A DNA stretch of 64,000 bases from an uncultured Thermoleophilia bacterium (lineage in GTDB: Bacteria > Actinomycetota > Thermoleophilia > Miltoncostaeales > Miltoncostaeaceae), in NCBI GenBank assembly GCA_963777565.1, contig CAVZQZ010000007.1, positions 55,209 through 119,208 on the forward strand. Reading direction: 5' to 3'. Below are positions 1 through 64,000 of this stretch, piece after piece. The notes beneath the pieces were generated by a model. The model ran no database searches and was not told the DNA's origin. It saw nothing but the letters and a program-made list of their open reading frames with translations. The stretch's first letter is position 1. Each line of letters opens with the position of its first letter. The position numbers and the translations under genes are program-made.

Positions 1-714
1 GGACTGAAGCTCGACGGCGCGACGGTCGCGGATCTTTTCCTCGGCAAGATCACGAAGTGGAACGACCCGGCCATCGCCGCCCTGAACTCGGGGGTGACGC
101 TCCCGGCCACGGACGTCACCGTCTGCCACCGCTCGGACGAGTCGGGCACGACCAAGCTGTTCACCACGTTCCTGAGCGCGTACTCGGCCGAGTGGAAGTC
201 GAAGGTCGGCAGCGACAAGGCCGTCCAGTGGCCCACCGGCACCGGCGCGAAGGGCAACGACGGCGTCGCGGCCTGCGTGAAGCAGAGCAACGGGGCGGTC
301 GGCTTCGTCGAGGAGGCGTACGCGCTGCAGAACGACTTCACTACCGCCGCGCTGAAGAACAAGGCCGGCAACTACGTCACCCCGTCGCTCGAGTCGACCT
401 CGGCCGCCGGGGCGGGCATCACGCTGCCCGCCGACCTGCGGTTCAACACCATCGACGCTCCGGGCGCCGACGCCTACCCGATCGCATCGGCCACGTTCCT
501 GCTGGTCTACCAGGACATGTGCAAGGCCGGCTACAGCGAGTCGACGGCCAACGACGTGAAGATCTGGCTCGACTACGCGCTTGGCGACGGGCAGGCGGTC
601 GCTCCCGATCTGCAGTACGCACCACTTCCGGGCGCCGACGCTGGCCGCGGCGAAAGCCAAGGTCGCGGCCCTGCAGTGCAATGGAACTCCGCTGACGTAG
701 CATTTCGGCTGTGA
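1..714 (+). CDS. pstS: Phosphate ABC transporter substrate-binding protein PstS (5' end cut by the window; last ~25 codons appear frameshifted)
   Basis: Frame 1 is open from nt 1 (GLKLDGATVADLFLGKITKWNDPAI...ATFLLVYQD...LQYAPLP), typical of PstS, and is followed by pstCAB-phoU. From ~nt 630 the +1 frame reads APTLAAAKAKVAALQCNGTPLT*, with its stop at 698-700, which looks like the native tail. Confidence 0.85.
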   Translation, partial: GLKLDGATVADLFLGKITKWNDPAIAALNSGVTLPATDVTVCHRSDESGTTKLFTTFLSAYSAEWKSKVGSDKAVQWPTGTGAKGNDGVAACVKQSNGAVGFVEEAYALQNDFTTAALKNKAGNYVTPSLESTSAAGAGITLPADLRFNTIDAPGADAYPIASATFLLVYQDMCKAGYSESTANDVKIWLDYALGDGQAVAPDLQYAPLPGADAGRGESQGRGPAVQWNSADVAFRL

Positions 715-1730
715 CGACCGATACCGTGAAGCGCGGCAGGGGGGCCCGCCTGGCACTCGGGCGTGTCGCCCCGTCGCGCCTTCCGGATCGGCTCCTGAAG
801 TGGGTCCTCGCCGGACTCGCCGGGCTCATCCTGGCCATCATCGCCTTCTTCTTCGTGCGCCTCTACGTCGAGGCGCACCCGGCGTTCGCCAAATTCGGCC
901 ACCTCGGGTTCATCTTCGACAACGAGTGGAACGTCTCGGCCGGCCGGTTCGGCGCATGGCCGCTCATCGTCGGGACGCTGATCACCTCGGGCGTGGCCCT
1001 CCTCATCGGCATCCCGGTTGCGGTCGCAACGGCCGTGTTCCTCACCGAGCTCTGCCCACGCAAGATGCGGGAGATGCTCTCGACGCTCGTCGAGCTCCTC
1101 GCCGCCGTTCCGTCGGTCGTCTACGGCTTGTGGGGCATCTACTTCCTGATCCCGAAGCTGCGGCCGGCGGAGCAATGGTTCTCCGACACGTTCGCATTCC
1201 TCCCGTTCGTCGGAGGGAACGTCGCCGGCCCCAACTACTTCATCGGCGGGTTGATCCTGGCGATCATGATCATCCCCATCGTCTCCTCGATCTCCCGCGA
1301 GGTGATGGCGACCGTCCCGGCCGAGAACAAGGAGGCGGCGCTCGCCCTCGGCGCGACCCGCTGGGAGATGATCCGCATGGCCGTCCTTCCCTACTCCCGC
1401 GCGGGCATCGCGGGGGCTGCGATGCTGGGGCTCGGCCGGGCGATCGGCGAGACCATCGCCGTCACGCTCGTGATCGGCAACTCGCCGAACATCGGCAACG
1501 CGCTCTTCGACCAGGGGTACACGCTCGCAGCGGTGGTGGCGAACGAGTTCGGCGAGGCAGCGTCGGATCCGGTCCACCGGGCGGCGCTGATCGCCGCCGG
1601 GCTCGTGCTGTTCGTGCTGACCCTCCTCGTCAACCTCATCGCGCGCTTCTACGTCGTGCGGGCGGAGCGGGGACAGCGCATCGGAGGGGGCGAGCGCGGC
1701 CTCGAAGAGGCGCTCGACAAGGCGATATGA
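711..1730 (+). CDS. pstC: Phosphate ABC transporter permease PstC
   Basis: 339-aa polytopic ORF. Carries the [14 protein letters not shown] permease motif, sits in the pstS-C-A-B order, and its GTG start overlaps the pstS frame-1 stop. Confidence 0.9.
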   Translation: MTTDTVKRGRGARLALGRVAPSRLPDRLLKWVLAGLAGLILAIIAFFFVRLYVEAHPAFAKFGHLGFIFDNEWNVSAGRFGAWPLIVGTLITSGVALLIGIPVAVATAVFLTELCPRKMREMLSTLVELLAAVPSVVYGLWGIYFLIPKLRPAEQWFSDTFAFLPFVGGNVAGPNYFIGGLILAIMIIPIVSSISREVMATVPAENKEAALALGATRWEMIRMAVLPYSRAGIAGAAMLGLGRAIGETIAVTLVIGNSPNIGNALFDQGYTLAAVVANEFGEAASDPVHRAALIAAGLVLFVLTLLVNLIARFYVVRAERGQRIGGGERGLEEALDKAI

Positions 1731-2593
1731 GCGAGCTCCAGCCGATCAGCGCCCGCAGGCGCCGCACGGACACCGCGATGCGCGGGCTCATGGCGGTGGG
1801 GACGCTCCTCGCCCTCGTTCCCCTCGGGCTCATTCTGTTCTATCTCATGAGGCGCGGGCTCGGCGCATGGAGCTGGCACTTCTTCACTAGCGACCCCACA
1901 GGGCGCTTCATCGGCGATCCCGGCGGCATCAAGAGCGCGCTCATCGGGACGATCCTCATCGTCGCCTTGGCGGCGCTCATCGCGATACCGATCGGCATCG
2001 GGGTCGCCGTGTACCTCGTCGAGTACGGCAAGCAAAGCAAGTTCGCCAACATCGTCCGCTACTTCGTCGACGTGATGACGGGCGTCCCGTCGATCGTGTT
2101 CGGCCTCTTCATCTACATCGTCCTCATCCTGTCGGGCTCGTTCGGCGGCTTCGCCGCGTGGAAGGGCTCGGTGGCTCTGGCCCTCTTGATGCTCCCCGTA
2201 GTCACCCGGTCGGCCGAAGTCGTGCTGAACCTCGTGCCGAACGGCTTGAAGGAGGCCGGCCTCGCGCTGGGGGCCCCGCGGTGGAGGGTCCTCTTCCGGG
2301 TCATTCTCCCGACCGCCGTCCCCGGTCTCGTCACGGGCTCGCTGCTCGCGGTGGCGCGCGCGGCCGGCGAGACCGCGCCGCTGCTGTTCACCGCGTTCGC
2401 CATCAACGCGACGACCTTCAACCTTGGCGAGCAGATGAACTCGCTGCCCATCCAGATCTTCAGCGACGTGCGCCAGGCGCAGGACCGCATCGTCGAGCGT
2501 GCGTGGGGCGCTGCGCTCGCGCTCGTTGTGCTTATCCTTCTCATGACGCTCGCCGCACGCCTCATCTCGCGCAGGAGCCGAATACAGTCATGA
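1727..2593 (+). CDS. pstA: Phosphate ABC transporter permease PstA
   Basis: This is the 3' part of ORF 800..2593, starting [15 protein letters not shown]... The ATGA overlaps the pstC stop. Motif: [20 protein letters not shown]. Confidence 0.9.
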
Positions 2594-3492
2594 GTACCCG
2601 TCCATCGAATGCACAGGAGCCCGTCGACGTGACCGTACCGGTGCCGACCCCCGACCCGCGGGCCGAGCAACCCCCGGCCCCGGCGGGACCCGAGCCTGAG
2701 GCGACCGCGGTAGAGGCCGCCGCCGTCACCGCGGGCGCCGGGCGGTCCGTCGAGCTGCGGGACCTTCACGCCTACTACGGCAAGCAGCACGCGGTGCGCG
2801 GCGTCGACCTGACGTTCGCGCCGAACAAGGTCACGGCGATCATCGGTCCGTCCGGCTGCGGCAAGTCGACCCTGGTCCGGTGCATCAACCGGATGCACGA
2901 GGAGATCAAGGGGGCGTACGCGACGGGCCAAGTCCTGCTCGACGGCCAGGACGTCTACGCGCCCGAACTCGACGTCGTGTCCGTCCGGCGCGCGATCGGC
3001 ATGGTCTTCCAGAAGCCGAACCCCTTCCCGACGATGTCGATCTTCGACAACGTCGCCGCCGGGCTGCGGCTCACCGGAACGAAAGGAGTGGACCTTAAGG
3101 AGCGGGTCGAGCGCTCGCTGGAGGGCGCGGGCCTGTGGGACGAGGTCAAGGACCGCCTCGGCTCGCCCGGCGCCGGGCTGTCCGGCGGCCAGCAGCAGCG
3201 CCTGTGCATCGCCCGGACGATCGCGGTGGAGCCGGACGTGATCCTGATGGACGAGCCGTGCTCGGCTCTCGACCCGATCGCTACGCTGCGGATTGAAGAG
3301 CTCATCGACGAGCTCAAGACCCGCTATACGATCGTGATCGTCACCCACAACATGCAGCAGGCGGGACGGGTCGCCGACATCACGGCGTTCATGCTCACGG
3401 GCGAAGTGGTGGAGGTCGGGCCGACCGCCCACATCTTCACCAACCCCGACGACGAACGCACCGAGCAGTACGTCAGCGGCAAGTTCGGCTAG
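2590..3492 (+). CDS. pstB: Phosphate import ATP-binding protein PstB
   Basis: This is the 3' part of ORF 2158..3492, starting MSTRPSNAQ, with an ATGA overlap on pstA. Walker A is GPSGCGKST, the signature is [13 protein letters not shown], and the C-terminus YVSGKFG is typical of PstB. Confidence 0.9.
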
Positions 3493-3506
3493 GCACCGGA
3501 CGAACG

Positions 3507-4196
3507 ATGGAGACCGACGCCCGGCATCGATTCCGCGACGAGCTCGTCGGTCTCGAGGCGGCCACGCTGGAGGGCCTCGACATGGTCGAGGAGGCGCTGG
3601 CGCGGGCGACCGAGGCGCTCGACCGGCAGGACATCCGCCTCGCGGAGCTGGTCATCGCCGACGACGACCGCATCGACGGCCGCTACCTCGAGGTGCACCA
3701 GGGCGTGCTGAGCCTGCTGGCGCGGGAGGCTCCCGTCGCGACCGACCTTCGGATCGTCGCCGCGCTGCTGCACGTCATCCGCCACATCGAGCGCATGGGC
3801 GACCAGTGCGTGAACATCTGCAAGCTCATCCCGCTCACGGGCCACGACCCGCCGGTCCGGGATGAGATCCTCGAGCGGGTCGACGAGATGAGCCGGCGCG
3901 CCCGGATTCAGATCCTCGACGCGAAGCGCAGCTTCGCGACGCGTGACGTGGACCTCGCCGAGGAGCTCGCTCGCAGCGACACGGAGATCAACCGCCTCAA
4001 CCGGGAGATCTTCAACCTCGTCCTCGAGGTCGGTGCCGACTTCGACACGCGGGAGTGGGCGACGCTCATGATGCTGGTCGCCAGGAGCATCGAACGCATC
4101 GGTGACAACGCCGTCGACATCGGCGAACAGGTCGCGTTCGTCGTGACCGGGCTCTTCCGGGAGTTCTCCGACGCATCGCACCCTGCCGGCGGCTGA
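3507..4196 (+). CDS. phoU: Phosphate signalling regulator PhoU
   Basis: 229 aa with two PhoU repeats (RIVAALLHVIRHIERMGDQCVNI and LMMLVARSIERIGDNAVDI), located immediately after pstB. Confidence 0.9.
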   Translation: METDARHRFRDELVGLEAATLEGLDMVEEALARATEALDRQDIRLAELVIADDDRIDGRYLEVHQGVLSLLAREAPVATDLRIVAALLHVIRHIERMGDQCVNICKLIPLTGHDPPVRDEILERVDEMSRRARIQILDAKRSFATRDVDLAEELARSDTEINRLNREIFNLVLEVGADFDTREWATLMMLVARSIERIGDNAVDIGEQVAFVVTGLFREFSDASHPAGG

Positions 4197-4214
4197 CGGC
4201 CGGCCGCCTGACGG

Positions 4215-5975
4215 CTACGCGACGACCGCGATGCGCTGACTGGCCTGAACCGCATCGCCGGCGGCGACCCCGAGCTCCTTCACCGTCCCGCCCTGATGGG
4301 CGGCGACCTCGTTCTCCATCTTCATCGCCTCGACGATGCAGATCACGTCCCCCGCGGCGACCTCCTGGCCGACCTCGACGAGAACCTTGAGCACGGTGCC
4401 CTGCATCGGGCTGATGATCGTGTCGCCGGACGCGCCCGCTCCGTGATGCCCGCCACCCGCATGGGCCTTGCGCTCCCGCTTGCGCTTCGGCGCGCCGCCT
4501 CCGACCGCGCCGTCGAGGAACAGGCGCACCTCGAAGCGCTTGCCGTCGACCTCCGCGGTGACCCGCCGCTCGGTGCGCTCCTCGGGCTCCCCGGCCGCCG
4601 GCGCGCCGGCGCCGCCGGCGGTCGGCAGCGGCGTGGCGGTGTCTGACATCGCCGCAAGCTGCGCGTGGCAGGCACCTCCGGCGATGAACTCATCCTGGCT
4701 CAGGAGCCACTTGTGGAAGGGGATGAGGGTCTTGGGACCCTCGACCACGTACTCGTCGAGCGCGCGGAGCATGCGTTTGCGTGCGGACTCGCGGTCGACG
4801 TCCCAGACGATGAGCTTCGCGACCATCGGGTCGTAGATGGCTGGGATCTCCGACCCTGCCTGCACGCCTGAGTCGACGCGGATCCCGGGACCGGCTGGCT
4901 CGCGGTAGCCGGTGATGCGACCGGGGGTCGGAAGGAACCGATGGGAGGCGTCCTCGGCGTTGATGCGGCACTCGAACGCGTGGCCGCGGGGCTTGACGTC
5001 GCGCTGGCGGATCGACAGCGGCTCCCCTGCGGCGACGCGCACCATCTCGCGGATGAGGTCGATGCCGCAGACCTCCTCGGTGATCGTGTGCTCCACCTGG
5101 ATCCGCGTGTTCATCTCCAGGAAGAAGAACTCGTCGCCCGACACGAGGTACTCGCACGTGCCCGCGGAGCGATAGCCCACGGCCTGCACGGCGCGCACGG
5201 ACGCCTCGCCCATGCGCTTGCGAAGGTCCGGTGACACGACGGGGCTCGGCGTCTCCTCGACGAGCTTCTGGTGGCGGCGCTGCACCGAGCAGTCGCGCTC
5301 GCCCAGGTAGATCGCGTTGCCGTGCGCGTCGGCGAGGATCTGGATCTCGACGTGGCGGGGATCCGGCAGGTAGCGCTCCAGGTACACCACCGAGTCGGCG
5401 AAGAACTTCTCCGACTCGCGACGCGCGCCCTCGAACGCGTCCTTGAGCCCGCCGGGCTCCAGCGCGACGCGAAAGCCCTTGCCGCCACCACCCGCCGCGG
5501 CCTTGACCGCGACCGGGTATCCGATCTGCTTTGCGATCGCCCGGGCCTTGGCCAGGGTCGGAACCTCCTCGCGCACCCCCGGAACGATCGGCACGCCCGC
5601 CTCGTGCATCAGCGCCCGCGCGCCGATCTTGGACCCCATCGCGTCGATCGCCTCGGGTGGGGGACCGATGAACACGATGCCGGCCTCGGCGCAGGCGCGG
5701 GCGAACGTCGCGTTCTCCGCGAGGAAGCCGTAGCCGGGGTGGATCGCCTCGGCGCCCGCCCGCAATGCCGTCTCGAGGATCGCCTCGATCTTGAGATACG
5801 ACTCGGTGGCCGGACCGGGACCGATCAGGAACGCCTCGTCGGCGTGGCTCACGAACAGCGCGTCGCGGTCGACCTCGCTGTAGACCGCCACCGACGCGAT
5901 CCCCATCTCGCGCAGCGTCCGGAACACCCGGATCGCGATCTCCCCACGGTTCGCCACCAGGACCTTACGAAACAT
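4215..5975 (-). CDS. pccA: Biotin-dependent acyl-CoA (propionyl-CoA) carboxylase alpha subunit (biotin carboxylase + BCCP)
   Basis: Starts [26 protein letters not shown], has an ATP-grasp body, and carries the C-terminal biotinylation motif CIVEAMKMENEV. The start was chosen at the conserved N-terminus inside ORF 4215..6149. The symbol is assigned from operon context (mutase + carboxyltransferase). Confidence 0.88.
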   Translation of the reverse strand: MFRKVLVANRGEIAIRVFRTLREMGIASVAVYSEVDRDALFVSHADEAFLIGPGPATESYLKIEAILETALRAGAEAIHPGYGFLAENATFARACAEAGIVFIGPPPEAIDAMGSKIGARALMHEAGVPIVPGVREEVPTLAKARAIAKQIGYPVAVKAAAGGGGKGFRVALEPGGLKDAFEGARRESEKFFADSVVYLERYLPDPRHVEIQILADAHGNAIYLGERDCSVQRRHQKLVEETPSPVVSPDLRKRMGEASVRAVQAVGYRSAGTCEYLVSGDEFFFLEMNTRIQVEHTITEEVCGIDLIREMVRVAAGEPLSIRQRDVKPRGHAFECRINAEDASHRFLPTPGRITGYREPAGPGIRVDSGVQAGSEIPAIYDPMVAKLIVWDVDRESARKRMLRALDEYVVEGPKTLIPFHKWLLSQDEFIAGGACHAQLAAMSDTATPLPTAGGAGAPAAGEPEERTERRVTAEVDGKRFEVRLFLDGAVGGGAPKRKRERKAHAGGGHHGAGASGDTIISPMQGTVLKVLVEVGQEVAAGDVICIVEAMKMENEVAAHQGGTVKELGVAAGDAVQASQRIAVVA

Positions 5976-6234
5976 CCGCTCCCCGTATCCCTTCGTCGAT
6001 TGCCGCGCGGCGCCACCCCGAGCGGTAGGCCCACGGCAGGTCGGGCTCGCGATGAGCACCCTCGGCCTCCAGGAGCACCTCCACCGCTGCAATGACGGCA
6101 GCGGCCTCCTCGCCGGTCGGGCTTCCATACGCCGCCTCGAACACGGCACTTGGGCGGCCTATGAATCGCCCTTCGGTCGATTCAAACGTTCTCGACGGCT
6201 GGATTCCGGCGACGACTTCGGCCGAAACGGTCAC
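5965..6234 (-). CDS. Small protein, possibly an acyl-CoA carboxylase epsilon subunit
   Basis: An 89-codon reading with a GTG start in a GTGA overlap with the pccB stop; it overlaps the alpha-subunit start by 11 nt. It contains [19 protein letters not shown], resembling the PT-x-EE-x-AA motif of AccE-type subunits. Assignment rests on position and motif only. Confidence 0.45.
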
Positions 6235-7793
6235 AGCGGGATGTTCCCGTGCTTGCGCTTCGGCCCCGGCTCGCGCTTGGTGAGCGACAGCTCGAGCGCC
6301 TTGATGAGCCACGGGCGGGTCTCCTCCGGCTCGATCACGTCGTCGACGTAGCCGCGCTCGGCCGCGATGTACGGGTTGGCGAACCGCTCCGTGTACTCGC
6401 CCACGAGCTCGGCCCTGCGCGTCGCGACGTCCCCGCCGTTCTTCGCGGCCGCCTCGAGCTCCTTGCGGAAGACGATGTTCACGGCGCCCTCCGGGCCCAT
6501 CACCGCGATCTCAGCAGTCGGCCAGGCGGCGTTGAAGTCCGCGCCGATGTGCTTGCTGCTCATGACGTCGTACGCGCCGCCGTACGCCTTGCGCGTGATG
6601 ACGGTGAGCTTCGGCACCGTCGCCTCGGCGTACGCGTAGAGCAGCTTCGCGCCGTGGAGGATGATGCCGCCGTACTCCTGCGACGTGCCGGGCAGGAACC
6701 CGGGGACGTCGACGAACGAGACGAGCGGAACGTTGAACGCGTCGCAGAAGCGGACGAAGCGCGCGCCCTTCGTGGAGGCGGCGATGTCGAGCACGCCGGC
6801 CAACGCCTTCGGCTGGTTGCCGATCACCCCGATCGAGTGGCCGTTCAGCCGGGCGAAGCCGACCACGATGTTCTGGGCATAGAGGGGCGCCACCTCGAAG
6901 AAGTGCCCGTCGTCGACGACGGCGCGGACGACGTCCACAATGTCGTACGGCTTCGTCGGGAGGTCCGGAACGATCGACTTGAGCGCGTCGTCCTGCCGGT
7001 CCGGAACGTCGTCTGGCTCCTCGTAGGGCGGCATCTCGAGGTTGTTCTGCGGGATGAACGAGAGGAGCTCGCGCACCATCTCGAGGCACTCCTCCTCGCT
7101 CTCCGACGCGAAGTGGGCGACGCCCGAGCGCGTGGCGTGCGACAGGGCGCCACCGAGCTCCTCCATCGTCACCTCCTCGCCGGTCACCGTCTTGATGACC
7201 TCCGGGCCCGTGATGAACATGTGGCTCGTGCCCTTGACCATGAAGATGAAGTCGGTGATCGCCGGGCTATAGACGGCGCCGCCGGCGCAGGGGCCCATCA
7301 CCACGCTGATCTGCGGCACCACGCCGCTGGCCCGGACGTTGCGGAAGAAGATGTCGGCATAGCCGCCGAGGCTGACCACCCCCTCCTGGATGCGCGCGCC
7401 GCCGGAGTCGTTGATGCCGATCACCGGGCACCCCATCTTCACGCCGAGATCCATGACCTTGCAGATCTTCTCGGCGAACACCTCGCCCAGGCTGCCGCCG
7501 AACACGGTGAAGTCCTGGCTGAAGACGCATACCTTGCGACCGTCGATCGTGCCGTGGCCGGTCACCACCCCGTCACCCCACGGGCGGTTGTCCTCGAGCC
7601 CGAAGCCGTGGGCCCGGTGGCGCGTGAACATGTCGAGCTCCACGAACGAGCCCGGGTCGAGCAGCAGGTCGATGCGCTCGCGGGCGGTGAGCTTGCCCCG
7701 CGCGTGCTGGCGCTCGACGGCCGCCTCGGTGCCGGCGTGGATCGCCTCGCCGCGGAGATCCTGCAGCCGCTGGCGCTTGTCCTCGATGCTCAT
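6231..7793 (-). CDS. pccB: Propionyl-CoA carboxylase beta subunit (carboxyltransferase)
   Basis: 521 aa, starting [51 protein letters not shown] typical AccD5/PccB-type carboxyltransferase. Its ATGA overlaps the upstream mutase stop. Confidence 0.9.
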
Positions 7794-9388
7794 GAGGCGG
7801 CGGCCTCCGGCCGCCCGGGCTGGGTGGGACGAGTCCTCCGGTCGTGCTCGCCCCATTCCTCGCGCAGCACGTTGCAGACCTCGCCGACCGTGGCGCGGGC
7901 CCTGAGCGCGTCGCGCATGGGGTAGAGGAGGTTGTCGGAGCCGCGAGCGGCGGCACGCACGGCGTCGAGACCCCGCGCGACGTCGCCGGCGTCGCGCCGG
8001 GCGCGCAGCTCGGCGAGGCGGGCGACCTGGGCCCGTTCGATCTCCGGGTCGATCCTCAGGATCTCGGTGTCGACGTCGTCCTCCTCGGTGTACGTGTTGA
8101 TGCCGACGATCGGGCGCTCGCCCGAAGCCACCTCGAGCTGGTGGCGGTACGCGGAGTCGTGGATCTGCTGTGACATCAGGTCGATGCACTGCACCGCGCC
8201 GCCGCGCCGGTCGATCTCGTCGATCAACGCCGACGCCCGGCGCTCGATCTCCGCCGTGAGCGACTCCACGTACCACGAGCCGCCGAGCGGGTCGACGGTG
8301 TCGGTGATGCCGCTCTCGGCGGCGATCACCTGCTGGGTGCGCAGGGCGAGCTTCGCGGCGCGCTCCGTGGGCAGCGCCAGCGCCTCGTCGAAGCCGTTGG
8401 CGTGGATGGACTGGGCCCCGCCGAGCGCGGCGGACAGCACCTGGGTCGCGACGCGGACGATGTTGTTCTCCGGCTGCTGCGCGGTGAGGGTCGACCCGCC
8501 GGTCTGGGCGTGGAAGCGCAGCATCATCGCCCGGTCATTCGTCGCGCCGAACCGTTCGCGCATGATGCCCGCCCACAGGCGCCGGGCGGCCCTGAACTTG
8601 GCGACCTCCTCGAAGATGTTGTTGTGGGCGTTGAAGAAGAACGACAGCCGGGGACCGAACGTGTCGACCGACAGGCCGGCGTCGATTGCGGCCTGCACAT
8701 AGGCGATGCCGTTGGCGAGGGTGAACGCCACCTCCTGCACCGCCGTCGAGCCGGCCTCGCGGATGTGGTACCCCGAGATCGAGATCGTGTTCCAGTTCGG
8801 CAGCTCCGTGTTGCAGTACGCGAACGTGTCGACGGTGAGGCGCATCGACTGGGCCGGCGGGAAGATGTAGTTGCCGCGAGCGACGTACTCCTTCAGCACG
8901 TCGTTCTGGATGGTGCCGCGCAGCTCCCGGGTGCGGTCGCCCTTCTCCTCGGCGACCAGCTGGTAGAGCAGGAGCAGCACGGAGGCGGGAGCGTTGATGG
9001 TCATGCTCGTCGACACGACGACCGGGTCGATCCCGTCGAACACGCGGGCCATGTCCTCGATTGAGTCGATCGCGACGCCCACCCGGCCGACCTCGCCCAG
9101 TGCCCGGGGATCGTCGGAGTCCATGCCGAGCTGGGTGGGCAGGTCGAACGCCATCGACAGGCCGGGGGCTCCATGGTCGAGCAGGTAGCGGAACCGCTCG
9201 TTGGTCTCCTCGGCCGTCGCGAAGCCGGCGTACTGACGCATCGTCCACGGGCGCTGCCGGTACATCGAGGCGTGCACGCCCCGGGCGAAGGGGTAGTGGC
9301 CGGGCTCCCCGAGCCGCTCCGCCAGATCGAGGTCCGCCACCGACGCGGCGTCGAACACCGGGGCCACGGGGATCCCGGACTCGGTCAT
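7790..9388 (-). CDS. Methylmalonyl-CoA mutase family protein, catalytic (TIM-barrel) subunit without a B12-binding domain
   Basis: Reads MTESGIPV...[63 protein letters not shown], the canonical MCM substrate domain. At ~532 aa it ends before any cobalamin-binding module. Confidence 0.85.
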
Positions 9389-9573
9389 GCGTTCGCTGTC
9401 GGCGCTTCGGTCCGCCAACCGTCCCCCCAAGGTGCCTGGTCGTCAACCCCGGTCCCCGACTCGCCGGGAGGCGCGACGCTACCACAGCAACCGTCCCGAC
9501 AGGGCGCTCCGGCCCGCTGAAGTGTCGACAATCCGACTTGAATTCGGGCAGACGGCGCTTCAGGATCGGGTTC

Positions 9574-10269
9574 ATGAGCGAAACTGTCGACAGTCCGGCG
9601 CCCGCCGGCGTCTCCGCCGACACCGCGTCGACGCTCGCGGCGTGCCTCACCGAGCGCCTGGTGGAGGCGATCGTGTCGGGCGAGCTGACCTCCGGCGAGA
9701 AGCTCAGCGAGCCCGAGCTCGCGCAGCGGTTCGGCACGAGCCGGGGGCCGCTCCGGGAGGCGCTCCAGCGGCTCGAGGGCATGCGGCTGGTCGAGCGCCG
9801 ACCCCACCAGGGAGCCCGGGTCGCCGTGGTGGGGCGGCGCGAGCTCGCCGACCTCTACGCGGTGCGCGAGGCGCTCGAGGGCATGGCGTGCCGGCTGGCG
9901 GCGGAGGTGATGAGCGACGACGAGATCGCCTCGCTGCGGCAGCTCCTCGTCGATCACGAGCGGCTCCCGGAGGTGCAGGCCGACCGCAGCTACTTCCAGG
10001 AGGAGGGCTACCTCGACTTCCACTTCCGCGTCGTCCAGGCGAGCCGCAACGACGAGCTCATCGCGTTCCTCGCGGGCCAGCTCTACCACCGGGTCCGGCT
10101 CTACCGGTACCGCTCCAGCCACGTGAGCCGCCGCCCGCAGCGGGCCCTCAAGGAGCACCACCAGATCCTCGACGCGATCGAGGCCCGGGACGGTGAGCTC
10201 GCCGAGATCCTCATGCGCCGCCACATCCACGCGGCGCGGTCGAGCATCGAGGAGCAGCTCCCGACGTGA
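9574..10269 (+). CDS. GntR family (FadR/FCD-type) transcriptional regulator
   Basis: Winged HTH (KLSEPELAQRFGTSRGPLREALQRLEGMRLVERRPHQGARV) followed by an FCD-like helical domain. Divergent from the mutase/carboxylase operon. Confidence 0.85.
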   Translation: MSETVDSPAPAGVSADTASTLAACLTERLVEAIVSGELTSGEKLSEPELAQRFGTSRGPLREALQRLEGMRLVERRPHQGARVAVVGRRELADLYAVREALEGMACRLAAEVMSDDEIASLRQLLVDHERLPEVQADRSYFQEEGYLDFHFRVVQASRNDELIAFLAGQLYHRVRLYRYRSSHVSRRPQRALKEHHQILDAIEARDGELAEILMRRHIHAARSSIEEQLPT

Positions 10270-10317
10270 CCCCCGCCCCGCACTCACGTCGAGCGCCCCG
10301 CGTGCCGATGGAGTGGC

Positions 10318-10482
10318 ATGCGCGGGGTGATGATGATCGCGGTGCTGGTCGGCTCCACCCTCGGAGGGCTCGTGCCGAGCCTCTGGGGAGGGGGCATGCT
10401 CTCGGTCGCCGGCGTCGTCTTCTCGATCCTCGGCGGCGTCGCGGGCATCTGGGCCGGCGCCCGCATCGGCGCGAGCCTCTAG
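10318..10482 (+). CDS. Small hydrophobic protein (54 aa), absent from the ORF track because it is under 60 aa
   Basis: Translates as MRGVMMIAVLVGSTLGGLVPSLWGGGMLSVAGVVFSILGGVAGIWAGARIGASL*. Two predicted TM helices and very high third-position GC. Confidence 0.4.
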   Translation: MRGVMMIAVLVGSTLGGLVPSLWGGGMLSVAGVVFSILGGVAGIWAGARIGASL

Positions 10483-10633
10483 CGTCACCCTCGGGCGATT
10501 CACTCGCCGTGGCCGGTCGGTGCGTGGCCTTCCGGGGCCGTGCCGCGAGCCCCGCTCGGAACCACCCGTAAGGTCGTTGCAAGCGTAACAAAAGGCGTAT
10601 GCTCGACGGGCCGGTTCGTCAAAGGGGGAACCT

Positions 10634-11512
10634 ATGTACCCGGCCAGCTTCGACTACGTCGCGCCGACCAGTCTTGAGGAGGCGATCGCCCTCCTCGACG
10701 AGCACGGCCACGACGCGAAGGTCATCGCGGGAGGCCAGAGCCTCATCCCGCTCATGAAATTCCGGTTCGCCGGCCCGGCGGTGCTCGTCGACATCAACCG
10801 CATCCCCGGGCTCGACACGATCGCGGAGGGTGACGGCGGTTTGCGCATCGGGGCGCTGGTGCGCCACAAGGACGCGGAGCGCGCCGAGCTGCTGCACGGC
10901 GGCCGGTGGGGGCTCCTCGGCGCGACCGCACGCCTGGTGGCCGATCCGCTGGTGCGCAACCGGGGGACGGTGTGCGGCTCGCTCGCCCATGCCGACCCGC
11001 AGGGTGACTGGGCATCGACGATGATGGCCGCCCGCGGCGAGGTCGTCGCCGAGGGCCCGAGCGGATCGCGACGCATTCCGGTCGGCGAGCTCGTCACCGG
11101 TCCGTTCGAGACGCAGCTTGCGCCGAACGAGATCATCACGGAGGTCGTCGTGCCCGATCCCGGTGCGGCCACAGGGGGTACGTACCTCAAGCTGGAGCGA
11201 AAGGTCGGCGACTACGCGACCGCCGCGGTGGCCGCCCAGGTGACCATGGCGAACGGCTCGATCGGCAGGGCGGGGATCGCGCTCACCGGCGTCGGCGCGC
11301 GGAACATCCAGGCGACCGACGCCGAGGAGTTGCTCGCCGGCAAGGAGCCGTCGGACGAGCTCATCAGGGCGGCAGCGAACCTCGCGGCGGCCGCGGCCGA
11401 TCCCACGGCCGACAACCGGGGCAGCGTGGAGTACAAGCGGAGCGTGGTGCGGGTGTTCACCGAGCGCGCGCTCACCGAATCCATCCGTCAGGCGAAGGGA
11501 GGCGCACTGTGA
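10634..11512 (+). CDS. coxM: Aerobic CO dehydrogenase medium (FAD-binding) subunit
   Basis: 292 aa with an FAD_binding_5-type N-terminus ([17 protein letters not shown]) and a strong SD (aaggggg) upstream. Gene order is M-S-L. Confidence 0.85.
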
Positions 11513-12008
11513 GCACCGACGCACCCCCGGCCACCAGGTCGGTCGCGGTCACCATCAACGGGGCGGCTCGGAGCGCCGAGGTCGAGCCGCGCATGCTGCT
11601 CGTCCATTACATCCGCGAATCGCTCGGCCTCACCGGAACGCATATCGGGTGTGACACCACGAGCTGCGGCGCGTGCACCGTCCTCGTCGACGGCGTCCCC
11701 ATGAAGTCGTGCACCATGTTCGCGGTGCAGGCGGAGGGCTGCGAGATCACCACCGTCGAGGGGCTCAAGGGCCCGGCCGGGCTCCACCCGGTACAGGAGG
11801 GATTCCACGAGGAGCACGGCCTGCAGTGCGGGTTCTGCACCCCGGGGATGATGCTGACCTCCGTCGCGTTGCTGAAGGACAACCCCAACCCCAGCGAGGA
11901 GGAGATCCGGTGGGCGCTGTCCGGCCAGATCTGCCGGTGCACCGGGTACACGAACATCGTCAAGGCCGTGCAGTACGCGGCGAAGAAGCTCGCTGAGGGA
12001 GGTGGGTC

Positions 12009-12012
<4 letters not shown>
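11509..12012 (+). CDS. coxS: Aerobic CO dehydrogenase small ([2Fe-2S]) subunit
   Basis: 167 aa. Cys motifs [11 protein letters not shown] and CGFCTPGM...CRCTGY. Overlaps coxM and coxL by 4 nt. Confidence 0.9.
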
Positions 12013-14347
<2,335 letters not shown>

Positions 14348-14351
<4 letters not shown>

Positions 14352-15238
14352 GCGAGCTGATCGCCAGGGCCGCCCGGCTCGGAGCTGAGGGAACGGCGTA
14401 TGCGCTGGCGACGGTCGTCGGCGTGCGCCGTCCCGCGTCGGCCCGCACCGGCAACCAGGCGATCGTCACGGCGGACGGCGCGATCGACGGATGGGTGGGC
14501 GGGGCCTGCTCGGAGCCGGTCGTGATCCGCGAGGCGCTCCGGTCGCTCGCCGACGGGCAGCCGCGCCTGGTGAAGATCTGCCCAGACGGATCGGAGCTGG
14601 CCGCGGACGACCCGGACGTGGTCGTCGCGGTGAGTTCCTGCGCATCGGAGGGAACCGTGGAGGTGTTCATTCAGCCGCACCTTCCGAGCCCGCTGCTGCG
14701 GGTCGTCGGCGACAGCCCAGCGGGGCGAACGCTCGCGGGGCTCGCCCGGACCATCGGGTGGCGCGTCACCTCGGACGCCGGTGACGCCGACGCGGTGGTG
14801 GTGGCCACGATGGGGCGCGGCGACGAGGACGCGCTCGCAGAGGCGATCGGATCCGGCGCCGGGTACGTCGGGTTGGTCGCCAGCACCCGGAGGGCCGGCG
14901 TCGTGCGCGCGGCGCTCCGCGACCGCGGCATCGCCGACGACCGCCTGGCGATGGTGCGGAGTCCCGCGGGGCTCGACCTGGGTCCGTGCACGCAGGAGGA
15001 GATCGCGGTGGCGATCCTCGCTGAGCTGGTCGCGTGGAGCCATGGTCGCGGCGGCTCGCCGAGCCAGCTGCTCGAGGCGGTCGATCCGGTGTGCGGGATG
15101 ACGGTCAGCGTGGACGGCAACGACGTCACCTATGCGCACAACGGGACGACGTATTACTTCTGCTGCCCCGGCTGCCGCGGCATGTTCGCAGCGGATCCCG
15201 AGAAGGCCCTCAACACGGTGCGGCCAACCTTCGGCTGA
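14348..15238 (+). CDS. XdhC/CoxF-CoxI family maturation factor fused to a C-terminal YHS/TRASH metal-binding domain
   Basis: This is the 3' part of ORF 12002..15238; its GTGA overlaps the coxL stop. It has an XdhC_CoxI N-domain, a Rossmann-like middle (LLRVVGDSPAGRTLA) and the tail DPVCGMTVSVDGNDVTYAHNGTTYYFCCPGCRGMFAADP. Confidence 0.8.
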
Positions 15239-15595
15239 GCGGCGTCGGGACGGGGCCCGACTCGTCCAGCCAGTAGGGAGCGACACCTGCGCTCCGGTGG
15301 ACCTCCCAGAGGCCGCCGGGGCGCTGCTCCCGGGCGGTGATCCTCCCGGAGTCGGGGTATCCGCAGATGTCGACGGCGGAGAGGAGACTCGCCCCGGGCT
15401 TCCCAGAGGCTCATCTCGAGTCGCTGTGACCCGTCCGCCCCCGCGAGGTCCGGTGCCGGCCACCTCAGCCCGCCGGCGGCATCTGACCCCGGCCGGCCTG
15501 GCCGGCGAGCTCCTGCGAGCATGCGTTCGGCATCATCGCTCCGCAGATCGGCGTGGTCGAAGGGAAAGCGTCGTCGGCTCGGCGGCCGCGGCCGC

Positions 15596-15626
15596 TTGAC
15601 TTGAAGTCAACTTCAAGTTGTACCGT
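15596..15626 (+). promoter_or_regulatory. MerR-type promoter: TTGACT, 19-nt spacer, TACCGT, with a perfect 9-2-9 inverted repeat inside the spacer
   Basis: TTGACT lies at 15596-15601, the spacer at 15602-15620 (19 nt) and TACCGT at 15621-15626. The arms are ACTTGAAGT (15599-15607) and ACTTCAAGT (15610-15618). The element ends 30 nt upstream of the 15656 ORF. Confidence 0.35.
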
Positions 15627-15655
15627 CGGGTGAACATCAGACTGCGTCGAGAGGA

Positions 15656-16009
15656 GTGACCATGAACGGGGTGGTGGGCGCCGGCGATCGGATCGCCGAA
15701 GAGGTCACATCGTGGCCCGGTGTGACCGCGGGACCGGGTTCGCGCGGGGAGTTCGCCTTCAGGGTCGGTCGGCGCGAGATCGGCCATCTGCATGGCGACC
15801 GCACGGCCCATTTCGGGTTCCCGAAGGACGTGTGGGCCCGCCTCTATGTACAGGGCCGAATCGACTACCACCCGGTATTCCCGGGGCAACCGGGCTTCGC
15901 GGCCCGCCCCATCGCCGACGACACCGACGTGCGCGACGTGATCGAGCTGCTGCGCCTGAACTACGACCGCGTCGTCGCCCGTCACGGCCTCCCGGCAGCC
16001 GCCGCCTGA
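15656..16009 (+). CDS. Small conserved protein of unknown function (resembles the family annotated as 'luciferase family protein'/DUF5519; recall-based)
   Basis: 117-aa ORF with good codon bias (WPGVTAGPGSRGEFAFRVGRREIGHLHGDRTAHFGFPKDVWARL). Confidence 0.55.
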   Translation: MTMNGVVGAGDRIAEEVTSWPGVTAGPGSRGEFAFRVGRREIGHLHGDRTAHFGFPKDVWARLYVQGRIDYHPVFPGQPGFAARPIADDTDVRDVIELLRLNYDRVVARHGLPAAAA

Positions 16010-16011
16010 GC

Positions 16012-16128
16012 GGTGGTCCCGGGCATTAACAACTCCCTTTCGGCCCCTTCTGGGTGCCGGGCATTAACAATGTAACCCCCGGCACCAGGCCTCCCCGGAA
16101 TCACGATTGTTAATGCCCGGGACCACCG
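16012..16128. repeat. REP/BIME-like cluster of a 19-nt core GGTSCCGGGCATTAACAAT: two direct copies 38 bp apart plus one inverted copy
   Basis: The copies lie at 16015-16032, 16053-16071 and, inverted, 16106-16124. The outer 21-nt arms GGTGGTCCCGGGCATTAACAA (16012-16032) and TTGTTAATGCCCGGGACCACC (16108-16128) are perfect inverted repeats. The same core flanks the transposase at 37.1-38.2 kb. Confidence 0.65.
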
Positions 16129-16211
16129 ATCAGGTGCAACGGGCAGTCACGTGGGGCGAGGCGGCGCCGTCCACGCGTCCTCGTCGGCCGGGACGTCGTA
16201 GCATTCGTGCC

Positions 16212-16466
16212 GTGCCCAGCGAGATCTCGGTCACGGTACGCCTGTTCGCGTCGCTTCGCGAAGCGGCCGGCACCGGGCGGCTGCAGGTCGCGGTGCCGCA
16301 CGCCACGCCCGTCGGCGCCCTCTGGTCCCACCTGCCGCCTGAGGTCGCCGCCGGCGACCCGCCCGCCGCGCTCCGCTACGCCCTCAACCACGAATGGACC
16401 CTGCCCGGCGCTGCACTGCGCGACGGCGACGAGGTCGCCCTCGTCCTGCCAGTGAGCGGCGGATGA
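16212..16466 (+). CDS. moaD: Molybdopterin synthase sulfur-carrier subunit MoaD
   Basis: 84 aa ending ...DGDEVALVLPVSGG. The C-terminal GG and ThiS/MoaD fold pattern fit, and moaE follows with an ATGA overlap. The GTG start was chosen downstream of the REP cluster. Confidence 0.7.
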   Translation: MPSEISVTVRLFASLREAAGTGRLQVAVPHATPVGALWSHLPPEVAAGDPPAALRYALNHEWTLPGAALRDGDEVALVLPVSGG

Positions 16467-16897
16467 CCGGCCTCTCCCCGGACCCCCTCGACATCGCCCA
16501 AGTCGCCGCGGCCGTCGGCGACCCCGAGCACGGCGGCGTCGCCAGCTTCCTCGGCTGCATCAGGCGCGAAGCCGGCATCCGCGAGGTTGTCGCGATCGAG
16601 TACGACGCTTACGAGGAGCTCACCCTCCGAGAGCTCGCCGCCGTCGCCGACGAGGCCCGCGCGCGATTCGGCGCGACCGTCGCGGCCGTCCACCGCACCG
16701 GGCGCGTCGCGGTCGGCGAGCCCAGCGTCGCCGTCGCCTGCTCCGCCCCGCACCGACCCGCGGCGTTCGCCGCGTGCCGGTACGTGATCGACGAGCTCAA
16801 GGTCCGGGCCCCGATCTGGAAGCGCATGATCTACGCCGACGGCGCCGCCGAATGGGTCGACGGCCGGGACCCGGTGCGCGGTGAGCGACCCGCGTAG
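16463..16897 (+). CDS. moaE: Molybdopterin synthase catalytic subunit MoaE
   Basis: Reads MTGLSPDPLDIAQVAAAV...GGVASFLGCIR...PIWKRMIY, typical of MoaE. Confidence 0.85.
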   Translation: MTGLSPDPLDIAQVAAAVGDPEHGGVASFLGCIRREAGIREVVAIEYDAYEELTLRELAAVADEARARFGATVAAVHRTGRVAVGEPSVAVACSAPHRPAAFAACRYVIDELKVRAPIWKRMIYADGAAEWVDGRDPVRGERPA

Positions 16898-18191
16898 GGC
16901 GCTCCCCTCCGTCGACGCCGCCCTCACCGATCCGGGCGTCGCCGAGCTGCTCGAGCACCACGCTCGCGGCCACGTCGTCGATGCGGTCCGGGCCGCGCTC
17001 GCCGACCGCCGCGAGCGGCGCACGGGGGCGGCGGGGCTCGCCGCCGACGTCCGTGCTGCCCTGCGCCCCTCGATGCGCCGCGCGATCAACGCGACGGGTG
17101 TGGTGCTGCACACGAACCTCGGCCGTGCTCCCCTCGCCGACGACGCCATCGCCGCCGCCACCGCGGCCGCCGGGTACGGGACGCTCGAATGGAACGCCGA
17201 CACCGGTGAGCGGGGTTCCCGCCATGACCACGTCGTGGCCCATCTGCAGGCGCTCACCGGCGCCGAGGCGGCCTGTGTCGCGAACACGAACGCAGCGGGC
17301 GTGCTGCTGGCGCTCGTCGCGCTCGCATCGGGCAAGGAGGTCATCGTCTCGCGCGGCCAGCTCGTTGAGATCGGCGGCGGCTTCCGGGTTCCCGAGGTGC
17401 TGCGGGCAAGCGGCTGCCGGCTCGTGGAGGTCGGCACCACGAACAAGACCCGCGTCGCCGACTACGAGCAGGCGATCGGCAGCGAGACGGCGGCGATCCT
17501 GCGCGTGCACCCGTCGAACTTCCGGGTGGTCGGGTTCACCGAGGAGGCGGGCCTCACCGAGCTCGTGGAGCTCGGCCGCCTCCGCGGGCTCGCCGTGATC
17601 GACGACCTCGGCAGCGGTGCCCTCGTCGACGACCCGGCGTACCGTGACGAGCCCGACGTCCGCAGCAGCGTCGGCGCCGGGGTCGACGTTGCCTGCTTCA
17701 GTGGCGACAAGCTGCTCGGCGGTCCCCAAGCCGGGATCCTCGTCGGCACGCACGACGCGATCCGGCGCTGCAAGGCGCACCCACTCATGCGCGCGCTGCG
17801 CCCCGACAAGCTCACGGTCGCCGCCCTCGAGGCCACGCTCGCCCTGCACCGCGACCCGGCGACAGCCCGGGAGCGAGTCCCGACACTCCGGATGCTGTCG
17901 ACGCCGCCCGACGAGCTTCGCCGCCGCGCCGAGGCACTCGCCGCCGAGGTCGGCGGCGAGGTGGTGCAGACCGTCGGCAGGGTCGGCGGCGGATCGCTGC
18001 CGCTCGCCGAGATCGCGAGCTACGCCGTCGCACTGCCCGCACCGGACGGCGAGGACGCGATGGCGTCGGCGCTCCGAGCACTCGACCCGCCGGTCGTCGC
18101 GCGGGTCGCCGATGGGCAGGTCCTGCTCGACGTGTTGACCGTGAGCCCCGGCGAGCTCGCCGAACTCGGCCTGATGCTCGGTCGCCGGTGA
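16881..18191 (+). CDS. selA: L-seryl-tRNA(Sec) selenium transferase SelA
   Basis: 436 aa. N-terminus RALPSVDAAL...; a PLP-enzyme body (FSGDKLLGGPQAGILVG carries the Lys). Directly linked to selB. Confidence 0.85.
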   Translation: MSDPRRALPSVDAALTDPGVAELLEHHARGHVVDAVRAALADRRERRTGAAGLAADVRAALRPSMRRAINATGVVLHTNLGRAPLADDAIAAATAAAGYGTLEWNADTGERGSRHDHVVAHLQALTGAEAACVANTNAAGVLLALVALASGKEVIVSRGQLVEIGGGFRVPEVLRASGCRLVEVGTTNKTRVADYEQAIGSETAAILRVHPSNFRVVGFTEEAGLTELVELGRLRGLAVIDDLGSGALVDDPAYRDEPDVRSSVGAGVDVACFSGDKLLGGPQAGILVGTHDAIRRCKAHPLMRALRPDKLTVAALEATLALHRDPATARERVPTLRMLSTPPDELRRRAEALAAEVGGEVVQTVGRVGGGSLPLAEIASYAVALPAPDGEDAMASALRALDPPVVARVADGQVLLDVLTVSPGELAELGLMLGRR

Positions 18192-18511
18192 CGGACGTCG
18201 CTCACCTCCAGGCGATCGCGGACGGCCCCGATGCCGATGCCGCCGCCGTCGCGCTCGTCGAGCTCGGGCTGGCGCACCGCACGGCCGGTCGGCCGGATCT
18301 CGCCGAGGCCGCCTTCATCCGGGTGATCGACACCGGCCACGAGGGGCAGGCCCCCCGCGCCGCGTTCGAGCTGGCGCAGCTCTACGAGGAACACGGCGAC
18401 TCGGAAGGTGCGCGGGACGCGTACCGGTATGTGCTGGAGGCGGGCGGTCACGGCCTCGTGGGGCCCGCGGCATGCGGCCTGCGCCGGCTGAGCGGAGCAC
18501 CCAGGGAGTGA
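18188..18511 (+). CDS. Small TPR-like helical protein inserted between selA and selB
   Basis: 107 aa, with GTGA overlaps at both ends (selA stop and selB start). Helical repeat-like sequence: LAHRTAGRPDLAEAAFIRVI...AQLYEEHGDSEGARDAYRYVLE. Confidence 0.5.
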   Translation: MTDVAHLQAIADGPDADAAAVALVELGLAHRTAGRPDLAEAAFIRVIDTGHEGQAPRAAFELAQLYEEHGDSEGARDAYRYVLEAGGHGLVGPAACGLRRLSGAPRE

Positions 18512-20325
18512 AGGACGTGCCGATCGTGCTGGGCACCGCTGGGCACGTCGACCACGGCAAGACGGCGCTGGTGCTCGCGCTCACAGGACGCGACACCGAC
18601 CGGCTGCCAGAGGAGAAGGCGCGGGGGATCTCAATCGCCCTCGGGTTCGCGCCGTTCGAGCTGTCGTCCGGGCGGCGGGTGAGTCTGGTGGACGTGCCGG
18701 GCCACGAACGGTTCGTGCGGCACATGGTCGCGGGCGCAAGCGGGGTGGACGGGTACCTGCTCTGCGTCGCCGCCGACGACGGCGTGATGCCCCAGACGGT
18801 GGAGCACATCGCCGTCCTGCGCCTGCTGGGCGTGGACGACGGCGTCGTGGCCGTGACGAAATGCGACCTGGCTGACCCCGCCCGAGCAATCGCCGAGGTG
18901 CGCGAGCTGGTCGGCGCGTCGCCGGAGGTCGTCACAGTGTCAGCGGTCACAGGAGCGGGGCTTCCCGAGTTGCGCGGCGCCCTCGGAAGGCTCGCCGAGC
19001 GGACCCGGCGGCGGACGGGCGGGGGGCGACCGCGCCTCTTCGTCGATCGCGCGTTCTCGGTGGCCGGTGCCGGAACGGTGGTCACGGGCACGCTCTGGGG
19101 CGACCCGATGGACGCCGGAGACCGCGTCGAGATCGTCCCCGGAGGTCGCACCGGCCGCGTGCGGGGACTGCAGGTGCACGACGAGACGGTCGCCCGCGCC
19201 GACGGCGGACGCGTGGCGCTGAACCTCGGCGGGATCGACCGCGACCATGCGCCACGTGGATCGTGCGTCGTCCGGACGGCGGACGGCTGGCGGCCCACCA
19301 CCATGCTGGACGTCGCCGTCGACTGGCTCGCCGAGGCCGGCACGTCGCTTCGCACCCGCCGCCGGCTGCAGGCCTTCCTCGGGACGACGGAGGTATCCGC
19401 CACGTGCGTGCTGCTCGAGGGCGACGAGCTCCCGCCGGGCGGGCGCGGGTACGCCCAGCTCCGTCTCGACGCGGAGGTTGCCGCAGACACGGGCGACCGT
19501 CTCGTGCTGCGCTCCGCCGAGCGACGCACCGTCGGCGGAGCGACGGTAATCGACCCGGCGCCCGCCCGGCATGGACGGGGGTCGGGGGCGGCCGCCCGGC
19601 TGGCGCTGCTGGAGCGGGCCGACCCGGACGCCCTGCTGCGGCTTCGGATCGTCGAGGCGGGCGCCGCGGGCGCCTTCGTCGAGGAGTCCGAGCGGGCTGC
19701 GGTCGAGGACGCCGGGGGAGTGCTCCTGCGGGACGACCTCGCCGTCGACCGGCCGATCGTCGACGAGGCGAGTTTCCGGCTGCTGGCAGCGCTGCAGCCC
19801 GGCGGGCTGGCGCTCGCCGACGCGCACCGCGCCTGCGGCCTCGGCGTCGGTGCCGCTGAATCGCTGGTCGACGCCCTGGCCCGAGAGGGAAGAATCGTCC
19901 GCGACGGGGCCCGCGTCGCGATTGCGGGCGCCGTCGCGCGGAGCGCGCTCGTCGATGAGGTGGGCAGGCTCCTGCAGGAGGCCGGCCTGCGTCCCCCCGG
20001 CCCCGCGGAGCTCGGCGAGCGCCTCGGCGTCGACCAGGCGCACCTCGACGTCGCGGTGCGGGAGCTGCGCAACGAGGGCGCGGTCGTCGGCGCCGGCGGC
20101 CTTTGGTTCGACGCCGCCGCCGCGGCAACCGCAAGACAGCAGGCCGCCGAGGTGCTCGCGAACGGCCCGATGTCCATTGGCGAGCTCCGTGATCTGTGGG
20201 GCGTGGGGCGCCGGCACGCGCTCGCGCTCGCGGCGCACCTCGACGCCAGCGGCCTCACCCGCCGCGTCGGCGACGAGCGCGTGCTGCGTCGCGGAGCAAT
20301 AACATCAGGCGATGGCAAGCACTGA
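18508..20325 (+). CDS. selB: Selenocysteine-specific elongation factor SelB
   Basis: G-domain VLGTAGHVDHGKTALVLALTG and DVPGHERF. The long C-terminal winged-helix region ends LDASGLTRRVGDERVLR. The GTG start at 18508 was chosen by its overlap with the upstream stop. Confidence 0.85.
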   Translation: MKDVPIVLGTAGHVDHGKTALVLALTGRDTDRLPEEKARGISIALGFAPFELSSGRRVSLVDVPGHERFVRHMVAGASGVDGYLLCVAADDGVMPQTVEHIAVLRLLGVDDGVVAVTKCDLADPARAIAEVRELVGASPEVVTVSAVTGAGLPELRGALGRLAERTRRRTGGGRPRLFVDRAFSVAGAGTVVTGTLWGDPMDAGDRVEIVPGGRTGRVRGLQVHDETVARADGGRVALNLGGIDRDHAPRGSCVVRTADGWRPTTMLDVAVDWLAEAGTSLRTRRRLQAFLGTTEVSATCVLLEGDELPPGGRGYAQLRLDAEVAADTGDRLVLRSAERRTVGGATVIDPAPARHGRGSGAAARLALLERADPDALLRLRIVEAGAAGAFVEESERAAVEDAGGVLLRDDLAVDRPIVDEASFRLLAALQPGGLALADAHRACGLGVGAAESLVDALAREGRIVRDGARVAIAGAVARSALVDEVGRLLQEAGLRPPGPAELGERLGVDQAHLDVAVRELRNEGAVVGAGGLWFDAAAAATARQQAAEVLANGPMSIGELRDLWGVGRRHALALAAHLDASGLTRRVGDERVLRRGAITSGDGKH

Positions 20326-20707
20326 GGAAGAGCGCACCGATCGCCCGCAGATCGGCGTCATCGAGCCGGAGGTCATCAGGATCGAGCCGCCCGAAGAGGA
20401 ACTGTGGACCGACGACTCCGACGTCGACTACACCGGCTGGTTCTGCGTCCGCACCAACCCGTGGCCATGCCCGGCGGACGGATGCTCGTTCGTGGCGATG
20501 TTCCTCACCGCCGCGCACCTCGTGATCGTCTGGCCCGAGCGCGACGACCCCAACCTGCTTCGCCACAGCGTGGTCGCCCGGGACGTGGGACGCAACCCCA
20601 AGATCGAGCAATACGAGTCGTCATTCGGGCCGGCGTGCTCGTACTACCAGTGGGAGGCAGCCGGGAACCCCGTGCACGGCGTGCGCGCGCCGGAATCGAA
20701 GAGCTGA
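20312..20707 (+). CDS. Hypothetical protein
   Basis: 131-aa ORF with good codon bias (WFCVRTNPWPCPADGCSFVAMFLTAAHLVIVWPERDDPN). Overlaps the selB end by 14 nt. Confidence 0.55.
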   Translation: MASTEEERTDRPQIGVIEPEVIRIEPPEEELWTDDSDVDYTGWFCVRTNPWPCPADGCSFVAMFLTAAHLVIVWPERDDPNLLRHSVVARDVGRNPKIEQYESSFGPACSYYQWEAAGNPVHGVRAPESKS

Positions 20708-20715
20708 CCGGCAGG

Positions 20716-21819
20716 GTGGAGCACAACTTCACATCGACCGGCTACACCGTCGGGATCGAGGAGGAGCTCATGATCCTCGACGCCGGCACGCTCGATCTGG
20801 TCAGCGCCATCGAGGAGCTGCTCGGGCCGTCCGCCCACGGCGACGTCAAGCCGGAGCTCATGGAGTCGGTGCTCGAAATCTCGACCGACCCGTGCAGGAC
20901 CATCGCGCAGGCCGGCGACCAGCTGCGGGAGCTGCGCGCGTCGGTTGCCTCGCGCGCCGCGCCGCTCGGGTATGCGATCGGCGCCGCCGGCACCCACCCC
21001 TTCGCGCGGTGGGAGGACCAGCGCATCGTGGCGCGACCGCGGTACCGGGATCTCATCAGCGCGCTGAGATTCGTCGCCCGGCAGGAGCTGATCTTCGGGA
21101 TGCACGTCCACGTCGGGCTCGACGACCCTGAGAAGGCGATCTGCGTGGCGAACGGAATGCGGCTGCACGTGCCGGCCCTGCTCGCGCTCTCCGCGAATTC
21201 GCCCTTCTGGCGGGGCGACGCGACGGGACTCGCGTCGACGCGCATGCCGATCTTCCGGGCGTTCCCCCGGGTGGGGATCCCCCCGTACTACGAGGACTGG
21301 GACGACTACCAGCGGCGCATCGCGTTCCAGGTCGAGTCGGGCGTGATCGAGGACTACACGTACCTCTGGTACGACGTGCGGCCCCATCCGGTCCTTGGGA
21401 CGGTGGAGATCCGGGCGATGGACGCCCAGACCCGTCTCGAGCACACCCTCGGCATCGGCGCGCTCGTGCAGTCGCTCGTCCGGAAGCTCGCGACCGACTG
21501 GGAGTCCGGATCGATGCCGGACCAGTTTCCGTACGAGATGCTCGACGAGAACCGCTGGCTCGCCGCGCGGCATGGACTGCGCGGCGAGATCGTCGACCTG
21601 CCCTCGACCGAGCGGATCGCGACGAAAGCCCTCATCAAGCGCCTGCTCGAGGAGTTGGCCGATCACGCACGTGACCTCGGGTGCGCCGACGAGCTCGCGG
21701 CAGTCACCGATCTGCTCGACCACGGCAACGGCGCGCAGCGCCAGGTGGTCGTCTACGAAGCCAACCGGGACCTGCGCGAGCTGATGGCGGAGATCGTGGC
21801 GGCGACGAGCGAGGTCTGA
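20716..21819 (+). CDS. Carboxylate-amine ligase, glutamate-cysteine ligase family 2 (YbdK-like)
   Basis: Reads VEHNFTSTGYTVGIEEELMILD...ELIFGMHVHVGL...SANSPFWRGDATGLASTR, the GCS2 signature. GTG start within ORF 20404..21819. Confidence 0.85.
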   Translation: MEHNFTSTGYTVGIEEELMILDAGTLDLVSAIEELLGPSAHGDVKPELMESVLEISTDPCRTIAQAGDQLRELRASVASRAAPLGYAIGAAGTHPFARWEDQRIVARPRYRDLISALRFVARQELIFGMHVHVGLDDPEKAICVANGMRLHVPALLALSANSPFWRGDATGLASTRMPIFRAFPRVGIPPYYEDWDDYQRRIAFQVESGVIEDYTYLWYDVRPHPVLGTVEIRAMDAQTRLEHTLGIGALVQSLVRKLATDWESGSMPDQFPYEMLDENRWLAARHGLRGEIVDLPSTERIATKALIKRLLEELADHARDLGCADELAAVTDLLDHGNGAQRQVVVYEANRDLRELMAEIVAATSEV

Positions 21820-21937
21820 CCCGGCGATCAGCCTGATGCTCAGGCGATCCGTGAATCGTCACGACGTGCCGGGGCGCAGGCGACCGTCCGACGTTGAGCC
21901 GGCCGAGGCGGAATGCTGCTCGCCCGCGCCGATCAGT

Positions 21938-22300
21938 GCCCCCCGAGTAGGGCTTGCCGTCGGCGGCGGGCGGGGTCGCCCGGCCGATGAAGCCGACGAG
22001 GGCGATGAGCGTGACCACATACGGGAGGGCCTTCAGCAGGTCCGGGTTGATGCCGACGCCGCCGAGGCGGTCGGCGAGCGCAAGCGAGAGCCCGAACGCT
22101 GCGCTCCGAGAACATCCCGCCGAGTGTCGCCAGCGTCAGAGGCGTTCCCGCGCGGAGCATGGCCGCGAACAAGCCGGCATCACGACGTCCTCGAGGGTGG
22201 CCACATCCGCACGCGTGGCCTGGAGGGCCAGTCGTCCGCAGAGCACGGCCGCGGTGATGGCCCACCACCCCTGGGCCCGCAGTTTGCGCGGTGGGCGGGC
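21938..22300 (-). pseudogene. Remnant of a BPD_transp_2-type (Bmp/nucleoside-sugar) ABC permease, with frameshifts and a large internal deletion
   Basis: Three minus-strand frames carry consecutive permease pieces: ...WWAITAAVLCGRLALQATRADVATLEDVV, then AGLFAAMLRAGTPLTLATLGGMFSERS, then GLSLALADRLGGVGINPDLLKALPYVVTLIALVGFIGRATPPAADGKPYSGG. The N-terminal and C-terminal signatures abut with about 250 codons missing between them. Confidence 0.5.
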
Positions 22301-22310
22301 CTTCGCCGGC

Positions 22311-22898
22311 TCAGATTCCGAGCGCGCGCTCGAGCCGGCGCCGGAAGCGCTCGGCCCCGAGCCGGCGCCACTCCACGAGGAAGCGCTCGTACAGCTCGTC
22401 GCGCTCCACGGTGCGCCTGGCGAGCAGGGCCTCGATGCCTGGGCGCTCCGACGCCGTGCCCGCCGCGTCGAGCTGCGCCCGGAACCGCTCGAACGCCTGC
22501 TCGCGCTGCACGCGGCCGCGGCGGCCGACCGTGCCGGTCTCACGGAGGAGGGCCCGAGCGGCAGCCGCATCCCGCTCCGCCAGGCGCTCGAGGTGGTCCT
22601 GCAGCATGGGAACCTGGACGTCCCGGTCGTGAATGTCGCCAAGCAGGTCCTGCATCACCTTGACCTCGTCGATGAAGGGCTCGAGGTCGGCCGTGAATCC
22701 GACCTGGAAGATCTCGAGGAGGTACCGCAGGCGCTTGAACGCGATGCGCATGTCGTGGAGCTCGCGCACCCGACCGGGGTGGGTCACGTGAGGTGCGTAC
22801 GACCAGACCTCGTCGATCCGCACGGCCAGGATCCGCCGCGCATTCGGCCGCAGTCGCCGGCTCGGGTCGAGTCCGTGGATGCGGGCGGGCTTCGCCAT
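22311..22898 (-). CDS. CHAD domain protein (short, 195 aa)
   Basis: Starts MAKPARIHGLDP. CHAD motifs are VRELHDMRIAFKRLRYLLE and LLGDIHDRDV. Begins 2 nt after the upstream CHAD ORF. Confidence 0.8.
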   Translation of the reverse strand: MAKPARIHGLDPSRRLRPNARRILAVRIDEVWSYAPHVTHPGRVRELHDMRIAFKRLRYLLEIFQVGFTADLEPFIDEVKVMQDLLGDIHDRDVQVPMLQDHLERLAERDAAAARALLRETGTVGRRGRVQREQAFERFRAQLDAAGTASERPGIEALLARRTVERDELYERFLVEWRRLGAERFRRRLERALGI

Positions 22899-22900
22899 CG

Positions 22901-23416
22901 CTACCCGCTCGGGGGCTTCGTCTCGAGCCGCTCGACGTCCACTCCCGTCGCACGCCCGACCCACCGCTCGAACCGCGGGCCGAATTCATCTTGTTCGATG
23001 CGCGCGAGCAGGCCGGCGATGTGGACCGCCTCCTCGGCGCGACGCTCGCGGTACTCGAGGATCAGCGCCTCGACCCCGACTCGCTCGGCGGGGGTCATGT
23101 CGTCGAGAAGCGCCATGAGGCCTTCCATCGCGACATCGAGATCCCGCGCCGCGCCGAGCGTGTCGGTGACCTCCTTGACCACCTTGAGTCGCTTGCGGAA
23201 CGACGACGCCGGGAACGCCGCCGCGAACGCGTCCATCGCGGCCCGCAGTCGCCGTGACGAGACGCGCATGGCGTGGAGCTCCTCGATGTCTTCGCCGGCG
23301 ATGGTCCCGGGCCCGTAGCTCATCATCTCGCGCCAGCGCGTGACGATGATGCGCCCCGCGGCGTCGGCGAAGTGGGCATTCTGATGGAGTCCTGGCACAT
23401 CCCAGGCCTTCGCCAT
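22901..23416 (-). CDS. CHAD domain protein (short, 171 aa), paralogue of the downstream ORF
   Basis: Starts MAKAWDVPGLHQN. CHAD motifs are IEELHAMRVSSRRLRAAMD and TLGAARDLDV. Start chosen inside ORF 22901..23749. Confidence 0.8.
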   Translation of the reverse strand: MAKAWDVPGLHQNAHFADAAGRIIVTRWREMMSYGPGTIAGEDIEELHAMRVSSRRLRAAMDAFAAAFPASSFRKRLKVVKEVTDTLGAARDLDVAMEGLMALLDDMTPAERVGVEALILEYRERRAEEAVHIAGLLARIEQDEFGPRFERWVGRATGVDVERLETKPPSG

Positions 23417-23730
23417 CAGATGGTGTGCCCGATCAGAACGGCGCCGCGCACCGCGTCGCGGAGATCGGTGGGGCGCGCCATCGACGACCAGTCGACGTCG
23501 AGCTCCATGGCCAGGTCGACGGCGGCCCGGATGATGTCCTCCGGGTGGAGGCCGCCGCCTTTCGCGGCCGCGCCGCGGAGCCAGCGCACCTGGCGCTTCG
23601 ACAGGCTCACCTGCGCCCGCACCGTCGCGTCGCGCCGCCGCGTGCCGATCGCCTCGGCGTCGAGCTGCCGGAACGTCGGCCTCGGGCCGGGTGCGCTGTC
23701 CAGCATCACCCGGTAGGTCACCCGGCTCAT
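23416..23730 (-). CDS. Small protein, possible ribbon-helix-helix DNA-binding fold
   Basis: 104 aa, with an ATGA overlap on the ATPase stop and a TGATG junction with the CHAD start. The segment RAQVSLSKRQVRWLRGAAAKGGGLHPEDIIRAAVDLAMEL has a strand-helix-helix pattern. Fold assignment is inference. Confidence 0.5.
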   Translation of the reverse strand: MSRVTYRVMLDSAPGPRPTFRQLDAEAIGTRRRDATVRAQVSLSKRQVRWLRGAAAKGGGLHPEDIIRAAVDLAMELDVDWSSMARPTDLRDAVRGAVLIGHTI

Positions 23731-24584
23731 TCCGCGCCCCCTGCCTCACGTTCGATGTCGCGATCCTCGGAGAGGTCGCGGATGAGATCCTCGCCGATCT
23801 GCGTGTCGCCGCGCGCGTAGCCGACGAACAGCGCGTTCGCGCACAGCAGGTTCACGAGTCGCGGGACGCCCTCCGTCTCCTGGTGCGCGGCGGTCTCCGC
23901 CCGGCTCGAGAACAGCCGACGCGTGGCGCCGGCGACGCGCGAGCGGTGCTGGATGTACGTCGACACCTCGTCGCGGTCCATGGTGCCAAGGTGGTAACGG
24001 ACGACGACCCGCTGTGCGACCTGCGGAAGCCGCCTGATGTGCGCGCCGAGCTCGGGCTGGCCGAGGAGCACCACCGGCACCGCGGGTCCGCCGCCGGAGT
24101 TCGTCAGCATGCGCAGCTCGTCGAGCGCGCGCGCGTCGAGTCGCTGCGCCTCGTCGACCACGACGACCGGCCGGCGCCCAGCCGCGACCTCGTCGGCCAG
24201 CCGGGCCCGCAGGCGCACCGCGAGGCGCCCGGCACCGCCGCCGCGCACCGGCGAATCGGCCGACGCCAGCAGCGCCGCGAGCAGTCCCGACGGCGTGCGG
24301 GGCGGGTTCGAGACGCCGACGACCGTGAAGCCGTCGGTCCCGAGCGTCTGCTCGAGCGCGCGCGCGAGCATGGTCTTTCCACACCCGACCTCGCCCGTGA
24401 TCGCGACGATCCCCCCGAGCTGGGTGAGGCCGAACAGCATCCGTGCGAGCCCCTCTTGATGGGCGTCTCTGGGGAACGCGAACCGCGGCTCGGGCTCGAG
24501 CTGGAACGGCGCTTCGACGAGCCCCCACCAATCGAGATAGGGGTGGCGCGACGTGCGGGGCGGGATTGCGCGCGCATCAAGCAT
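23727..24584 (-). CDS. ExeA/GspA-like AAA+ ATPase (AAA_22, COG3267-type)
   Basis: 285 aa. N-terminus YLDWWGLVEAPFQLEPEPRFAFPRDAHQEGLARMLFGL; Walker A TGEVGCGKTML; Walker B PVVVVDEAQRL. Confidence 0.8.
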   Translation of the reverse strand: MLDARAIPPRTSRHPYLDWWGLVEAPFQLEPEPRFAFPRDAHQEGLARMLFGLTQLGGIVAITGEVGCGKTMLARALEQTLGTDGFTVVGVSNPPRTPSGLLAALLASADSPVRGGGAGRLAVRLRARLADEVAAGRRPVVVVDEAQRLDARALDELRMLTNSGGGPAVPVVLLGQPELGAHIRRLPQVAQRVVVRYHLGTMDRDEVSTYIQHRSRVAGATRRLFSSRAETAAHQETEGVPRLVNLLCANALFVGYARGDTQIGEDLIRDLSEDRDIEREAGGAE

Positions 24585-24706
24585 TTCCGCAAACTAGCAG
24601 CGACTTCGGGCGGCAGTGATGTCAGTGCGGTGACAGCGACGACCCCGTTCGGATCCCCGCACGGGCGCCTCGTGGTAAGGTCATCGACTCGCCCGGGCGC
24701 CCGCGG

Positions 24707-25756
24707 ATGGACGCCGACAACGAACACAGAGGAAGCGACGCCCTGATCGACGATCGCCCTCCGAAGACGCTACGCAGGTCCCGTTTCGTCCGGCTCCTGG
24801 TCATCGCCGGTCTGGTCGTGCTCTCCATCCCGGCAGTTGCCGCCGCGGCGCAGGCGATCTCACGGCAGATGGAGTCGGTCCGCCGGCTCGAGGCCGAGAT
24901 CGCGGGGCTCGACTCGCGCTATGGCCAGGCCGCCGCCGCGTACGACTCCGCACATGCCCGCCTCACGGCGGTGAGGGGCCGGATCCGGGACAACACCGAT
25001 GCGCTCGCGCGCGCACGCGTCGAACTCGCCAAGGCGCAGGCGCAACTCGCATTCCGCGTATCGGCGATCTATCGTCAACCGCAGCCGTCGGGGCTCGAGG
25101 TCCTGTTGCGCTCCGGCAGCCTCTCCGAGGCCACGGCACGCATGGATCTGCTCGAACGGGTGCAGCGCCAGGACGGCGAGTTGGTGAAGAGCATCGCCGC
25201 CACTCAGGAGCGCATTCGCGCGGCACGCGTGCAGCTCATCGAAGACCAGAAGGTCGCGAAGCAGGAGTCGAAGGAGGCGAGGGTCCGCCTCGCCGAGGTG
25301 CGCTCCGTGCGCGCGGCGCGCCGGGGGGTGCTGCTCTCCGCACGCCGTCAGCTCGTGGTGCTGATCGCCGCCGAAGTCAGCCGGCAGGCCAACGCGCGTC
25401 GGCTCGCCGCGCTCCGCGCCGCGCAGGGCCGCGTGGCGCGGCGCACGGGCACGGGTGGGGGGGCGGCAGCCACACCGGTGGTGTCCGCCCCCGCTGCGCC
25501 CAGCGGCAGCGGCACCGGCACCGACGTCAGCTCCACGCTCGGGAAGATCGCGCTCTGCGAATCGGGCGGCAACCCGACCGCGGTGTCGCCGAGCGGCCTC
25601 TACCGCGGCAAGTACCAGTTCGATCCCCAGACGTGGCAGAAGCTCGGGGGCTCTGGGGGCGATCCCGCGGCAGCTCCGGAGGCCGAGCAGGACCGCATCG
25701 CCGGTATCCTCTACAGCCAGCGCGGCGCGGCCTCATGGCCCGTCTGCGGCCGCTGA
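24707..25756 (+). CDS. Rpf-like (resuscitation-promoting-factor type) transglycosylase with an N-terminal TM segment and a long coiled coil
   Basis: The C-terminal domain reads LGKIALCESGGNPTAVSPSGLYRGKYQFDPQTWQKLGG...WPVCG. The upstream part is heptad-rich (RLEAEIAGL...AKAQAQLA). Confidence 0.8.
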   Translation: MDADNEHRGSDALIDDRPPKTLRRSRFVRLLVIAGLVVLSIPAVAAAAQAISRQMESVRRLEAEIAGLDSRYGQAAAAYDSAHARLTAVRGRIRDNTDALARARVELAKAQAQLAFRVSAIYRQPQPSGLEVLLRSGSLSEATARMDLLERVQRQDGELVKSIAATQERIRAARVQLIEDQKVAKQESKEARVRLAEVRSVRAARRGVLLSARRQLVVLIAAEVSRQANARRLAALRAAQGRVARRTGTGGGAAATPVVSAPAAPSGSGTGTDVSSTLGKIALCESGGNPTAVSPSGLYRGKYQFDPQTWQKLGGSGGDPAAAPEAEQDRIAGILYSQRGAASWPVCGR

Positions 25757-25779
25757 ACCGACCCCCGGGGGGATTCAGC

Positions 25780-26277
25780 TCAACGCCGCTTGCGCTGGAA
25801 GACGTCCAGCGCAAGCGACGCCACGCGGTCCAGGATGATGATCCCGTCGAGGTGGTCGATCTCGTGGAGGATTACCCGTGCCTCGAACCCGGCGGCCTCG
25901 ATCCTGAGTCGCGTCCCGTCGAGGTCCGTGTAGCCCACCGCCACTCGCGTGGGGCGGCTCACGTTCGCGGTGATCTCCGGCAGGCTCAGGCATCCCTCTC
26001 GGCCGATCTCCGTGCCCTCGTGCTCCTCGACCACCGGGTCGACGAGCCAGATCGGCCCGGCCGCGTCCGGCGCCTTGGGGTGACCCGTGCAATCGACGAA
26101 GGCCATTCGCCACAGTGCGCCGATCTGCGTCGCGGCGATGCCCACGGTGCGAGGGTAGTGCCGCGCGGTGTCCTCGAGGTCGCGCGCCAGCCGCCGGGCG
26201 GCGGGGCCGGGAGCGCGGATCGGGACGGCGGGTGTCTTGAGGCGGCGGTCGGGATAGCGAAGGACGTCGCGGATCAC
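25780..26277 (-). CDS. def: Peptide deformylase
   Basis: Carries the three deformylase motifs: GIAATQIG, EGCLSLP and HEIDHLDG. Confidence 0.9.
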   Translation of the reverse strand: MIRDVLRYPDRRLKTPAVPIRAPGPAARRLARDLEDTARHYPRTVGIAATQIGALWRMAFVDCTGHPKAPDAAGPIWLVDPVVEEHEGTEIGREGCLSLPEITANVSRPTRVAVGYTDLDGTRLRIEAAGFEARVILHEIDHLDGIIILDRVASLALDVFQRKRR

Positions 26278-26329
26278 GCGGCGAAGGTCCCGTGGCGCCG
26301 GATCCCACGGCCACTTCCAGGGCGAGGCA

Positions 26330-26857
26330 CTAGATCACCTCGTCGGACTCACGCTCGACGTGGAGTTCGACGTGCTGTGCATCGGTGACCGGGCGGAGGG
26401 CCGACTCGACCTGCGCCGCGTCCATCCCGTCGGGCAGCTCGGCCTCGATACCGAGCACATAGACCGGGGGGTCGCCCACGACGCGGCTCGACAGGTCGAC
26501 GATGTTGACCTCGAGCGCCGCCAGCGCGTGACTGACGGCATGGACGATCCCGGGGTGGTCCGCGCCGTACACCGACACCACGCACCGTTCGGCGTGGCTC
26601 TCGGTCGTCGCGGCGGTCGCATCGCCGACCCACACCTCCAGCCCGAGCCTCCCCGCGGCCGGCGCGAGGGCGGCCGCTGCCGCATCGCGGTCGACGTCGT
26701 CCGGCACCTCCACCGCCATGACGATCGCGAACGAGCCCCGAAGCAGCGCCGCGCGGCAGTCCTGCAGGTTCGCACCGATCGGTAGCAACGCCTCCGTCAG
26801 CCCGGCGACGATCCCCGGCCGGTCGGTGCCGATCGCGGTGATCGCGAGCTCACGCAC
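26330..26857 (-). CDS. Tandem ACT-domain protein (GcvR-like)
   Basis: Reads VRELAITAIGTDRPGIVAGLTEAL... with a second repeat VVSVYGADHPGIVHAVSHALA. GTG start chosen inside ORF 26330..27010. Confidence 0.7.
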   Translation of the reverse strand: MRELAITAIGTDRPGIVAGLTEALLPIGANLQDCRAALLRGSFAIVMAVEVPDDVDRDAAAAALAPAAGRLGLEVWVGDATAATTESHAERCVVSVYGADHPGIVHAVSHALAALEVNIVDLSSRVVGDPPVYVLGIEAELPDGMDAAQVESALRPVTDAQHVELHVERESDEVI

Positions 26858-27857
26858 CGTTGCCGACGCCCCAGAGCCATTCACGGAGCGACGTGTGGTG
26901 CGCGGGGCTTCCGCCCCCCGCAAGCTCGTGGCGGATCTCGCCGAGGATCGCCGAACGCTCGGCTTCGACGTCGTGCGTATGGATGGTCTCGAAGTTGACC
27001 TGGTGGGCATGCACGAACGTCCCGTCGGGCAGATCGGGAAATTGCTCGGTCACCCCCCGGATCATCTCCCGGACGCTGTCCTCGACGAAGCGCGGCCGTG
27101 CGTGTGCCTTCGCGACGACGAACTGCTCGTCCGGGCGCTTCATCAGCTCGTAGATCTCCGACGACATGCCGTCTTCCACGATCGCGATGAGGGTCTCGGC
27201 GGGAACCACCCGGTCCGTCGCGCCGATCAGCAGGGTTCCACGCGCGCGCTGGTTGTGGGTCGCGATCGGCACCCGCTCGACGATCCGAGCGATGTCCGCC
27301 TCGTCGAAGCCGTCGGCGCGCAGCGCGACCTCGGCTTGATCGCGGATCAAGCCCTGGGCGCATGGGCAGGCGTTCATGCCCTGCGCGCTGACGCCCACGA
27401 CGCTGCGGCTCGAGGTGCGGTCGGCTGCGCCGATCCCGATCAGCCCGTACATCTCCTGCGTGGGGATGTCGGTCACCGGCGTGCGGCGCTCGACGGGGTA
27501 GCTCGCCCGGATCGTGACCTCGCTGCGCAGCGCTCGCTGGATCGCGACGACCCGGCTCGCGATGTGTTCGGCGAGCGTCTCGATGATCAGCGCCTCGCCG
27601 ATGACGACCTCGTCGATCGCCTCGTTCAGTGCCTCCTCGAAGCGCGACATGTGCACGCCCTTCTGCAGAGGATCGAGGTCGACATGGCACTCGATCTCCG
27701 CCTGGAAGAGCTGCTCGGCCTCGCCATGGCGGATGCGTATGGATTTGGCCGACCTGGTGATGCCGGCTTTCGAAAGGCTGATGGGGGTGGCGGGGAGCGA
27801 TGCCTGGAGGTCGTCCGGGAGCTCGGCCGCGTGTTTGGGAGATCGGGTTGTCGTCAC
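26850..27857 (-). CDS. folE2: GTP cyclohydrolase I type 2 (FolE2/MptA family)
   Basis: The core reads HVDLDPLQKGVHMSRFEEAL...GMNACPCAQ...ATHNQRARGTLLIG...VNFETIHTHDV. The start is uncertain; GTG at 27857 was chosen. Confidence 0.75.
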   Translation of the reverse strand: MTTTRSPKHAAELPDDLQASLPATPISLSKAGITRSAKSIRIRHGEAEQLFQAEIECHVDLDPLQKGVHMSRFEEALNEAIDEVVIGEALIIETLAEHIASRVVAIQRALRSEVTIRASYPVERRTPVTDIPTQEMYGLIGIGAADRTSSRSVVGVSAQGMNACPCAQGLIRDQAEVALRADGFDEADIARIVERVPIATHNQRARGTLLIGATDRVVPAETLIAIVEDGMSSEIYELMKRPDEQFVVAKAHARPRFVEDSVREMIRGVTEQFPDLPDGTFVHAHQVNFETIHTHDVEAERSAILGEIRHELAGGGSPAHHTSLREWLWGVGNGA

Positions 27858-28059
27858 GCCGGGGATTGTGACGCGCCGCGGTCGCGTCGCACAAGGCCAC
27901 CCGTCCGGTGGGTCCCCGATCCGTCTCGCCGCGCCACCTCCCTCCTTCGGCATGCCGCGCCGACGCGCGTGGTACGAACGTCCCGGATCGGGCGTATACT
28001 CGACAGGGGCGTGACCGGGACGGCATCGAGCCCAGGGGTGTGGAAATGACGGTCGCATC

Positions 28060-29166
28060 ATGAAGCCGGTTGGCCAGAGGATCGAGGCGCCGCTTCCGAG
28101 TGTTGCCGAGCTCCGTGCGCTTGCCCTCGTCGGTCGCCGAAGGGGAACGCTGAACGCCGACGAGATCGCCGCCGCCGTCGACCGGGGCAACATTCCGAGC
28201 GGGCAGGTCGAGGAGTTCCACCAGTACCTCGCCGCCAGCGGGATCGAGGTGCTGGAGACGGAGCAGGGGGCGGCGCTCGGATCCGACGCGCTCCCCCTGA
28301 CCGACACCGACCGGGCGCCCGAGCTCGACCTGTCGGTGGAACCCAGCCTCGACTCGCTGCGCCTCTACCTCCGCCAGATCGGGCGGGTGCCACTGCTCAC
28401 GGCCGAGCAGGAGGTCGCCCTCGCCAAGCGCATCGAACGCGGCGACACCGACGCGAAGTCCCAGATGGTCGAGGCCAACCTGCGGCTGGTCGTGTCGATC
28501 GCAAAGGGCTACCTCGGCCGAGGCCTGTCCCTGCTCGACCTCATCCAGGACGGCAGCCTCGGCCTGATCAGGGCGGTGGAGAAGTTCGACTACCGCCGCG
28601 GCTACAAGTTCTCGACGTACGCGACCTGGTGGATCCGCCAGGCCGTGAGCCGGGCGATCGCCGACAAGTCGCGCACGATCCGGATCCCGGTCCACATGGT
28701 CGAGAAGCTCAATCAGGTCGTGCAGACCGAACGCATGCTCGTGCAGCGAATCGGCCGTGAGCCGCGCGTGGAGGAGATCGCCGCCGAGCTCGGCTTCCCG
28801 GTCGCCGAGGTCCGCGAGATCCAGCGCATTGCCCAGACGCCGATCAGCCTCGAGCGGCCAATCGGCGACGAGGAGTCCGCGCTGGGTGACTTCGTCGAGG
28901 ACGAGCGCGCGCCCTCGCCGTTCGACGAAGCGTCGGAGACGATGCGCACCGACCACATCCGGCGAGCCCTGGCCGCCCTGCCCGAGCGCGAGCGGCGCGT
29001 CATCGAGCTGCGGTTCGGGCTCCGGGGCGACCAGCCGCGCACGCTCGAAGAGGTCGGCCGAACGTTCGGCGTCACGCGCGAGCGGATCCGTCAGATCGAG
29101 AACAACACCCTCAGGAAGCTCGGGGCGATGCCCGAGTCACAGCCGCTCCGCGGCTCCGTCGGCTAG
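28060..29166 (+). CDS. RNA polymerase sigma-70 family factor, group 1/2 (primary-like)
   Basis: Regions 1.2-4.2 are present: [64 protein letters not shown] and [20 protein letters not shown]. Confidence 0.9.
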
Positions 29167-29181
29167 CCCGCGGGCGTCATG

Positions 29182-29559
29182 TCAGGCCGCGGGGACCACC
29201 GTGGCGAAGACGGCGCCGCGCGGACGCGACGCGAGGTCGTCGAGGTAGGCGTCGAGGGCGCGGATCGCTGCGGGGCTGAGGCCCCCGTTGCGCTCGGCCC
29301 TGAGTTGGATGAGCAGGTCGACCGGCCGCAGGTACACCCGGGCCGCCTGTGAGAGCCCCGGGCGCAGGCTCGGGAGCTGGAAGTTGGTCCGCCAGCCGGC
29401 GTGTCCGTCGGCGGTCTCGTTGAGCGTGCGGCGGACCGCCAGGAGGAGCTCCGCGAGGGTCTCCGTCGGCAGATTGGCGTGCGCCTCGTCGAGCAGGCTT
29501 CGGATGCCCATCACCCGGGCGTTGTCGGTGCGCTGCGGACGCTCGGGGGTCTGTGACAT
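29182..29559 (-). CDS. Hypothetical protein (125 aa)
   Basis: Starts MSQTPERPQRTD with AGGAG 7 nt upstream. Helical, with no recognised family. Confidence 0.5.
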   Translation of the reverse strand: MSQTPERPQRTDNARVMGIRSLLDEAHANLPTETLAELLLAVRRTLNETADGHAGWRTNFQLPSLRPGLSQAARVYLRPVDLLIQLRAERNGGLSPAAIRALDAYLDDLASRPRGAVFATVVPAA

Positions 29560-29691
29560 CGGTGCTCCTCTCATCGAATCTCCCGTGATGCGCCCACGGT
29601 AGGGCTCGCCGTCGGCGCGATGGGTGACCGCCTGGTGGCAATGGTGTGAGCGGTTGGCTCCTCGGTCTCGTGCACCCGATGACCACAGTCG

Positions 29692-29730
29692 GTTCACATC
29701 CCCGCAACCAGAACGTCACTACCTGGGAAC
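29692..29730 (+). promoter_or_regulatory. Candidate PHO box: four hexamers with 11-nt phasing upstream of pstS2
   Basis: GTTCAC (29692), CGCAAC (29703), CGTCAC (29714) and GGGAAC (29725). The spacing is exactly 11 nt, and the array lies 100-140 nt upstream of the pstS2 start. It resembles actinobacterial PhoP direct-repeat units (GTTCACC-like). Confidence 0.3.
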
Positions 29731-29831
29731 CGCATGGCCGGCGGGGTCTGCCTATCGTCGGCACCGCGTCGAGCCAATCGGGTGGACCTCGACCGATGCA
29801 CTCATGAAATGACGAGAAAGGTGCTCAGCCT

Positions 29832-30956
29832 GTGAAGCGTTCCGTTCGCAACACCATGACCGCGGCGATCGTCGGGGGCGCGTTGTTCGCCACCGCCGCC
29901 GCCGCGCTCGCCGAGACGAAGGGATCGGGTGCGACGTTCCCCCGCCTCGCCTATCAAACCTGGTGCCAGGAGAGCGGCGGCCTCTGCAGCTACACCGCAA
30001 AGGGATCGACGGGCGGCATCAACGACTTCATCAACGGCGTCGTCGACTTCGGTGCCTCCGACGCTCCCCTCACCGACTCGCAACGTGCCGACCTCGCTTC
30101 GAAGCGTGGCGGCGCCGGAGTCCTCTACTTCCCGACGCTGCTCGGTGCGGTGACCATCCCGACCAACATTGCGGGTCAGCCGGGCGCTTTGCAGCTCCGG
30201 GCGAAGACCCTCGGCCGCATCTTCGCGGGCGAGATCACCAAGTGGAACGATCCGGCAATCGTCGGTGACAACGCGACCAACCCGCGCACGAAGGGCTTCA
30301 AGTTCCCCAACCAGGCGATCATCGTCTGCGTCCGCCAGGACGGATCAGGCACGAGCTTCGCGTTCAGCTCGTTCCTCTCGAAGGCGAGCGCGCCCTTCAA
30401 GGCGAAGGTCGGCGTAAGTCAGTTACCGGCGTGGACCGCACCTCAGATCGTCCGCGGCCCGGGCAACGTTGGCGTCGCAAGCTGTGTGACGCAGAACTCG
30501 GGCGCCATTGGCTACGTCGACCTCGGTGACGCTCGCAACGCCGGGCTCGGCAAGAACCTCGCCGCGGTCGGCAAGAGCGAGGTCATCCACGTCAAGCGGA
30601 AGATCAACGGCAGGGTGCGCACCGTCGCGATCCGGCGTCTCACCTACAAGCCGCCGTCGGTGCCCGCGATCGTCCGTGCCGGCAACGTCACGGCGAAGCA
30701 GATCCCGTCGAACCTGCTCCTCGACCTGTCGCTCAGCCCGGCGGTGGGCGCCTACCCAATCGTCACCACGACCTGGATCCTGGCGTACACCGACTTCAAC
30801 CAGGCGGGCAAGGGCGGGAGCCTGGCGGGTGTCAAGTCGGTGCTGAACTACTTCTACAGCACGGGCGCACAGGCACGGCTCACGCAGCTCGGCTTCGCCC
30901 CGCTCCCGGCGACGATCCTCACCGCCGCCAAGAAGCAGATGACCAAGCTCAAGTAG
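29832..30956 (+). CDS. pstS: Second phosphate-binding protein PstS (lipoprotein/secreted)
   Basis: 374 aa with a signal-like N-terminus. Reads GSGATFPRLAYQTW...KGSTGGINDFINGVVDFGASDAPL and GKITKWNDPAIVGDN, paralogous to the 5' pstS. Confidence 0.85.
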   Translation: MKRSVRNTMTAAIVGGALFATAAAALAETKGSGATFPRLAYQTWCQESGGLCSYTAKGSTGGINDFINGVVDFGASDAPLTDSQRADLASKRGGAGVLYFPTLLGAVTIPTNIAGQPGALQLRAKTLGRIFAGEITKWNDPAIVGDNATNPRTKGFKFPNQAIIVCVRQDGSGTSFAFSSFLSKASAPFKAKVGVSQLPAWTAPQIVRGPGNVGVASCVTQNSGAIGYVDLGDARNAGLGKNLAAVGKSEVIHVKRKINGRVRTVAIRRLTYKPPSVPAIVRAGNVTAKQIPSNLLLDLSLSPAVGAYPIVTTTWILAYTDFNQAGKGGSLAGVKSVLNYFYSTGAQARLTQLGFAPLPATILTAAKKQMTKLK

Positions 30957-31002
30957 GGCGGCCCATCTCACCAACCGTCACACCACCCGGAGCGTCGTCG
31001 CC

Positions 31003-32988
31003 ATGACGGCGCTCCGGCCCGCGCCGGCCGAGGGTCCCGGACACCCGGTACCCCCGCCGGCGCGCTCACTCCGGCGGAGCCGGTCGGGCATGTTCGCCGA
31101 CCGGCTCTACGTCGTTCTTGTCGCGCTCGCGGCGCTCGCCGGGTTCGTGGCGATCGCCTACCTGCTCATGCGGACCTTCGGGGAGACCCAGGAGACCTGG
31201 CAGGAGGTGGGCTTCTGGGATTTCGTCACCGGCACGGAGTGGGCCCCGGCGGCCGGCAAGTACGGTGCGCTCCCGGCGATCTACGGAACACTCGTGACGT
31301 CGGCAATCGCCATGGTCATCGCGGTCCCGATCGCCGTCGCGGTCGCGATCGCGACGACGGTCATGTTGCCGTCCAGATTGCGGGGGCCCGTTGCGGGGAT
31401 CATCGACCTGCTCGCCGCAATCCCCTCGGTCGTCTACGGGCTGTGGGGATTTCTCGTGCTGGTCCCTCGGACGAAGCCGGGCCTCGAGTGGATCGCCGAC
31501 CACAACATGGGGATCGGCGCCCTGGAGGGGCCGGTGCTCGGGGGCTCGCTCATCCTCGCCGGCCTCGTGCTGTCGGTGATGGTCCTGCCCATCATCACCG
31601 CGGTGGTGCGCGAAGTGCTGGCGACGGTCCCGGTCGAGCAGCGAGAAGCCGCGCTCGCGCTCGGGGCGACGCGCTGGGAGATGATCCGCGGCGCGATGCT
31701 CCCGTGGGCCCGGTCCGGGATCGTCGGCGCCTCGGCGCTGGGCCTCGGGCGCGCGGTCGGGGAGACCGTGGCGGTGGCCCTCGTGCTCGGCAGCCAGCCA
31801 AGGCTGTTCGAGTCGTTGCTGGGATCGGGGCAGACCCTCGCCGCCACCATCGCGTTCGAGTACAACGGCGCTGTCAGCTCGCTCCACACCTCGGCGCTGG
31901 TCGCCATGGCGGTCATCGTGTTCGTCGTCGCGTTCGCGATCAACCTCCTCGCGCGGTCGCTTGTGGGCCGCTCGGGAGGCGGCGGAGGGCGGATCCGGCG
32001 GGGGGCACGGCATATGGGAGGCGCCGTGGCAATCCTGATGCGAAGGGTCACGGACAAGCTTCGCCCGGCGCGGCCGGTGTTGCCCGGCTCGCCCTGGGTA
32101 CCCGCCGTACCACGGCCGGCGCTGCGTCCGGTGAGTCGGTTCCGACGTATCCGTTCGCGGGCGGTCGAGCTCGCGATCATGGCCTCGGTCCCCATTGCGT
32201 TCATTCCGCTCGGGCTCGTGATCGGCTACTGCCTCACCAAGGGCGCAGGTGCGCTCTCGCTCGACTTCTTCACGAGCGACGGCGAGCCCGATGTCGTGGG
32301 GAACGGGATCAAGCACGCGCTGGTCGGCACCATCATCCTCATCGGGGTCGCGACGGTGGTCGCCGTCCCCCTCGGGGTGCTCACGGCGCTGTTCATCCGG
32401 GAGGCCGCATCCCGAGGTCCGCTCATGCGGCGTATCGGCGGGCTCCTCGGCGCGTACGTCGACGTGCTGCTCGGCGTACCGTCCGTCGTCGCCGGCATCA
32501 CGATCTCGATCGTCGTGGTCGCCGCCATGGGCACGTTCTCAGCCCTCGCCGGAGGCCTCGCGCTCGCCTTCATCATGTACCCGATCGTCGTGCGCTCGGC
32601 GGACGAGATCCTGCGTCTCGTGCCGCAGGCTCACGTGGAGGCGGCGCTGGCGCTCGGCTCCCCGCGGTGGCGCACCACGTGGAGCGTGGTGCTCCCCGCT
32701 GCGGCGCCGGGCCTGCTGACCGGGGTGATGATCGCGATCGCCCGGGTGAGTGGCGAGACCGCGCCGCTCCTGTTCACCGCGGGCGGGGCGCAGTTCTTCT
32801 CCTCCAGCCTCCTCGAGCCCATTACCGCCCTGCCCGTGTACATCTTCAACGGAACGATCAACTCGACGGTGCCCGAGGCACAGTCGCACGCGTGGGGCGC
32901 GGCGCTTGTGCTCGTCGGGCTCGTCCTGCTCCTCAACCTGGTCGCCCGGCTGATCGCGCGATTCACGCAACCCCTGGAGGCACGATGA
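31003..32988 (+). CDS. Fused phosphate ABC permease PstC-PstA (single 661-aa ORF)
   Basis: The N-half is PstC-like ([21 protein letters not shown]) and the C-half PstA-like ([20 protein letters not shown]). An Arg-rich linker of about 60 aa joins them with no stop between. Confidence 0.8.
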
Positions 32989-33866
32989 ACGACCCCGCCG
33001 GCTCGACCGTCGATGCCGCCACCGATACCGGCCTCGCCCGGCTGGCGACGAGCCGGACCGACCGCCCGGTGCGGGCCGTCACCCACGGGCCGCCGGTCAT
33101 GGAGACCGACAACCTCTCGGTGTGGTTCGGCGCCCACCAAGTGCTCGACGGCATCGACATTGCGTTCCCCGAGCGATCGGTGACCGCGATGATCGGGCCG
33201 TCGGGGTGCGGCAAGTCGACACTCATCCGGTGTCTCAACCGGATGCACGAGCTTGTCCCGGGCGCACGCGTGCGCGGCGGGGTGCGGCTCCGCGGGAAGG
33301 AGCTGTACTCGGCGGACGCCGACCCCGTCGCCATCCGGCGGTCGGTCGGCATGGTGTTCCAGCGTCCCAACCCCTTCCCGACGAAGTCGATCGCCGAGAA
33401 CGTGCTCTCCGGTCCGCGCTTCAACCGCATCAAGCTCTCACGCGGGCGCCGCGACGAGCTGGTCGAGCGGGCGCTGGAAGGCGCCGGCCTGTGGAGCGAG
33501 GTCAAGAACCGCCTCGGTGCGCCGGCCGGCGGGTTGTCGGGAGGCCAGCAGCAGCGCCTGTGCATCGCGCGGGCCCTCGCGGTCGAGCCGGACGTCCTGC
33601 TCATGGACGAGCCGTGCTCCGCGCTGGATCCGCAGTCGACCTACCGCATCGAGGACCTCATCGACGAGCTCAAGCTCCGGCTTACGATCGTGATCGTGAC
33701 GCACAACATGCAGCAGGCCGCGCGAGTCAGCGACTTCACGGCCTTCGTCACGATCGAGAACGAAGGCGAGCCCGGGCGCCTCGTCGAGTGCGCGCCCACG
33801 CGCCAGCTCTTCACCAGCCCGCAGCACGAGCGCACCGAGGCGTATGTGACCGGCCGGTTCGGCTGA
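32985..33866 (+). CDS. pstB: Phosphate import ATP-binding protein PstB (second copy)
   Basis: ATGA overlap with the pstCA stop. Reads [34 protein letters not shown] and the C-terminus YVTGRFG. Confidence 0.9.
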
Positions 33867-33923
33867 GCGGACGCTCGAGGAATCGGGGCTGACCTCGCGG
33901 GCGGCCTCGCGTCCCGGTCGGGG

Positions 33924-34232
33924 TTGCGGATAGCATCGAACGCTGTGGAATGGCTCACGAGGGGATGGGACCAGGGACACAAAGTCGCGGTGGGGGTCGG
34001 GATCGCCGTCGGTGTCGCCCTGGCCGCGCTCGGCATGTCGGGACTCGCCGAGCTCGGAGCCGTCTCGGTGGCGCTCATGATGCGCTGGGCCCTGTGGCAG
34101 ATCCCGCCCCCTGGCCGCTCGAAGGCGCCTGGGTCGCCGGCCGACTCGGGCTCGCGGCTGATGCAGCTGGCCGTGGTCGTGCTGCTGGTGACGCTGGTCA
34201 TCGAGATCGTGATGTCGCCGGTCACCACCTAG
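33924..34232 (+). CDS. Small membrane protein (hypothetical)
   Basis: 102-aa ORF with high GC3 and 2-3 hydrophobic helices (VAVGVGIAVGVALAALGMSGL and LMQLAVVVLLVTLVIEIVM). Start uncertain. Confidence 0.4.
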   Translation: MRIASNAVEWLTRGWDQGHKVAVGVGIAVGVALAALGMSGLAELGAVSVALMMRWALWQIPPPGRSKAPGSPADSGSRLMQLAVVVLLVTLVIEIVMSPVTT

Positions 34233-34277
34233 CGGTTCCCCCCGTGGCGCTGCGCGCAGGTCTTTACACTCAAGCCC

Positions 34278-34712
34278 ATGGCACGCTTCCATGCGGAGAT
34301 CCGCTCACCGCTCTCCCCTGACGAGGCGTTCGCGCGAATGGCCGCGTTCGACCGGGTGCCCGAATGGGATCCGGCCACGAGCGCATCGACGCGCGTGGGT
34401 GAGGCCACCGGATTGGGCGCCGAATACGACGTGACGACCAGGTTCGGCGGCCGGACGATGGTGGTTCGCTACCGGACGACCGCCTACGAGCCGGGGCGGC
34501 GATTCGTGGTCGAGGCGGCGCTGCCGAACGGCGTCGGGCTGCGTGACGAAATCACCGTCGCGCCCGACGGCGCCGGATCCGTCGTGACCTACGACGCGCG
34601 CATCGTACCGAAGGGGCTCTGGCGTCTGGCCGACCCGATCTTCCATCTCATCTTCACACGGCTCGGCGCGCGAGCCGTTCCCGAGATCCGCAGGTTCCTG
34701 GGGAACACCTAG
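34278..34712 (+). CDS. SRPBCC (polyketide cyclase/START-like) family protein
   Basis: 144 aa. Reads MARFHAEIRSPLSPDEAFARMAAFDRVPEWDP...RFVVEAALPNGVGLRDEITV. Confidence 0.75.
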   Translation: MARFHAEIRSPLSPDEAFARMAAFDRVPEWDPATSASTRVGEATGLGAEYDVTTRFGGRTMVVRYRTTAYEPGRRFVVEAALPNGVGLRDEITVAPDGAGSVVTYDARIVPKGLWRLADPIFHLIFTRLGARAVPEIRRFLGNT

Positions 34713-35803
34713 GGACCGGCGAGCGAGTCGCCGGTCGCGACGTCGTGGTGGTGGCCTTCGGCCTCCGCCTCGGCCTCCGCCTCCTCCTGCAGCTGGCGGA
34801 AGCTCACGCCCTCGACCATGAGGAACATGAATCCGATGACGACGCCGACGACAACCTCCGTGGCCTGAAGCCCAACGGCGAACGCGAGCGCGCTCGCGCT
34901 CGACACCGGGTAGCTGTGGGTGATCGGCACGACGACGGCGGCCTGGAACACGCCGAGGTTGCCCGGGAGGACGGGAAAGATCTGGGCGATGGTGACCGTG
35001 ACCAGTAGCAGGCCCGCGCCGCTCCAGCCGACAACGTCGAGGCCAAACGCGCGAAGCGCGCAGTAGATCCCGACCAGCTGCGCGCCCCACGAGGCGACGC
35101 TCGGTACGGCGACCGCGGCCAGCTGACGGGGGTTGCGAAGCCCGAGGTGGCTTTCGCGGACCGCACCCCATAGCCGCGCGAACGCTCGCTTGGCCCGGTG
35201 CCATAACGGTCCGGTCGACAGCCACGGCGGCATGTGCCGGCCGGGGCTGCGCAGCAGCGCAACCAGGATGATCGTCAGGCAAACGCAGCCGACCACCGCC
35301 GTGGTGATCCACACCGTGTTCGACAGCGGGAGGAACAGCCCGACCGTAATGACCACCGCGACCAAAGCGATGGTCGACACCAGGTTCTCGACCACGACCG
35401 ACCCCAGCAGCATCGTGTTACCGACGGTCTCGCCGCGCGCTGCGAGGCGACGCCGGGCGAGAAGCACCTTGACGAACTCGCCGAGGCGCGCGGCGAGCAC
35501 GGTGTTGAAGAGGAAACCCACGAAGAGGGGGCTCACCAGGTCGCGAACGCGCGTGCGGGACCGGATCGCCGGCAAGCCGTCCACGACCCCCTTCCACGCC
35601 CATCCCTTGAACACCACGGAGGCGGTGTTCGCGGCGATCGCGGCCATCACGAAGGCCCACGAGGTCGGGTGCAGGGCGGCGCGCAGCGCGCCGAGATCGA
35701 CTTTCCACGCCACCAGGGCGGCGGCGGCGACGACCAGCAGTACCCGGATCGGCCCGCGGACCTTCCGCGCGATCCGGCGTACCTCGGTGACGTTGGTCGT
35801 CAC
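34709..35803 (-). CDS. Flippase-like membrane protein (UPF0104 / lysylphosphatidylglycerol-synthase TM-region family)
   Basis: Polytopic protein (WKGVVDGLP..., RLGEFVKVLLARR, PGNLGVFQAAVV). Its GTGA overlaps the upstream deacetylase stop. Confidence 0.75.
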   Translation of the reverse strand: MTTNVTEVRRIARKVRGPIRVLLVVAAAALVAWKVDLGALRAALHPTSWAFVMAAIAANTASVVFKGWAWKGVVDGLPAIRSRTRVRDLVSPLFVGFLFNTVLAARLGEFVKVLLARRRLAARGETVGNTMLLGSVVVENLVSTIALVAVVITVGLFLPLSNTVWITTAVVGCVCLTIILVALLRSPGRHMPPWLSTGPLWHRAKRAFARLWGAVRESHLGLRNPRQLAAVAVPSVASWGAQLVGIYCALRAFGLDVVGWSGAGLLLVTVTIAQIFPVLPGNLGVFQAAVVVPITHSYPVSSASALAFAVGLQATEVVVGVVIGFMFLMVEGVSFRQLQEEAEAEAEAEGHHHDVATGDSLAGP

Positions 35804-36591
35804 GCGACCAGCTCGCTGAGCGTCACCGGCTCGAGCCCCCGCGTTCGAGCTGTGGAGCAGATCACGGGGATGGCCTGCGCCGTCTGGACGCGTGACGCCT
35901 CCGGGCGCCATCCGTCGGCGTCGTGCAGGAGGATGATCGATCCCGGCGCGAGGTCTCGCGCGACGCGAGCGGCGATGACATCCGCGCCCGGTTGGTCGGA
36001 GTCGAACACGCCGGTCGTCCAGCCGGCGACCCGGTAGCCGGCCTGAGCGGCCGCGAGCGCGGTCGCCGGACCGCGGAAGCCGTGAGGTGCCCGGAAGAGG
36101 CGGCTGACGGAGCCCGGCCCGGCGGCATCTTCGATCGCCCGCTCGGTTCGGCGAAGCTGGTCCGCGACGTGGGCGCGGCCGCGAAAGACGAGGATGCCGT
36201 GGTCGTAGCCGTGGCTTGCGATCTCATGGCCGTCGGTCGCGATGCGTCGCACCAGCTCGGGATGCTCCTCGGCCTGTCGCCCGAGCACGAAGAAGGTGGC
36301 GCGCACGTCGGCGTCGCGGAGCGCGTCGAGCACTGCCGGCGTCGACGGCCCCGGGCCGTCGTCGAATGTGAGGGCGATGCGACCGTCGCGGCAGGGGCCG
36401 CGGTGGAGGACGCGCCCGAACAGTGGGCTGTTGCGGGCGAATGCGCCCCACGCGGCGAGTGCACCGGCCCCGGCGAGGACGAGCCCCACCGCCGGTTTGC
36501 GTCGGCCTGCGAGCGCGGCGGCGGCGGCGATTCCTGTTTCGAGCATCAGCGCTCGGCGGACGGTCTCGCCTTTTCGCATCGGTTCGGCCAT
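35800..36591 (-). CDS. Polysaccharide deacetylase (NodB/CE4) with an N-terminal TM segment
   Basis: Reads IALTFDDGPGPSTPAVLDAL...ATFFVLG...GHEIASHGYDH...RAPHGF...IILLHD. ATG chosen at 36591. Confidence 0.8.
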   Translation of the reverse strand: MAEPMRKGETVRRALMLETGIAAAAALAGRRKPAVGLVLAGAGALAAWGAFARNSPLFGRVLHRGPCRDGRIALTFDDGPGPSTPAVLDALRDADVRATFFVLGRQAEEHPELVRRIATDGHEIASHGYDHGILVFRGRAHVADQLRRTERAIEDAAGPGSVSRLFRAPHGFRGPATALAAAQAGYRVAGWTTGVFDSDQPGADVIAARVARDLAPGSIILLHDADGWRPEASRVQTAQAIPVICSTARTRGLEPVTLSELVA

Positions 36592-36791
36592 CAGGGCGGT
36601 CCGGCGGACTCCGTGCATCCAACCCGGGTCTCTGATGCTAGGGGCCGGGTTGGCGCACCGCAACCGGCCGATGACGGCGGCGAACGGCGTACGCCGCGCG
36701 TCCCGATCCCCGGTTGGCACACGAAGGTCGAGAGTGCCAAACCGGTGTGCGATAATCGCGGCGGGAATCGACGACCGACGAGGGTGACTGC

Positions 36792-37112
36792 GTGCCTGTT
36801 TACGAGTACCGCTGTGACAAGGGCCACACGTTCGAGGCGATTCAGCGGATGAGCGATGAGCCACTGTCGACGTGCGAGATCTGCGGGAAGCCTGCGCAGC
36901 GGGTGCTGTACGCCCCGGCGATTCACTTCAAGGGCACGGGGTTCCACAACACCGACTACGGCACCCGAAAGCGTCCCCGCGACGGGGACAAGGGGGACGG
37001 AGCCGCGAAGGACGGGGGCTCGTCGTCGGGCGGCGCCGCCGGAGCGGACGGGACGAAGAAGGTCAAGGAAGCGACCCCCGCGGACACCGCGAAGCGCACC
37101 ACCGGCCCCTAG
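36792..37112 (+). CDS. FmdB-family zinc-ribbon putative regulatory protein
   Basis: Starts MPVYEYRCDKGHTFE...STCEICG, followed by a low-complexity tail. The stop codon abuts the first REP unit. Confidence 0.8.
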   Translation: MPVYEYRCDKGHTFEAIQRMSDEPLSTCEICGKPAQRVLYAPAIHFKGTGFHNTDYGTRKRPRDGDKGDGAAKDGGSSSGGAAGADGTKKVKEATPADTAKRTTGP

Positions 37113-37245
37113 GTCCCGGGCGTTCCACAGGCCGCCCATCCCACTCCGATGGTCCCGGGCATTAACAGTCGGGAACTCCTTGCTCGGTGGTCCCGGGCGT
37201 TAACAATCGCTACTCGCTGGTTGGGTGGTGCCGGGGCTTCACAAT
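37112..37245 (+). repeat. Left REP array: four direct units of the GGTSCCGGGCRTTAACAAT core with 38-39 bp phasing
   Basis: The units start at 37112 (degenerate, GGTCCCGGGCGTTCCACAG), 37151 (GGTCCCGGGCATTAACAGT), 37189 (GGTCCCGGGCGTTAACAAT) and 37227 (GGTGCCGGGGCTTCACAAT). Confidence 0.65.
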
Positions 37246-37971
37246 CGAATGTCCACCCTGCAACCAATCGTCGTTCACGGAATGCTGCGCCTCCAGAGCG
37301 GCGGCGATCGCCGCTCCCGAGTATCCGAAACCGGCTGCGACCTCGACAGCTCGACGGGGGCCGAGCGTCTGGACGAGCGACCGGACGCTGGGTGCCGACG
37401 GTGAGAGCTTTGTGGACGCACAATGCGAAACGTCCTCTTCCACGAACTTGACCAATAGCTCCCGAGCTCGCGAGGGGTCGGGATGGAAGAGATCGAGGAT
37501 CGCTCGTGGGGTGAGGCCAGTAATCCGCGCCGCTCCCGTTGTGAGGGGCCCATAGCTGCCCCATTCCCAAGCCCCGGGCGCCGCAGTCACTCCTGCTCGG
37601 GTCGGGTTCCGCGCGACGTACCGGATCGTCGTCAACAGCTGGGCGTCGTCTTCGATCACCACCATGCGGTAGCGCTCCGAGAAGAGATGTCCCGTTCGTC
37701 CGTGGCGGCGATTGAAGTACCGCGCGTAGCGGGCCAGCAGGTCCCGCATCCCGTCGCCGACATCGGGCCTGGGCGTCGTCGCGACAAGATGAATGTGGTT
37801 GTCCATGAAGCAGTATCCGAAGCAGATCCACGATCGTCGAGCGATCACGGCATCGAGCAGGCGACGGAGATAGGCGCGGTCATCGTCATCCTCGAAGATC
37901 CGGCGTCGATTGTTCCCGCGAGCCATGAGGTGGTACGTCGCGTCTTCGCCGACGAAACGAATACGACCCAT
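37210..37971 (-). CDS. IS200-like Y1 (HUH) transposase of REP-associated (RAYT) type, with a C-terminal HTH-like region
   Basis: Reads MGRIRFVGEDATYHLMARGNNRRRIF...CFMDNHIHLVA (HUH)...TIRYVARNPTRAG (catalytic Tyr). The last ~15 codons run into the REP units. Start chosen inside ORF 37210..38334. Confidence 0.75.
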   Translation of the reverse strand: MGRIRFVGEDATYHLMARGNNRRRIFEDDDDRAYLRRLLDAVIARRSWICFGYCFMDNHIHLVATTPRPDVGDGMRDLLARYARYFNRRHGRTGHLFSERYRMVVIEDDAQLLTTIRYVARNPTRAGVTAAPGAWEWGSYGPLTTGAARITGLTPRAILDLFHPDPSRARELLVKFVEEDVSHCASTKLSPSAPSVRSLVQTLGPRRAVEVAAGFGYSGAAIAAALEAQHSVNDDWLQGGHSIVKPRHHPTSE

Positions 37972-38120
37972 CCGATGCTCCCCTCGCCGGTGTTTCTTCC
38001 AAGCGCTTAAGGCTCCAGCGACGAGAAATGGCCCCCCTTCGAACGAATCAGTATCCGTGACGGTTGACCCGACCGACTCTCGGCAAGTCGTTTGGCACGA
38101 AACGATCCGGGCCCGCGGCG

Positions 38121-38179
38121 CGATTGTTAAGCCCCGGCACCGCCGATCGGCGAAAACCTGATTGTTAACGCCCGGGACC
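38121..38179 (-). repeat. Right REP array: two inverted units, 38 bp apart
   Basis: ATTGTTAAGCCCCGGCACC (38123-38141) pairs with the unit at 37227 (18/19 over the 19-nt core, 20/21 with flanks). ATTGTTAACGCCCGGGACC (38161-38179) pairs with the unit at 37189 (perfect over the 19-nt core, 20/20 with one flanking base). Confidence 0.65.
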
Positions 38180-38215
38180 ATCGATCGGGCGGCCGGCGAA
38201 TTCAGCCCCGGGGGG

Positions 38216-39340
38216 CTAGGTGGAGCTCTGGAAGCGGCGGAGCTGGGTCTCGGCCCGGTCAGGATCCAGAACGAAGTAGAAGGTGCCACCGATCGACGTC
38301 GGATCGCCGGCCAGCACGTCCCGGTCCTTCGCATCCGTCTTCAGGCGCCCCTGCAGCCAGCCGAGCTTCGCGAGATCCATCGCCGACAGATCCGTCGAGA
38401 TCGCCCTGACCATCCGCGCGCCCCGCCACGGCGCCATCGGCAGCGCCGACCAGGACAGCACCTTCGACTTCAGCGCTGCCACCACCAACTGCTGCCGCCG
38501 CGCCCGCTCCACGTCGCCGTCGCATTTGCGCACGCGTGAGTACACCAGCGCCTGCGCCCCGTCCAGCTCGATCCGGCCCTTCGGGAAGCTCACCCTCCGA
38601 CCGCCCGGGTACTCGCACTCCCGCAGCTCGAACGGGTTGTCGAGGCTGATCCCGCCGACCGCGTCGACCATCTTCGACACGCCCTTGAAGTCGATCACCA
38701 TGATGTGGTGGATCGGCAGCCCGATCTCGTCGCGGATCGCGCGGATCACGCCGCGGTTGCCCCGGTACGCGAAGACCTCGCCCATTTTCACGTGCCCCAC
38801 TCCGGGAAGCTCGACGCGCAGGTCGCGCGGGATCGACAGGTACTTGATGTGACCCCCGTCGGGATCGGTCCGCATCACCATCAGGGTGTCCGCCCGCGCC
38901 CCGGAGCGGTCGCGATCCGCGTCGGAGCCGATGATGAGGGTGTTCTCCGGCGTTCCGAGCAGCCCGCCCTTCGGGTCGGCCAGCGCCGCCCGGGCACCGG
39001 CCGAGATGCGCTTGTTCGCATCGCTCGCCGCGCCGCTCAAGGCGAGATAGCCGAACCCCGCCCAGCCCAGCACCACCACCAGCAGCAACACGCCCACCCG
39101 GGCCGCGATGCCGCCGGGCCCCACCCCGCGAAGCGACCACCAGCGCCGTCGGGGCGGGGGAGACGCCGGTCGACGCTCGCGCGCCGCCGCCGGTCGTGCC
39201 GGCCGCTCCTGCTGTTGCTCGCGCGCCTTCGGGCCTGCCTCGTTGATCGTGCGAAGCGCCGCCAGCCCGTCTGCGGGGACGCTCGTCGCGCGGCCGTGGG
39301 CGCGGAAGCGCCGATACGGCTTCTTCGGGGGCGGGCTCAA
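38216..39340 (-). CDS. LytR-CpsA-Psr (LCP) family cell-envelope phosphotransferase
   Basis: Has a TM helix (GVLLLVVVLGWAGFGYLAL) and an LCP core (TLIIGSDADRDRSGARADTLMVMRTDPDGGHIKYLSIPRDL...IMVIDFKGVSKMVDAVGGI). The start is uncertain; a TTG was placed by residue count from the ORF track. Confidence 0.7.
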   Translation of the reverse strand: MSPPPKKPYRRFRAHGRATSVPADGLAALRTINEAGPKAREQQQERPARPAAARERRPASPPPRRRWWSLRGVGPGGIAARVGVLLLVVVLGWAGFGYLALSGAASDANKRISAGARAALADPKGGLLGTPENTLIIGSDADRDRSGARADTLMVMRTDPDGGHIKYLSIPRDLRVELPGVGHVKMGEVFAYRGNRGVIRAIRDEIGLPIHHIMVIDFKGVSKMVDAVGGISLDNPFELRECEYPGGRRVSFPKGRIELDGAQALVYSRVRKCDGDVERARRQQLVVAALKSKVLSWSALPMAPWRGARMVRAISTDLSAMDLAKLGWLQGRLKTDAKDRDVLAGDPTSIGGTFYFVLDPDRAETQLRRFQSST

Positions 39341-39392
39341 AGCGCCCCGATGGTAGCGTCCCCCGGTCGCGTTCCGTGACCGGGAGGTTCGC

Positions 39393-40283
39393 GTGGTCGT
39401 CGTTGGTGTGGATGTTGGAGGCACGAAGATCGCGGGCGCGTTGATGGCCCGTGACAGTTCGCCGTTGGCATCCGTGACCCTCCCCACGCCGGTCGCCGGA
39501 GCCGAGCTGCTCGACGCCGTCGTCGAGCTCGTCACCGGCCTTCGCGCCCGGTCCGAAGAGCCCCTCGTCGCGGTCGGCGTCGGGCTTCCGTCGCTCATCG
39601 ACGCGCCGACCGGGCGGGTGCGGATGAGCGCCAACATCGACCTCGCCGAGGTCGACGTGCGTTCGACCCTCGCCGAGCGGCTGGGCGTGCCGGTCGCCAT
39701 CGACAACGACGGGAACGTCGCCGTGCTGGCCGAGCATCGCGTGGGCGCCGGCGTGGGGCACGACGACGTGATCATGCTCACCGTCGGGACCGGTGTCGGC
39801 GGCGGCGTCGTCGCGGCCGGCAGGGTCTTCCGGGGCGGGCGCGGCACCGGCGCGGAGCTCGGCCACATCGTGGTGCAGGCCGACGGCCCCCCCTGCCAGC
39901 GCAACTGCCCGAACCACGGATGCCTCGAGACGATGGCCAGCGGCACCGCGATCGCTCGAGACGCCGGCGTGTCGGCCAAGGAGGTCGTGCAGCTCGCCCA
40001 ATCCGGCGACACGACGGCGCGCGCGATCCTCGACCGCGCCGGCCGCTATCTCGGGGTGGGGCTGGCGAGCCTCGCGAACATCTTCAACCCGAGCGCATTC
40101 CTGATCGGGGGCGGCGTCGGTACGGCCGGCGACCTGCTGATCGTCCCGGCGCGCGAAGAGTACCGGGCGCGGGCGCTGCCGCCGAACGCGGGCGCGGAGG
40201 TCGCCGCCGCCGCCCTCGGGCCCACCGCCGGGACGATCGGCGCCGGCCTGCTCGCCTGGGAGTTCGCCGACCACCATGCCTGA
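39393..40283 (+). CDS. ROK family sugar kinase (glucokinase / possibly polyphosphate-glucokinase type)
   Basis: Reads VVVGVDVGGTKIAG, DNDGNVAVLAE, GTGVGGGVV, and the Zn motif GHIVV...C..NCPNHGCLE. Confidence 0.85.
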   Translation: MVVVGVDVGGTKIAGALMARDSSPLASVTLPTPVAGAELLDAVVELVTGLRARSEEPLVAVGVGLPSLIDAPTGRVRMSANIDLAEVDVRSTLAERLGVPVAIDNDGNVAVLAEHRVGAGVGHDDVIMLTVGTGVGGGVVAAGRVFRGGRGTGAELGHIVVQADGPPCQRNCPNHGCLETMASGTAIARDAGVSAKEVVQLAQSGDTTARAILDRAGRYLGVGLASLANIFNPSAFLIGGGVGTAGDLLIVPAREEYRARALPPNAGAEVAAAALGPTAGTIGAGLLAWEFADHHA

Positions 40284-41118
40284 CACGGGCACGGGGCGCC
40301 TCGTCGTGATCGCAACACCGATCGGCAACCTGGACGACCTCTCACCGCGCGCGGCCGCCGCCCTCGCCACGGCCGACCTCGTTGCCTGTGAAGACACCCG
40401 CCGCACCGCGACGCTGCTGCGTTACGCCGGTTCGACCGCTCCGATGCTCCCAGTGCATGAGCACAACGAAGCCGCACGCGGCGACGACCTCGTGCGACGG
40501 ATGCGGGACGGGGTCAGTGTCGCACTGGTGACCGACGCCGGCCTTCCCGCGGTCAGCGATCCCGGCGCACGGATCGTCCGCGCCGCGATCGACGCGGGCA
40601 TCGAGGTCACCGTCATCCCGGGCCCCAGCGCGGTCGAGGTCGCCCTGGTGGCGTCCGGCCTTCCCACCGAGCCCCACATGTTCGTCGGGTTCCTACCACG
40701 TCGGCCGGCCGAGCGGGCCCGGCTGTTCGAGCGGCTCGAGGGGTGGCCCGGAAGCGTCGTCGCGTTCGAGAGCCCGAACCGGCTCGGCCGCTCGCTCGCC
40801 GACCTGGCCGCTGCCGATGCCGATCGCGAGGTCGCCGTGTGCCGCGAGCTGACCAAGCTGCACGAGGAGATCGTGCGGGGCACCGCCGCCGACCTGGCGG
40901 AGCGCTTCGCGGGGCCCGTCAAGGGCGAGGTCACCGTCGTGATCGGACCGTCGCGATCCACCCCGGTCGAGCGGGACGTCGAGCAGGCGATCAACGTGCT
41001 GCTCGAGGCGGGACTCACCCCGGCCAAGGCGGCCGAGGTCGCCGCCGCCCTTAGTGTGGCCCCGCGGAACGTCGCCTACCGGGCGGCGGTGGCGGCGGCC
41101 AAGCGCACCGACAGATAG
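40276..41118 (+). CDS. rsmI: 16S rRNA (cytidine1402-2'-O)-methyltransferase RsmI
   Basis: Reads LVVIATPIGNLDDLSPRA...LVACEDTRRT...SDPGARIV...IPGPSA...FESPNRL...CRELTKLHEE. Confidence 0.85.
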   Translation: MPDTGTGRLVVIATPIGNLDDLSPRAAAALATADLVACEDTRRTATLLRYAGSTAPMLPVHEHNEAARGDDLVRRMRDGVSVALVTDAGLPAVSDPGARIVRAAIDAGIEVTVIPGPSAVEVALVASGLPTEPHMFVGFLPRRPAERARLFERLEGWPGSVVAFESPNRLGRSLADLAAADADREVAVCRELTKLHEEIVRGTAADLAERFAGPVKGEVTVVIGPSRSTPVERDVEQAINVLLEAGLTPAKAAEVAAALSVAPRNVAYRAAVAAAKRTDR

Positions 41119-41603
41119 GCGGCGTCGGGGACGAAGCCCGCCGGAGCCTCGCGCGCGATCCGCTCCAGGCGCTCCGAATCGGCGAGCACCCTGGCACGGG
41201 CGATCTGCTCCTCCACGGGAGCCACCGACACCGTGCGTCCACCGATCGTCACGGGCCGGGCCGACAGACGCAGCAGCGCGAAGTCGGCGTCCAGCGTCCC
41301 GGCCGGCCCGCGGAGCGTGAGTCCCCCGGTGAGGTCGACCTCGTGACCGGCGAACCGTCCGTTCGCACGGACCGAGCTGGCGCGGTCGTCGGTCGAACAG
41401 CCCGCGTCAATGCCGATCGCCGCGGCCGCGCGCGGTACCTGCCCCTCGGGGAGCTCGATATCGAGATCGCGGGGGGTGGCGCCGAATCCGAGCAGCGCAC
41501 GTGCCGTCGAGCCGGTGACGAGCCAGTCGACGCCGACCTCGTCAAGCCGCGTGGCGAGGGCGATCAGGGTGCGTTCGAGCTCGGGAGGGAGGGAAGAGGG
41601 CAC
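41076..41603 (-). CDS. Nucleotidyltransferase-fold protein (hypothetical)
   Basis: 175 aa. WLVTGSTARALLGFGATPRDLDIE fits the GS...D-x-D NTase motif. Overlaps the rsmI 3' end convergently by 43 nt. Confidence 0.5.
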   Translation of the reverse strand: MPSSLPPELERTLIALATRLDEVGVDWLVTGSTARALLGFGATPRDLDIELPEGQVPRAAAAIGIDAGCSTDDRASSVRANGRFAGHEVDLTGGLTLRGPAGTLDADFALLRLSARPVTIGGRTVSVAPVEEQIARARVLADSERLERIAREAPAGFVPDAAYLSVRLAAATAAR

Positions 41604-41620
41604 CGGTAGACTTCCGTGAG

Positions 41621-43144
41621 ATGAGCGGCCGTTTCTACGTCACGACCCCGATCTACTACGTGAACGCAGAGCCGCACGTCGGTCACGCGTACACCACGAT
41701 CATGGCCGACATCCTCGCCCGTCACCACCGCCAACTCGGCGACGACACGTTCTTCCTGACCGGGACCGACGAGCACGGCGACAAGATCGCGCGCGCGGCG
41801 GAGGCCCTCGGGCGGACCCCGAAGGAGCACACGGACGTGATCTCCACCCGGTTCCGGGAGCTGTGGGGAACGTTCGGGTTGTCGAACGACTTCTTCATTC
41901 GCACCACCGACCCGGAGCACTCGGCCGGCGTGCAGTCGGTGCTCGAGCGCATCTACGAGGCCGGTGACATCTACAAGGGGTCCTACGGCGGGTGGTACTG
42001 CACGTCGTGCGAGGCGTTCTACTCGGAGGACGACCTGCTCGAGGGGCGCAACTGCCCGGAGCATCGCCGCCCGGTGGAATGGGTCGAGGAGGAGAACTGG
42101 TTCTTCCGGCTGTCCGCCTACCGCGACCGGCTGCTCGCGCTGTACGACGCGAACCCGACCTTCGTACGTCCGCCGCACCGGCTCAACGAGGCGCGACGCA
42201 TCGCGGAGGCCGTCGAGGACATCTCCATCTCGCGGGCCAACGTGACCTGGGGGGTACCCGTGCCGTGGGATCCGGCTCACGTCGTGTACGTGTGGGTCGA
42301 CGCGCTGCTGAACTACTACACGGCCCCGTCCTACGCGCGGCCGGGACAGGACCTCACCTCCACTCTGTGGCCCCCCGACCTGCAGCTCCTCGCGAAGGAC
42401 ATCCTCAAGTTTCACGCGGTGATCTGGCCTGCGTTGCTCATGGCTGCCGGCCTCGAGCCGCCACGGGGCCTTTTCATCCACGGCTACGTGCTCAAGGGCG
42501 GCGAGCGGCTGTCGAAGACGACCGGCAACCTTGTCGACCCGCTGCCATACGTCGAGCGGTACGGCATCGACGCGCTGCGCTGGTACCTCGCCCGCGAGAT
42601 CCGCTTCGGCGAGGATGGGACCTTCAGCGACGAGGGCTTCGACGCGCGCTACCACGGAGAGCTCGCGAACGAGTTCGGCAACCTCCTCAACCGGACCGTC
42701 GCCATGATCGGCCGCTACCGCGACGGGGTCGTGCCCACGGATGCCGGCGGCGACGCTGCGCTGGCGGCCGAGGTGGGCGAACGGGTCGCGGCGGTGACCG
42801 CGGCGTTCGAGCGGGTCGACATCACCGGAGCGGCCGAGGAGGCCTGGCGGCTCGTGCGACGCCTCAATCAGCTGGTGGAGGAGCGAACCCCCTGGGTGCT
42901 CGCGAAGGATCCGGCGCGCGCGGCGGAGCTCGACCAGGCGCTCGCATCGCTGGCGGAGGGGTTGCGGATCGCGGCGATCCTGCTGTGGCCGTACATCCCG
43001 GGCTCCGCCGGCCGGGCCCTTGCGTCGCTCGGGCAGAGCGCCGACCAGCCCGCGCTCGCCGCCGCCGCCTGGGGCGCCGGCGCGGCACAGGCGCGCGCGG
43101 AGCCAGCCGGCCCGCTGTTTCCGCGCATCGAGCACGAGGAGTAG
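41621..43144 (+). CDS. metG: Methionine-tRNA ligase (short form)
   Basis: Reads FYVTTPIYYVNAEPHVGHAYTT (HIGH), with WYCTSCEAF in the connective peptide and a KMSKS-like LSKTTGN. Confidence 0.9.
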   Translation: MSGRFYVTTPIYYVNAEPHVGHAYTTIMADILARHHRQLGDDTFFLTGTDEHGDKIARAAEALGRTPKEHTDVISTRFRELWGTFGLSNDFFIRTTDPEHSAGVQSVLERIYEAGDIYKGSYGGWYCTSCEAFYSEDDLLEGRNCPEHRRPVEWVEEENWFFRLSAYRDRLLALYDANPTFVRPPHRLNEARRIAEAVEDISISRANVTWGVPVPWDPAHVVYVWVDALLNYYTAPSYARPGQDLTSTLWPPDLQLLAKDILKFHAVIWPALLMAAGLEPPRGLFIHGYVLKGGERLSKTTGNLVDPLPYVERYGIDALRWYLAREIRFGEDGTFSDEGFDARYHGELANEFGNLLNRTVAMIGRYRDGVVPTDAGGDAALAAEVGERVAAVTAAFERVDITGAAEEAWRLVRRLNQLVEERTPWVLAKDPARAAELDQALASLAEGLRIAAILLWPYIPGSAGRALASLGQSADQPALAAAAWGAGAAQARAEPAGPLFPRIEHEE

Positions 43145-43147
43145 GCC

Positions 43148-43898
43148 ACGGTCGACTCCCACACGCACCTGGCCTCGTGCGACGCGCCGGTCGGCGACCT
43201 CGTCGCGGAGGCGCTCGACGCCGGCGTGGAGCGCATCGTCACCATTGGCTGCGGCAGGGCGTCGAGCGAGCATGCCGTCGAGCTGACGCTCCAATTCCCC
43301 GAGGTCTACGCGGCGATCGGCGTGCACCCCCATGACGCCGACGGCTTCCGCCGGGCCGACGAGGAGTGGATGCGGCGGGCTGGCCGAGCAGCCGAAGGTC
43401 GTCGCGATCGGGGAGTGCGGCCTGGACTACCACCGCGACAATGCCACCCGTGAGGGTCAGATGCGGGCCTTCGTCACGCAGATCGGCCTCGCCCGCGAGC
43501 TCGACCTGCCGCTCGTGATCCACACGCGCGACGCCGACGACGACACGCTCGCGGTCCTGGCGCGCGAGGCCGAGGGGCACCCGGTGATCCTGCACTGCTT
43601 CAGCATGGTCGGCCGCGTGGACGAGGTCATGGAGCGCGGCTACCTCACGAGCTTCGCCGGCCAGGTGACCTATCCCACCGCGACCGACCTCCAGGATGCG
43701 GCACGCCGCATCCCGCCGGAGCATCTGCTCGTCGAGACCGACGCGCCGTATCTCTCGCCGGTCCCCCGTCGCGGCCGTCCGAACCGTCCCGCCAACGTCG
43801 CCCACACCCTGCGGTTCCTGGCCGAGCTTCGCGGAGAGGAGGCCGAGTCGCTGGATGCCATCACCACCGCCAACGCCGCCAGAGTCTTCGGCTGGTAG
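43148..43898 (+). pseudogene. tatD: TatD-family metal-dependent hydrolase, interrupted by one +1 frameshift and lacking a canonical start
   Basis: The metG frame immediately after its TAG reads TVDSHTHLASCD...AIGVHPHDADGFRRADEEWMRR. The next frame continues LAEQPKVVAIGECGLDYHRD...VIHTRDA...ILHCFS...ETDAPYL. The switch is at ~43375-43382, in the run cggcgggc. Confidence 0.7.
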
Positions 43899-44715
43899 CC
43901 CCGACCGGGTCGGCACCGCGCGCCTGCTCCAGGCGCACGGCCTGCGACCCGATACGGAGCTCGGTCAGCACTTCCTCCTGGACGAGAACCTCGCCGACCT
44001 GGCGGTGCGCCAGGCGCGGGTCGGTCCCGAGGACGTGGTGCTCGAGGTCGGCGCCGGCGTCGGCACCCTGACCGTCGCGATCGCCCGCGCCGCCCGCTTC
44101 GTGCACACCATCGAGATCGACATCAGGCTCGAGCCGGTACTGCGCGACGCGCTCACCGGCATCGACAACGTCGCGATCCACTGGGCGGACGTCCTCGCCG
44201 CGAACCTGGAGGCACTCGACCCGGCGCCGACGCGAATGGTCGCGAACCTCCCGTATGCCATCGCGACGCCGATCGTGCTGGAGTCGCTCTGGCGGCTCCC
44301 CGAGATCGACGTCTGGACCGTGATGGTCCAGCGCGAGGTGGCCGACCGCTGGCTTGCGCCGGTGGGGTCGGCGGCGTACGGCGGGCCGACCGTGCTCCTG
44401 CGACTCGCGACCAGGTCGTTCTTCATGCGTGGCGTCGGGCCGCAGGTGTTCACACCCAGGCCGCGGGTGGAGTCGGCCATCGTCGGGTTGGAGCGGACCG
44501 GTCCCGGGCCGGCGCCGCCGGTGCGCAGCCTCGTGCACGCCGCCTTCGCGCAACGACGAAAGACGCTGGTCAACGCACTCGGCGCCGCCGGGGCCGACAA
44601 GGCGGCGGTCGCGGCTGCCCTCGTTGCCAGGGGAATCGCACCGACCGCCAGGGCGCAGGAGCTGCCCCCGGAGGTCTATCCAGAGCTCACGCGGGAGCTC
44701 GCGTGGACCACCTGA
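43855..44715 (+). CDS. rsmA: 16S rRNA (adenine1518/1519-N6)-dimethyltransferase RsmA/KsgA
   Basis: Reads LGQHFLLDENL, VLEVGAGVGTLT, ANLPYAIATPI. An ATG at 43855 was chosen (overlaps the tatD end); the start is uncertain. Confidence 0.8.
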   Translation: MPSPPPTPPESSAGSPDRVGTARLLQAHGLRPDTELGQHFLLDENLADLAVRQARVGPEDVVLEVGAGVGTLTVAIARAARFVHTIEIDIRLEPVLRDALTGIDNVAIHWADVLAANLEALDPAPTRMVANLPYAIATPIVLESLWRLPEIDVWTVMVQREVADRWLAPVGSAAYGGPTVLLRLATRSFFMRGVGPQVFTPRPRVESAIVGLERTGPGPAPPVRSLVHAAFAQRRKTLVNALGAAGADKAAVAAALVARGIAPTARAQELPPEVYPELTRELAWTT

Positions 44716-45539
44716 CGTTGACGGCTCCCGCCAAGCTCAACCTGCGGCTGCTCGTCGGGCCCGCAGGGGCGGACGGATACCACCCGATCCGGTCGCTGCT
44801 GGTGGCGCTCGACGGGTTGAGCGACACGATCACGATCACGCGGGCGGACGAGCGCGTGGTGCGCTGCCCCGGGCTCGACGGCCCCGCCAACCTCGCCTGG
44901 CAGGCGCTCGACGCCCTCGAGCGCGCCGTCGGGCGGCCCGTCAGCTGTGCGGTCGACATCGCCAAGCGCATACCCGCGCAGGCCGGCCTCGGCGGAGGGT
45001 CGAGCGACGCGGCGATCACCCTGTGCGGCGCGAACCGGCTGCTGGGCCTCGGCCTCGACGAGGGCGCGCTCGAGGCGGTCGCGGCGCAGGTCGGATCCGA
45101 CGTGCCGTTCTTCATCCGGGGCGGCGCGCAGTGGGCCACGGGACGCGGTGAACGGCTCACGCCCGCCCGGACCCCCGCCTTCGTCGCGCTGATCGCCGCG
45201 CCCCCGTTCGGGCTCTCGACGGCCGACGTCTACCGCGCCTTCGATGACGGGCCGCCACCCTTCCCGGACGACGGGGTGGAGGCGCCCGAGGGCATGCCGG
45301 AGCTGGCGGACTGGGTTCGGAATGACCTCTGGCTTGCCGCCGCGAGCCTGCAGCCGGCGCTCCACCGGCTGACCGCCGAACTGCTGAACGCCAGGGCGCA
45401 CGCTGCCCTCCTGTGCGGCAGCGGGGCCGCCCTGGCCGGGCTCTACACGTCGCCCGAGTCCGCTCGCCGCGGCGTCGCGGCACTCGGGGCCGCCGCGCCT
45501 GACGTCCGCTGCTGGGTGACCACGCCCTCGCGCGCCTGA
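44703..45539 (+). CDS. ispE: 4-diphosphocytidyl-2-C-methyl-D-erythritol kinase
   Basis: Reads APAKLNLRLLVG...DGYHPIRSL...IPAQAGLGGGSSDAA, a GHMP kinase. GTG start. Confidence 0.85.
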   Translation: MDHLTLTAPAKLNLRLLVGPAGADGYHPIRSLLVALDGLSDTITITRADERVVRCPGLDGPANLAWQALDALERAVGRPVSCAVDIAKRIPAQAGLGGGSSDAAITLCGANRLLGLGLDEGALEAVAAQVGSDVPFFIRGGAQWATGRGERLTPARTPAFVALIAAPPFGLSTADVYRAFDDGPPPFPDDGVEAPEGMPELADWVRNDLWLAAASLQPALHRLTAELLNARAHAALLCGSGAALAGLYTSPESARRGVAALGAAAPDVRCWVTTPSRA

Positions 45540-45586
45540 CCCTGCCTCCACCACGGTGCGCGGGGCTGGCGCTACACTCGGAACAC

Positions 45587-45961
45587 GTGAACCATCCCGT
45601 CATCACCATCGAGGACCCGTCGGGGCTCCCCGGGCGGAACGGTCCGAATTGGCTGCAGGGGCGACGACTCATGATCGCCGCCGGCATCGCGATCGCCGAG
45701 GTCGTGATCTATCTCCTGCTCGATCCGTCCCGTTGGCTGGGCATCCTGCTCGTCGGCGCGATCCTGGCCGCGTGCATCGCCCTGTCCGGGCGCATGAGGC
45801 CGGGGGTCGGTCGCGACCTGGTGCTCATCGCCGGCCTCGCACAGGCGATGGTCATCGCGCTGCCGGTCCTCGTGGGCTTCGTGACGCTCGTCGTCGCCGC
45901 GCTCCTCGTGCTCCTGGTCATCGCCGTGTTCGTGGTCATCGGACTTCGCTTCCGCCGCTGA
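45587..45961 (+). CDS. Membrane protein (hypothetical, 3-4 TM)
   Basis: 124-aa ORF, highly hydrophobic (LMIAAGIAIAEVVIYLLL and VTLVVAALLVLLVIAVFVVIGL). Confidence 0.5.
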   Translation: MNHPVITIEDPSGLPGRNGPNWLQGRRLMIAAGIAIAEVVIYLLLDPSRWLGILLVGAILAACIALSGRMRPGVGRDLVLIAGLAQAMVIALPVLVGFVTLVVAALLVLLVIAVFVVIGLRFRR

Positions 45962-45978
45962 TCGTCGCCGCCCCCGCG

Positions 45979-47463
45979 GTGCCGCCGCCTCCGCCTCAAT
46001 ACGCGCTCGCCACCCTGCGCCCCGGCGCATCGCCTGCGCTGCTCGGCGACGGCGCCGAACGCCTCCTGCCGGGGTCACGCACGTTTCTCGTCCGGTTGGG
46101 GACCGGCACGACGCTCGCCGGGCTGCGCCGACTGTCCGGGGTGGCCGCCGTCGAGCCGGACCGCGTGCGCACCCGCACCGGGCGGGTCGACCCGCTCATT
46201 CCGCAGCAGACCTACCTGCGCCAGATCGTCTGGACGCCGCCGACTGGCCGCCGCCGCCCGCTCGTCGCCGTCCTCGACACCGGTGTCGACGGGGCGTCTC
46301 GTGATCTTCGCGACCAGATCGTCACCGGCTTCGCGCGGTCCTTCATCGACGACTCTCCCGCGCTCAACGACCGGTCGGGGCACGGGACGCACGTCGCGGG
46401 GATCATCGCGGCCACGGCCGGCAACGGCGTTGGCGTGGCCGGGGTGGCGAACGCGCGGCTCTTGATCGTCAAGGTCGCCGATGCGCAGGGTCGCGCCACG
46501 ACGTCGACGCTGGTGCGCGGCATCCGGTATGCGGTCGCCCGAGGCGCGCGCATCATCAACCTCTCGTTCGGCGGCGCGGGCTACTCGGAGCTCGAGCAGA
46601 ACACGATCCTCGAGGCGCGGCGCGCGGGTGCCCTGGTGATCGCGGCGGCCGGCAACTCCGGCGGCGTCGGCAGCCCGCGCGAGTACCCCGGCGCGTACCG
46701 GCACGTGCTCACCGTCGCGGCGGCCAGAGCCGACGGCAGTGCCATCATCGACTCGACACGGGGTCCACAGGTCGCGATCGCCGCACCCGGCAAGCGCGTG
46801 TTCTCGACGCTCCCGAACGGCCGGTACGGGCGGCGGACCGGAACCTCGATGGCCGCCGCCGTGGTGTCGGGCGCGGCAGCCAGGCTGCTCGCCGCCCGCC
46901 CGGGGCTCGATGCCTCGCAGCTGCGGTCCCTCCTGCTGGACCACGCCCGCGACGTCGCCACCCCCGGACGCGACGACGCCACCGGATGGGGGCTGCTCGA
47001 CCTGCGCGCGGCGCTCACGGCTCCGACCCCACGGCGGGACAGCGCCGAACCGAACGACGATCCCGCCCTCGCCCGGCGTCTGCCGGAGCTCGATCCGGGC
47101 GTGGCGACGGGGGAGGTGGCGGTCGAGGGAAGCGTGGAGCAGTGGGCGGACCCAAAGGACGACTACCGCGTCCGCCTCGGCGCCGGCGATTCCCTCGAGC
47201 TCGACGTCCACAGCCTGGCCGACCAGGACCTCGACCTGCTGATCTGGCGGCCGGACGCGCCGGCCTTCGCGCCCGGAGGGGCCTATGCGCGCCGATGGCT
47301 CGCGGCGGCCGCGCTCGGCCCTGGGACCTCCGAGGTGCTGCGGTACACGGCGACGCAGGCGGGCGTCCACACCGTCGAGGTGCGGGGAGCGTCGGGGCGC
47401 GGGCGGTACCGGCTGATCGTCCGCAGGATCGCGGCGCCGCCGGTGCTCCCGCCGGTTCCCTGA
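45979..47463 (+). CDS. Subtilisin-like (S8) serine peptidase with a C-terminal PPC-like beta domain
   Basis: The catalytic triad contexts are VAVLDTGVD, GHGTHVAGIIA and GTSMAAAVVSGAAA. The start is uncertain (GTG at 45979) and no signal peptide is visible from that start. Confidence 0.7.
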   Translation: MPPPPPQYALATLRPGASPALLGDGAERLLPGSRTFLVRLGTGTTLAGLRRLSGVAAVEPDRVRTRTGRVDPLIPQQTYLRQIVWTPPTGRRRPLVAVLDTGVDGASRDLRDQIVTGFARSFIDDSPALNDRSGHGTHVAGIIAATAGNGVGVAGVANARLLIVKVADAQGRATTSTLVRGIRYAVARGARIINLSFGGAGYSELEQNTILEARRAGALVIAAAGNSGGVGSPREYPGAYRHVLTVAAARADGSAIIDSTRGPQVAIAAPGKRVFSTLPNGRYGRRTGTSMAAAVVSGAAARLLAARPGLDASQLRSLLLDHARDVATPGRDDATGWGLLDLRAALTAPTPRRDSAEPNDDPALARRLPELDPGVATGEVAVEGSVEQWADPKDDYRVRLGAGDSLELDVHSLADQDLDLLIWRPDAPAFAPGGAYARRWLAAAALGPGTSEVLRYTATQAGVHTVEVRGASGRGRYRLIVRRIAAPPVLPPVP

Positions 47464-47541
47464 ACCGGACGCCGGTGAAAGTGGCGTTGCGGAAGCGTCA
47501 ACGAACGTGCCCCGCCGCGCCTCCTGCGCAAGAATGGGAGG

Positions 47542-49677
47542 ATGGAGACGGCACCGCAACGACGTCGGACCCGGCGAACCGCGAACGGCCCGAGCCTGGT
47601 CGACCCCGCGCTCTACATCAACCGTGAGCTCTCGTGGCTCGAGTTCAACGCACGGGTGCTCGCGCTCGCCGCCGATCCCGAGCTGCCGCTGTTCGAGCGC
47701 TGCAAGTTCCTGGCGATCTTCTCGAGCAATCTCGACGAGTTCTTCATGGTCCGGGTCGCCGGCCATCAGGACGCGCTCGAGGCGGGGCGCGCGCCGACCA
47801 CGCCGGACCAGCACCGGGCGCGACGAGGTGCTCGACCGCGTCGCGGAGCGCGCGTGCCGAGCTGATGGCCGAGCAGGGCCGCCTGTGGAAGGAGTCGATC
47901 CGCCCCGATCTCGCCGCGAGCCGGCATCGCGATCATGGCGCTCGCCGACCTCGACGCCCGAGCGGCCAAGCGCGTCGAGCTGATCTTCGACCGCGAGGTC
48001 TACCCGGTCCTCACGCCACTGGCCGTCGGACCGGGGCTGCCGTTCCCGTACATCTCCGGCCTGTCGCTCAACCTCGGCGCTGCGCGTACGCGACCCCGTG
48101 TCGGCGAGACGCCGGTTCGCGCGCGTCAAGGTGCCACCGCGGACTCCCGCGATTCATCCCGGTGCCCGGCGGCTTCGTCCCGATCGAGGACATCGTCCGG
48201 GAGCACGTCGAGCGGCTCTTCCCGGGGATGGAGGTCATCGACACCGTGCTCTTCCGCGTCACGCGCGACGCGGACTTCTCGATCTCGGACGAGTCCGACG
48301 ACCTGCTCGGCGCCGTCGAGGCACAGCTTCGCCGCCGACGGTTCGGCCACGTGGTGCGACTCGAGGTGGAGGAGCAGCGCCCCCGAGGCGATCGTTGGCC
48401 CAGCTCCGCGAGGCGCTCGAGGCTGGCACCCCGTGATACGTACCGCGATCTCGGCGATCGCTCGACTTCACCAGCGCTCTGGCAGCTCGCTCGAGCATGG
48501 ACGACGACCGGACCTGCGCGAGCCCGCGTGGGAGCCGCGCACCCGCCCGCGCCTCCGCGCCGAGGACGGCGAGTCGATCGACATGTTCGGCGTCATCCGC
48601 GCAGGGCGACGTGCTCGTGCATCACCCCTACGACGACTTCCAGACCAGCGTCGAGCGGTTCGTGGAGCAGGCCGTCGAGGATCCCGAACGTCCTCGCGAT
48701 CAAGCAGACCGTGTACCGCACGAGCGGCGACTCGCCGATCGTGCCGGCGCTGATGCGCGCCGCGGAGCAGGGCAAGCAGACCGTCTGCCTCGTGGAGCTG
48801 CAGGCCCGGTTCGACGAGGAGCGCAACATCCAGTGGGCGCGGGCTCTCGAGCGGTCCGGCGTGCACGTCGTCTACGGTCTCGTCGGGGCTGCAAGACCCA
48901 CGCCAAGCTCGCCCTGGTGGTTCGCCGCGAGGGCAAGCACGTGCGCCGCTACGTCCACATCGGCACCGGCAACTACAACCCGACCACCGCCCGCCTCTAC
49001 ACCGACCTCGGGCTCTTCACCTGCCGCGAGGACATCGCCGAGGACGTCGCCGACCTGTTCAACCACCTGACCGGTTTCGCGCGCTCGCCCGAGTACCGAA
49101 GAGTGCTCGTCGCGCCCGACTCGACTGCGCGACGGCATCGTCGGCGAGATCGAGCGGTCGCGGACGCGCACGCGCCGGGACGCCCGCGCGCGTCGTCATG
49201 AAGCTGAACTCGATCATCGACGGCGCCATCATCCAGGCGATCTACCGCGGCGTCGCAGGCCGGGGTGCCGGTCGATCTGATCGGTCCGCGGCATCCGCGG
49301 ACTGCGTCCCGGCGTGCCGGGCGTGAGCGACAACGTGCGCGTGATGTCGATCGTCGGGCGCTTCCTCGAGCACGCCCGCGATCTTCGCGTTCACCAGCGG
49401 CGACGAGACCCGCTACTGGATCGGCTCGGCCGACATGATGGCCCGCAACCTCGACAACCGCGTCGAGCTGCTCGCGCCGGTGGAGGATGCCACCGCCCAC
49501 GATGAGCTGGCGGCGATCCTGGAGGCCTGCCTCGGCGACAGCGCGCTCGCCTGGGCGCTCAGCCCGGATGGCGCCTGGAGCCGGGTCGAAGGTCCGCCCG
49601 ACGCGCCGCCGCGCAACAGCCAGGACGAGTTGATGGCCCGCGCCGCGGCCCGCCCTTCCGCCCCTTCCGCCGCGTAG
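47542..49677 (+). pseudogene. ppk: Polyphosphate kinase 1, disrupted by many (~19) single-nucleotide frame changes
   Basis: PPK1 sequence is recoverable only by hopping between ORFs 47542, 47634, 47935, 48098, 48497, 49314 and 49435. Examples: [16 protein letters not shown]...[19 protein letters not shown]; VYPVLTPLAVGPGLPFPYISGLSLNLG; RFIPVPGGFVPIEDIV...; [18 protein letters not shown]...; [14 protein letters not shown]...[22 protein letters not shown]; [11 protein letters not shown]; [19 protein letters not shown]. Confidence 0.8.
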
Positions 49678-49682
49678 CGCGC

Positions 49683-50573
49683 TCAGCCGGTGTTGACGAC
49701 CTCGAAGTCGGCGCCGGTGATGCGGTCCAGGGCGTGCAGGTCGTCGTCGTTCCATCCGGTGCTGGGCGCGCCGGTGATGTACCAGGGCGACCCGTTGTCG
49801 GCGAGGATCATCCCGTAGCGCTTCAAGGCCCGGAGCACGATCCGGGCCTGCGGGCCGAAGCCGGCGAGGCTCACCGACGCCTTGAGCCGCACGCGCAGCC
49901 CCATCGGCGGCAGTGCCGGGTCGTTCGACGATCCGGCCTGGTGGCGTGCCGGGAAGACGAAGGCGCGTCCGGTTCGCGGCGCGGTGAAGCGCAGCGCGTG
50001 ATCGATGGTTCCGGCGCGAACCTCGCCGTAGCGGGCCAGCCCGGGGAAGATCGGGAGTCCGGCGGCGTCGGCGCTGGTCCACCCGATCGGTCGCAGCGCG
50101 TTGGACTTGAGGTTGAAGATGGCGCCGGAGCCGGCGGTCCATCGCGTGCCCGACTTGCGCGCCGCGAAGAGCTCATAGAGCCTGCAGGTGTCGCGATCGA
50201 CGATCAGCATGTGCCGGTCGCTGCCGCCCTCGACCTTCGGTCGCGCGGGAATTGGGTACGGCCCGCGGTCCGATTCGCCCGCGTAGTCGAAGGTCACCCG
50301 GACCTTCTTCTGGGTGCGGCGGACGACGTTGAATGGGATGCCGTAGCCACCGTGATTGCTGAAGTCCGGGTGCAACGCTGCGTCGAGGCCGATCGACGCG
50401 ATGAGCGTGGCGGAGTTCGCCGTGACCGGGAGCGCCGAGACGTCGCGGTTCCAGGGGTTGGTCTTCGGGAAGATCGGGCAGGCGGGCGCGGACGGCAGCG
50501 GCGCCGCCGCCGCGGACCCCGCGATGAAGGTCATCACCGCCGCTGCGGCGAATGCACGCGTCACGTTCGTCAC
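49683..50573 (-). CDS. Secreted protein of unknown function
   Basis: GTG start with GGAGG upstream and a signal-like N-terminus (VTNVTRAFAAAAVMTFIAGSAAAAPLP). 296 aa with good codon bias and no family recognised. Confidence 0.6.
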   Translation of the reverse strand: MTNVTRAFAAAAVMTFIAGSAAAAPLPSAPACPIFPKTNPWNRDVSALPVTANSATLIASIGLDAALHPDFSNHGGYGIPFNVVRRTQKKVRVTFDYAGESDRGPYPIPARPKVEGGSDRHMLIVDRDTCRLYELFAARKSGTRWTAGSGAIFNLKSNALRPIGWTSADAAGLPIFPGLARYGEVRAGTIDHALRFTAPRTGRAFVFPARHQAGSSNDPALPPMGLRVRLKASVSLAGFGPQARIVLRALKRYGMILADNGSPWYITGAPSTGWNDDDLHALDRITGADFEVVNTG

Positions 50574-50603
50574 CGGTCTCCCCTCCCCAACGCCACTACA
50601 CTG

Positions 50604-51611
50604 ATGCTTCGAGCTTCTCGTGTGTTCCACGGTTCCGTTCCTGTGAGCGAATTCCTCCGTCTCATGCTGTCGCCGGCGACCAGGCTTCTCCACTGGGTCT
50701 GGCGGCTCTTCCTCGCGATCCTCCGCCGCGCGATGGGCAACAACGTCACGGGAACGGCGAGCCAGTTCGCCTACAACACGTTCCTTGCGACGGTCCCGTT
50801 CCTGTTCGTGGTCGTGACCGCGATCAACATGTCCGGGCCGGACGCGTACAGGGAGCTGTTCGACGCGCTCAAGGGGACGATTCCCGGGATCGACGGGCTC
50901 ACGCGCGCGTTCGAGCAGAACACCGCCCGGGGCACCGCCGCCGGGATCGTCATCGCCTTCGGCGTGGTTGCCGGCCTGTACCTGGCGTCGAATGCCATCG
51001 GTGCGCTCGTCGACGGCCTCGACCGTGCGCAGGGACTCAACCATCGCAGGTGGCTCCGCGGGAAGGCCATCAACTTCGGGTTCGCCCTCGGCGCGAGCGT
51101 CCTGGCGGTCGCGAGCACGCTGGCCCTGGCCGGCGGCCGCGAGCTGGTTCGCGGGCTGAGCCGGCTGCTCGGCGCCAGTCAGGGCGTCCGCGACCTGGCC
51201 GACTCCCTCGCGCTGCCGGTCGGCATCACGACCCTCTTTCTCTTCACCTTGCTGCTGTACCGGTTCGGTCCGAACGGTATGCGACTCGGCTTCCGCACCA
51301 TCCTCCCGGGGGCGCTGCTATCGATCGCCGCGTGGCTTGGACTCACGGCGCTCATCGGCCTGTATGCCGACGCCTTCAACAACCTCTCCTCGGTGTACGG
51401 GACGCTGGGAGGCCTGTTCGTCTACCTCACGTTCCTGTACTTCACCGGGCTCATGTTCCTGGTCGGCGCGGAGCTCAACGCCGAGCTGGTGAATCGCCGG
51501 CTGCTCCGCGCATCCGAACGCGACGCGGCCGCGCGATCCTCGGCCGCGATGGCGCCGCCGGGGCACACCGGTGCGCCGACCGTCCGGGTCCCGGACGTCG
51601 AGGCGCGCTGA
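50604..51611 (+). CDS. YihY/BrkB (virulence factor BrkB / former RNase BN) family membrane protein
   Basis: Reads GTASQFAYNTFLATVPFLFVVV...YRFGPN...YGTLGGLFVYLTFLYFTGLMFLVGAELNAEL. Confidence 0.8.
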   Translation: MLRASRVFHGSVPVSEFLRLMLSPATRLLHWVWRLFLAILRRAMGNNVTGTASQFAYNTFLATVPFLFVVVTAINMSGPDAYRELFDALKGTIPGIDGLTRAFEQNTARGTAAGIVIAFGVVAGLYLASNAIGALVDGLDRAQGLNHRRWLRGKAINFGFALGASVLAVASTLALAGGRELVRGLSRLLGASQGVRDLADSLALPVGITTLFLFTLLLYRFGPNGMRLGFRTILPGALLSIAAWLGLTALIGLYADAFNNLSSVYGTLGGLFVYLTFLYFTGLMFLVGAELNAELVNRRLLRASERDAAARSSAAMAPPGHTGAPTVRVPDVEAR

Positions 51612-51678
51612 CCCGGCTTCCCGGGAGCCGGCCCACCGGGCTCTGGCATCATCCGGATGGGCGTCGGCCCACCAATTG

Positions 51679-53697
51679 ATGGCAGACAACGCGAACAACC
51701 GAGACACGCCACCGCATCGGCGCCCCAAGAGCGGACCGCCCGGCTGGCGGGTCGAGGGGGGCCCGCCACAGAAGCAGGACGGAAAGACCCGCCGGCGGCG
51801 CATGCCCGGGGGCCACACGTTCTGGTGGATCCTGGTCGCCGCACTGGCCCTCAACTGGTTCATCGTTCAGGGCCTCATCCCCAGCGAGCCCGATCGCATC
51901 ACGATCCCGTACACCGAGTTCCTGACGCAGCTCGACAGCGCGAACGTCGTACGGATCAACTCGCGGGGCGATCAGATCCAGGGCGAGCTCCGCAACGAGA
52001 TCAAGGAGGTCGACGGCGAGAAACGCGCCAAGTTCTTCCGCACGGTTCGCCCCAGCTACGTCGAGAACGACGACCTCCAGAACCGCCTCGAGCAGAAGGG
52101 CGTGCTCGACACCGCGCGGTCCCTGGACGAGCAACGCCCGCTCTGGGAGACGATCCTCGTCGGCTTCGGCCCGGCGATCCTCCTCATCCTGCTGTTCGTC
52201 TGGTTCTTCCGGAGAGCCGCGGGCGCCGGCGGCGGGGGCGGCGTGCTCGGCTTCGGTCGATCGCGGGCGAAGCGCTACGAGGCGACCGAGCAGCGCACGA
52301 CGTTCGCGGATGTCGCCGGCATCGACGAGGTCAAGCTCGAGCTGAGCGAGGTCGTGGACTTCCTGAAGCACCCCGACAAATACCTGAAGCTCGGCGGCAC
52401 CATCCCCCGAGGCGTGCTGCTATACGGCCCTCCCGGCACCGGCAAGACCCTCCTCGCGAAAGCCGTCGCCGGCGAGGCGGGCGTTCCGTTCTTCTCGCTC
52501 TCCGCATCGGAGTTCGTGGAGATGTTCGTCGGGGTCGGCGCCAGCCGCGTGCGGGACCTGTTCAAGCAGGCCAAGGAGGCCGCGCCGGCGATCATCTTCA
52601 TCGACGAGCTCGACGCCATCGGCCGCTCCCGCGGCGTGGGAGCGATGGGGGGCCACGAGGAGCGCGAGCAGACGCTCAACCAGATCCTCACCGAGATGGA
52701 CGGATTCTCCGGTTCGGAGGGCGTCGTCGTGCTCGCCGCGACGAACCGGCCGGAGATCCTCGACGTCGCGCTCCTTCGTCCCGGTCGCTTCGACCGGCGG
52801 GTCGCGGTCAACCCGCCCGACCAGGCGGGACGGCTCGCGATCCTGAAAGTCCACACGCGGCACATGCCGCTCGCGGAGGATGTCGACCTGGAGGGGCTCG
52901 CGTCGTCCACACCGGGGATGGTCGGCGCCGACCTGAAGAACCTCGCCAACGAGGCGGCGCTCATGGCCGCGCGACGGAACCACGAACGGGTGCAGCTCGC
53001 CGACTTCACCGACTCGCTCGAGAAGATCCTCCTGGGCGCCGAGCGGAAGATCATGCTCTCGAAGGAGGAGCGCGAGCGAACCGCCTACCACGAGTCGGGC
53101 CACGCGCTGCTCGGCATGCTCGAGCCCGGCGCCGACCCCGTCCGCAAGATCTCGATCATCCCGCGTGGCCGCGCGCTTGGCGTGACCTTCCAGGCGCCAT
53201 CCGCCGATCGCTACGGCTACGGCGCCATGTACCTGCGGGGCCGGATCGTCGGGGCGCTCGGCGGCCGCGCGGCGGAGCAGCTCGTCTACGGCGACGTCAC
53301 CACCGGCGCCGAGTCTGACCTCGAGCAGGTGACCCGCATCGCGAAGCAGATGGTGGGCCGGTGGGGCATGAGTGAGGCGATCGGGCCGGTGTCGGTGCTT
53401 CCCGGACCGAACGACGAGCCACTGCTTCTGCCGGGAACCGGACCTGGCAGTCCGTCCCAACACACCCAGGAACTCCTGGACCGGGAGGTCCGGCGCATCG
53501 TCGACGAGTGCTACGCGGAGGCGCTCGACAAGCTCACCGTCAACCGCGACAAGCTGGAGGCGCTGGCGAAGGCGCTGCTCGAGCACGAGACGCTCGACGA
53601 GGCCGACGCCTACGCCGCCGCCGGGGTCCCGCGGCCGCCGCGCGAGACGCTCATCGACGCGGTTCCGATGAGCTCGGACGACGTGCCAGCGGGCTGA
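51679..53697 (+). CDS. ftsH: ATP-dependent zinc metalloprotease FtsH
   Basis: Reads [37 protein letters not shown], the SRH region, and HESGHALLG (HEXXH). Confidence 0.9.
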
Positions 53698-54166
53698 GCG
53701 CCTTCGCGGTGCCGGGGACCAGCCGCTCCCACAGCTCGCCGAGCGTCGCCTGCTCGTCGGCGCTGAGGCGGCCGAGAAAGCGGGAGCGCACGCCGGCAAG
53801 GTGCGTGGGGCTGGCCTGCCTGAGCTTCGCGAGCCCGGCGTCGGTGAGGACCGCGAACAGGCCGCGCCGGTCGGCGGAACACCGCTCGCGCTTCACGAGG
53901 CCGCGTCGCGTGAGGCGGTCGACGAGCCGGGTGATGCCGCTCTGGCTGATCAGCACCGAGTCGGCGAGCTCCGACATCCGCATCCGCCGTTCGGCGGTGG
54001 ACGCCAGGAACAGCAGCACCTCGTAGTCGGAGAGCGTGATGCCGTGCTGGGTGGTGAGCTCGCTGTCGAGCTCGCGTGCCAGCACCCCGTAGACGCGCAG
54101 GAAGCCGCCCCAGGAGCCGAGCTCCCGCCCGTTCAGCTCGTGCCGGGTGTCGGCCGCCGGGGTCAC
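53651..54166 (-). CDS. MarR family transcriptional regulator
   Basis: Reads ITLSDYEVLLFLAS...RMRMSELADSVLISQSGITRLVDRLTRRGLVKRERCSADRRG. GTG start at 54166. Convergent 47-nt overlap with ftsH. Confidence 0.8.
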   Translation of the reverse strand: MTPAADTRHELNGRELGSWGGFLRVYGVLARELDSELTTQHGITLSDYEVLLFLASTAERRMRMSELADSVLISQSGITRLVDRLTRRGLVKRERCSADRRGLFAVLTDAGLAKLRQASPTHLAGVRSRFLGRLSADEQATLGELWERLVPGTAKALSPLARRPSSSEPRR

Positions 54167-54222
54167 GGGCCGATGATCGCACAACCAGCTGCGCCCGTCA
54201 GCACCCGGGCCCGCCGGAGCCG

Positions 54223-56772
54223 CTACTCGTAATGCAGCGCGTCGAGCGGGTTGAGGCGGGCCGCGCGGCGAGCCGGGAACACCGCCGCGAGCACGCCGGC
54301 GATCAGTGCCAGGATGAACACAGCGATGAGCGTGCCGACCGGGACGCTGAACCTGAGGCCCTCGCTCTCGAGGCCCTTGATCATGACCCATCCGAGGAAC
54401 AGGCCGACGGCCAGCCCGATCAGGCCGCCGATTGCGCAGGTGATGACGCTCTCGTTGCGGATGATCGAGCGGATCTGCCTGCGCGTGGTGCCGACGGCGC
54501 GCATCATCCCGATCTCCCGCGTGCGCTCGTAGATCGACAGGAGGAGCGTGATCACCACACCCACGAGTGAGATCAGCACCGAGAACGCGAGGAGCGCGTA
54601 GAAGATCGTCAGGATGGTGTTGACCTGCTGGCCGATGAAGTCCTTGTACTCGGCTCGGGTCCGCACCTTCGCCGCCGGGTACGAGGCTTCGGTTGCGGCG
54701 TTCACCGCCGCCTTGCCCTGCTCGGGATCGACCCCCGGCTTGAACGAGGCGAGCAGCACCCCCAACTCACCGTCGGTGGAGATCTGCTTGAACGCCGTGT
54801 CGGAGACCGTGAACCCCGTGAACAGCTGGGGGTCCTTGTACTCGCCGATCACCTGATAGGCGGCCTTCTTGCCGTCGATCGAGGTGACGCGGAAGTTGTC
54901 GCCAATCGCGAGGTTGTGCGACTCGGCGAAGCCGTGCTCGACGAGGGCGCCGTCGGTGCCCATCAGACCGAGCAGGCTGTCGTTACCGCCCTTTTGCCAG
55001 TCGAACCGGACCTCTTTCGTTGCAGCGGCCGGATCGATGGCGTTCATGGATTCGGTGTCTCCGCCGACCTTGACCTCGGCGAACCCGACGCCGAGGGCCG
55101 ACTCCACCTCGGGCACCGATCGAGTGACGTCGACGATTCCCGCCGGCATGGACGCGAAGTTCTCGCTGACGATGACCAGGTCGGAGCGGACCGTCTTGTC
55201 GAGCGCGTCGAAGAAGGAGCTCTTGAGCCCGTCCACGAACACCGCGACGAAGACGACGAGCCCGATACCCACCATGAGCGCGGCGGCGGTGCTCGCCGTG
55301 CGAGCGGGATCGCGCATGGTGTTCTGCCGGCCGAGGCGGGCGCTCGTGCCGAAAAGGCGCTGCAGTGGCCACCCGACGCCCTGTGCGATCGGGCGAATCA
55401 GCATCCGCATGGCCATGCCAACCCCGATCAGGATCAGCAGCGCGCCGATGCCGATCAGCGCCAGCGCCTGGCTCACGCCGCCCGAGGTCCCGAAGCCGGC
55501 CACGATGGCGAGCACGCCGATCAGGCCAAAGAGGATGCCGATGTACGGCGTGAACCGCGAGAATCGCGACTTCGGCAGGACAGCCCCCTCCCGCAACACG
55601 GCGACCGGCGCGACGCGCGTGGCGCGCACGGCTGGGATGACCGCCGCGATCAGGGTGACCACCACGCCGACGATGAGCGGCACGATCACGGTGCGGGCTT
55701 GCAGCGTGATCCCGGTGGTCGGGAGACCGAACCCGGCGGCATCGAAGATCCGGTTCAGCAGCATCGCGAACAGCACGCCAACGCCGATCCCGATGATGGA
55801 GGCGATGAGGCCGATCACCGCCGCTTCGATCAGCACGCTCCGCATGATCTGCCGGCGACTTGCGCCCATCGTCCGCAGCATCGCCAGTTCACGCACGCGC
55901 TGGGCAACCGTGATCGAGAAGACGTTGAAGATGATGAACGCGCCCACCAGCACCGCGATCCCCGCGAACACGAACAGGAAGTCACGCAGGAACCCGAGAT
56001 CGTTATTGGCGTTGGAGGCCTGGCGATCGGTGTTCTCCGTGGCGGTCTCGACCAGCACGTCGCTCGGTACCACGGCTGCGATGCGCCGGGCGAGGCTGTC
56101 GGCGCTCACACCGGGGTCGGCCGCAACCAGGACGGCGTTGACGAGGTTCTCCCGGTCGAACCATCGCTGGGCATCGTCGAACGTCACCGCGGTGAGCGTC
56201 GCCCCCCCGATGGAAGTGGAGTCGCCGAACTTGAACGTGCCGACGAGGCGGACGGGCTCGACGCCGGTGCGCGTCGACAGGCCAACCGTCTGACCGAGGG
56301 TGAGCTTCTCGCGCTTGGCGAGGCCGACGTCGACGGCGACCTCGCCCGGCGCCTTGGGGAAGGCGCCGTCGACGAGTTGGTTCGACTGGAATCGCGCGCT
56401 CGGCGTCGAGAACACGAGGTTCGGGGCACCGCCCTGGGCGGAAACGAATTCGCCGTCGACGACCAGCGAGCCGAGGTCCTGGATCACGCCCTCGGCCGCG
56501 GCGACCCCGTCGACGCCCTGGACGGTTGTGACGAGCGACTCGGGGATCGGGGCCACCGGCGTGCCCTGGTCCGAATGAAACGCCTCCTTCCGGCTCAGCA
56601 CGACGTCCACGCCCTTGTTCGCCTTCTCGAAGATCTGGTCGAAGGCGCCCGTGACCTGGTCGGTCAGGACGTAGGTGCCACAGATCATCGCCGCCCCGAG
56701 CACGATCGCGAGCGCGGTGAGCGCCGAGCGGAGCTTGCGGGCTCCGAGGCTCCGGAGTGCGATGCGGAGCAT
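54223..56772 (-). CDS. ABC transporter permease, FtsX/MacB-type (duplicated FtsX domains, 849 aa)
   Basis: Starts MLRIALRSLGARKLRSALTALAIVLG. Contains two FtsX-like 4-TM modules and large periplasmic-type loops. Confidence 0.85.
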   Translation of the reverse strand: MLRIALRSLGARKLRSALTALAIVLGAAMICGTYVLTDQVTGAFDQIFEKANKGVDVVLSRKEAFHSDQGTPVAPIPESLVTTVQGVDGVAAAEGVIQDLGSLVVDGEFVSAQGGAPNLVFSTPSARFQSNQLVDGAFPKAPGEVAVDVGLAKREKLTLGQTVGLSTRTGVEPVRLVGTFKFGDSTSIGGATLTAVTFDDAQRWFDRENLVNAVLVAADPGVSADSLARRIAAVVPSDVLVETATENTDRQASNANNDLGFLRDFLFVFAGIAVLVGAFIIFNVFSITVAQRVRELAMLRTMGASRRQIMRSVLIEAAVIGLIASIIGIGVGVLFAMLLNRIFDAAGFGLPTTGITLQARTVIVPLIVGVVVTLIAAVIPAVRATRVAPVAVLREGAVLPKSRFSRFTPYIGILFGLIGVLAIVAGFGTSGGVSQALALIGIGALLILIGVGMAMRMLIRPIAQGVGWPLQRLFGTSARLGRQNTMRDPARTASTAAALMVGIGLVVFVAVFVDGLKSSFFDALDKTVRSDLVIVSENFASMPAGIVDVTRSVPEVESALGVGFAEVKVGGDTESMNAIDPAAATKEVRFDWQKGGNDSLLGLMGTDGALVEHGFAESHNLAIGDNFRVTSIDGKKAAYQVIGEYKDPQLFTGFTVSDTAFKQISTDGELGVLLASFKPGVDPEQGKAAVNAATEASYPAAKVRTRAEYKDFIGQQVNTILTIFYALLAFSVLISLVGVVITLLLSIYERTREIGMMRAVGTTRRQIRSIIRNESVITCAIGGLIGLAVGLFLGWVMIKGLESEGLRFSVPVGTLIAVFILALIAGVLAAVFPARRAARLNPLDALHYE

Positions 56773-57540
56773 CTACTCGAGCGCCTTCATGACGTCGAGG
56801 ATCGCCTCCGCGCCCATCTTGCCGCCGTCGCGGACGATCACGCCGTCCTGCAGGAACATCACGCGGTCGGCGATGGAGGCGGCGCGCGGGTCGTGCGTCA
56901 CCATGACGATCGTCTGGCCGAACTGGTCGACGGAGTGGCGCATCAGGTCGAGAATCTCCTGACCGGTCTTCGAGTCCAGGTTGCCGGTCGGCTCGTCGGC
57001 GAACACCACCGCCGGCTTCGTGATGAGGGCCCGGGCGATCGCCACGCGCTGCTGCTGGCCGCCGGAGAGCTCCGCGGGTCGGTGGTGGAGCCTGTCGCCG
57101 AGCCCGACCGACGCCACGAGGCCGGACCGCCAGGCGGCGTCGGGGCGGACCCCCGCGATCGAGAGCGGCAGGTCGAGGTTCTCGCCGGCGGTCAGCATCG
57201 GCAGCAGGTTGAAGAACTGGAACACGAACCCGATCTTCTCCCGGCGCAGCAGGGTGAGCGCCTTGTCGCCCAGCCCGGTGATCTCGGTGCCGTCGATCCA
57301 GGCCTGCCCGGTCGTCGGCGTGTCGAGCCCGGCGAGGATGTGCATGAGCGTCGACTTGCCCGAGCCGGACGGGCCCATGATCGCGACGAACTGTCCGCGC
57401 TGGAGGTCGAGGTCGACACCGCGCAGCGCATGAACGGCCGTGTCGCCCTCGCCATACCGTCTCGTGACGCCTCGAGCCGAGACCACGGCCCCGGGTTGCG
57501 GATCGGCGACGGCGGGTGTCTGTGCAACCTGCTGTTCCAC
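56773..57540 (-). CDS. ABC transporter ATP-binding protein (MacB/LolD-type)
   Basis: Reads [47 protein letters not shown] start with GGAGG upstream. The stop is adjacent to the permease ATG. Confidence 0.9.
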
Positions 57541-57639
57541 GGCGTCTCCTCCGGTGCGGGCCGAGGTGACCCTACCAGCGCCGTGTGCGGTCAACCAGGC
57601 GCCGGGTGAACACGATCGACTGAGTCTAACCTTGCGGAC

Positions 57640-59094
57640 ATGCTGCGGCCGGCCATCGTCGCGTTGACCGCCCTCGCGTGCGCCTCCCCGGCGCTCGCCG
57701 GCGATCGCGAGCTGCTCCGGGTGCTCGCCGCCGGGCTCGGGCCGACCACGTCGGCGTCCCGTGCCGCTGCGGGCGGGTCGCCGAGCCTCGTGCAGCGCCA
57801 CTATGACCGGGCGCGTGACCTGCAGGAGGCGGTTCGGCGGGCGGGGCCCTTCTCGGCCAGGTGCCACTCGCTCGGAGGCTGGGCCGCTCGTTACGCCGCC
57901 GCCGAGGTTGCCGCCGCCGAAGGGCTCGACCGGCTGGATCCCGCGCGTGCCCGCCGGCAGCGGCAGGCGGTGGCCGCCGCGCGCGCACGGATCGCGGTGG
58001 CGCGCCGGGCCTGCAGGCCCGGCGCCGCACGCGCGACGAATGGCACCCCGACGCTCGTGGATCCCCGTCCCGGGGCGGTCACGTTCGGCGACGTGATCGC
58101 ACGGGCGCCGGTGGGAGCCGACGGCGCGACGCTTTACGCCAACGGCGCCGTCGCCGGGCCGCTCGGCCTCGTCGCGGGCGTCGCCCGGTCCCGCCTGACG
58201 GGAGGTTCGGGCCGTTACACGCTGGAGGTGCGGTTCACCCGCAAGGGCCTCACGATGGGCGTCGCTCGGTCGACGGGAGTGTGGCTGCTGCCGGCCAGCG
58301 CCGCCGACCCGGCGCGTGCTCCTGTGCTCGACGAGTCCCTGCAAACCGGGCTGCGCGCTGCGACCACCGGCTTCGCCGGGATCGCCGGGGTGTGGCTGGA
58401 GGACTTCCGCACGGGGCGGGCAGCCGCGTGGAATGCCGGCGCGCAGTTCCCGGCCGCGTCGACGGTGAAGCTCGGCGTCCTCGTGGAGGCGCTTCGCCGG
58501 ATGGGTCCGCACCCCGAAGCCTCCGCCCTCTTCCACGACGTGCGCGGCCTCGCGACGTGGAGCTCGAACCTGGCCTCCAACCGCCTGCTCGGAAGGGTGG
58601 GGGGCTCGGCCGCCGTGCAACGGGCGCTTGCGAGGATGGGCGCGACGTCCAGCACGTTCACCGGGCCGTACATCGTGGCGACCGAGCGCCCGCCGGTCGA
58701 CGCTCCGCAGCCGCCGCCGCGGGTCTCCGGCCGCGTGACGACGGCACACGACCTCGGCGCCGTCCTGTCGACGCTGCACGATGCGGCCCGCGGCGACCCG
58801 GCCGCGCTCGAGCGCACACGACTCACCCGGACGCAAGCTCGGCTGGCGCTCGGCCTCCTGCTGTCATCCGAGCCGGCCGGCGACAACCTCGGGCTGTTCC
58901 GTGAGGCGCTCGGCCCGACCATCCTCGCCGCGCAGAAGCACGGGTGGATCTCGTCGGCACGCCACTCGGCCGCGGTGATCTACACGGAGCGCGGACCGGT
59001 GGTGCTCGTGCTCCTGGCCTACCGGTCGGGTCTGACGCGGCTCCAGGCGGCCCGGCTGGGCGCCGACCTCGTCAGGCTCGCGACGACGGGCTGA
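57640..59094 (+). CDS. Secreted serine hydrolase with a class A beta-lactamase-like C-terminal domain and a ~230-aa N-terminal extension
   Basis: Has a signal peptide (MLRPAIVALTALACASPALA). The motifs are ASTVK (SxxK), SSN (SDN-like) and KHGW (KTG-like). Confidence 0.7.
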   Translation: MLRPAIVALTALACASPALAGDRELLRVLAAGLGPTTSASRAAAGGSPSLVQRHYDRARDLQEAVRRAGPFSARCHSLGGWAARYAAAEVAAAEGLDRLDPARARRQRQAVAAARARIAVARRACRPGAARATNGTPTLVDPRPGAVTFGDVIARAPVGADGATLYANGAVAGPLGLVAGVARSRLTGGSGRYTLEVRFTRKGLTMGVARSTGVWLLPASAADPARAPVLDESLQTGLRAATTGFAGIAGVWLEDFRTGRAAAWNAGAQFPAASTVKLGVLVEALRRMGPHPEASALFHDVRGLATWSSNLASNRLLGRVGGSAAVQRALARMGATSSTFTGPYIVATERPPVDAPQPPPRVSGRVTTAHDLGAVLSTLHDAARGDPAALERTRLTRTQARLALGLLLSSEPAGDNLGLFREALGPTILAAQKHGWISSARHSAAVIYTERGPVVLVLLAYRSGLTRLQAARLGADLVRLATTG

Positions 59095-60430
59095 CCGGCT
59101 CCGGGATCGCGATCCACTCGGGGGCAAGGCCGTCTCCCGTGATCAGGCGGGCGCCGCGGCCCCGAGTGACGAAGCTCCACGACCATCGCACCATCACCAG
59201 GACGCGGTTCTGGAATCCGATCAGGTAGAACAGGTGGACGGCGAGCCACAACCACCAGGCCACAAAGCCGTGGAACCGCAGGCCGCGCAGTTCGGCGACC
59301 GCCTTCGCCCGCCCGATGGTCGCGAGGTTGCCCTTGTCCTTGTACGCGAACGGGACAGGTGGCTGCCCGGTGAGTCGGCGGTTGATCGCGCGACCAGCGT
59401 ACTGGCCCATCTGCATCGCCACCGGGGCGACCCCGGGAAGGGGTGTGCCCTCGACGGCGACCATGTCCCCGATGACGAACACCTCGGGGTGGCCCAGAAG
59501 GGTGAGGTCCGTGCCGACGGGCACACGGCCGATGCGATCGGTCTCGAGCCCGGCGGCTCCGGCCAGCCGCGTCGCGAGGGGCGACGCCGCGACCCCCGCC
59601 GCCCAGACGACCGTGCGCGCGGCGATGTGCTCGGACCGTCCGTCCTGCTCAACGCTCACACCCGTTGCGTCGACCTCACGGACGAAGCAGCGGGTGCGGA
59701 CGGTCACGCCGATGTCGCCGAGCGATCGGACGGCCTGAGCGGACTGGCTCGGCTGGAACGACCCGAGGATGCGCTCCGCGCCCTCCACCAGCAGCACGCG
59801 CGCGGCGGACGGGTCGTACGAGCTGAACTGGTTGCGCATGGTGTCGCCCGCGATCTCGCCGATCTGCCCGGCGAGCTCCACGCCGGTCGGGCCGCCGCCG
59901 ACGACCACGAACGTGAGCCACTCCCGTCGCGCCACCGGGTCGGTCTCCATCTCGGCGGCCTCGAACGCGAGCAGGATTCGCCTGCGGATTGCGAGCGCGT
60001 CCTCGAGCGACTTGAGGGCCGGAGCGGACTCCTGCCACTCGTCGTGGCCGAAGTAATGATTGCGCATCCCGGCGGCCACGACGAGGGAGTCGTAGGGCAG
60101 CCGGAGGTCCTCGCCGCCCCCGGCGGCGCGGCCGACGACGACCTCGCGCGAGGCCAGGTCGAAGTCGTGCACCTCGCCGAGGACCACCCGCGCGTTGCGC
60201 TGGCGGCGAAGCACGGCGCGCAGCGGCGTGGCGATCTCGCCGGGCGACAGCGAGCCGGTCGCCACCTGGTAGAGCAGCGGCTGGAAGAGGTGGAAGTTGC
60301 GCCGGTCGACGAGGGTGATGTCGACGGGCGCGCGCTTGAGCGCCTTCACCGCTCGCAGGCCGCCGAATCCACCCCCGACGACCACGACATGGTGGCGCTG
60401 CACGGCGGTCGTGTCGGCGGGTGCGGTCAT
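59072..60430 (-). CDS. ndh: Type II NADH:quinone oxidoreductase (NDH-2)
   Basis: Reads HHVVVVGGGFGGLRA...FHLFQPLLYQVATG..., with a second dinucleotide fold in VVVGGGPTGVELAG. Confidence 0.9.
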   Translation of the reverse strand: MTAPADTTAVQRHHVVVVGGGFGGLRAVKALKRAPVDITLVDRRNFHLFQPLLYQVATGSLSPGEIATPLRAVLRRQRNARVVLGEVHDFDLASREVVVGRAAGGGEDLRLPYDSLVVAAGMRNHYFGHDEWQESAPALKSLEDALAIRRRILLAFEAAEMETDPVARREWLTFVVVGGGPTGVELAGQIGEIAGDTMRNQFSSYDPSAARVLLVEGAERILGSFQPSQSAQAVRSLGDIGVTVRTRCFVREVDATGVSVEQDGRSEHIAARTVVWAAGVAASPLATRLAGAAGLETDRIGRVPVGTDLTLLGHPEVFVIGDMVAVEGTPLPGVAPVAMQMGQYAGRAINRRLTGQPPVPFAYKDKGNLATIGRAKAVAELRGLRFHGFVAWWLWLAVHLFYLIGFQNRVLVMVRWSWSFVTRGRGARLITGDGLAPEWIAIPEPVSPSSRA

Positions 60431-60474
60431 TGCACCGACGTTAGCGTTCCCGGCGACCTCGTCGCCCCAGCGGC

Positions 60475-60879
60475 TTAGCCTCGGGCTTGGTCCTCTGCCA
60501 CGCTGAGACCCATCACCTTGATGACATCGCGCATCGAGAGGATCCCGACCAGGTGGTCCTCTTCGAAGACGACGACGTGCCGGATGTGGTGACGCATCAT
60601 CGCCTCGGCCGCCTGTACCGCCGGCCAGCTCGGCGCCGCCGCGATCAGCTTGCTGTGCATGTAGTCGCCCACCCGCGCGTCATCGGGGTCGGCGCCCTCC
60701 GCGAGCGCTCGGAGGATGTCCCGCTCGGTCACGATGCCCGGACCGGGAAGCGACTGGTCGAGCACCAGCGCGGCGCCCGTGTGGTACTGGCCCATGCGTA
60801 CCGCGGCCTGGCGGAGCGTCGTGTCGGCGCCGACGGTGGCCTCGATGGGCGACATGATCTCTGACACTTGGACTGGCAT
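60475..60879 (-). CDS. CBS-domain pair protein
   Basis: 134 aa with two CBS repeats (GIVTERDILRAL and GILSMRDVIKVM). Confidence 0.8.
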   Translation of the reverse strand: MPVQVSEIMSPIEATVGADTTLRQAAVRMGQYHTGAALVLDQSLPGPGIVTERDILRALAEGADPDDARVGDYMHSKLIAAAPSWPAVQAAEAMMRHHIRHVVVFEEDHLVGILSMRDVIKVMGLSVAEDQARG

Positions 60880-60907
60880 GGCCGTAGCCTAACGATCGAA
60901 TTCCGCC

Positions 60908-61747
60908 TTGTCACGTTCGTCACATTGTGGGGTGGTTGCGCTGCTGATCGATACCGTCGTGGCACGATCCACCTTCCGTCTCGCCACGAGCGTGAGCCGA
61001 GAATCCGCCTCGGTGGTGCTCCTGCACGCGGGCGTCGCGGATCGACGGAGTTGGCTTGGGGTGATGCGCGCCCTCATGCCGGACCACGGGTCGGTCGCGT
61101 ACGACCGCCCGGGTTTCGGCGACACGCCGGCGGCCGGATCGGCCGGGACCGAGCTCGATCACCTCGACGCGGTCGTCGAGACGCTCGCGTCGGCTCCGCT
61201 GGTGCTGGTCGGCAACTCGCAGGGCGGGCGGATCGCAATCGACTTCGCCCTGCGCTCACCCGGGCTCGTGCGGACCCTCGTGCTCGTCGCGCCGGCGATC
61301 GGAGGGGCGCCCGAACCCGCGCTCGACGGCGCAGTCGCGGCACTCGCGCACGCCATCGACGCGGCCGAGGCCGCGCGCGATCTCGACGAGGTCAATCGGC
61401 TCGAGGCGCTCGCGTGGCTCGACGGTCCGGCAGGCCCCGAGGGAAGAGCGGCGCCGGAGGCTCGGGCGCTCTTCCTCACGATGAACGGTATCGCGCTCGC
61501 GTCCGGCGACGCGGCCAGGGTCGAAGCACCGACGTCTGCGTACGGGCGTCTCGAGGATCTGCGTGCACCGACGCGGGTGATCGTCGGCAGCCTGGACCTT
61601 CCGCACGTGATCGCGCGGGCGCGCGAACTGGCGGTCCGTGCCCCGCGGGCGGAGCTCACCGTCATGGACGGCGTGGCGCATCTTCCTCAGCTCGAGCGGC
61701 CCGGCGAGGTCGCGGCGCTCATTCGCGCCGCCATCGCCGCGGCCTGA
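60908..61747 (+). CDS. Alpha/beta-fold hydrolase
   Basis: Reads VVLLHAGVADRRSW, the nucleophile elbow GNSQGG, and the C-terminal GVAHLPQLERP. The start is uncertain (an alternative GTG lies at 60932). Confidence 0.75.
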   Translation: MSRSSHCGVVALLIDTVVARSTFRLATSVSRESASVVLLHAGVADRRSWLGVMRALMPDHGSVAYDRPGFGDTPAAGSAGTELDHLDAVVETLASAPLVLVGNSQGGRIAIDFALRSPGLVRTLVLVAPAIGGAPEPALDGAVAALAHAIDAAEAARDLDEVNRLEALAWLDGPAGPEGRAAPEARALFLTMNGIALASGDAARVEAPTSAYGRLEDLRAPTRVIVGSLDLPHVIARARELAVRAPRAELTVMDGVAHLPQLERPGEVAALIRAAIAAA

Positions 61748-61756
61748 CCGTCCGCG

Positions 61757-62557
61757 TCAGGTCTGGCAGGTCGGGCACCAGGAGACCGTCCGGTTGGCGT
61801 CGCCCATTCCGCGCGACGCGACCGGCGTGCCGCACCGGCGGCACGGACGGCCGGCTCGCCCGTACACCCACGTGCGCTCCCGGCTTCTCGGGTCGGGCGA
61901 ACGGTACGTCACGATCGGTCCGCGGTGGCGCACGCCGTCGGCCAGGAGGCGCGATGCGGTGCGCCCCAGCCCCGCGGCCTCGTCGGCGCTGAGGGCGCCC
62001 ACCGCCCGCCACGGGCTGATGCCGCAGAGGAAGAGCGTCTCGCTGCGATAGACGTTGCCGATGCCGGCGACGACCCGCTGATCCATGAGCGCGTCGCCGA
62101 CCGGGCGCGTGGGATCGACGCGCGCCAGGGCTCGGGCGGTCGCATCGCCGGGTTCGATGTCGGCGTCGAGCAGGTCGGGACCCAGCGCCGTAACCGCCGG
62201 GATGAGCTCCCCCGGCCCGTAGAGGCGCAGGCGCGGGCCGCCGTACTGCGCGGCGACGTGATGCTCGGTCCACAGCGCCACCCACAGGCCGCGCGGTGAC
62301 GGCGACCGCTCGCTGCCGGCGAGCCGCCACCTGCCGCCCATTCCCAGGTGCGAGTGCAGCACATCGCCCGACGCGAACCGGATGAGATGGTGCTTGCCCT
62401 CGGCGGCGACCTCATCGACGCGGAGTCCGGTGAGCCGATCGGGCAGGCGCTGCGGGTCCACGCGGGGCTCGGGCGCGTCGACGCGGACGATCACCTGCCC
62501 CGTCAGGGCTGCGCCGAGACGCAACGCGTTGCGGTGGCTGACCTGTCCCTCCGGCAC
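61757..62557 (-). CDS. Fpg/Nei family DNA glycosylase/AP lyase
   Basis: N-terminal MPEG (catalytic Pro2), H2TH (GIGNVYRSETLF), and the zinc finger CRRCGTPV...WCPTCQ. Confidence 0.85.
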   Translation of the reverse strand: MPEGQVSHRNALRLGAALTGQVIVRVDAPEPRVDPQRLPDRLTGLRVDEVAAEGKHHLIRFASGDVLHSHLGMGGRWRLAGSERSPSPRGLWVALWTEHHVAAQYGGPRLRLYGPGELIPAVTALGPDLLDADIEPGDATARALARVDPTRPVGDALMDQRVVAGIGNVYRSETLFLCGISPWRAVGALSADEAAGLGRTASRLLADGVRHRGPIVTYRSPDPRSRERTWVYGRAGRPCRRCGTPVASRGMGDANRTVSWCPTCQT

Positions 62558-62567
62558 TCCGGTGCTC

Positions 62568-62885
62568 CTATCCCTCGGCCAGGGCGAAGACCACCAGCAC
62601 CGAGAGGTCCTCGGCGATCTGCACGAACCGATGGTCCGCGCCCGCCTCGACGAAGATCACGCTTCCGGGCCCGACGGTCCGGCGGCGACCGTCGCACTCG
62701 AAATCAGCCCGGCCCGCGATGACGTAGTAGAGCTCATCCCGCGCGTGCGGCTGCTGGGGGTCCCCGGCTCCCGCCGGCAGCTCGTAGAGGCCGCCGCTCA
62801 TCGACCCGGTCCTGAGGAACTCCTGGTAGAGCTGGCCCGCGGCGATCCGGTCGCCACGAACTCCGTCGAGGTCGTCGATCTGCAT
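62568..62885 (-). CDS. Cupin-domain protein (105 aa)
   Basis: Reads MQIDDLDG...GLYELPAGAGDPQQPHARDELYYVIAGRADFECDGRRRTVGPGSVIFVEAGADHRF. The TGATG junction joins it to the upstream lhr stop. Confidence 0.75.
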   Translation of the reverse strand: MQIDDLDGVRGDRIAAGQLYQEFLRTGSMSGGLYELPAGAGDPQQPHARDELYYVIAGRADFECDGRRRTVGPGSVIFVEAGADHRFVQIAEDLSVLVVFALAEG

Positions 62886-64000
62886 CAGCGCGACTCGGAG
62901 CGAAGCTCGAGGCCGCGAAGCCCCGAGAAGAACCCGGCCTCCAGCATCACCGGCTCGGCGACCGACCCGAACACCGAGATGCCGTCGAATCGTTCGACGC
63001 TCACCCGGCGACCGCGACCGGACCGGATCCACTCGGCGAGCGCGGCGACCGCGTGGCCCATCCACTCCGGCTCCGGCTCGCGCAGCGCGAGCAGGCTGCG
63101 GCCACCGCGCTCCAGGTAGAGCACCGGGACGCCGTCCACCAAGACCACCTGCGCGCCGAACGTCCGGGAGGGCCCGCGATTGGCGCCGCGTCTGGGCCAG
63201 GGGACCGCCGCTCCGAAGGGCTGGGCCGGATCGGCTGCGCCCAGGACCAGCGTCACCGGGTCGGTCGTCCGGCTCGCGCACGTCGCGCAGCCGTTCGACC
63301 GCCCCGGGCATCGCGAACTGCGCACCGCCGAGCCCGGCCAGGAAGTAGCCGCGGCGGCAGCGCCCGAGCGTCTCGAGCTCCGACAACGGCCGGTACACGC
63401 CCGCGAACCCGCCCGCAACGCCGTCGCCGAGGACCGCGGCGCGGGTCACGACGCCGTGGCGCTCCAGGAGCACCTCGGCGACGGCCCGGGCGCGCTCGTC
63501 GTGCGCGGGTGCCCGCGCAAAGAGGCGGCCGGTCAACGACCAGCGCCCGGCGACGGCGCCGCGGGCCGCACCGGCGCCGCGGGCGCTGCGCCGTCCGAAC
63601 CGCGCGGAGCTCGAGGTGGGGCGCGGCAGCCGTCGCGGGGCGCGAAGCGGCATCCAGAGGTCGTTGGTGACCTCCCCGGCCCACACCAGGCTCCACAGCG
63701 TCGTGAAGATCTCCTCGGCTGGTGCGTCGAGCCCACCGCAGATCTCGTCCCAGAACGCCGCACCCGAGCCGAGCGCGCCGCGCAGGCGGTCCGCGAGGTC
63801 GCCCTCGGGCGCCGGATCCGACGGCGGCGGGCCGAGCAGCGGAGCGTCGTCACGGAAGTAGACGGCCACCCGCCCGCCATCGCGGCCCATCGCCCCGGCG
63901 CCGACCCAGACGATCTCGCCCGCCCCGGCCAGGGCATCGAGCCACGTCGGGCGAATATCCGCCGATCCGTCGCGGGAAGACCTCCTGCTCCCACTGGGCC
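62885..64000 (-). pseudogene. lhr: 3' end of an Lhr-like ATP-dependent helicase (continues beyond the window), with at least two frame changes
   Basis: C-terminal Lhr-like sequence is split over three frames: QWEQEVFPRRIGGYSP | TWLDALAGAGEIVWVGAGAMGRDGGRVAVYF...GYFLAGLGGAQFAMPGAVERLRDVREPDD | PVTLVLGAADPAQPFGAAVPWP...VVLVDGVPVLYLERGG. The switches are at ~63950 and ~63260. Confidence 0.65.

Follow-up and report, generated by a model that had tools for sequence, protein, structure and literature searches.

Four genes packed on the minus strand of an uncultured Thermoleophilia genome raise the question of why an ATPase of the ExeA/GspA family should be encoded together with a pair of CHAD proteins. 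CHAD domains are established polyphosphate (polyP) binders that decorate polyP granules, whereas the characterised ExeA-family ATPases serve envelope assembly and not polyP. To our knowledge, no energy-consuming factor has so far been tied to polyP granule dynamics. The initial annotation of the window (the whole 64,000-nt stretch of DNA analysed) knew of no described ExeA-type ATPase/CHAD module, and the literature that we searched likewise gave no paper linking CHAD with such an ATPase. As set out below, the operon points to undescribed ATP-dependent handling of polyP stores.

Organization and conservation of the operon

Four intact ORFs, all on the minus strand, span 24584-22311. They and the region upstream are listed here in the direction of transcription.

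24585-24706, minus strand: divergent intergenic region, a candidate promoter with a putative function, from an alignment of upstream regions
23727-24584, minus strand: ORF1, ExeA/GspA-family AAA+ ATPase (285 aa, cytoplasmic, AAA_22)
23416-23730, minus strand: ORF2, small orphan basic protein (104 aa, pI about 11)
22901-23416, minus strand: ORF3, CHAD-A (171 aa, starts MAKAW, one half-CHAD)
22311-22898, minus strand: ORF4, CHAD-B (195 aa, starts MAKPA, paralogous second half-CHAD)

The three junctions reported in the initial annotation were reproduced exactly from the ORF coordinates: the ATPase stop and the ORF2 start overlap as ATGA at 23730-23727, ORF2 and CHAD-A share a TGATG overlap at 23418-23414, and CHAD-A is separated from CHAD-B by a 2-nt gap at 22900-22899 (TAG-cg-ATG). 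A hydropathy scan detected no membrane segment in any of the four proteins. Scanning of 21700-24900 found no intrinsic terminators and no consensus sigma-70 promoter sites. An Rfam search of the whole window detected no RNA family, and hence none in the gap of 490 bp beyond CHAD-B. The PADLOC models indicated no defence system, with no match at all to ORF2, CHAD-A or CHAD-B.

Of 63 Thermoleophilia species genomes, 62 have the four genes in the same order, and they do so in two unrelated chromosomal contexts, so that the adjacency of the ATPase and small-protein genes to CHAD genes, on which the initial annotation depended, is indeed recurrent. The 4-nt ATGA overlap between the ATPase gene and ORF2 (spacing -4) is preserved in 51 of 57 loci, and the spacing between CHAD-A and CHAD-B lies between -1 and +8 in 53 of the 57. 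Purifying selection acts on each of the four genes, with dN/dS values of 0.06-0.69 overall, 0.06-0.20 for the ATPase and 0.27-0.69 for the small protein. Matrices of pairwise distances for the four proteins correlate with r = 0.72-0.83, a correlation also to be expected of any genes residing in one genome. The operon is vertically inherited and is specific to uncultured Thermoleophilia (Miltoncostaeales-like bacteria). Genes flanking it across the loci include def, an RPF-like gene, GCS2, mraZ, PPX and Metallophos.

The operon is longer in most lineages: the start of the ATPase gene is overlapped by an exopolyphosphatase (PPX) gene, and CHAD-B is followed by a YfcE-like phosphoesterase gene. 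The PPX gene, for which the best model is the TIGR03706 exopolyphosphatase, is found upstream in 28 of 55 loci, and in 22 of these 28 it runs into or directly up to the start of the ATPase gene (gap -10 to 0; a 4-nt overlap in 18). The YfcE-like Metallophos_2 gene is downstream in 41 of 55 loci, in 37 of them 13-58 nt after CHAD-B. Because these two genes share the operon in most lineages, the link to polyP is stronger than could be seen in the initial annotation. The operon of the window's own clade has neither gene.

As context for the polyP link, the initial annotation cited phosphate genes elsewhere in the window, which have these positions:

94-1730: pstS/pstC
3507-4196: phoU
29832-32988: pstS/pstCA
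39393-40283: ROK
near 47.6-49.7 kb: ppk1, broken by many frameshifts in this assembly

These genes are real, but they lie 6-25 kb from the cassette, and pst, phoU and ppk1 are not conserved neighbours of it.

The two CHAD proteins

Both short ORFs score as CHAD, with 72.6 bits (CHAD-A) and 60.6 bits (CHAD-B) against the PF05235 gathering cut-off of 25.6. Each contains one ELHxMR...RLR and one LGxxxDxDV motif and starts with MAK, as the initial annotation had described. They were also correctly called paralogues, since hhalign relates them over their full lengths with a probability of 99.3%.

In CtCHAD, the CHAD protein of Chlorobium tepidum, pseudo-twofold symmetry relates the two four-helix bundles that make up the structure (PMC6537752). 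The CHAD-A profile aligns to CtCHAD (PDB 3e0s) at residues 21-156 and also at 198-312, and CHAD-B similarly matches CtCHAD (PDB 6qv7) at residues 11-97 and 200-277. Against the Pfam model, CHAD-A covers positions 7-132, the N-terminal half, and CHAD-B positions 141-227, the C-terminal half. From these alignments each CHAD ORF is predicted to be one four-helix-bundle repeat of the canonical two-repeat CHAD. The heterodimer suggested in the initial annotation requires one repeat per ORF, to which each ORF corresponds; if so, a complete CHAD domain could form only as a dimer.

The basic residues of CtCHAD that contact polyP are H253/R256/R260, and the triad H-x2-R-x3-R has been validated experimentally (PMC6537752). 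The equivalent putative polyP-binding triads are H48/R51/R55 in CHAD-A and H48/R51/K55 in CHAD-B, which are invariant in both alignments. One H-x2-R-x3-[RK] triad (one LHxMR motif) is present per half in 50 of 50 orthologues.

We compared the pair with CtCHAD (3E0S, 6QV7), the phosin PptA of Ralstonia and Streptomyces, and E. coli YgiF. ORF3 and ORF4 pass the Pfam threshold and keep the H-x2-R-x3-R/K triad and the LGxxxDxDV helix. According to a passage of PMC6537752 that cites Iyer & Aravind 2002, stand-alone CHAD genes sit in operons with polyP enzymes; here the corresponding enzyme, in most lineages, is PPX. Nevertheless, the known CHAD proteins have both bundles in one chain, whereas here there is one bundle in each of two translationally coupled genes (171 and 195 aa). 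ORF3 and ORF4 have no attached CYTH/TTM domain. CHAD-B, with a pI of about 10.6, differs both from CHAD-A and from known CHADs by a helical insertion of about 41 residues. An AF2 model of CHAD-B is all-helical (pLDDT 89). Foldseek with this model retrieved generic long-helix proteins (BAR domains, the PI3K p85 coiled coil) and not the CHAD structures, so that a search of this kind is no guide to helical bundles.

The ATPase and the small protein

The assignment of ORF1 to AAA_22 was confirmed by a Pfam match at E = 6e-22, as were the motifs reported in the initial annotation: the N-terminal YLDWWGLVEAPF, Walker A GEVGCGKT (residues 64-71) and Walker B VVVVDEAQ (DEAQ at residues 144-147). These motifs are invariant in the ATPase alignment, and Walker A and DEAQ are retained in 50 of 50 orthologues. 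[quoted passage not shown] However, ExeA/GspA carries a transmembrane segment and a C-terminal, periplasmic peptidoglycan-binding domain, and ORF1 has neither. Specifically, the maximum 19-residue hydropathy is 1.35, with no hydrophobic segment, and the chain stops at residue 285 and has no match to PF01471 (PG_binding). Nor is its partner, which matches no family, an ExeB/GspB homologue. The host is a Gram-positive-type actinobacterium. No secretin, ExeB or exopolysaccharide (EPS) gene was found flanking the cassette, in keeping with the original remark that no type II secretion gene is nearby.

The small protein was assigned to no family by Pfam, by NCBIfam, by scanning 43 single members or by a PDB profile search. 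Conserved homologues of the 104-aa ORF do exist, in 47 clusters among 1.84e9 proteins, and Trp-50, Leu-51, Trp-81 and Arg-91 are invariant in 43 sequences. An AF2 model is all-helical but of low confidence (pLDDT 64.8), and a Foldseek search of the PDB with this low-confidence model gave nothing at E below 5.

Proposed function and alternatives

The most likely function, which we favor with somewhat better than even confidence, is that the operon encodes a polyP-associated protein complex remodelled by ATP. CHAD-A and CHAD-B, one four-helix bundle each, would pair as a heterodimer equivalent to a two-bundle CHAD domain. Each subunit would contribute one basic His/Arg triad, and the heterodimer would bind polyP chains or granules. 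The cytoplasmic ExeA-family ATPase, working with its translationally coupled basic partner, would spend ATP on assembling or remodelling the complex of polyP and CHAD. Such remodelling could control the access of the co-transcribed exopolyphosphatase, and so polyP mobilisation or granule organisation. We infer heterodimer formation, polyP binding and the target of the ATPase from the genes and their arrangement.

A more specific form of this proposal, which we think improbable, is that the ATPase and its orphan partner constitute a motor or assembly factor acting on an inorganic polymer. With the split-CHAD heterodimer as its dock, the ATPase would polymerise on polyP or thread it, and would thereby extract chains from granules or feed them to PPX. 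If the ATPase does remodel polyP in this way, it would be the first ATP-driven machine for polyP granule remodelling. The mechanistic analogy is with MuB and TnsC, AAA+ proteins that assemble into polymers along DNA, itself a polyanionic polymer, and that are the closest solved structures to ORF1 by sequence (8XVB, E = 7e-5 to 8e-6; 7M99, E = 6e-3). However, the similarity is very low and does not extend beyond the ATPase core; the PADLOC matches of the ATPase are also weak and at the level of the P-loop, the best being TnsC at 6.5e-5. A mobile-element or TniB-like reading was ruled out. Unlike the MuB and TnsC systems, the cassette contains no transposase or other mobile-element genes, and the locus is single-copy, chromosomal, syntenic and vertically inherited.

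The operon offers several points of entry. A natural two-gene CHAD offers a direct test of whether the two bundles act as a dimeric clamp on polyP. The ATPase and orphan partner are genetically tied to CHAD and, in most lineages, also to an exopolyphosphatase and a phosphoesterase, a linkage that suggests a defined, reconstitutable complex for polyP turnover. All components are small, soluble and suited to heterologous expression. The poorly understood ExeA/GspA family would gain a new, non-envelope role.

Among the alternatives, a polyP-sensing switch is possible, although unlikely. Here the split CHAD would be the sensor and the ATPase a nucleotide-dependent switch, with the small protein as an RHH-type DNA-binding output on the operon or on phosphate genes. 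Indeed, the initial annotation had labelled the small ORF RHH-like. The protein is basic and has a β-strand plus helix pattern in register with Arc, CopG and ParD, and a single member of its family weakly matches ParD (E = 0.08); the ATPase, for its part, gave sub-threshold matches to STAND NTPase models in a family search. In addition, the operon of the window's clade is preceded, at a distance of about 50 nt, by a conserved repeat element. Specifically, an alignment of 11 upstream regions of this clade identified TGTCACCGCACTGACAT at 24635-24619, and the element is found at about -50 in six relatives; a TANNNT hexamer, TAGTTT, is located at 24596-24591, 6 nt before the ATPase ATG.

Nevertheless, alignment of the small protein by hhalign to five RHH sequences (Arc, Mnt, CopG, ParD and NikR) gave a probability of only 1.9%, albeit in the expected register. 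Across the 43 members there is no consistent Pfam match and no matching RHH family model, and the low-confidence AF2 model is all-helical. Neither a family model nor a fold match supports the RHH label. As a Pho-box-like regulon motif the upstream element was rejected, since the window contains 5 matches where chance would give 6, and most loci in the other context lack it. The ATGA coupling to the ATPase further suggests that the small protein is a stoichiometric partner and not a free regulator. The initial interpretation as a whole is partly supported: all the computational checks that it had named as possible refutations were carried out and none counted against it. The CHAD identity, the paralogy, the recurrent adjacency and the homologues of the small ORF were borne out, but the RHH label gained no support.

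It is less probable again that two unrelated functions share one transcript, with the ATPase and small protein acting on DNA, the nucleoid or the envelope and the CHAD pair serving as a passive coat of polyP granules. The relationship of the ATPase to the DNA-filament-forming MuB and TnsC would fit such a division. So would the position of the cassette, which in both contexts adjoins cell-wall/division genes (an RPF/PcsB-like hydrolase gene, or mraZ and the dcw cluster). However, gene order and overlaps are invariant in 62 genomes despite the different flanks. The small-protein family was seen in no other gene context, its longer matches being read-through fusions with AAA_22 and CHAD. Moreover, PPX overlaps the ATPase gene itself and not the CHAD genes.

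A conventional ExeA/GspA-type or PEP-CTERM/EPS-type assembly ATPase for secretion or exopolysaccharide export is very improbable. Homologues are named "general secretion pathway protein A" in public sources, and the best NCBIfam model is the XrtA/PEP-CTERM ATPase TIGR03015, whose members are also stand-alone, soluble and about 270-280 aa. The alignment covers 259 of 285 residues, but its score of 183.7 bits is far below the cut-off of 324.5. The nearest relatives outside the Thermoleophilia (36-43% identity) either are in TIGR03015-type exopolysaccharide loci with Wzz, a ParA-like or tyrosine-kinase-like ATPase and the flippase MurJ, or are canonical ExeA proteins carrying PG_binding_1, such as L072, only ∼39% identical to ORF1. 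Neither a CHAD gene nor the small ORF adjoins any of 17 such outside relatives, and the neighbours of ORF1 are instead CHAD, PPX and the phosphoesterase. The absence of a membrane segment, a peptidoglycan-binding domain and secretion or EPS genes (above) also argues against this role.

Finally, the concern that the CHAD ORFs are one gene broken by assembly error or pseudogenisation, raised by the indel-type frameshifts elsewhere in the assembly (e.g. ppk1) and by the placing of ORF3 and ORF4 on opposite halves of the Pfam model, is already refuted. All 57 analysable loci, which come from many independent assemblies, show the split, and in 46 of them the two ORFs occupy different frames, so the split is not an assembly indel. 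The junction layouts vary among loci (-1, 0, +1, +2, +3, +6 and +8), and these selectively constrained, full-length paralogues both have a conserved MAK...GL N-terminus. Apparent CHAD fusions were seen only in visibly frameshifted nanopore MAGs.

Organization and recurrence of the cassette

The cassette consists of four intact minus-strand ORFs.

23727-24584, minus strand: ATPase (ORF1), 285 aa
23416-23730, minus strand: small ORF (ORF2), 104 aa
22901-23416, minus strand: CHAD-A (ORF3), 171 aa
22311-22898, minus strand: CHAD-B (ORF4), 195 aa

The tight junctions described in the initial annotation were confirmed as ATGA (23730-23727), TGATG (23418-23414), and TAG-cg-ATG with a 2-nt gap (22900-22899). 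On a crude map, third-position GC was 0.88-0.96 in three of the four ORFs, with CHAD-A falling under the 0.85 filter. Searches in and around the cassette for Rfam families, consensus promoters, and intrinsic terminators gave no hits, and none of its proteins belongs to a known defence system. The 490 bp that separate the CHAD-B stop from the convergent GCS2 gene (21820-22310) likewise hold no convincing ORF, Rfam match, or terminator-like site.

Scanning the ATPase alignment against one genome per GTDB species returned 80 loci. The 63 loci whose ATPase reaches 53% identity or more all come from Thermoleophilia/Miltoncostaeaceae-type MAGs, including an uncultured Thermoleophilia bacterium whose ATPase is 98% identical (L005). 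The predicted recurrent adjacency was observed, with the order ATPase, small ORF, CHAD-A, CHAD-B in 62 of the 63; the single exception ends at a contig edge. A 4-nt overlap joins the ATPase gene to the small ORF in 51 of 57 loci. Judged against these 57 orthologous loci the cassette genes of the window are intact and full-length, although the assembly has indel-type frameshifts elsewhere (e.g. in ppk1). Every carrier found is an uncultured MAG. Several (L006, L011-L013, L015, and L016; ATPase identity 68-91%) are titled "uncultured Bifidobacteriaceae bacterium" yet have the Thermoleophilia-type cassette and synteny, and look taxonomically mislabelled.

A CHAD domain encoded by two genes

Both ORFs proposed to be CHAD proteins scored above the CHAD threshold (ORF3, 72.6 bits; ORF4, 60.6 bits). 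The Pfam model was matched at positions 7-132 by ORF3 and 141-227 by ORF4, a placement that could suggest one CHAD gene cut in two; profile-profile comparison instead bore out the paralogy initially supposed and showed it to be full-length (hhalign probability 99.3% and 31% identity between residues 1-162 and 1-195), with an insertion of ∼41 residues in CHAD-B.

The Chlorobium CHAD structure (CtCHAD; 3E0S, 6QV7) comprises two four-helix bundles with pseudo-twofold symmetry, and polyphosphate (polyP) binds across its basic pore, with a contribution from H253/R256/R260 (H-x2-R-x3-R) shown by mutation (PMC6537752). The profile of each half matched CtCHAD twice, at ∼11-156 and 198-312. Each ORF has a single triad of this type (CHAD-A H48/R51/R55; CHAD-B H48/R51/K55), and exactly one per half was found in 50 of 50 orthologues. 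AF2 modelled CHAD-B confidently (pLDDT 89) as an all-helical protein in which residues 73-121 form a long helix; the hairpin at 129-146 is less certain. Together, the paralogy, the double matches, the single triads, and this model show that each gene encodes one CHAD repeat, whereas CtCHAD has both bundles within one structure. A CHAD-A:CHAD-B heterodimer, which we infer, would rebuild the canonical two-bundle domain.

The possibility that the split is an assembly artefact is effectively excluded. The gap between the CHAD genes is -1 in 29 of the 57 loci and between 0 and +8 in another 24, the genes are in different frames in 46 of the 57, and the few apparent fusions (L032, L066, and L073) come from visibly frameshifted nanopore MAGs. 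The split is therefore ancestral rather than an indel. Cassette genes look fused or truncated through frameshifts in four Microflora Danica (MFD) MAGs (L032, L038, L066, and L073); the 367-aa "CHAD-A+B" ORF of L032 and a similar 577-aa read-through product, P0315 (AAA_22, small ORF, and CHAD), could be mistaken for natural fusions.

The ATPase and the small protein

ORF1 matched AAA_22 with E = 6e-22. Its best curated model was TIGR03015 (XrtA/PEP-CTERM-associated ATPase) at 184 bits, far under the 324.5 cut-off. Neither a PG_binding domain nor a hydrophobic segment was found in ORF1, indicating that this member of the ExeA/GspA family is soluble and consists of the ATPase alone. The Walker A, DEAQ, and sensor-1 regions are essentially invariant in the orthologue alignment, and the protein is thus predicted to be catalytically active. 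Its nearest solved relatives by sequence are MuB and TnsC, AAA+ proteins that polymerize on DNA; the likeness is weak and serves as a mechanistic lead only.

A conventional secretion or exopolysaccharide role is effectively excluded. The remaining 17 loci of the scan (36-43% identity; Proteobacteria, Methylomirabilota, and others) are either of exopolysaccharide type, with Wzz/GNVR, a ParA-like kinase, MurJ, and an epimerase as neighbours, or encode canonical ExeA which, unlike ORF1, carries PG_binding_1; neither the small ORF nor CHAD was found at any of them.

ORF2 matched no family. The protein is basic (pI about 10-11) and is conserved throughout the clade; W50, L51, W81, and R91 do not vary among 43 sequences. 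Its dN/dS of 0.27-0.69 indicates faster evolution than its neighbours, yet under purifying selection. When 1.84 billion representatives were searched exhaustively with its profile, only 47 clusters emerged, nearly all 100-115 aa long. Since the longer matches are read-through fusions with AAA_22 and CHAD, the family is confined to this cassette. The RHH fold initially proposed is unproven.

Public annotations name the cassette proteins "general secretion pathway protein A," "ExeA family protein," "CHAD domain-containing protein," and "hypothetical protein." Full-text searches found no literature linking CHAD with ExeA, GspA, AAA_22, or AAA+ ATPases, or on polyP in Thermoleophilia in this sense. 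CHAD genes within polyP operons are already known; the novelty lies in the obligate two-gene CHAD and in its lock to an AAA+ ATPase with an orphan partner.

Genomic context and proposed role

Two chromosomal settings were seen for the cassette. One is that of the window's clade, where the cassette is flanked by a divergent RPF/PcsB-like hydrolase gene and the convergent GCS2 gene. The other, found in the larger Miltoncostaeaceae-type group, has a longer operon that runs divergently from mraZ and the dcw cluster. Of 55 loci of this group, 28 have a short PPX/GppA-family gene upstream (best model, TIGR03706 exopolyphosphatase, 159 bits, under cut-off); in 18 of these its stop and the ATPase start share 4 nt, and in 22 the gap is -10 to 0. 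Downstream, 41 of the 55 have a YfcE-like Metallophos_2 gene, 13-58 nt past CHAD-B in 37. Of the contextual evidence, this linkage speaks most strongly for a role in polyP turnover. A conserved ORF of ∼102 aa between mraZ and the PPX or ATPase gene (L003, 4728-5039; L004, 5558-5866), absent from the window, has an Arg-rich N terminus and two predicted hydrophobic helices and may be an extra membrane-anchored operon member.

Of the readings considered, a cytoplasmic complex bound to polyP and remodelled with ATP has the best support. The split-CHAD heterodimer would sit on polyP, the ATPase and its small partner would spend ATP to assemble or remodel the polyP-CHAD complex, and this remodelling could gate access of the exopolyphosphatase (PPX). 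A rival is a regulatory switch that senses polyP and uses the small protein as its DNA-binding output; another is that functionally unrelated gene pairs share one transcript.

Two elements were found upstream of the ATPase gene.

24596-24591, minus strand: TANNNT hexamer TAGTTT, 6 nt before the ATPase ATG
24635-24619, minus strand: conserved element TGTCACCGCACTGACAT, ∼50 nt before the ATPase start

The hexamer lies 6-7 nt ahead of the start codon in 10 of 11 aligned upstream regions of the window's clade, the window included, which, given established knowledge of actinobacterial promoters, suggests a leaderless mRNA. The second element (TGTCACC-N5-GTCAC/TGACA) is conserved in this clade ∼50 nt upstream, varies in form (direct GTCAC-N6-GTCAC in some relatives, inverted GTCA-N6-TGAC in others), and is not enriched elsewhere in the window. 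Loosely similar GTTCAC and GTCAC units, ∼22-23 nt apart, precede the second pstS (29832) at 29690-29725 (plus strand); they recall the direct repeats of actinobacterial PHO boxes, a likeness of no established significance.

The phosphate-related genes that the initial annotation took as context (pst, phoU, ROK, and ppk1) are indeed in the window, but 6-25 kb from the cassette, and they do not recur as its neighbours. The reading frame of ppk1 (47560-49700, plus strand; PPK1 N-terminal motif from 47620) changes at least eight times among the three forward frames, reflecting either a decayed pseudogene or nanopore-type indel errors. More frameshifted genes, pstB for instance, may lie in other gaps of the gene map (∼1730-3500, 14351-16394, 32988-34709, and 35911-39393). 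An IS200-like Y1 transposase ORF (37210-38334, minus strand) lies near the ROK kinase gene, and selenocysteine machinery genes for SelA and SelB (16881-20325, plus strand) lie just downstream of the cassette's neighbourhood.

Follow-up and report, generated by a model that had tools for sequence, protein, structure and literature searches.

The closest described relatives of the locus analyzed here are the TIRtrons, with their TIR-associated tyrosine transposases, or TIRYTs (Di Nocera 2013, PMC3733652). Most, but not all, TIRtrons carry the motif GGGG[AT][CG]A[CG] in their TIRs (PMC3733652). Quentin 2018 equates TIRYTs with TnpA_REP subclass 2.1, the second-largest subclass of TnpA_Y1, whose defining architecture is a C-terminal HTH-type extension (Bac_DnaA_C, HTH_23 or HTH_28), and gives Y-x3-NP at the catalytic tyrosine as the signature of TnpA_REP class 2 (PMC6006769). 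That survey detected no REP-like repeats adjacent to genes of subclass 2.1 and recorded only IS200-type Y1 genes in the Actinobacteridae (PMC6006769). The locus described here, which lies in a 64-kb stretch of Thermoleophilia DNA that we refer to as the window, falls within this known TIRYT/TIRtron group, which is related to the REP transposases, and does not represent a new system. To our knowledge, TIRYT or subclass 2.1 enzymes are widespread and have never been studied biochemically, and we know of no substrate for them.

The transposase gene (37210..37971, minus strand) is predicted to encode an intact Y1 HUH enzyme of 253 aa. The protein matches Pfam Y1_Tnp (PF01797; E = 1.4e-12, 48 bits against a cut-off of 23), and has the HUH histidines H59 and H61 together with a single catalytic tyrosine in Y118-VAR-N122-P123, which makes it a member of the Y1_Tnp superfamily, as originally predicted, and gives it the Y-x3-NP of TnpA_REP class 2. 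H59, H61, Y118, N122 and P123 are invariant or nearly so among 36 aligned homologs, in which W137 and S139 of a serine motif (WSS) past the tyrosine are also conserved. Among NCBIfam models the best match was REP_Tyr_transpos at 66.2 bits, which is below its equivalog cut-off of 80, and the IS200 model scored 14.7 bits against a cut-off of 55. A PDB search with the single sequence found nothing, and a profile of the family matched 4ER8 (TnpA_REP) at E = 1.3e-4 and ISDra2 at about 0.85. In a Foldseek search, an AlphaFold model (pLDDT 87) likewise matched 4ER8 best (TMt 0.74), and also matched 2XMA and 2VJV. By sequence and predicted structure, then, the enzyme is closer to TnpA_REP than to IS200. 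The original prediction went further and grouped it with the RAYTs; that grouping was not upheld, as the protein scored 68-94 bits against 14 long TIRYTs of Di Nocera and 4-31 bits against five canonical RAYTs, and its length of 253 aa with a C-terminal extension compares with ~150-165 aa for RAYTs. Sequence comparison thus places the protein with the long, HTH-bearing TIRYT or subclass 2.1 enzymes, not with the canonical REP-associated RAYTs, and TIRtron, rather than REPtron, is the fitting published name for the element (PMC3733652).

The catalytic core of the enzyme spans approximately residues 1-140, and the remainder (~140-253), which is helical in the AlphaFold model, aligns with the HTH of relatives. 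HTH_23, HTH_28 and Bac_DnaA_C domains were found in 13, 8 and 4 of the 36 aligned homologs, respectively, and a Pfam search of the 253-aa protein itself gave no HTH match in this region. The putative recognition helix is divergent in the clade and acidic in the protein itself (HSVNDDWL), and an ortholog with 60% identity ends ahead of this helix.

The repeat associated with the gene was first described as a 19-nt core; the core is real, but the conserved unit is 25 nt long (CGRTGGTSCCGGGSRTTAACAATCG). A search of the window with the core pattern, allowing up to three mismatches, returned eight matches (expected 0.02; 0/100 shuffles), and the window holds eight unit copies and two partial copies in total, confined to exactly two loci: the transposase locus and, as had been claimed, a second one that is intergenic and gene-less. 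On the 3' side of the transposase gene are three full plus-strand units, U2 (37147..37171, CGATGGTCCCGGGCATTAACAGTCG), U3 (37185..37209, CGGTGGTCCCGGGCGTTAACAATCG) and U4 (37223..37247, GGGTGGTGCCGGGGCTTCACAATCG), all found by the pattern search and nhmmer and U3 also by the repeat finder. On the 5' side are two minus-strand units, the inner U6 (38121..38145, CGGCGGTGCCGGGGCTTAACAATCG) and the outer U5 (38159..38183, CGATGGTCCCGGGCGTTAACAATCA), each found by all three methods. The units on both sides point inward. The cores at 37151, 37189 and 37227 (plus strand) and at 38123 and 38161 (minus strand) were therefore borne out, as were the nested inverted doublets that bracket the gene. The outer cores (37189 vs 38161-38179) are identical at 19/19 positions, and their 25-nt arms are 96% complementary according to the repeat finder; the inner cores match at 18/19 positions. 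A further arm pair from the repeat finder (24 nt, 92%) also brackets the gene. Unit spacings are 39, 38 and 38 nt on the 3' side and 38 nt on the 5' side, in agreement with the 38-39 nt first reported. Further details needed correction. Of the four 3'-side units, the one at 37112 proved to be a degenerate partial copy (U1, 37108..37131, plus strand) with 13 nt complementary to 38167-38179 and an nhmmer E of 0.38, and it overlaps the end of the upstream Zn-ribbon gene at its TAG stop codon. U3 adjoins the stop codon of the transposase gene, and the unit at 37227 (U4) falls within the ORF itself, in its last 12 codons, where it encodes the conserved C-terminal SIVKPRH.

Comparison with orthologous loci revealed a footprint-like pattern of conservation. 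The U3 core was invariant in 4/4 orthologous 3' flanks, U5 was invariant and U6 almost invariant in 3/3 orthologous 5' flanks, and the extra unit U2 was found in two relatives (L030 and L052) and missing from a third (L034). Because the cores are invariant in the orthologous flanks while the spacers diverge, the repeats appear to be linked to the gene. Spacing is conserved as well. Across loci with the 19-nt core (the window, L006, L030, L034, L052, L087 and L090), adjacent same-strand intervals were 38 or 39 nt with a single exception (approximately 17 listed, plus two more). Spacer sequences are unrelated between loci despite this, and the 38-nt phasing is therefore more than a local curiosity. 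A further conserved block (GGGGGCCATTTCTCGTCGCTGGAGCCTTAA in the sense of the gene) occupies the 5' leader of the transposase gene (38006..38040, minus strand); three orthologous flanks preserve it almost unchanged, its surroundings diverge, and it holds no sigma-70-like match. Neither sigma-70 promoters nor intrinsic terminators were found at either repeat locus.

The units had been taken for REPs, but single arms folded no better than shuffled sequences (z = -1.4 and +0.8) and are consequently not repetitive extragenic palindromes; hairpins arise only from inverted pairs of units. Every Y1 substrate solved so far of which we are aware forms a hairpin, unlike the single units here. The tag of the units is inconsistent (GTGG, ATGG or GCGG, several units being preceded by GTGG), and within the core there are two short dyads, CCCGGG and GTTAAC. 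We considered a hairpin inside one unit (CGAT...ATCG, 4 bp), which is too weak, is not predicted and lacks covariation among units. A CRISPR-like arrangement of 25-nt repeats and 13-nt spacers was also rejected, as the units are inverted and too few, the spacers are not long enough, and cas genes did not turn up in the stretches under study. A DnaA box in TTAACAAT was discarded as well, since by eye only 5/8 positions match TTATCCAC.

The second locus in the window (16011..16128, no strand assigned) lies between a DUF5519/luciferase-like gene and moaD and begins 2 nt past a stop codon. Its units at 16015, 16053 and 16106, together with a degenerate inner reverse unit at 16073-16087, form a complete 2+2 nested palindrome (outer and inner forward, then inner and outer reverse). 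As single-stranded DNA the element has a predicted folding energy of -43.2 kcal/mol (z = -7.6). The 2+2 architecture is kept in the orthologous spacers of relatives, where 6 of 31 pairs show double-sided changes. The window gave no match to any Rfam family, so we discarded the idea of a Moco riboswitch ahead of moaD. Close relatives all carry the element at the DUF5519-moaD spacer, and neither an empty site nor a presence/absence polymorphism was found; in more distant relatives the DUF5519-moaD synteny is lost, and no core was found in 38 kb from such relatives. These comparisons show an old element, fixed at this site in the relatives. Another gene-less copy occurs in a Thermoleophilia MAG (L006), with a GntR-aminotransferase gene on one side and a BrkB gene on the other, and a further stretch (L037) carries a single inverted unit pair. 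The gene-less palindromic elements are ~110-135 nt long, fold with z = -7.6 and -12.6, and in every case begin only a few nucleotides away from a stop codon. A core scan of GTDB species representatives gave 29 single matches in unrelated taxa and one real cluster, that of L006, and among 52 metagenome stretches with the core, only L037 and L052 were true family members.

Orthologs of the transposase with 82%, 67% and 60% identity all lie between LytR and Zn-ribbon genes, and the relatives are labelled Gaiellales, Gaiellaceae or Thermoleophilia, which agrees with the actinobacterial lineage first proposed. The host is a high-GC soil actinobacterium, probably one of the Gaiellales. The gene has a dN/dS of 0.21-0.25, out to the 60%-identity orthologs, which points to purifying selection; its GC3 is 0.74, compared with 0.88-0.92 in neighboring genes. 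The window holds one copy of the transposase and no tnpB. On the best reading of these sequence data, the gene is host-retained, vertically inherited and domesticated. The association with repeats reaches beyond the orthologs. In the 60% clade both flanks share the same 1-nt-longer core, and a related core is again found next to homologs of 44-47% identity, whose genomic positions are quite different. Distant homologs are flanked by inverted repeats with a related G-rich core and the same inward orientation. A 42% homolog (L093) has a perfect 28-nt TIR containing GGGGTCAG and carries the published GGGGWSAS motif; the inverted repeat of another (L095) carries GGTCCCAGGGTCAG, and a third (L094) has iterated GGTGCCAGGGTCTTAAC units, two upstream and three to four downstream.

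Taken together, the locus is probably a domesticated TIRtron-type element, with gene-less doublets as the targets on which its enzyme would act in trans. The terminal inverted repeats would be arms of two or more inward-pointing 25-nt units 38 nt apart, and two-unit arms placed head-to-head without a gene would make the palindromic elements just past stop codons. The transposase gene itself would no longer move. By analogy with TnpA_REP and the IS200/IS605 enzymes, the transposase may bind the units, most likely on single-stranded DNA, in which the inverted arms of a gene-less element could snap into a long hairpin. Cleavage and rejoining through the HUH/Tyr center might then create, maintain or occasionally move the gene-less doublets, even today, and the C-terminal domain may have a role in this. 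Two recognition sites per arm at a fixed spacing suggest that more than one protomer would be bound per arm. Several observations count against this explanation: there are only two core loci in 64 kb; exact-core clusters occur in only one GTDB-representative locus and few metagenome contigs, and in none of the 38 kb from more distant relatives; neither an empty site nor a presence/absence polymorphism was found for the gene-less element, which is fixed in relatives and so gives no sign of present mobility; the window protein has no Pfam HTH, an acidic helix and a truncated 60% ortholog; and single units form no hairpin and the protein scores below the NCBIfam RAYT cut-off.

The locus shares several features with TIRtrons. 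The enzyme is a long RAYT-like Y1 protein with the RGN-x-R, YCLM-x-NH-x-HL, Y-x3-NP and W-x-WSS signatures, its relatives carry the C-terminal HTH, and its gene lies between terminal inverted repeats, which are neither REP hairpins nor palindromic in themselves and also occur elsewhere as dimers. The overlap of the 3' repeat with the gene end corresponds to the "3'ov" case (PMC3733652). In contrast to published TIRtrons, the arms are iterated (two to four units, strictly phased at 38 nt), the host belongs to the Thermoleophilia, in this clade the HTH recognition helix is divergent, and the core (GGTSCCGGGSRTTAAC) has no strict GGGG[AT][CG]A[CG] match in either flank or at the second locus; a related motif is present instead. 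The clear flanking repeat family also sets the locus apart from subclass 2.1 as described by Quentin 2018. REPtrons and REPIN-RAYT systems (E. coli TnpA_REP, 4ER8; Pseudomonas, Bertels and Rainey) resemble it in having a single-copy, vertically inherited Y1 gene (here, one copy in the window) flanked by a repeat presumed to be its substrate, and REPINs are likewise gene-less inverted doublets that form long hairpins and sit just past genes. Unlike the imperfect palindromes of those systems, single units here are no hairpins and carry no consistent GT[AG]G tag, and the protein is of another subclass and scores under the RAYT model cut-off. A canonical REP family has tens to hundreds of intergenic copies per genome; the 64 kb analyzed here contain two loci.

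An alternative is that the locus is the dead relic of an ancient transposon between the LytR and Zn-ribbon genes, its gene and repeats persisting without any transposition-related function and the gene-less palindromes being kept as 3'-end hairpins of the host, such as terminators or mRNA stabilizers. Fixation of the gene-less element at an orthologous site, the position of all gene-less copies near stop codons, the divergent or truncated C-terminal HTH region of the clade, the low GC3 and the restriction to two loci in 64 kb would all fit. We nevertheless consider a relic unlikely, since its catalytic residues are invariant and its dN/dS remains low out to 60% identity. Moreover, U-tract terminators are absent, the units are footprint-conserved on both flanks, and a role in termination would leave the 5' side unexplained.

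It is distinctly improbable that the locus is a canonical REPtron, as first proposed. In such elements, known from E. coli and Pseudomonas, a RAYT is flanked by palindromic REP hairpins, which it cleaves at a tag resembling GTAG. The best NCBIfam model and the best solved structure are both of REP type, the flanking repeats are inverted and elsewhere intergenic, and GTGG precedes several units, but the units lack a consistent GT[AG]G tag and single arms remain unfolded. The bit scores to RAYTs and TIRYTs assign the protein to another subclass, it scores under the 80-bit cut-off and is longer than RAYTs, and the repeats make up two loci in 64 kb. It is very improbable that this is an ordinary insertion sequence of the IS200/IS605 family (compare IS608 and ISDra2), autonomous and with ends of its own. 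Such an element would share the HUH/Tyr fold, the Y1_Tnp domain and inverted repeats around a single ORF; the IS200 score is negligible, however, the insertion site is the same in 82-60% orthologs, the element appears not to move as a unit, the window has a single copy and no tnpB, and the ends are repeats common to gene-less elements instead of distinct left and right subterminal hairpins. That the repeats are operators for an unrelated host DNA-binding protein, as the two core dyads and a fixed spacing like that of paired operators might suggest, and are near the transposase gene by coincidence is scarcely credible, given that the association is kept through the 82-60% orthologs and that a related core recurs beside 44-47% homologs at other genomic sites.

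A bolder extension of the TIRtron reading, which we offer tentatively and regard as doubtful, is that subclass 2.1/TIRYT enzymes run a REPIN-like, vertically inherited population of repeats. The Thermoleophilia clade would then display its grammar, with two 25-nt non-palindromic sites per arm at a fixed 38-nt phase; instead of a small REP hairpin, the enzyme would read the duplex that forms when the element folds back. If this is true, the mode of recognition would be unlike that in every solved Y1 transposase-DNA complex.

The candidate substrate is compact and well delimited (units of 25 nt, phasing of 38 nt, a gene-less element of ~118 nt), and the enzyme that accompanies it in this deep actinobacterial lineage is intact and conserved. 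The orthologous loci reveal which bases are constrained, so binding and cleavage experiments should be easy to design. The locus extends a known kind of element, the TIRtron, to a new lineage, the Thermoleophilia, and extends domesticated Y1 transposase systems beyond the Proteobacteria.

The 253-aa open reading frame at 37210-37971 (- strand) matches the Pfam Y1_Tnp model (1.4e-12), as expected of the Y1 transposase in the original prediction, and the HUH and Y-x3-NP motifs on which that assignment rested hold in an alignment of 36 homologs, in which H59 and H61 are invariant and Y118, N122, P123, W137 and S139 are nearly so. The best NCBIfam match is REP_Tyr_transpos at 66 bits, which falls short of the 80-bit cut-off for that family, and IS200 reaches only 14.7 bits. 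A PDB search with the single sequence gave no matches; the family profile matched the E. coli TnpA_REP structure (4ER8) with E=1.3e-4 and ISDra2 TnpA at ~0.85. For the AlphaFold model of the transposase (mean pLDDT 87), 4ER8 is also the best Foldseek match (target TM 0.74 over 155 columns), with the ISDra2 and IS608 transposases ranking behind.

Reading the sequence confirmed the region as first described. A pattern search with GGTSCCGGGCRTTAACAAT, allowing up to 3 mismatches, found 8 matches in the 64-kb window where 0.02 were expected, and 0 of 100 shuffles reached 8. Three units lie on the 3' side of the transposase gene (37151, 37189 and 37227, + strand), two on its 5' side (38123 and 38161, - strand), and three form a second, gene-less locus (16015+, 16053+ and 16106-). 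Four direct units had been proposed on the 3' side; three stand, and the copy at 37112 has degenerated and shares its first bases with the TAG stop codon (37110) of the upstream Zn-ribbon gene. A profile of the eight units adds two partial copies (37111-37124, and 16073-16087 on the - strand), with no further matches within the window. The repeat finder likewise brackets the open reading frame with inverted arms of 25 nt (96% complementarity) and 24 nt (92%). The predicted 19-nt core is real, but alignment of the units with their flanks extends the conserved unit to 25 nt, CGRTGGTSCCGGGSRTTAACAATCG, followed by ~13 variable bases. Among the loci with the 19-nt core, same-strand spacing is 38 or 39 nt in all but one of ~17 adjacent intervals plus two more, and is kept across loci despite spacers that are unrelated in sequence. 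The inner 3' unit (U4, 37223-37247) overlaps the final 12 codons of the transposase gene, so that this repeat unit also encodes SIVKPRH, a conserved peptide at the C-terminus. All repeat clusters start 0-5 nt from the preceding gene's stop codon (37110-37112 and 16007-16009 in the window; 6270-6272 in L006, a Thermoleophilia MAG).

Folded as single-stranded DNA, the arms flanking the gene are no stabler than shuffles (z = -1.4 and +0.8), whereas the gene-less elements form long hairpins (-43.2 kcal/mol, z = -7.6 for window 16008-16132; -64.4 kcal/mol, z = -12.6 for L006). The behaviour of the units is thus that of terminal inverted repeat (TIR) halves, not of individual palindromes, and the proposal of palindromic REPs fails. 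The gene-less element in the window (16011-16128) is a complete nested palindrome of 2+2 units that begins 2 nt past the stop codon of a DUF5519/luciferase-like gene, with moaD downstream. The same architecture occupies the orthologous spacer of relatives (flanking protein ~90% identical), and its arms co-vary, with double-sided changes in 6 of 31 predicted pairs, including an inner-stem G-C to C-G. The L006 element is also 2+2 and sits in another context, between GntR-aminotransferase and BrkB genes; a metagenome contig, L037, has one inverted pair only. No empty site of the gene-less element was found among the relatives compared. Downstream of it (16212-18191), moaD/ThiS-like, moaE and selA (selenocysteine synthase) genes run in one direction, an order also kept in L088 and L091.

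Among the 36 aligned homologs, the C-terminal region matches HTH_23 in 13, HTH_28 in 8 and Bac_DnaA_C in 4, the architecture that defines subclass 2.1 of Quentin et al. 2018 (PMC6006769), which those authors equate with the TIRYTs of Di Nocera et al. 2013 (PMC3733652), RAYT-like genes with terminal inverted repeats replacing REP hairpins, the whole being a TIRtron. Against 22 reference sequences reconstructed from Additional file 5 of the latter study, the window protein scored 68-94 bits with 14 long TIRYTs (e.g., S. maltophilia 1152 and 4509 and P. fluorescens 148A) and 4-31 bits with five canonical RAYTs, E. coli b228 among them. A DNA-binding role for its own C-terminus is putative and uncertain, since a Pfam search of the window protein gave no HTH match, the part that aligns with the recognition helix has the sequence HSVNDDWL in its clade, and the 60% ortholog stops short of that part (truncated called gene in L031, 209 aa, without the HTH-aligned region).

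The window repeats lack the strict form of the motif published for TIRYTs, GGGG[AT][CG]A[CG]. More distant homologs at other genomic sites follow a like repeat logic. In L093 (42% identity), a perfect 28-nt TIR that contains GGGGTCAG overlaps the 3' end of the gene; in L095 (44%), the TIR is 36 nt long and terminates in GGTCCCAGGGTCAG. In L094 (47%), units with core GGTGCCAGGGTCTTAAC are iterated, two preceding the gene and three to four following it, spaced mostly at 45 nt with one interval of 26 nt. The window core thus belongs to the TIRYT repeat lineage as a diverged form, and iterated units are common to a sub-clade. In the L094 units (4746-4823 and 5677-5828), a 7-bp stem (CCGCCCG...CGGGCGG) closes a loop that carries the conserved core, so that these units are REP-like in forming hairpins; the window unit keeps only a vestigial CGAT...ATCG.

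Orthologs at 82% (L030), 67% (L034) and 60% (L031-33) identity share one gene order: ROK, LytR, transposase, Zn-ribbon, polysaccharide deacetylase and LPG synthase. The transposase dN/dS against them is 0.21-0.25, somewhat above the 0.08-0.18 of neighbouring genes. Across orthologous flanks, spacers and surrounding DNA diverge, but the outer unit remains unchanged both 5' and 3' of the gene. The inner unit hardly varies on the 5' side; its 3' counterpart has degenerated in L030 and L052. Loci of the 60% clade have one and the same variant core on either side of the gene, longer by one base (GTCCCGGGCGCTTAACAAT), together with an expanded 3' array; in L031 (10778-10960) this array comprises 4-5 tandem copies that recur every ~37-43 nt, each joining GGAGGCCACGGAGGCCATCTC to variant core GTCCCGGGCGCTTAAC. 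The transposase gene is poorer in GC than the window (63.8% against 70.9%), and its GC3 is 0.74 where that of neighbouring genes is 0.88-0.92; its dS to orthologs is ~2x that of the neighbours despite long vertical inheritance. Its 5' leader (38006-38040, - strand) holds a ~30-nt block, GGGGGCCATTTCTCGTCGCTGGAGCCTTAA in gene sense, that is almost invariant among the 82% and 67% loci amid diverging leader sequence; the block has no match to a sigma-70 consensus, and promoter, operator and leader structure are all candidate roles for it. Neither locus has a sigma-70-like promoter or a U-tract terminator, and no Rfam family was found in the window.

An alternative explanation, that the element is a relic, carries real weight. 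Across GTDB species representatives, clusters of the exact core are confined to a single locus, L006; a metagenome scan contributed only L037 and L052, and the unit is absent from 38 kb of more distant relatives. The relatives carry Gaiellales, Gaiellaceae or Thermoleophilia labels, the last naming a class of Actinomycetota, in agreement with an apparently actinobacterial host. Quentin et al. 2018 (PMC6006769) report only subclass 1.1 in Actinobacteridae, and we found no literature report linking RAYT or TnpA_REP with Thermoleophilia.

The reading of a domesticated TnpA_REP-like enzyme with putative cognate flanking repeats was right in spirit. As a REPtron with a RAYT it was wrong in kind, because the element is best read as a TIRtron with a TIRYT and its units are not palindromes. 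While that kind of element was already known, its occurrence with phased, iterated TIR units is new, as is the host lineage.
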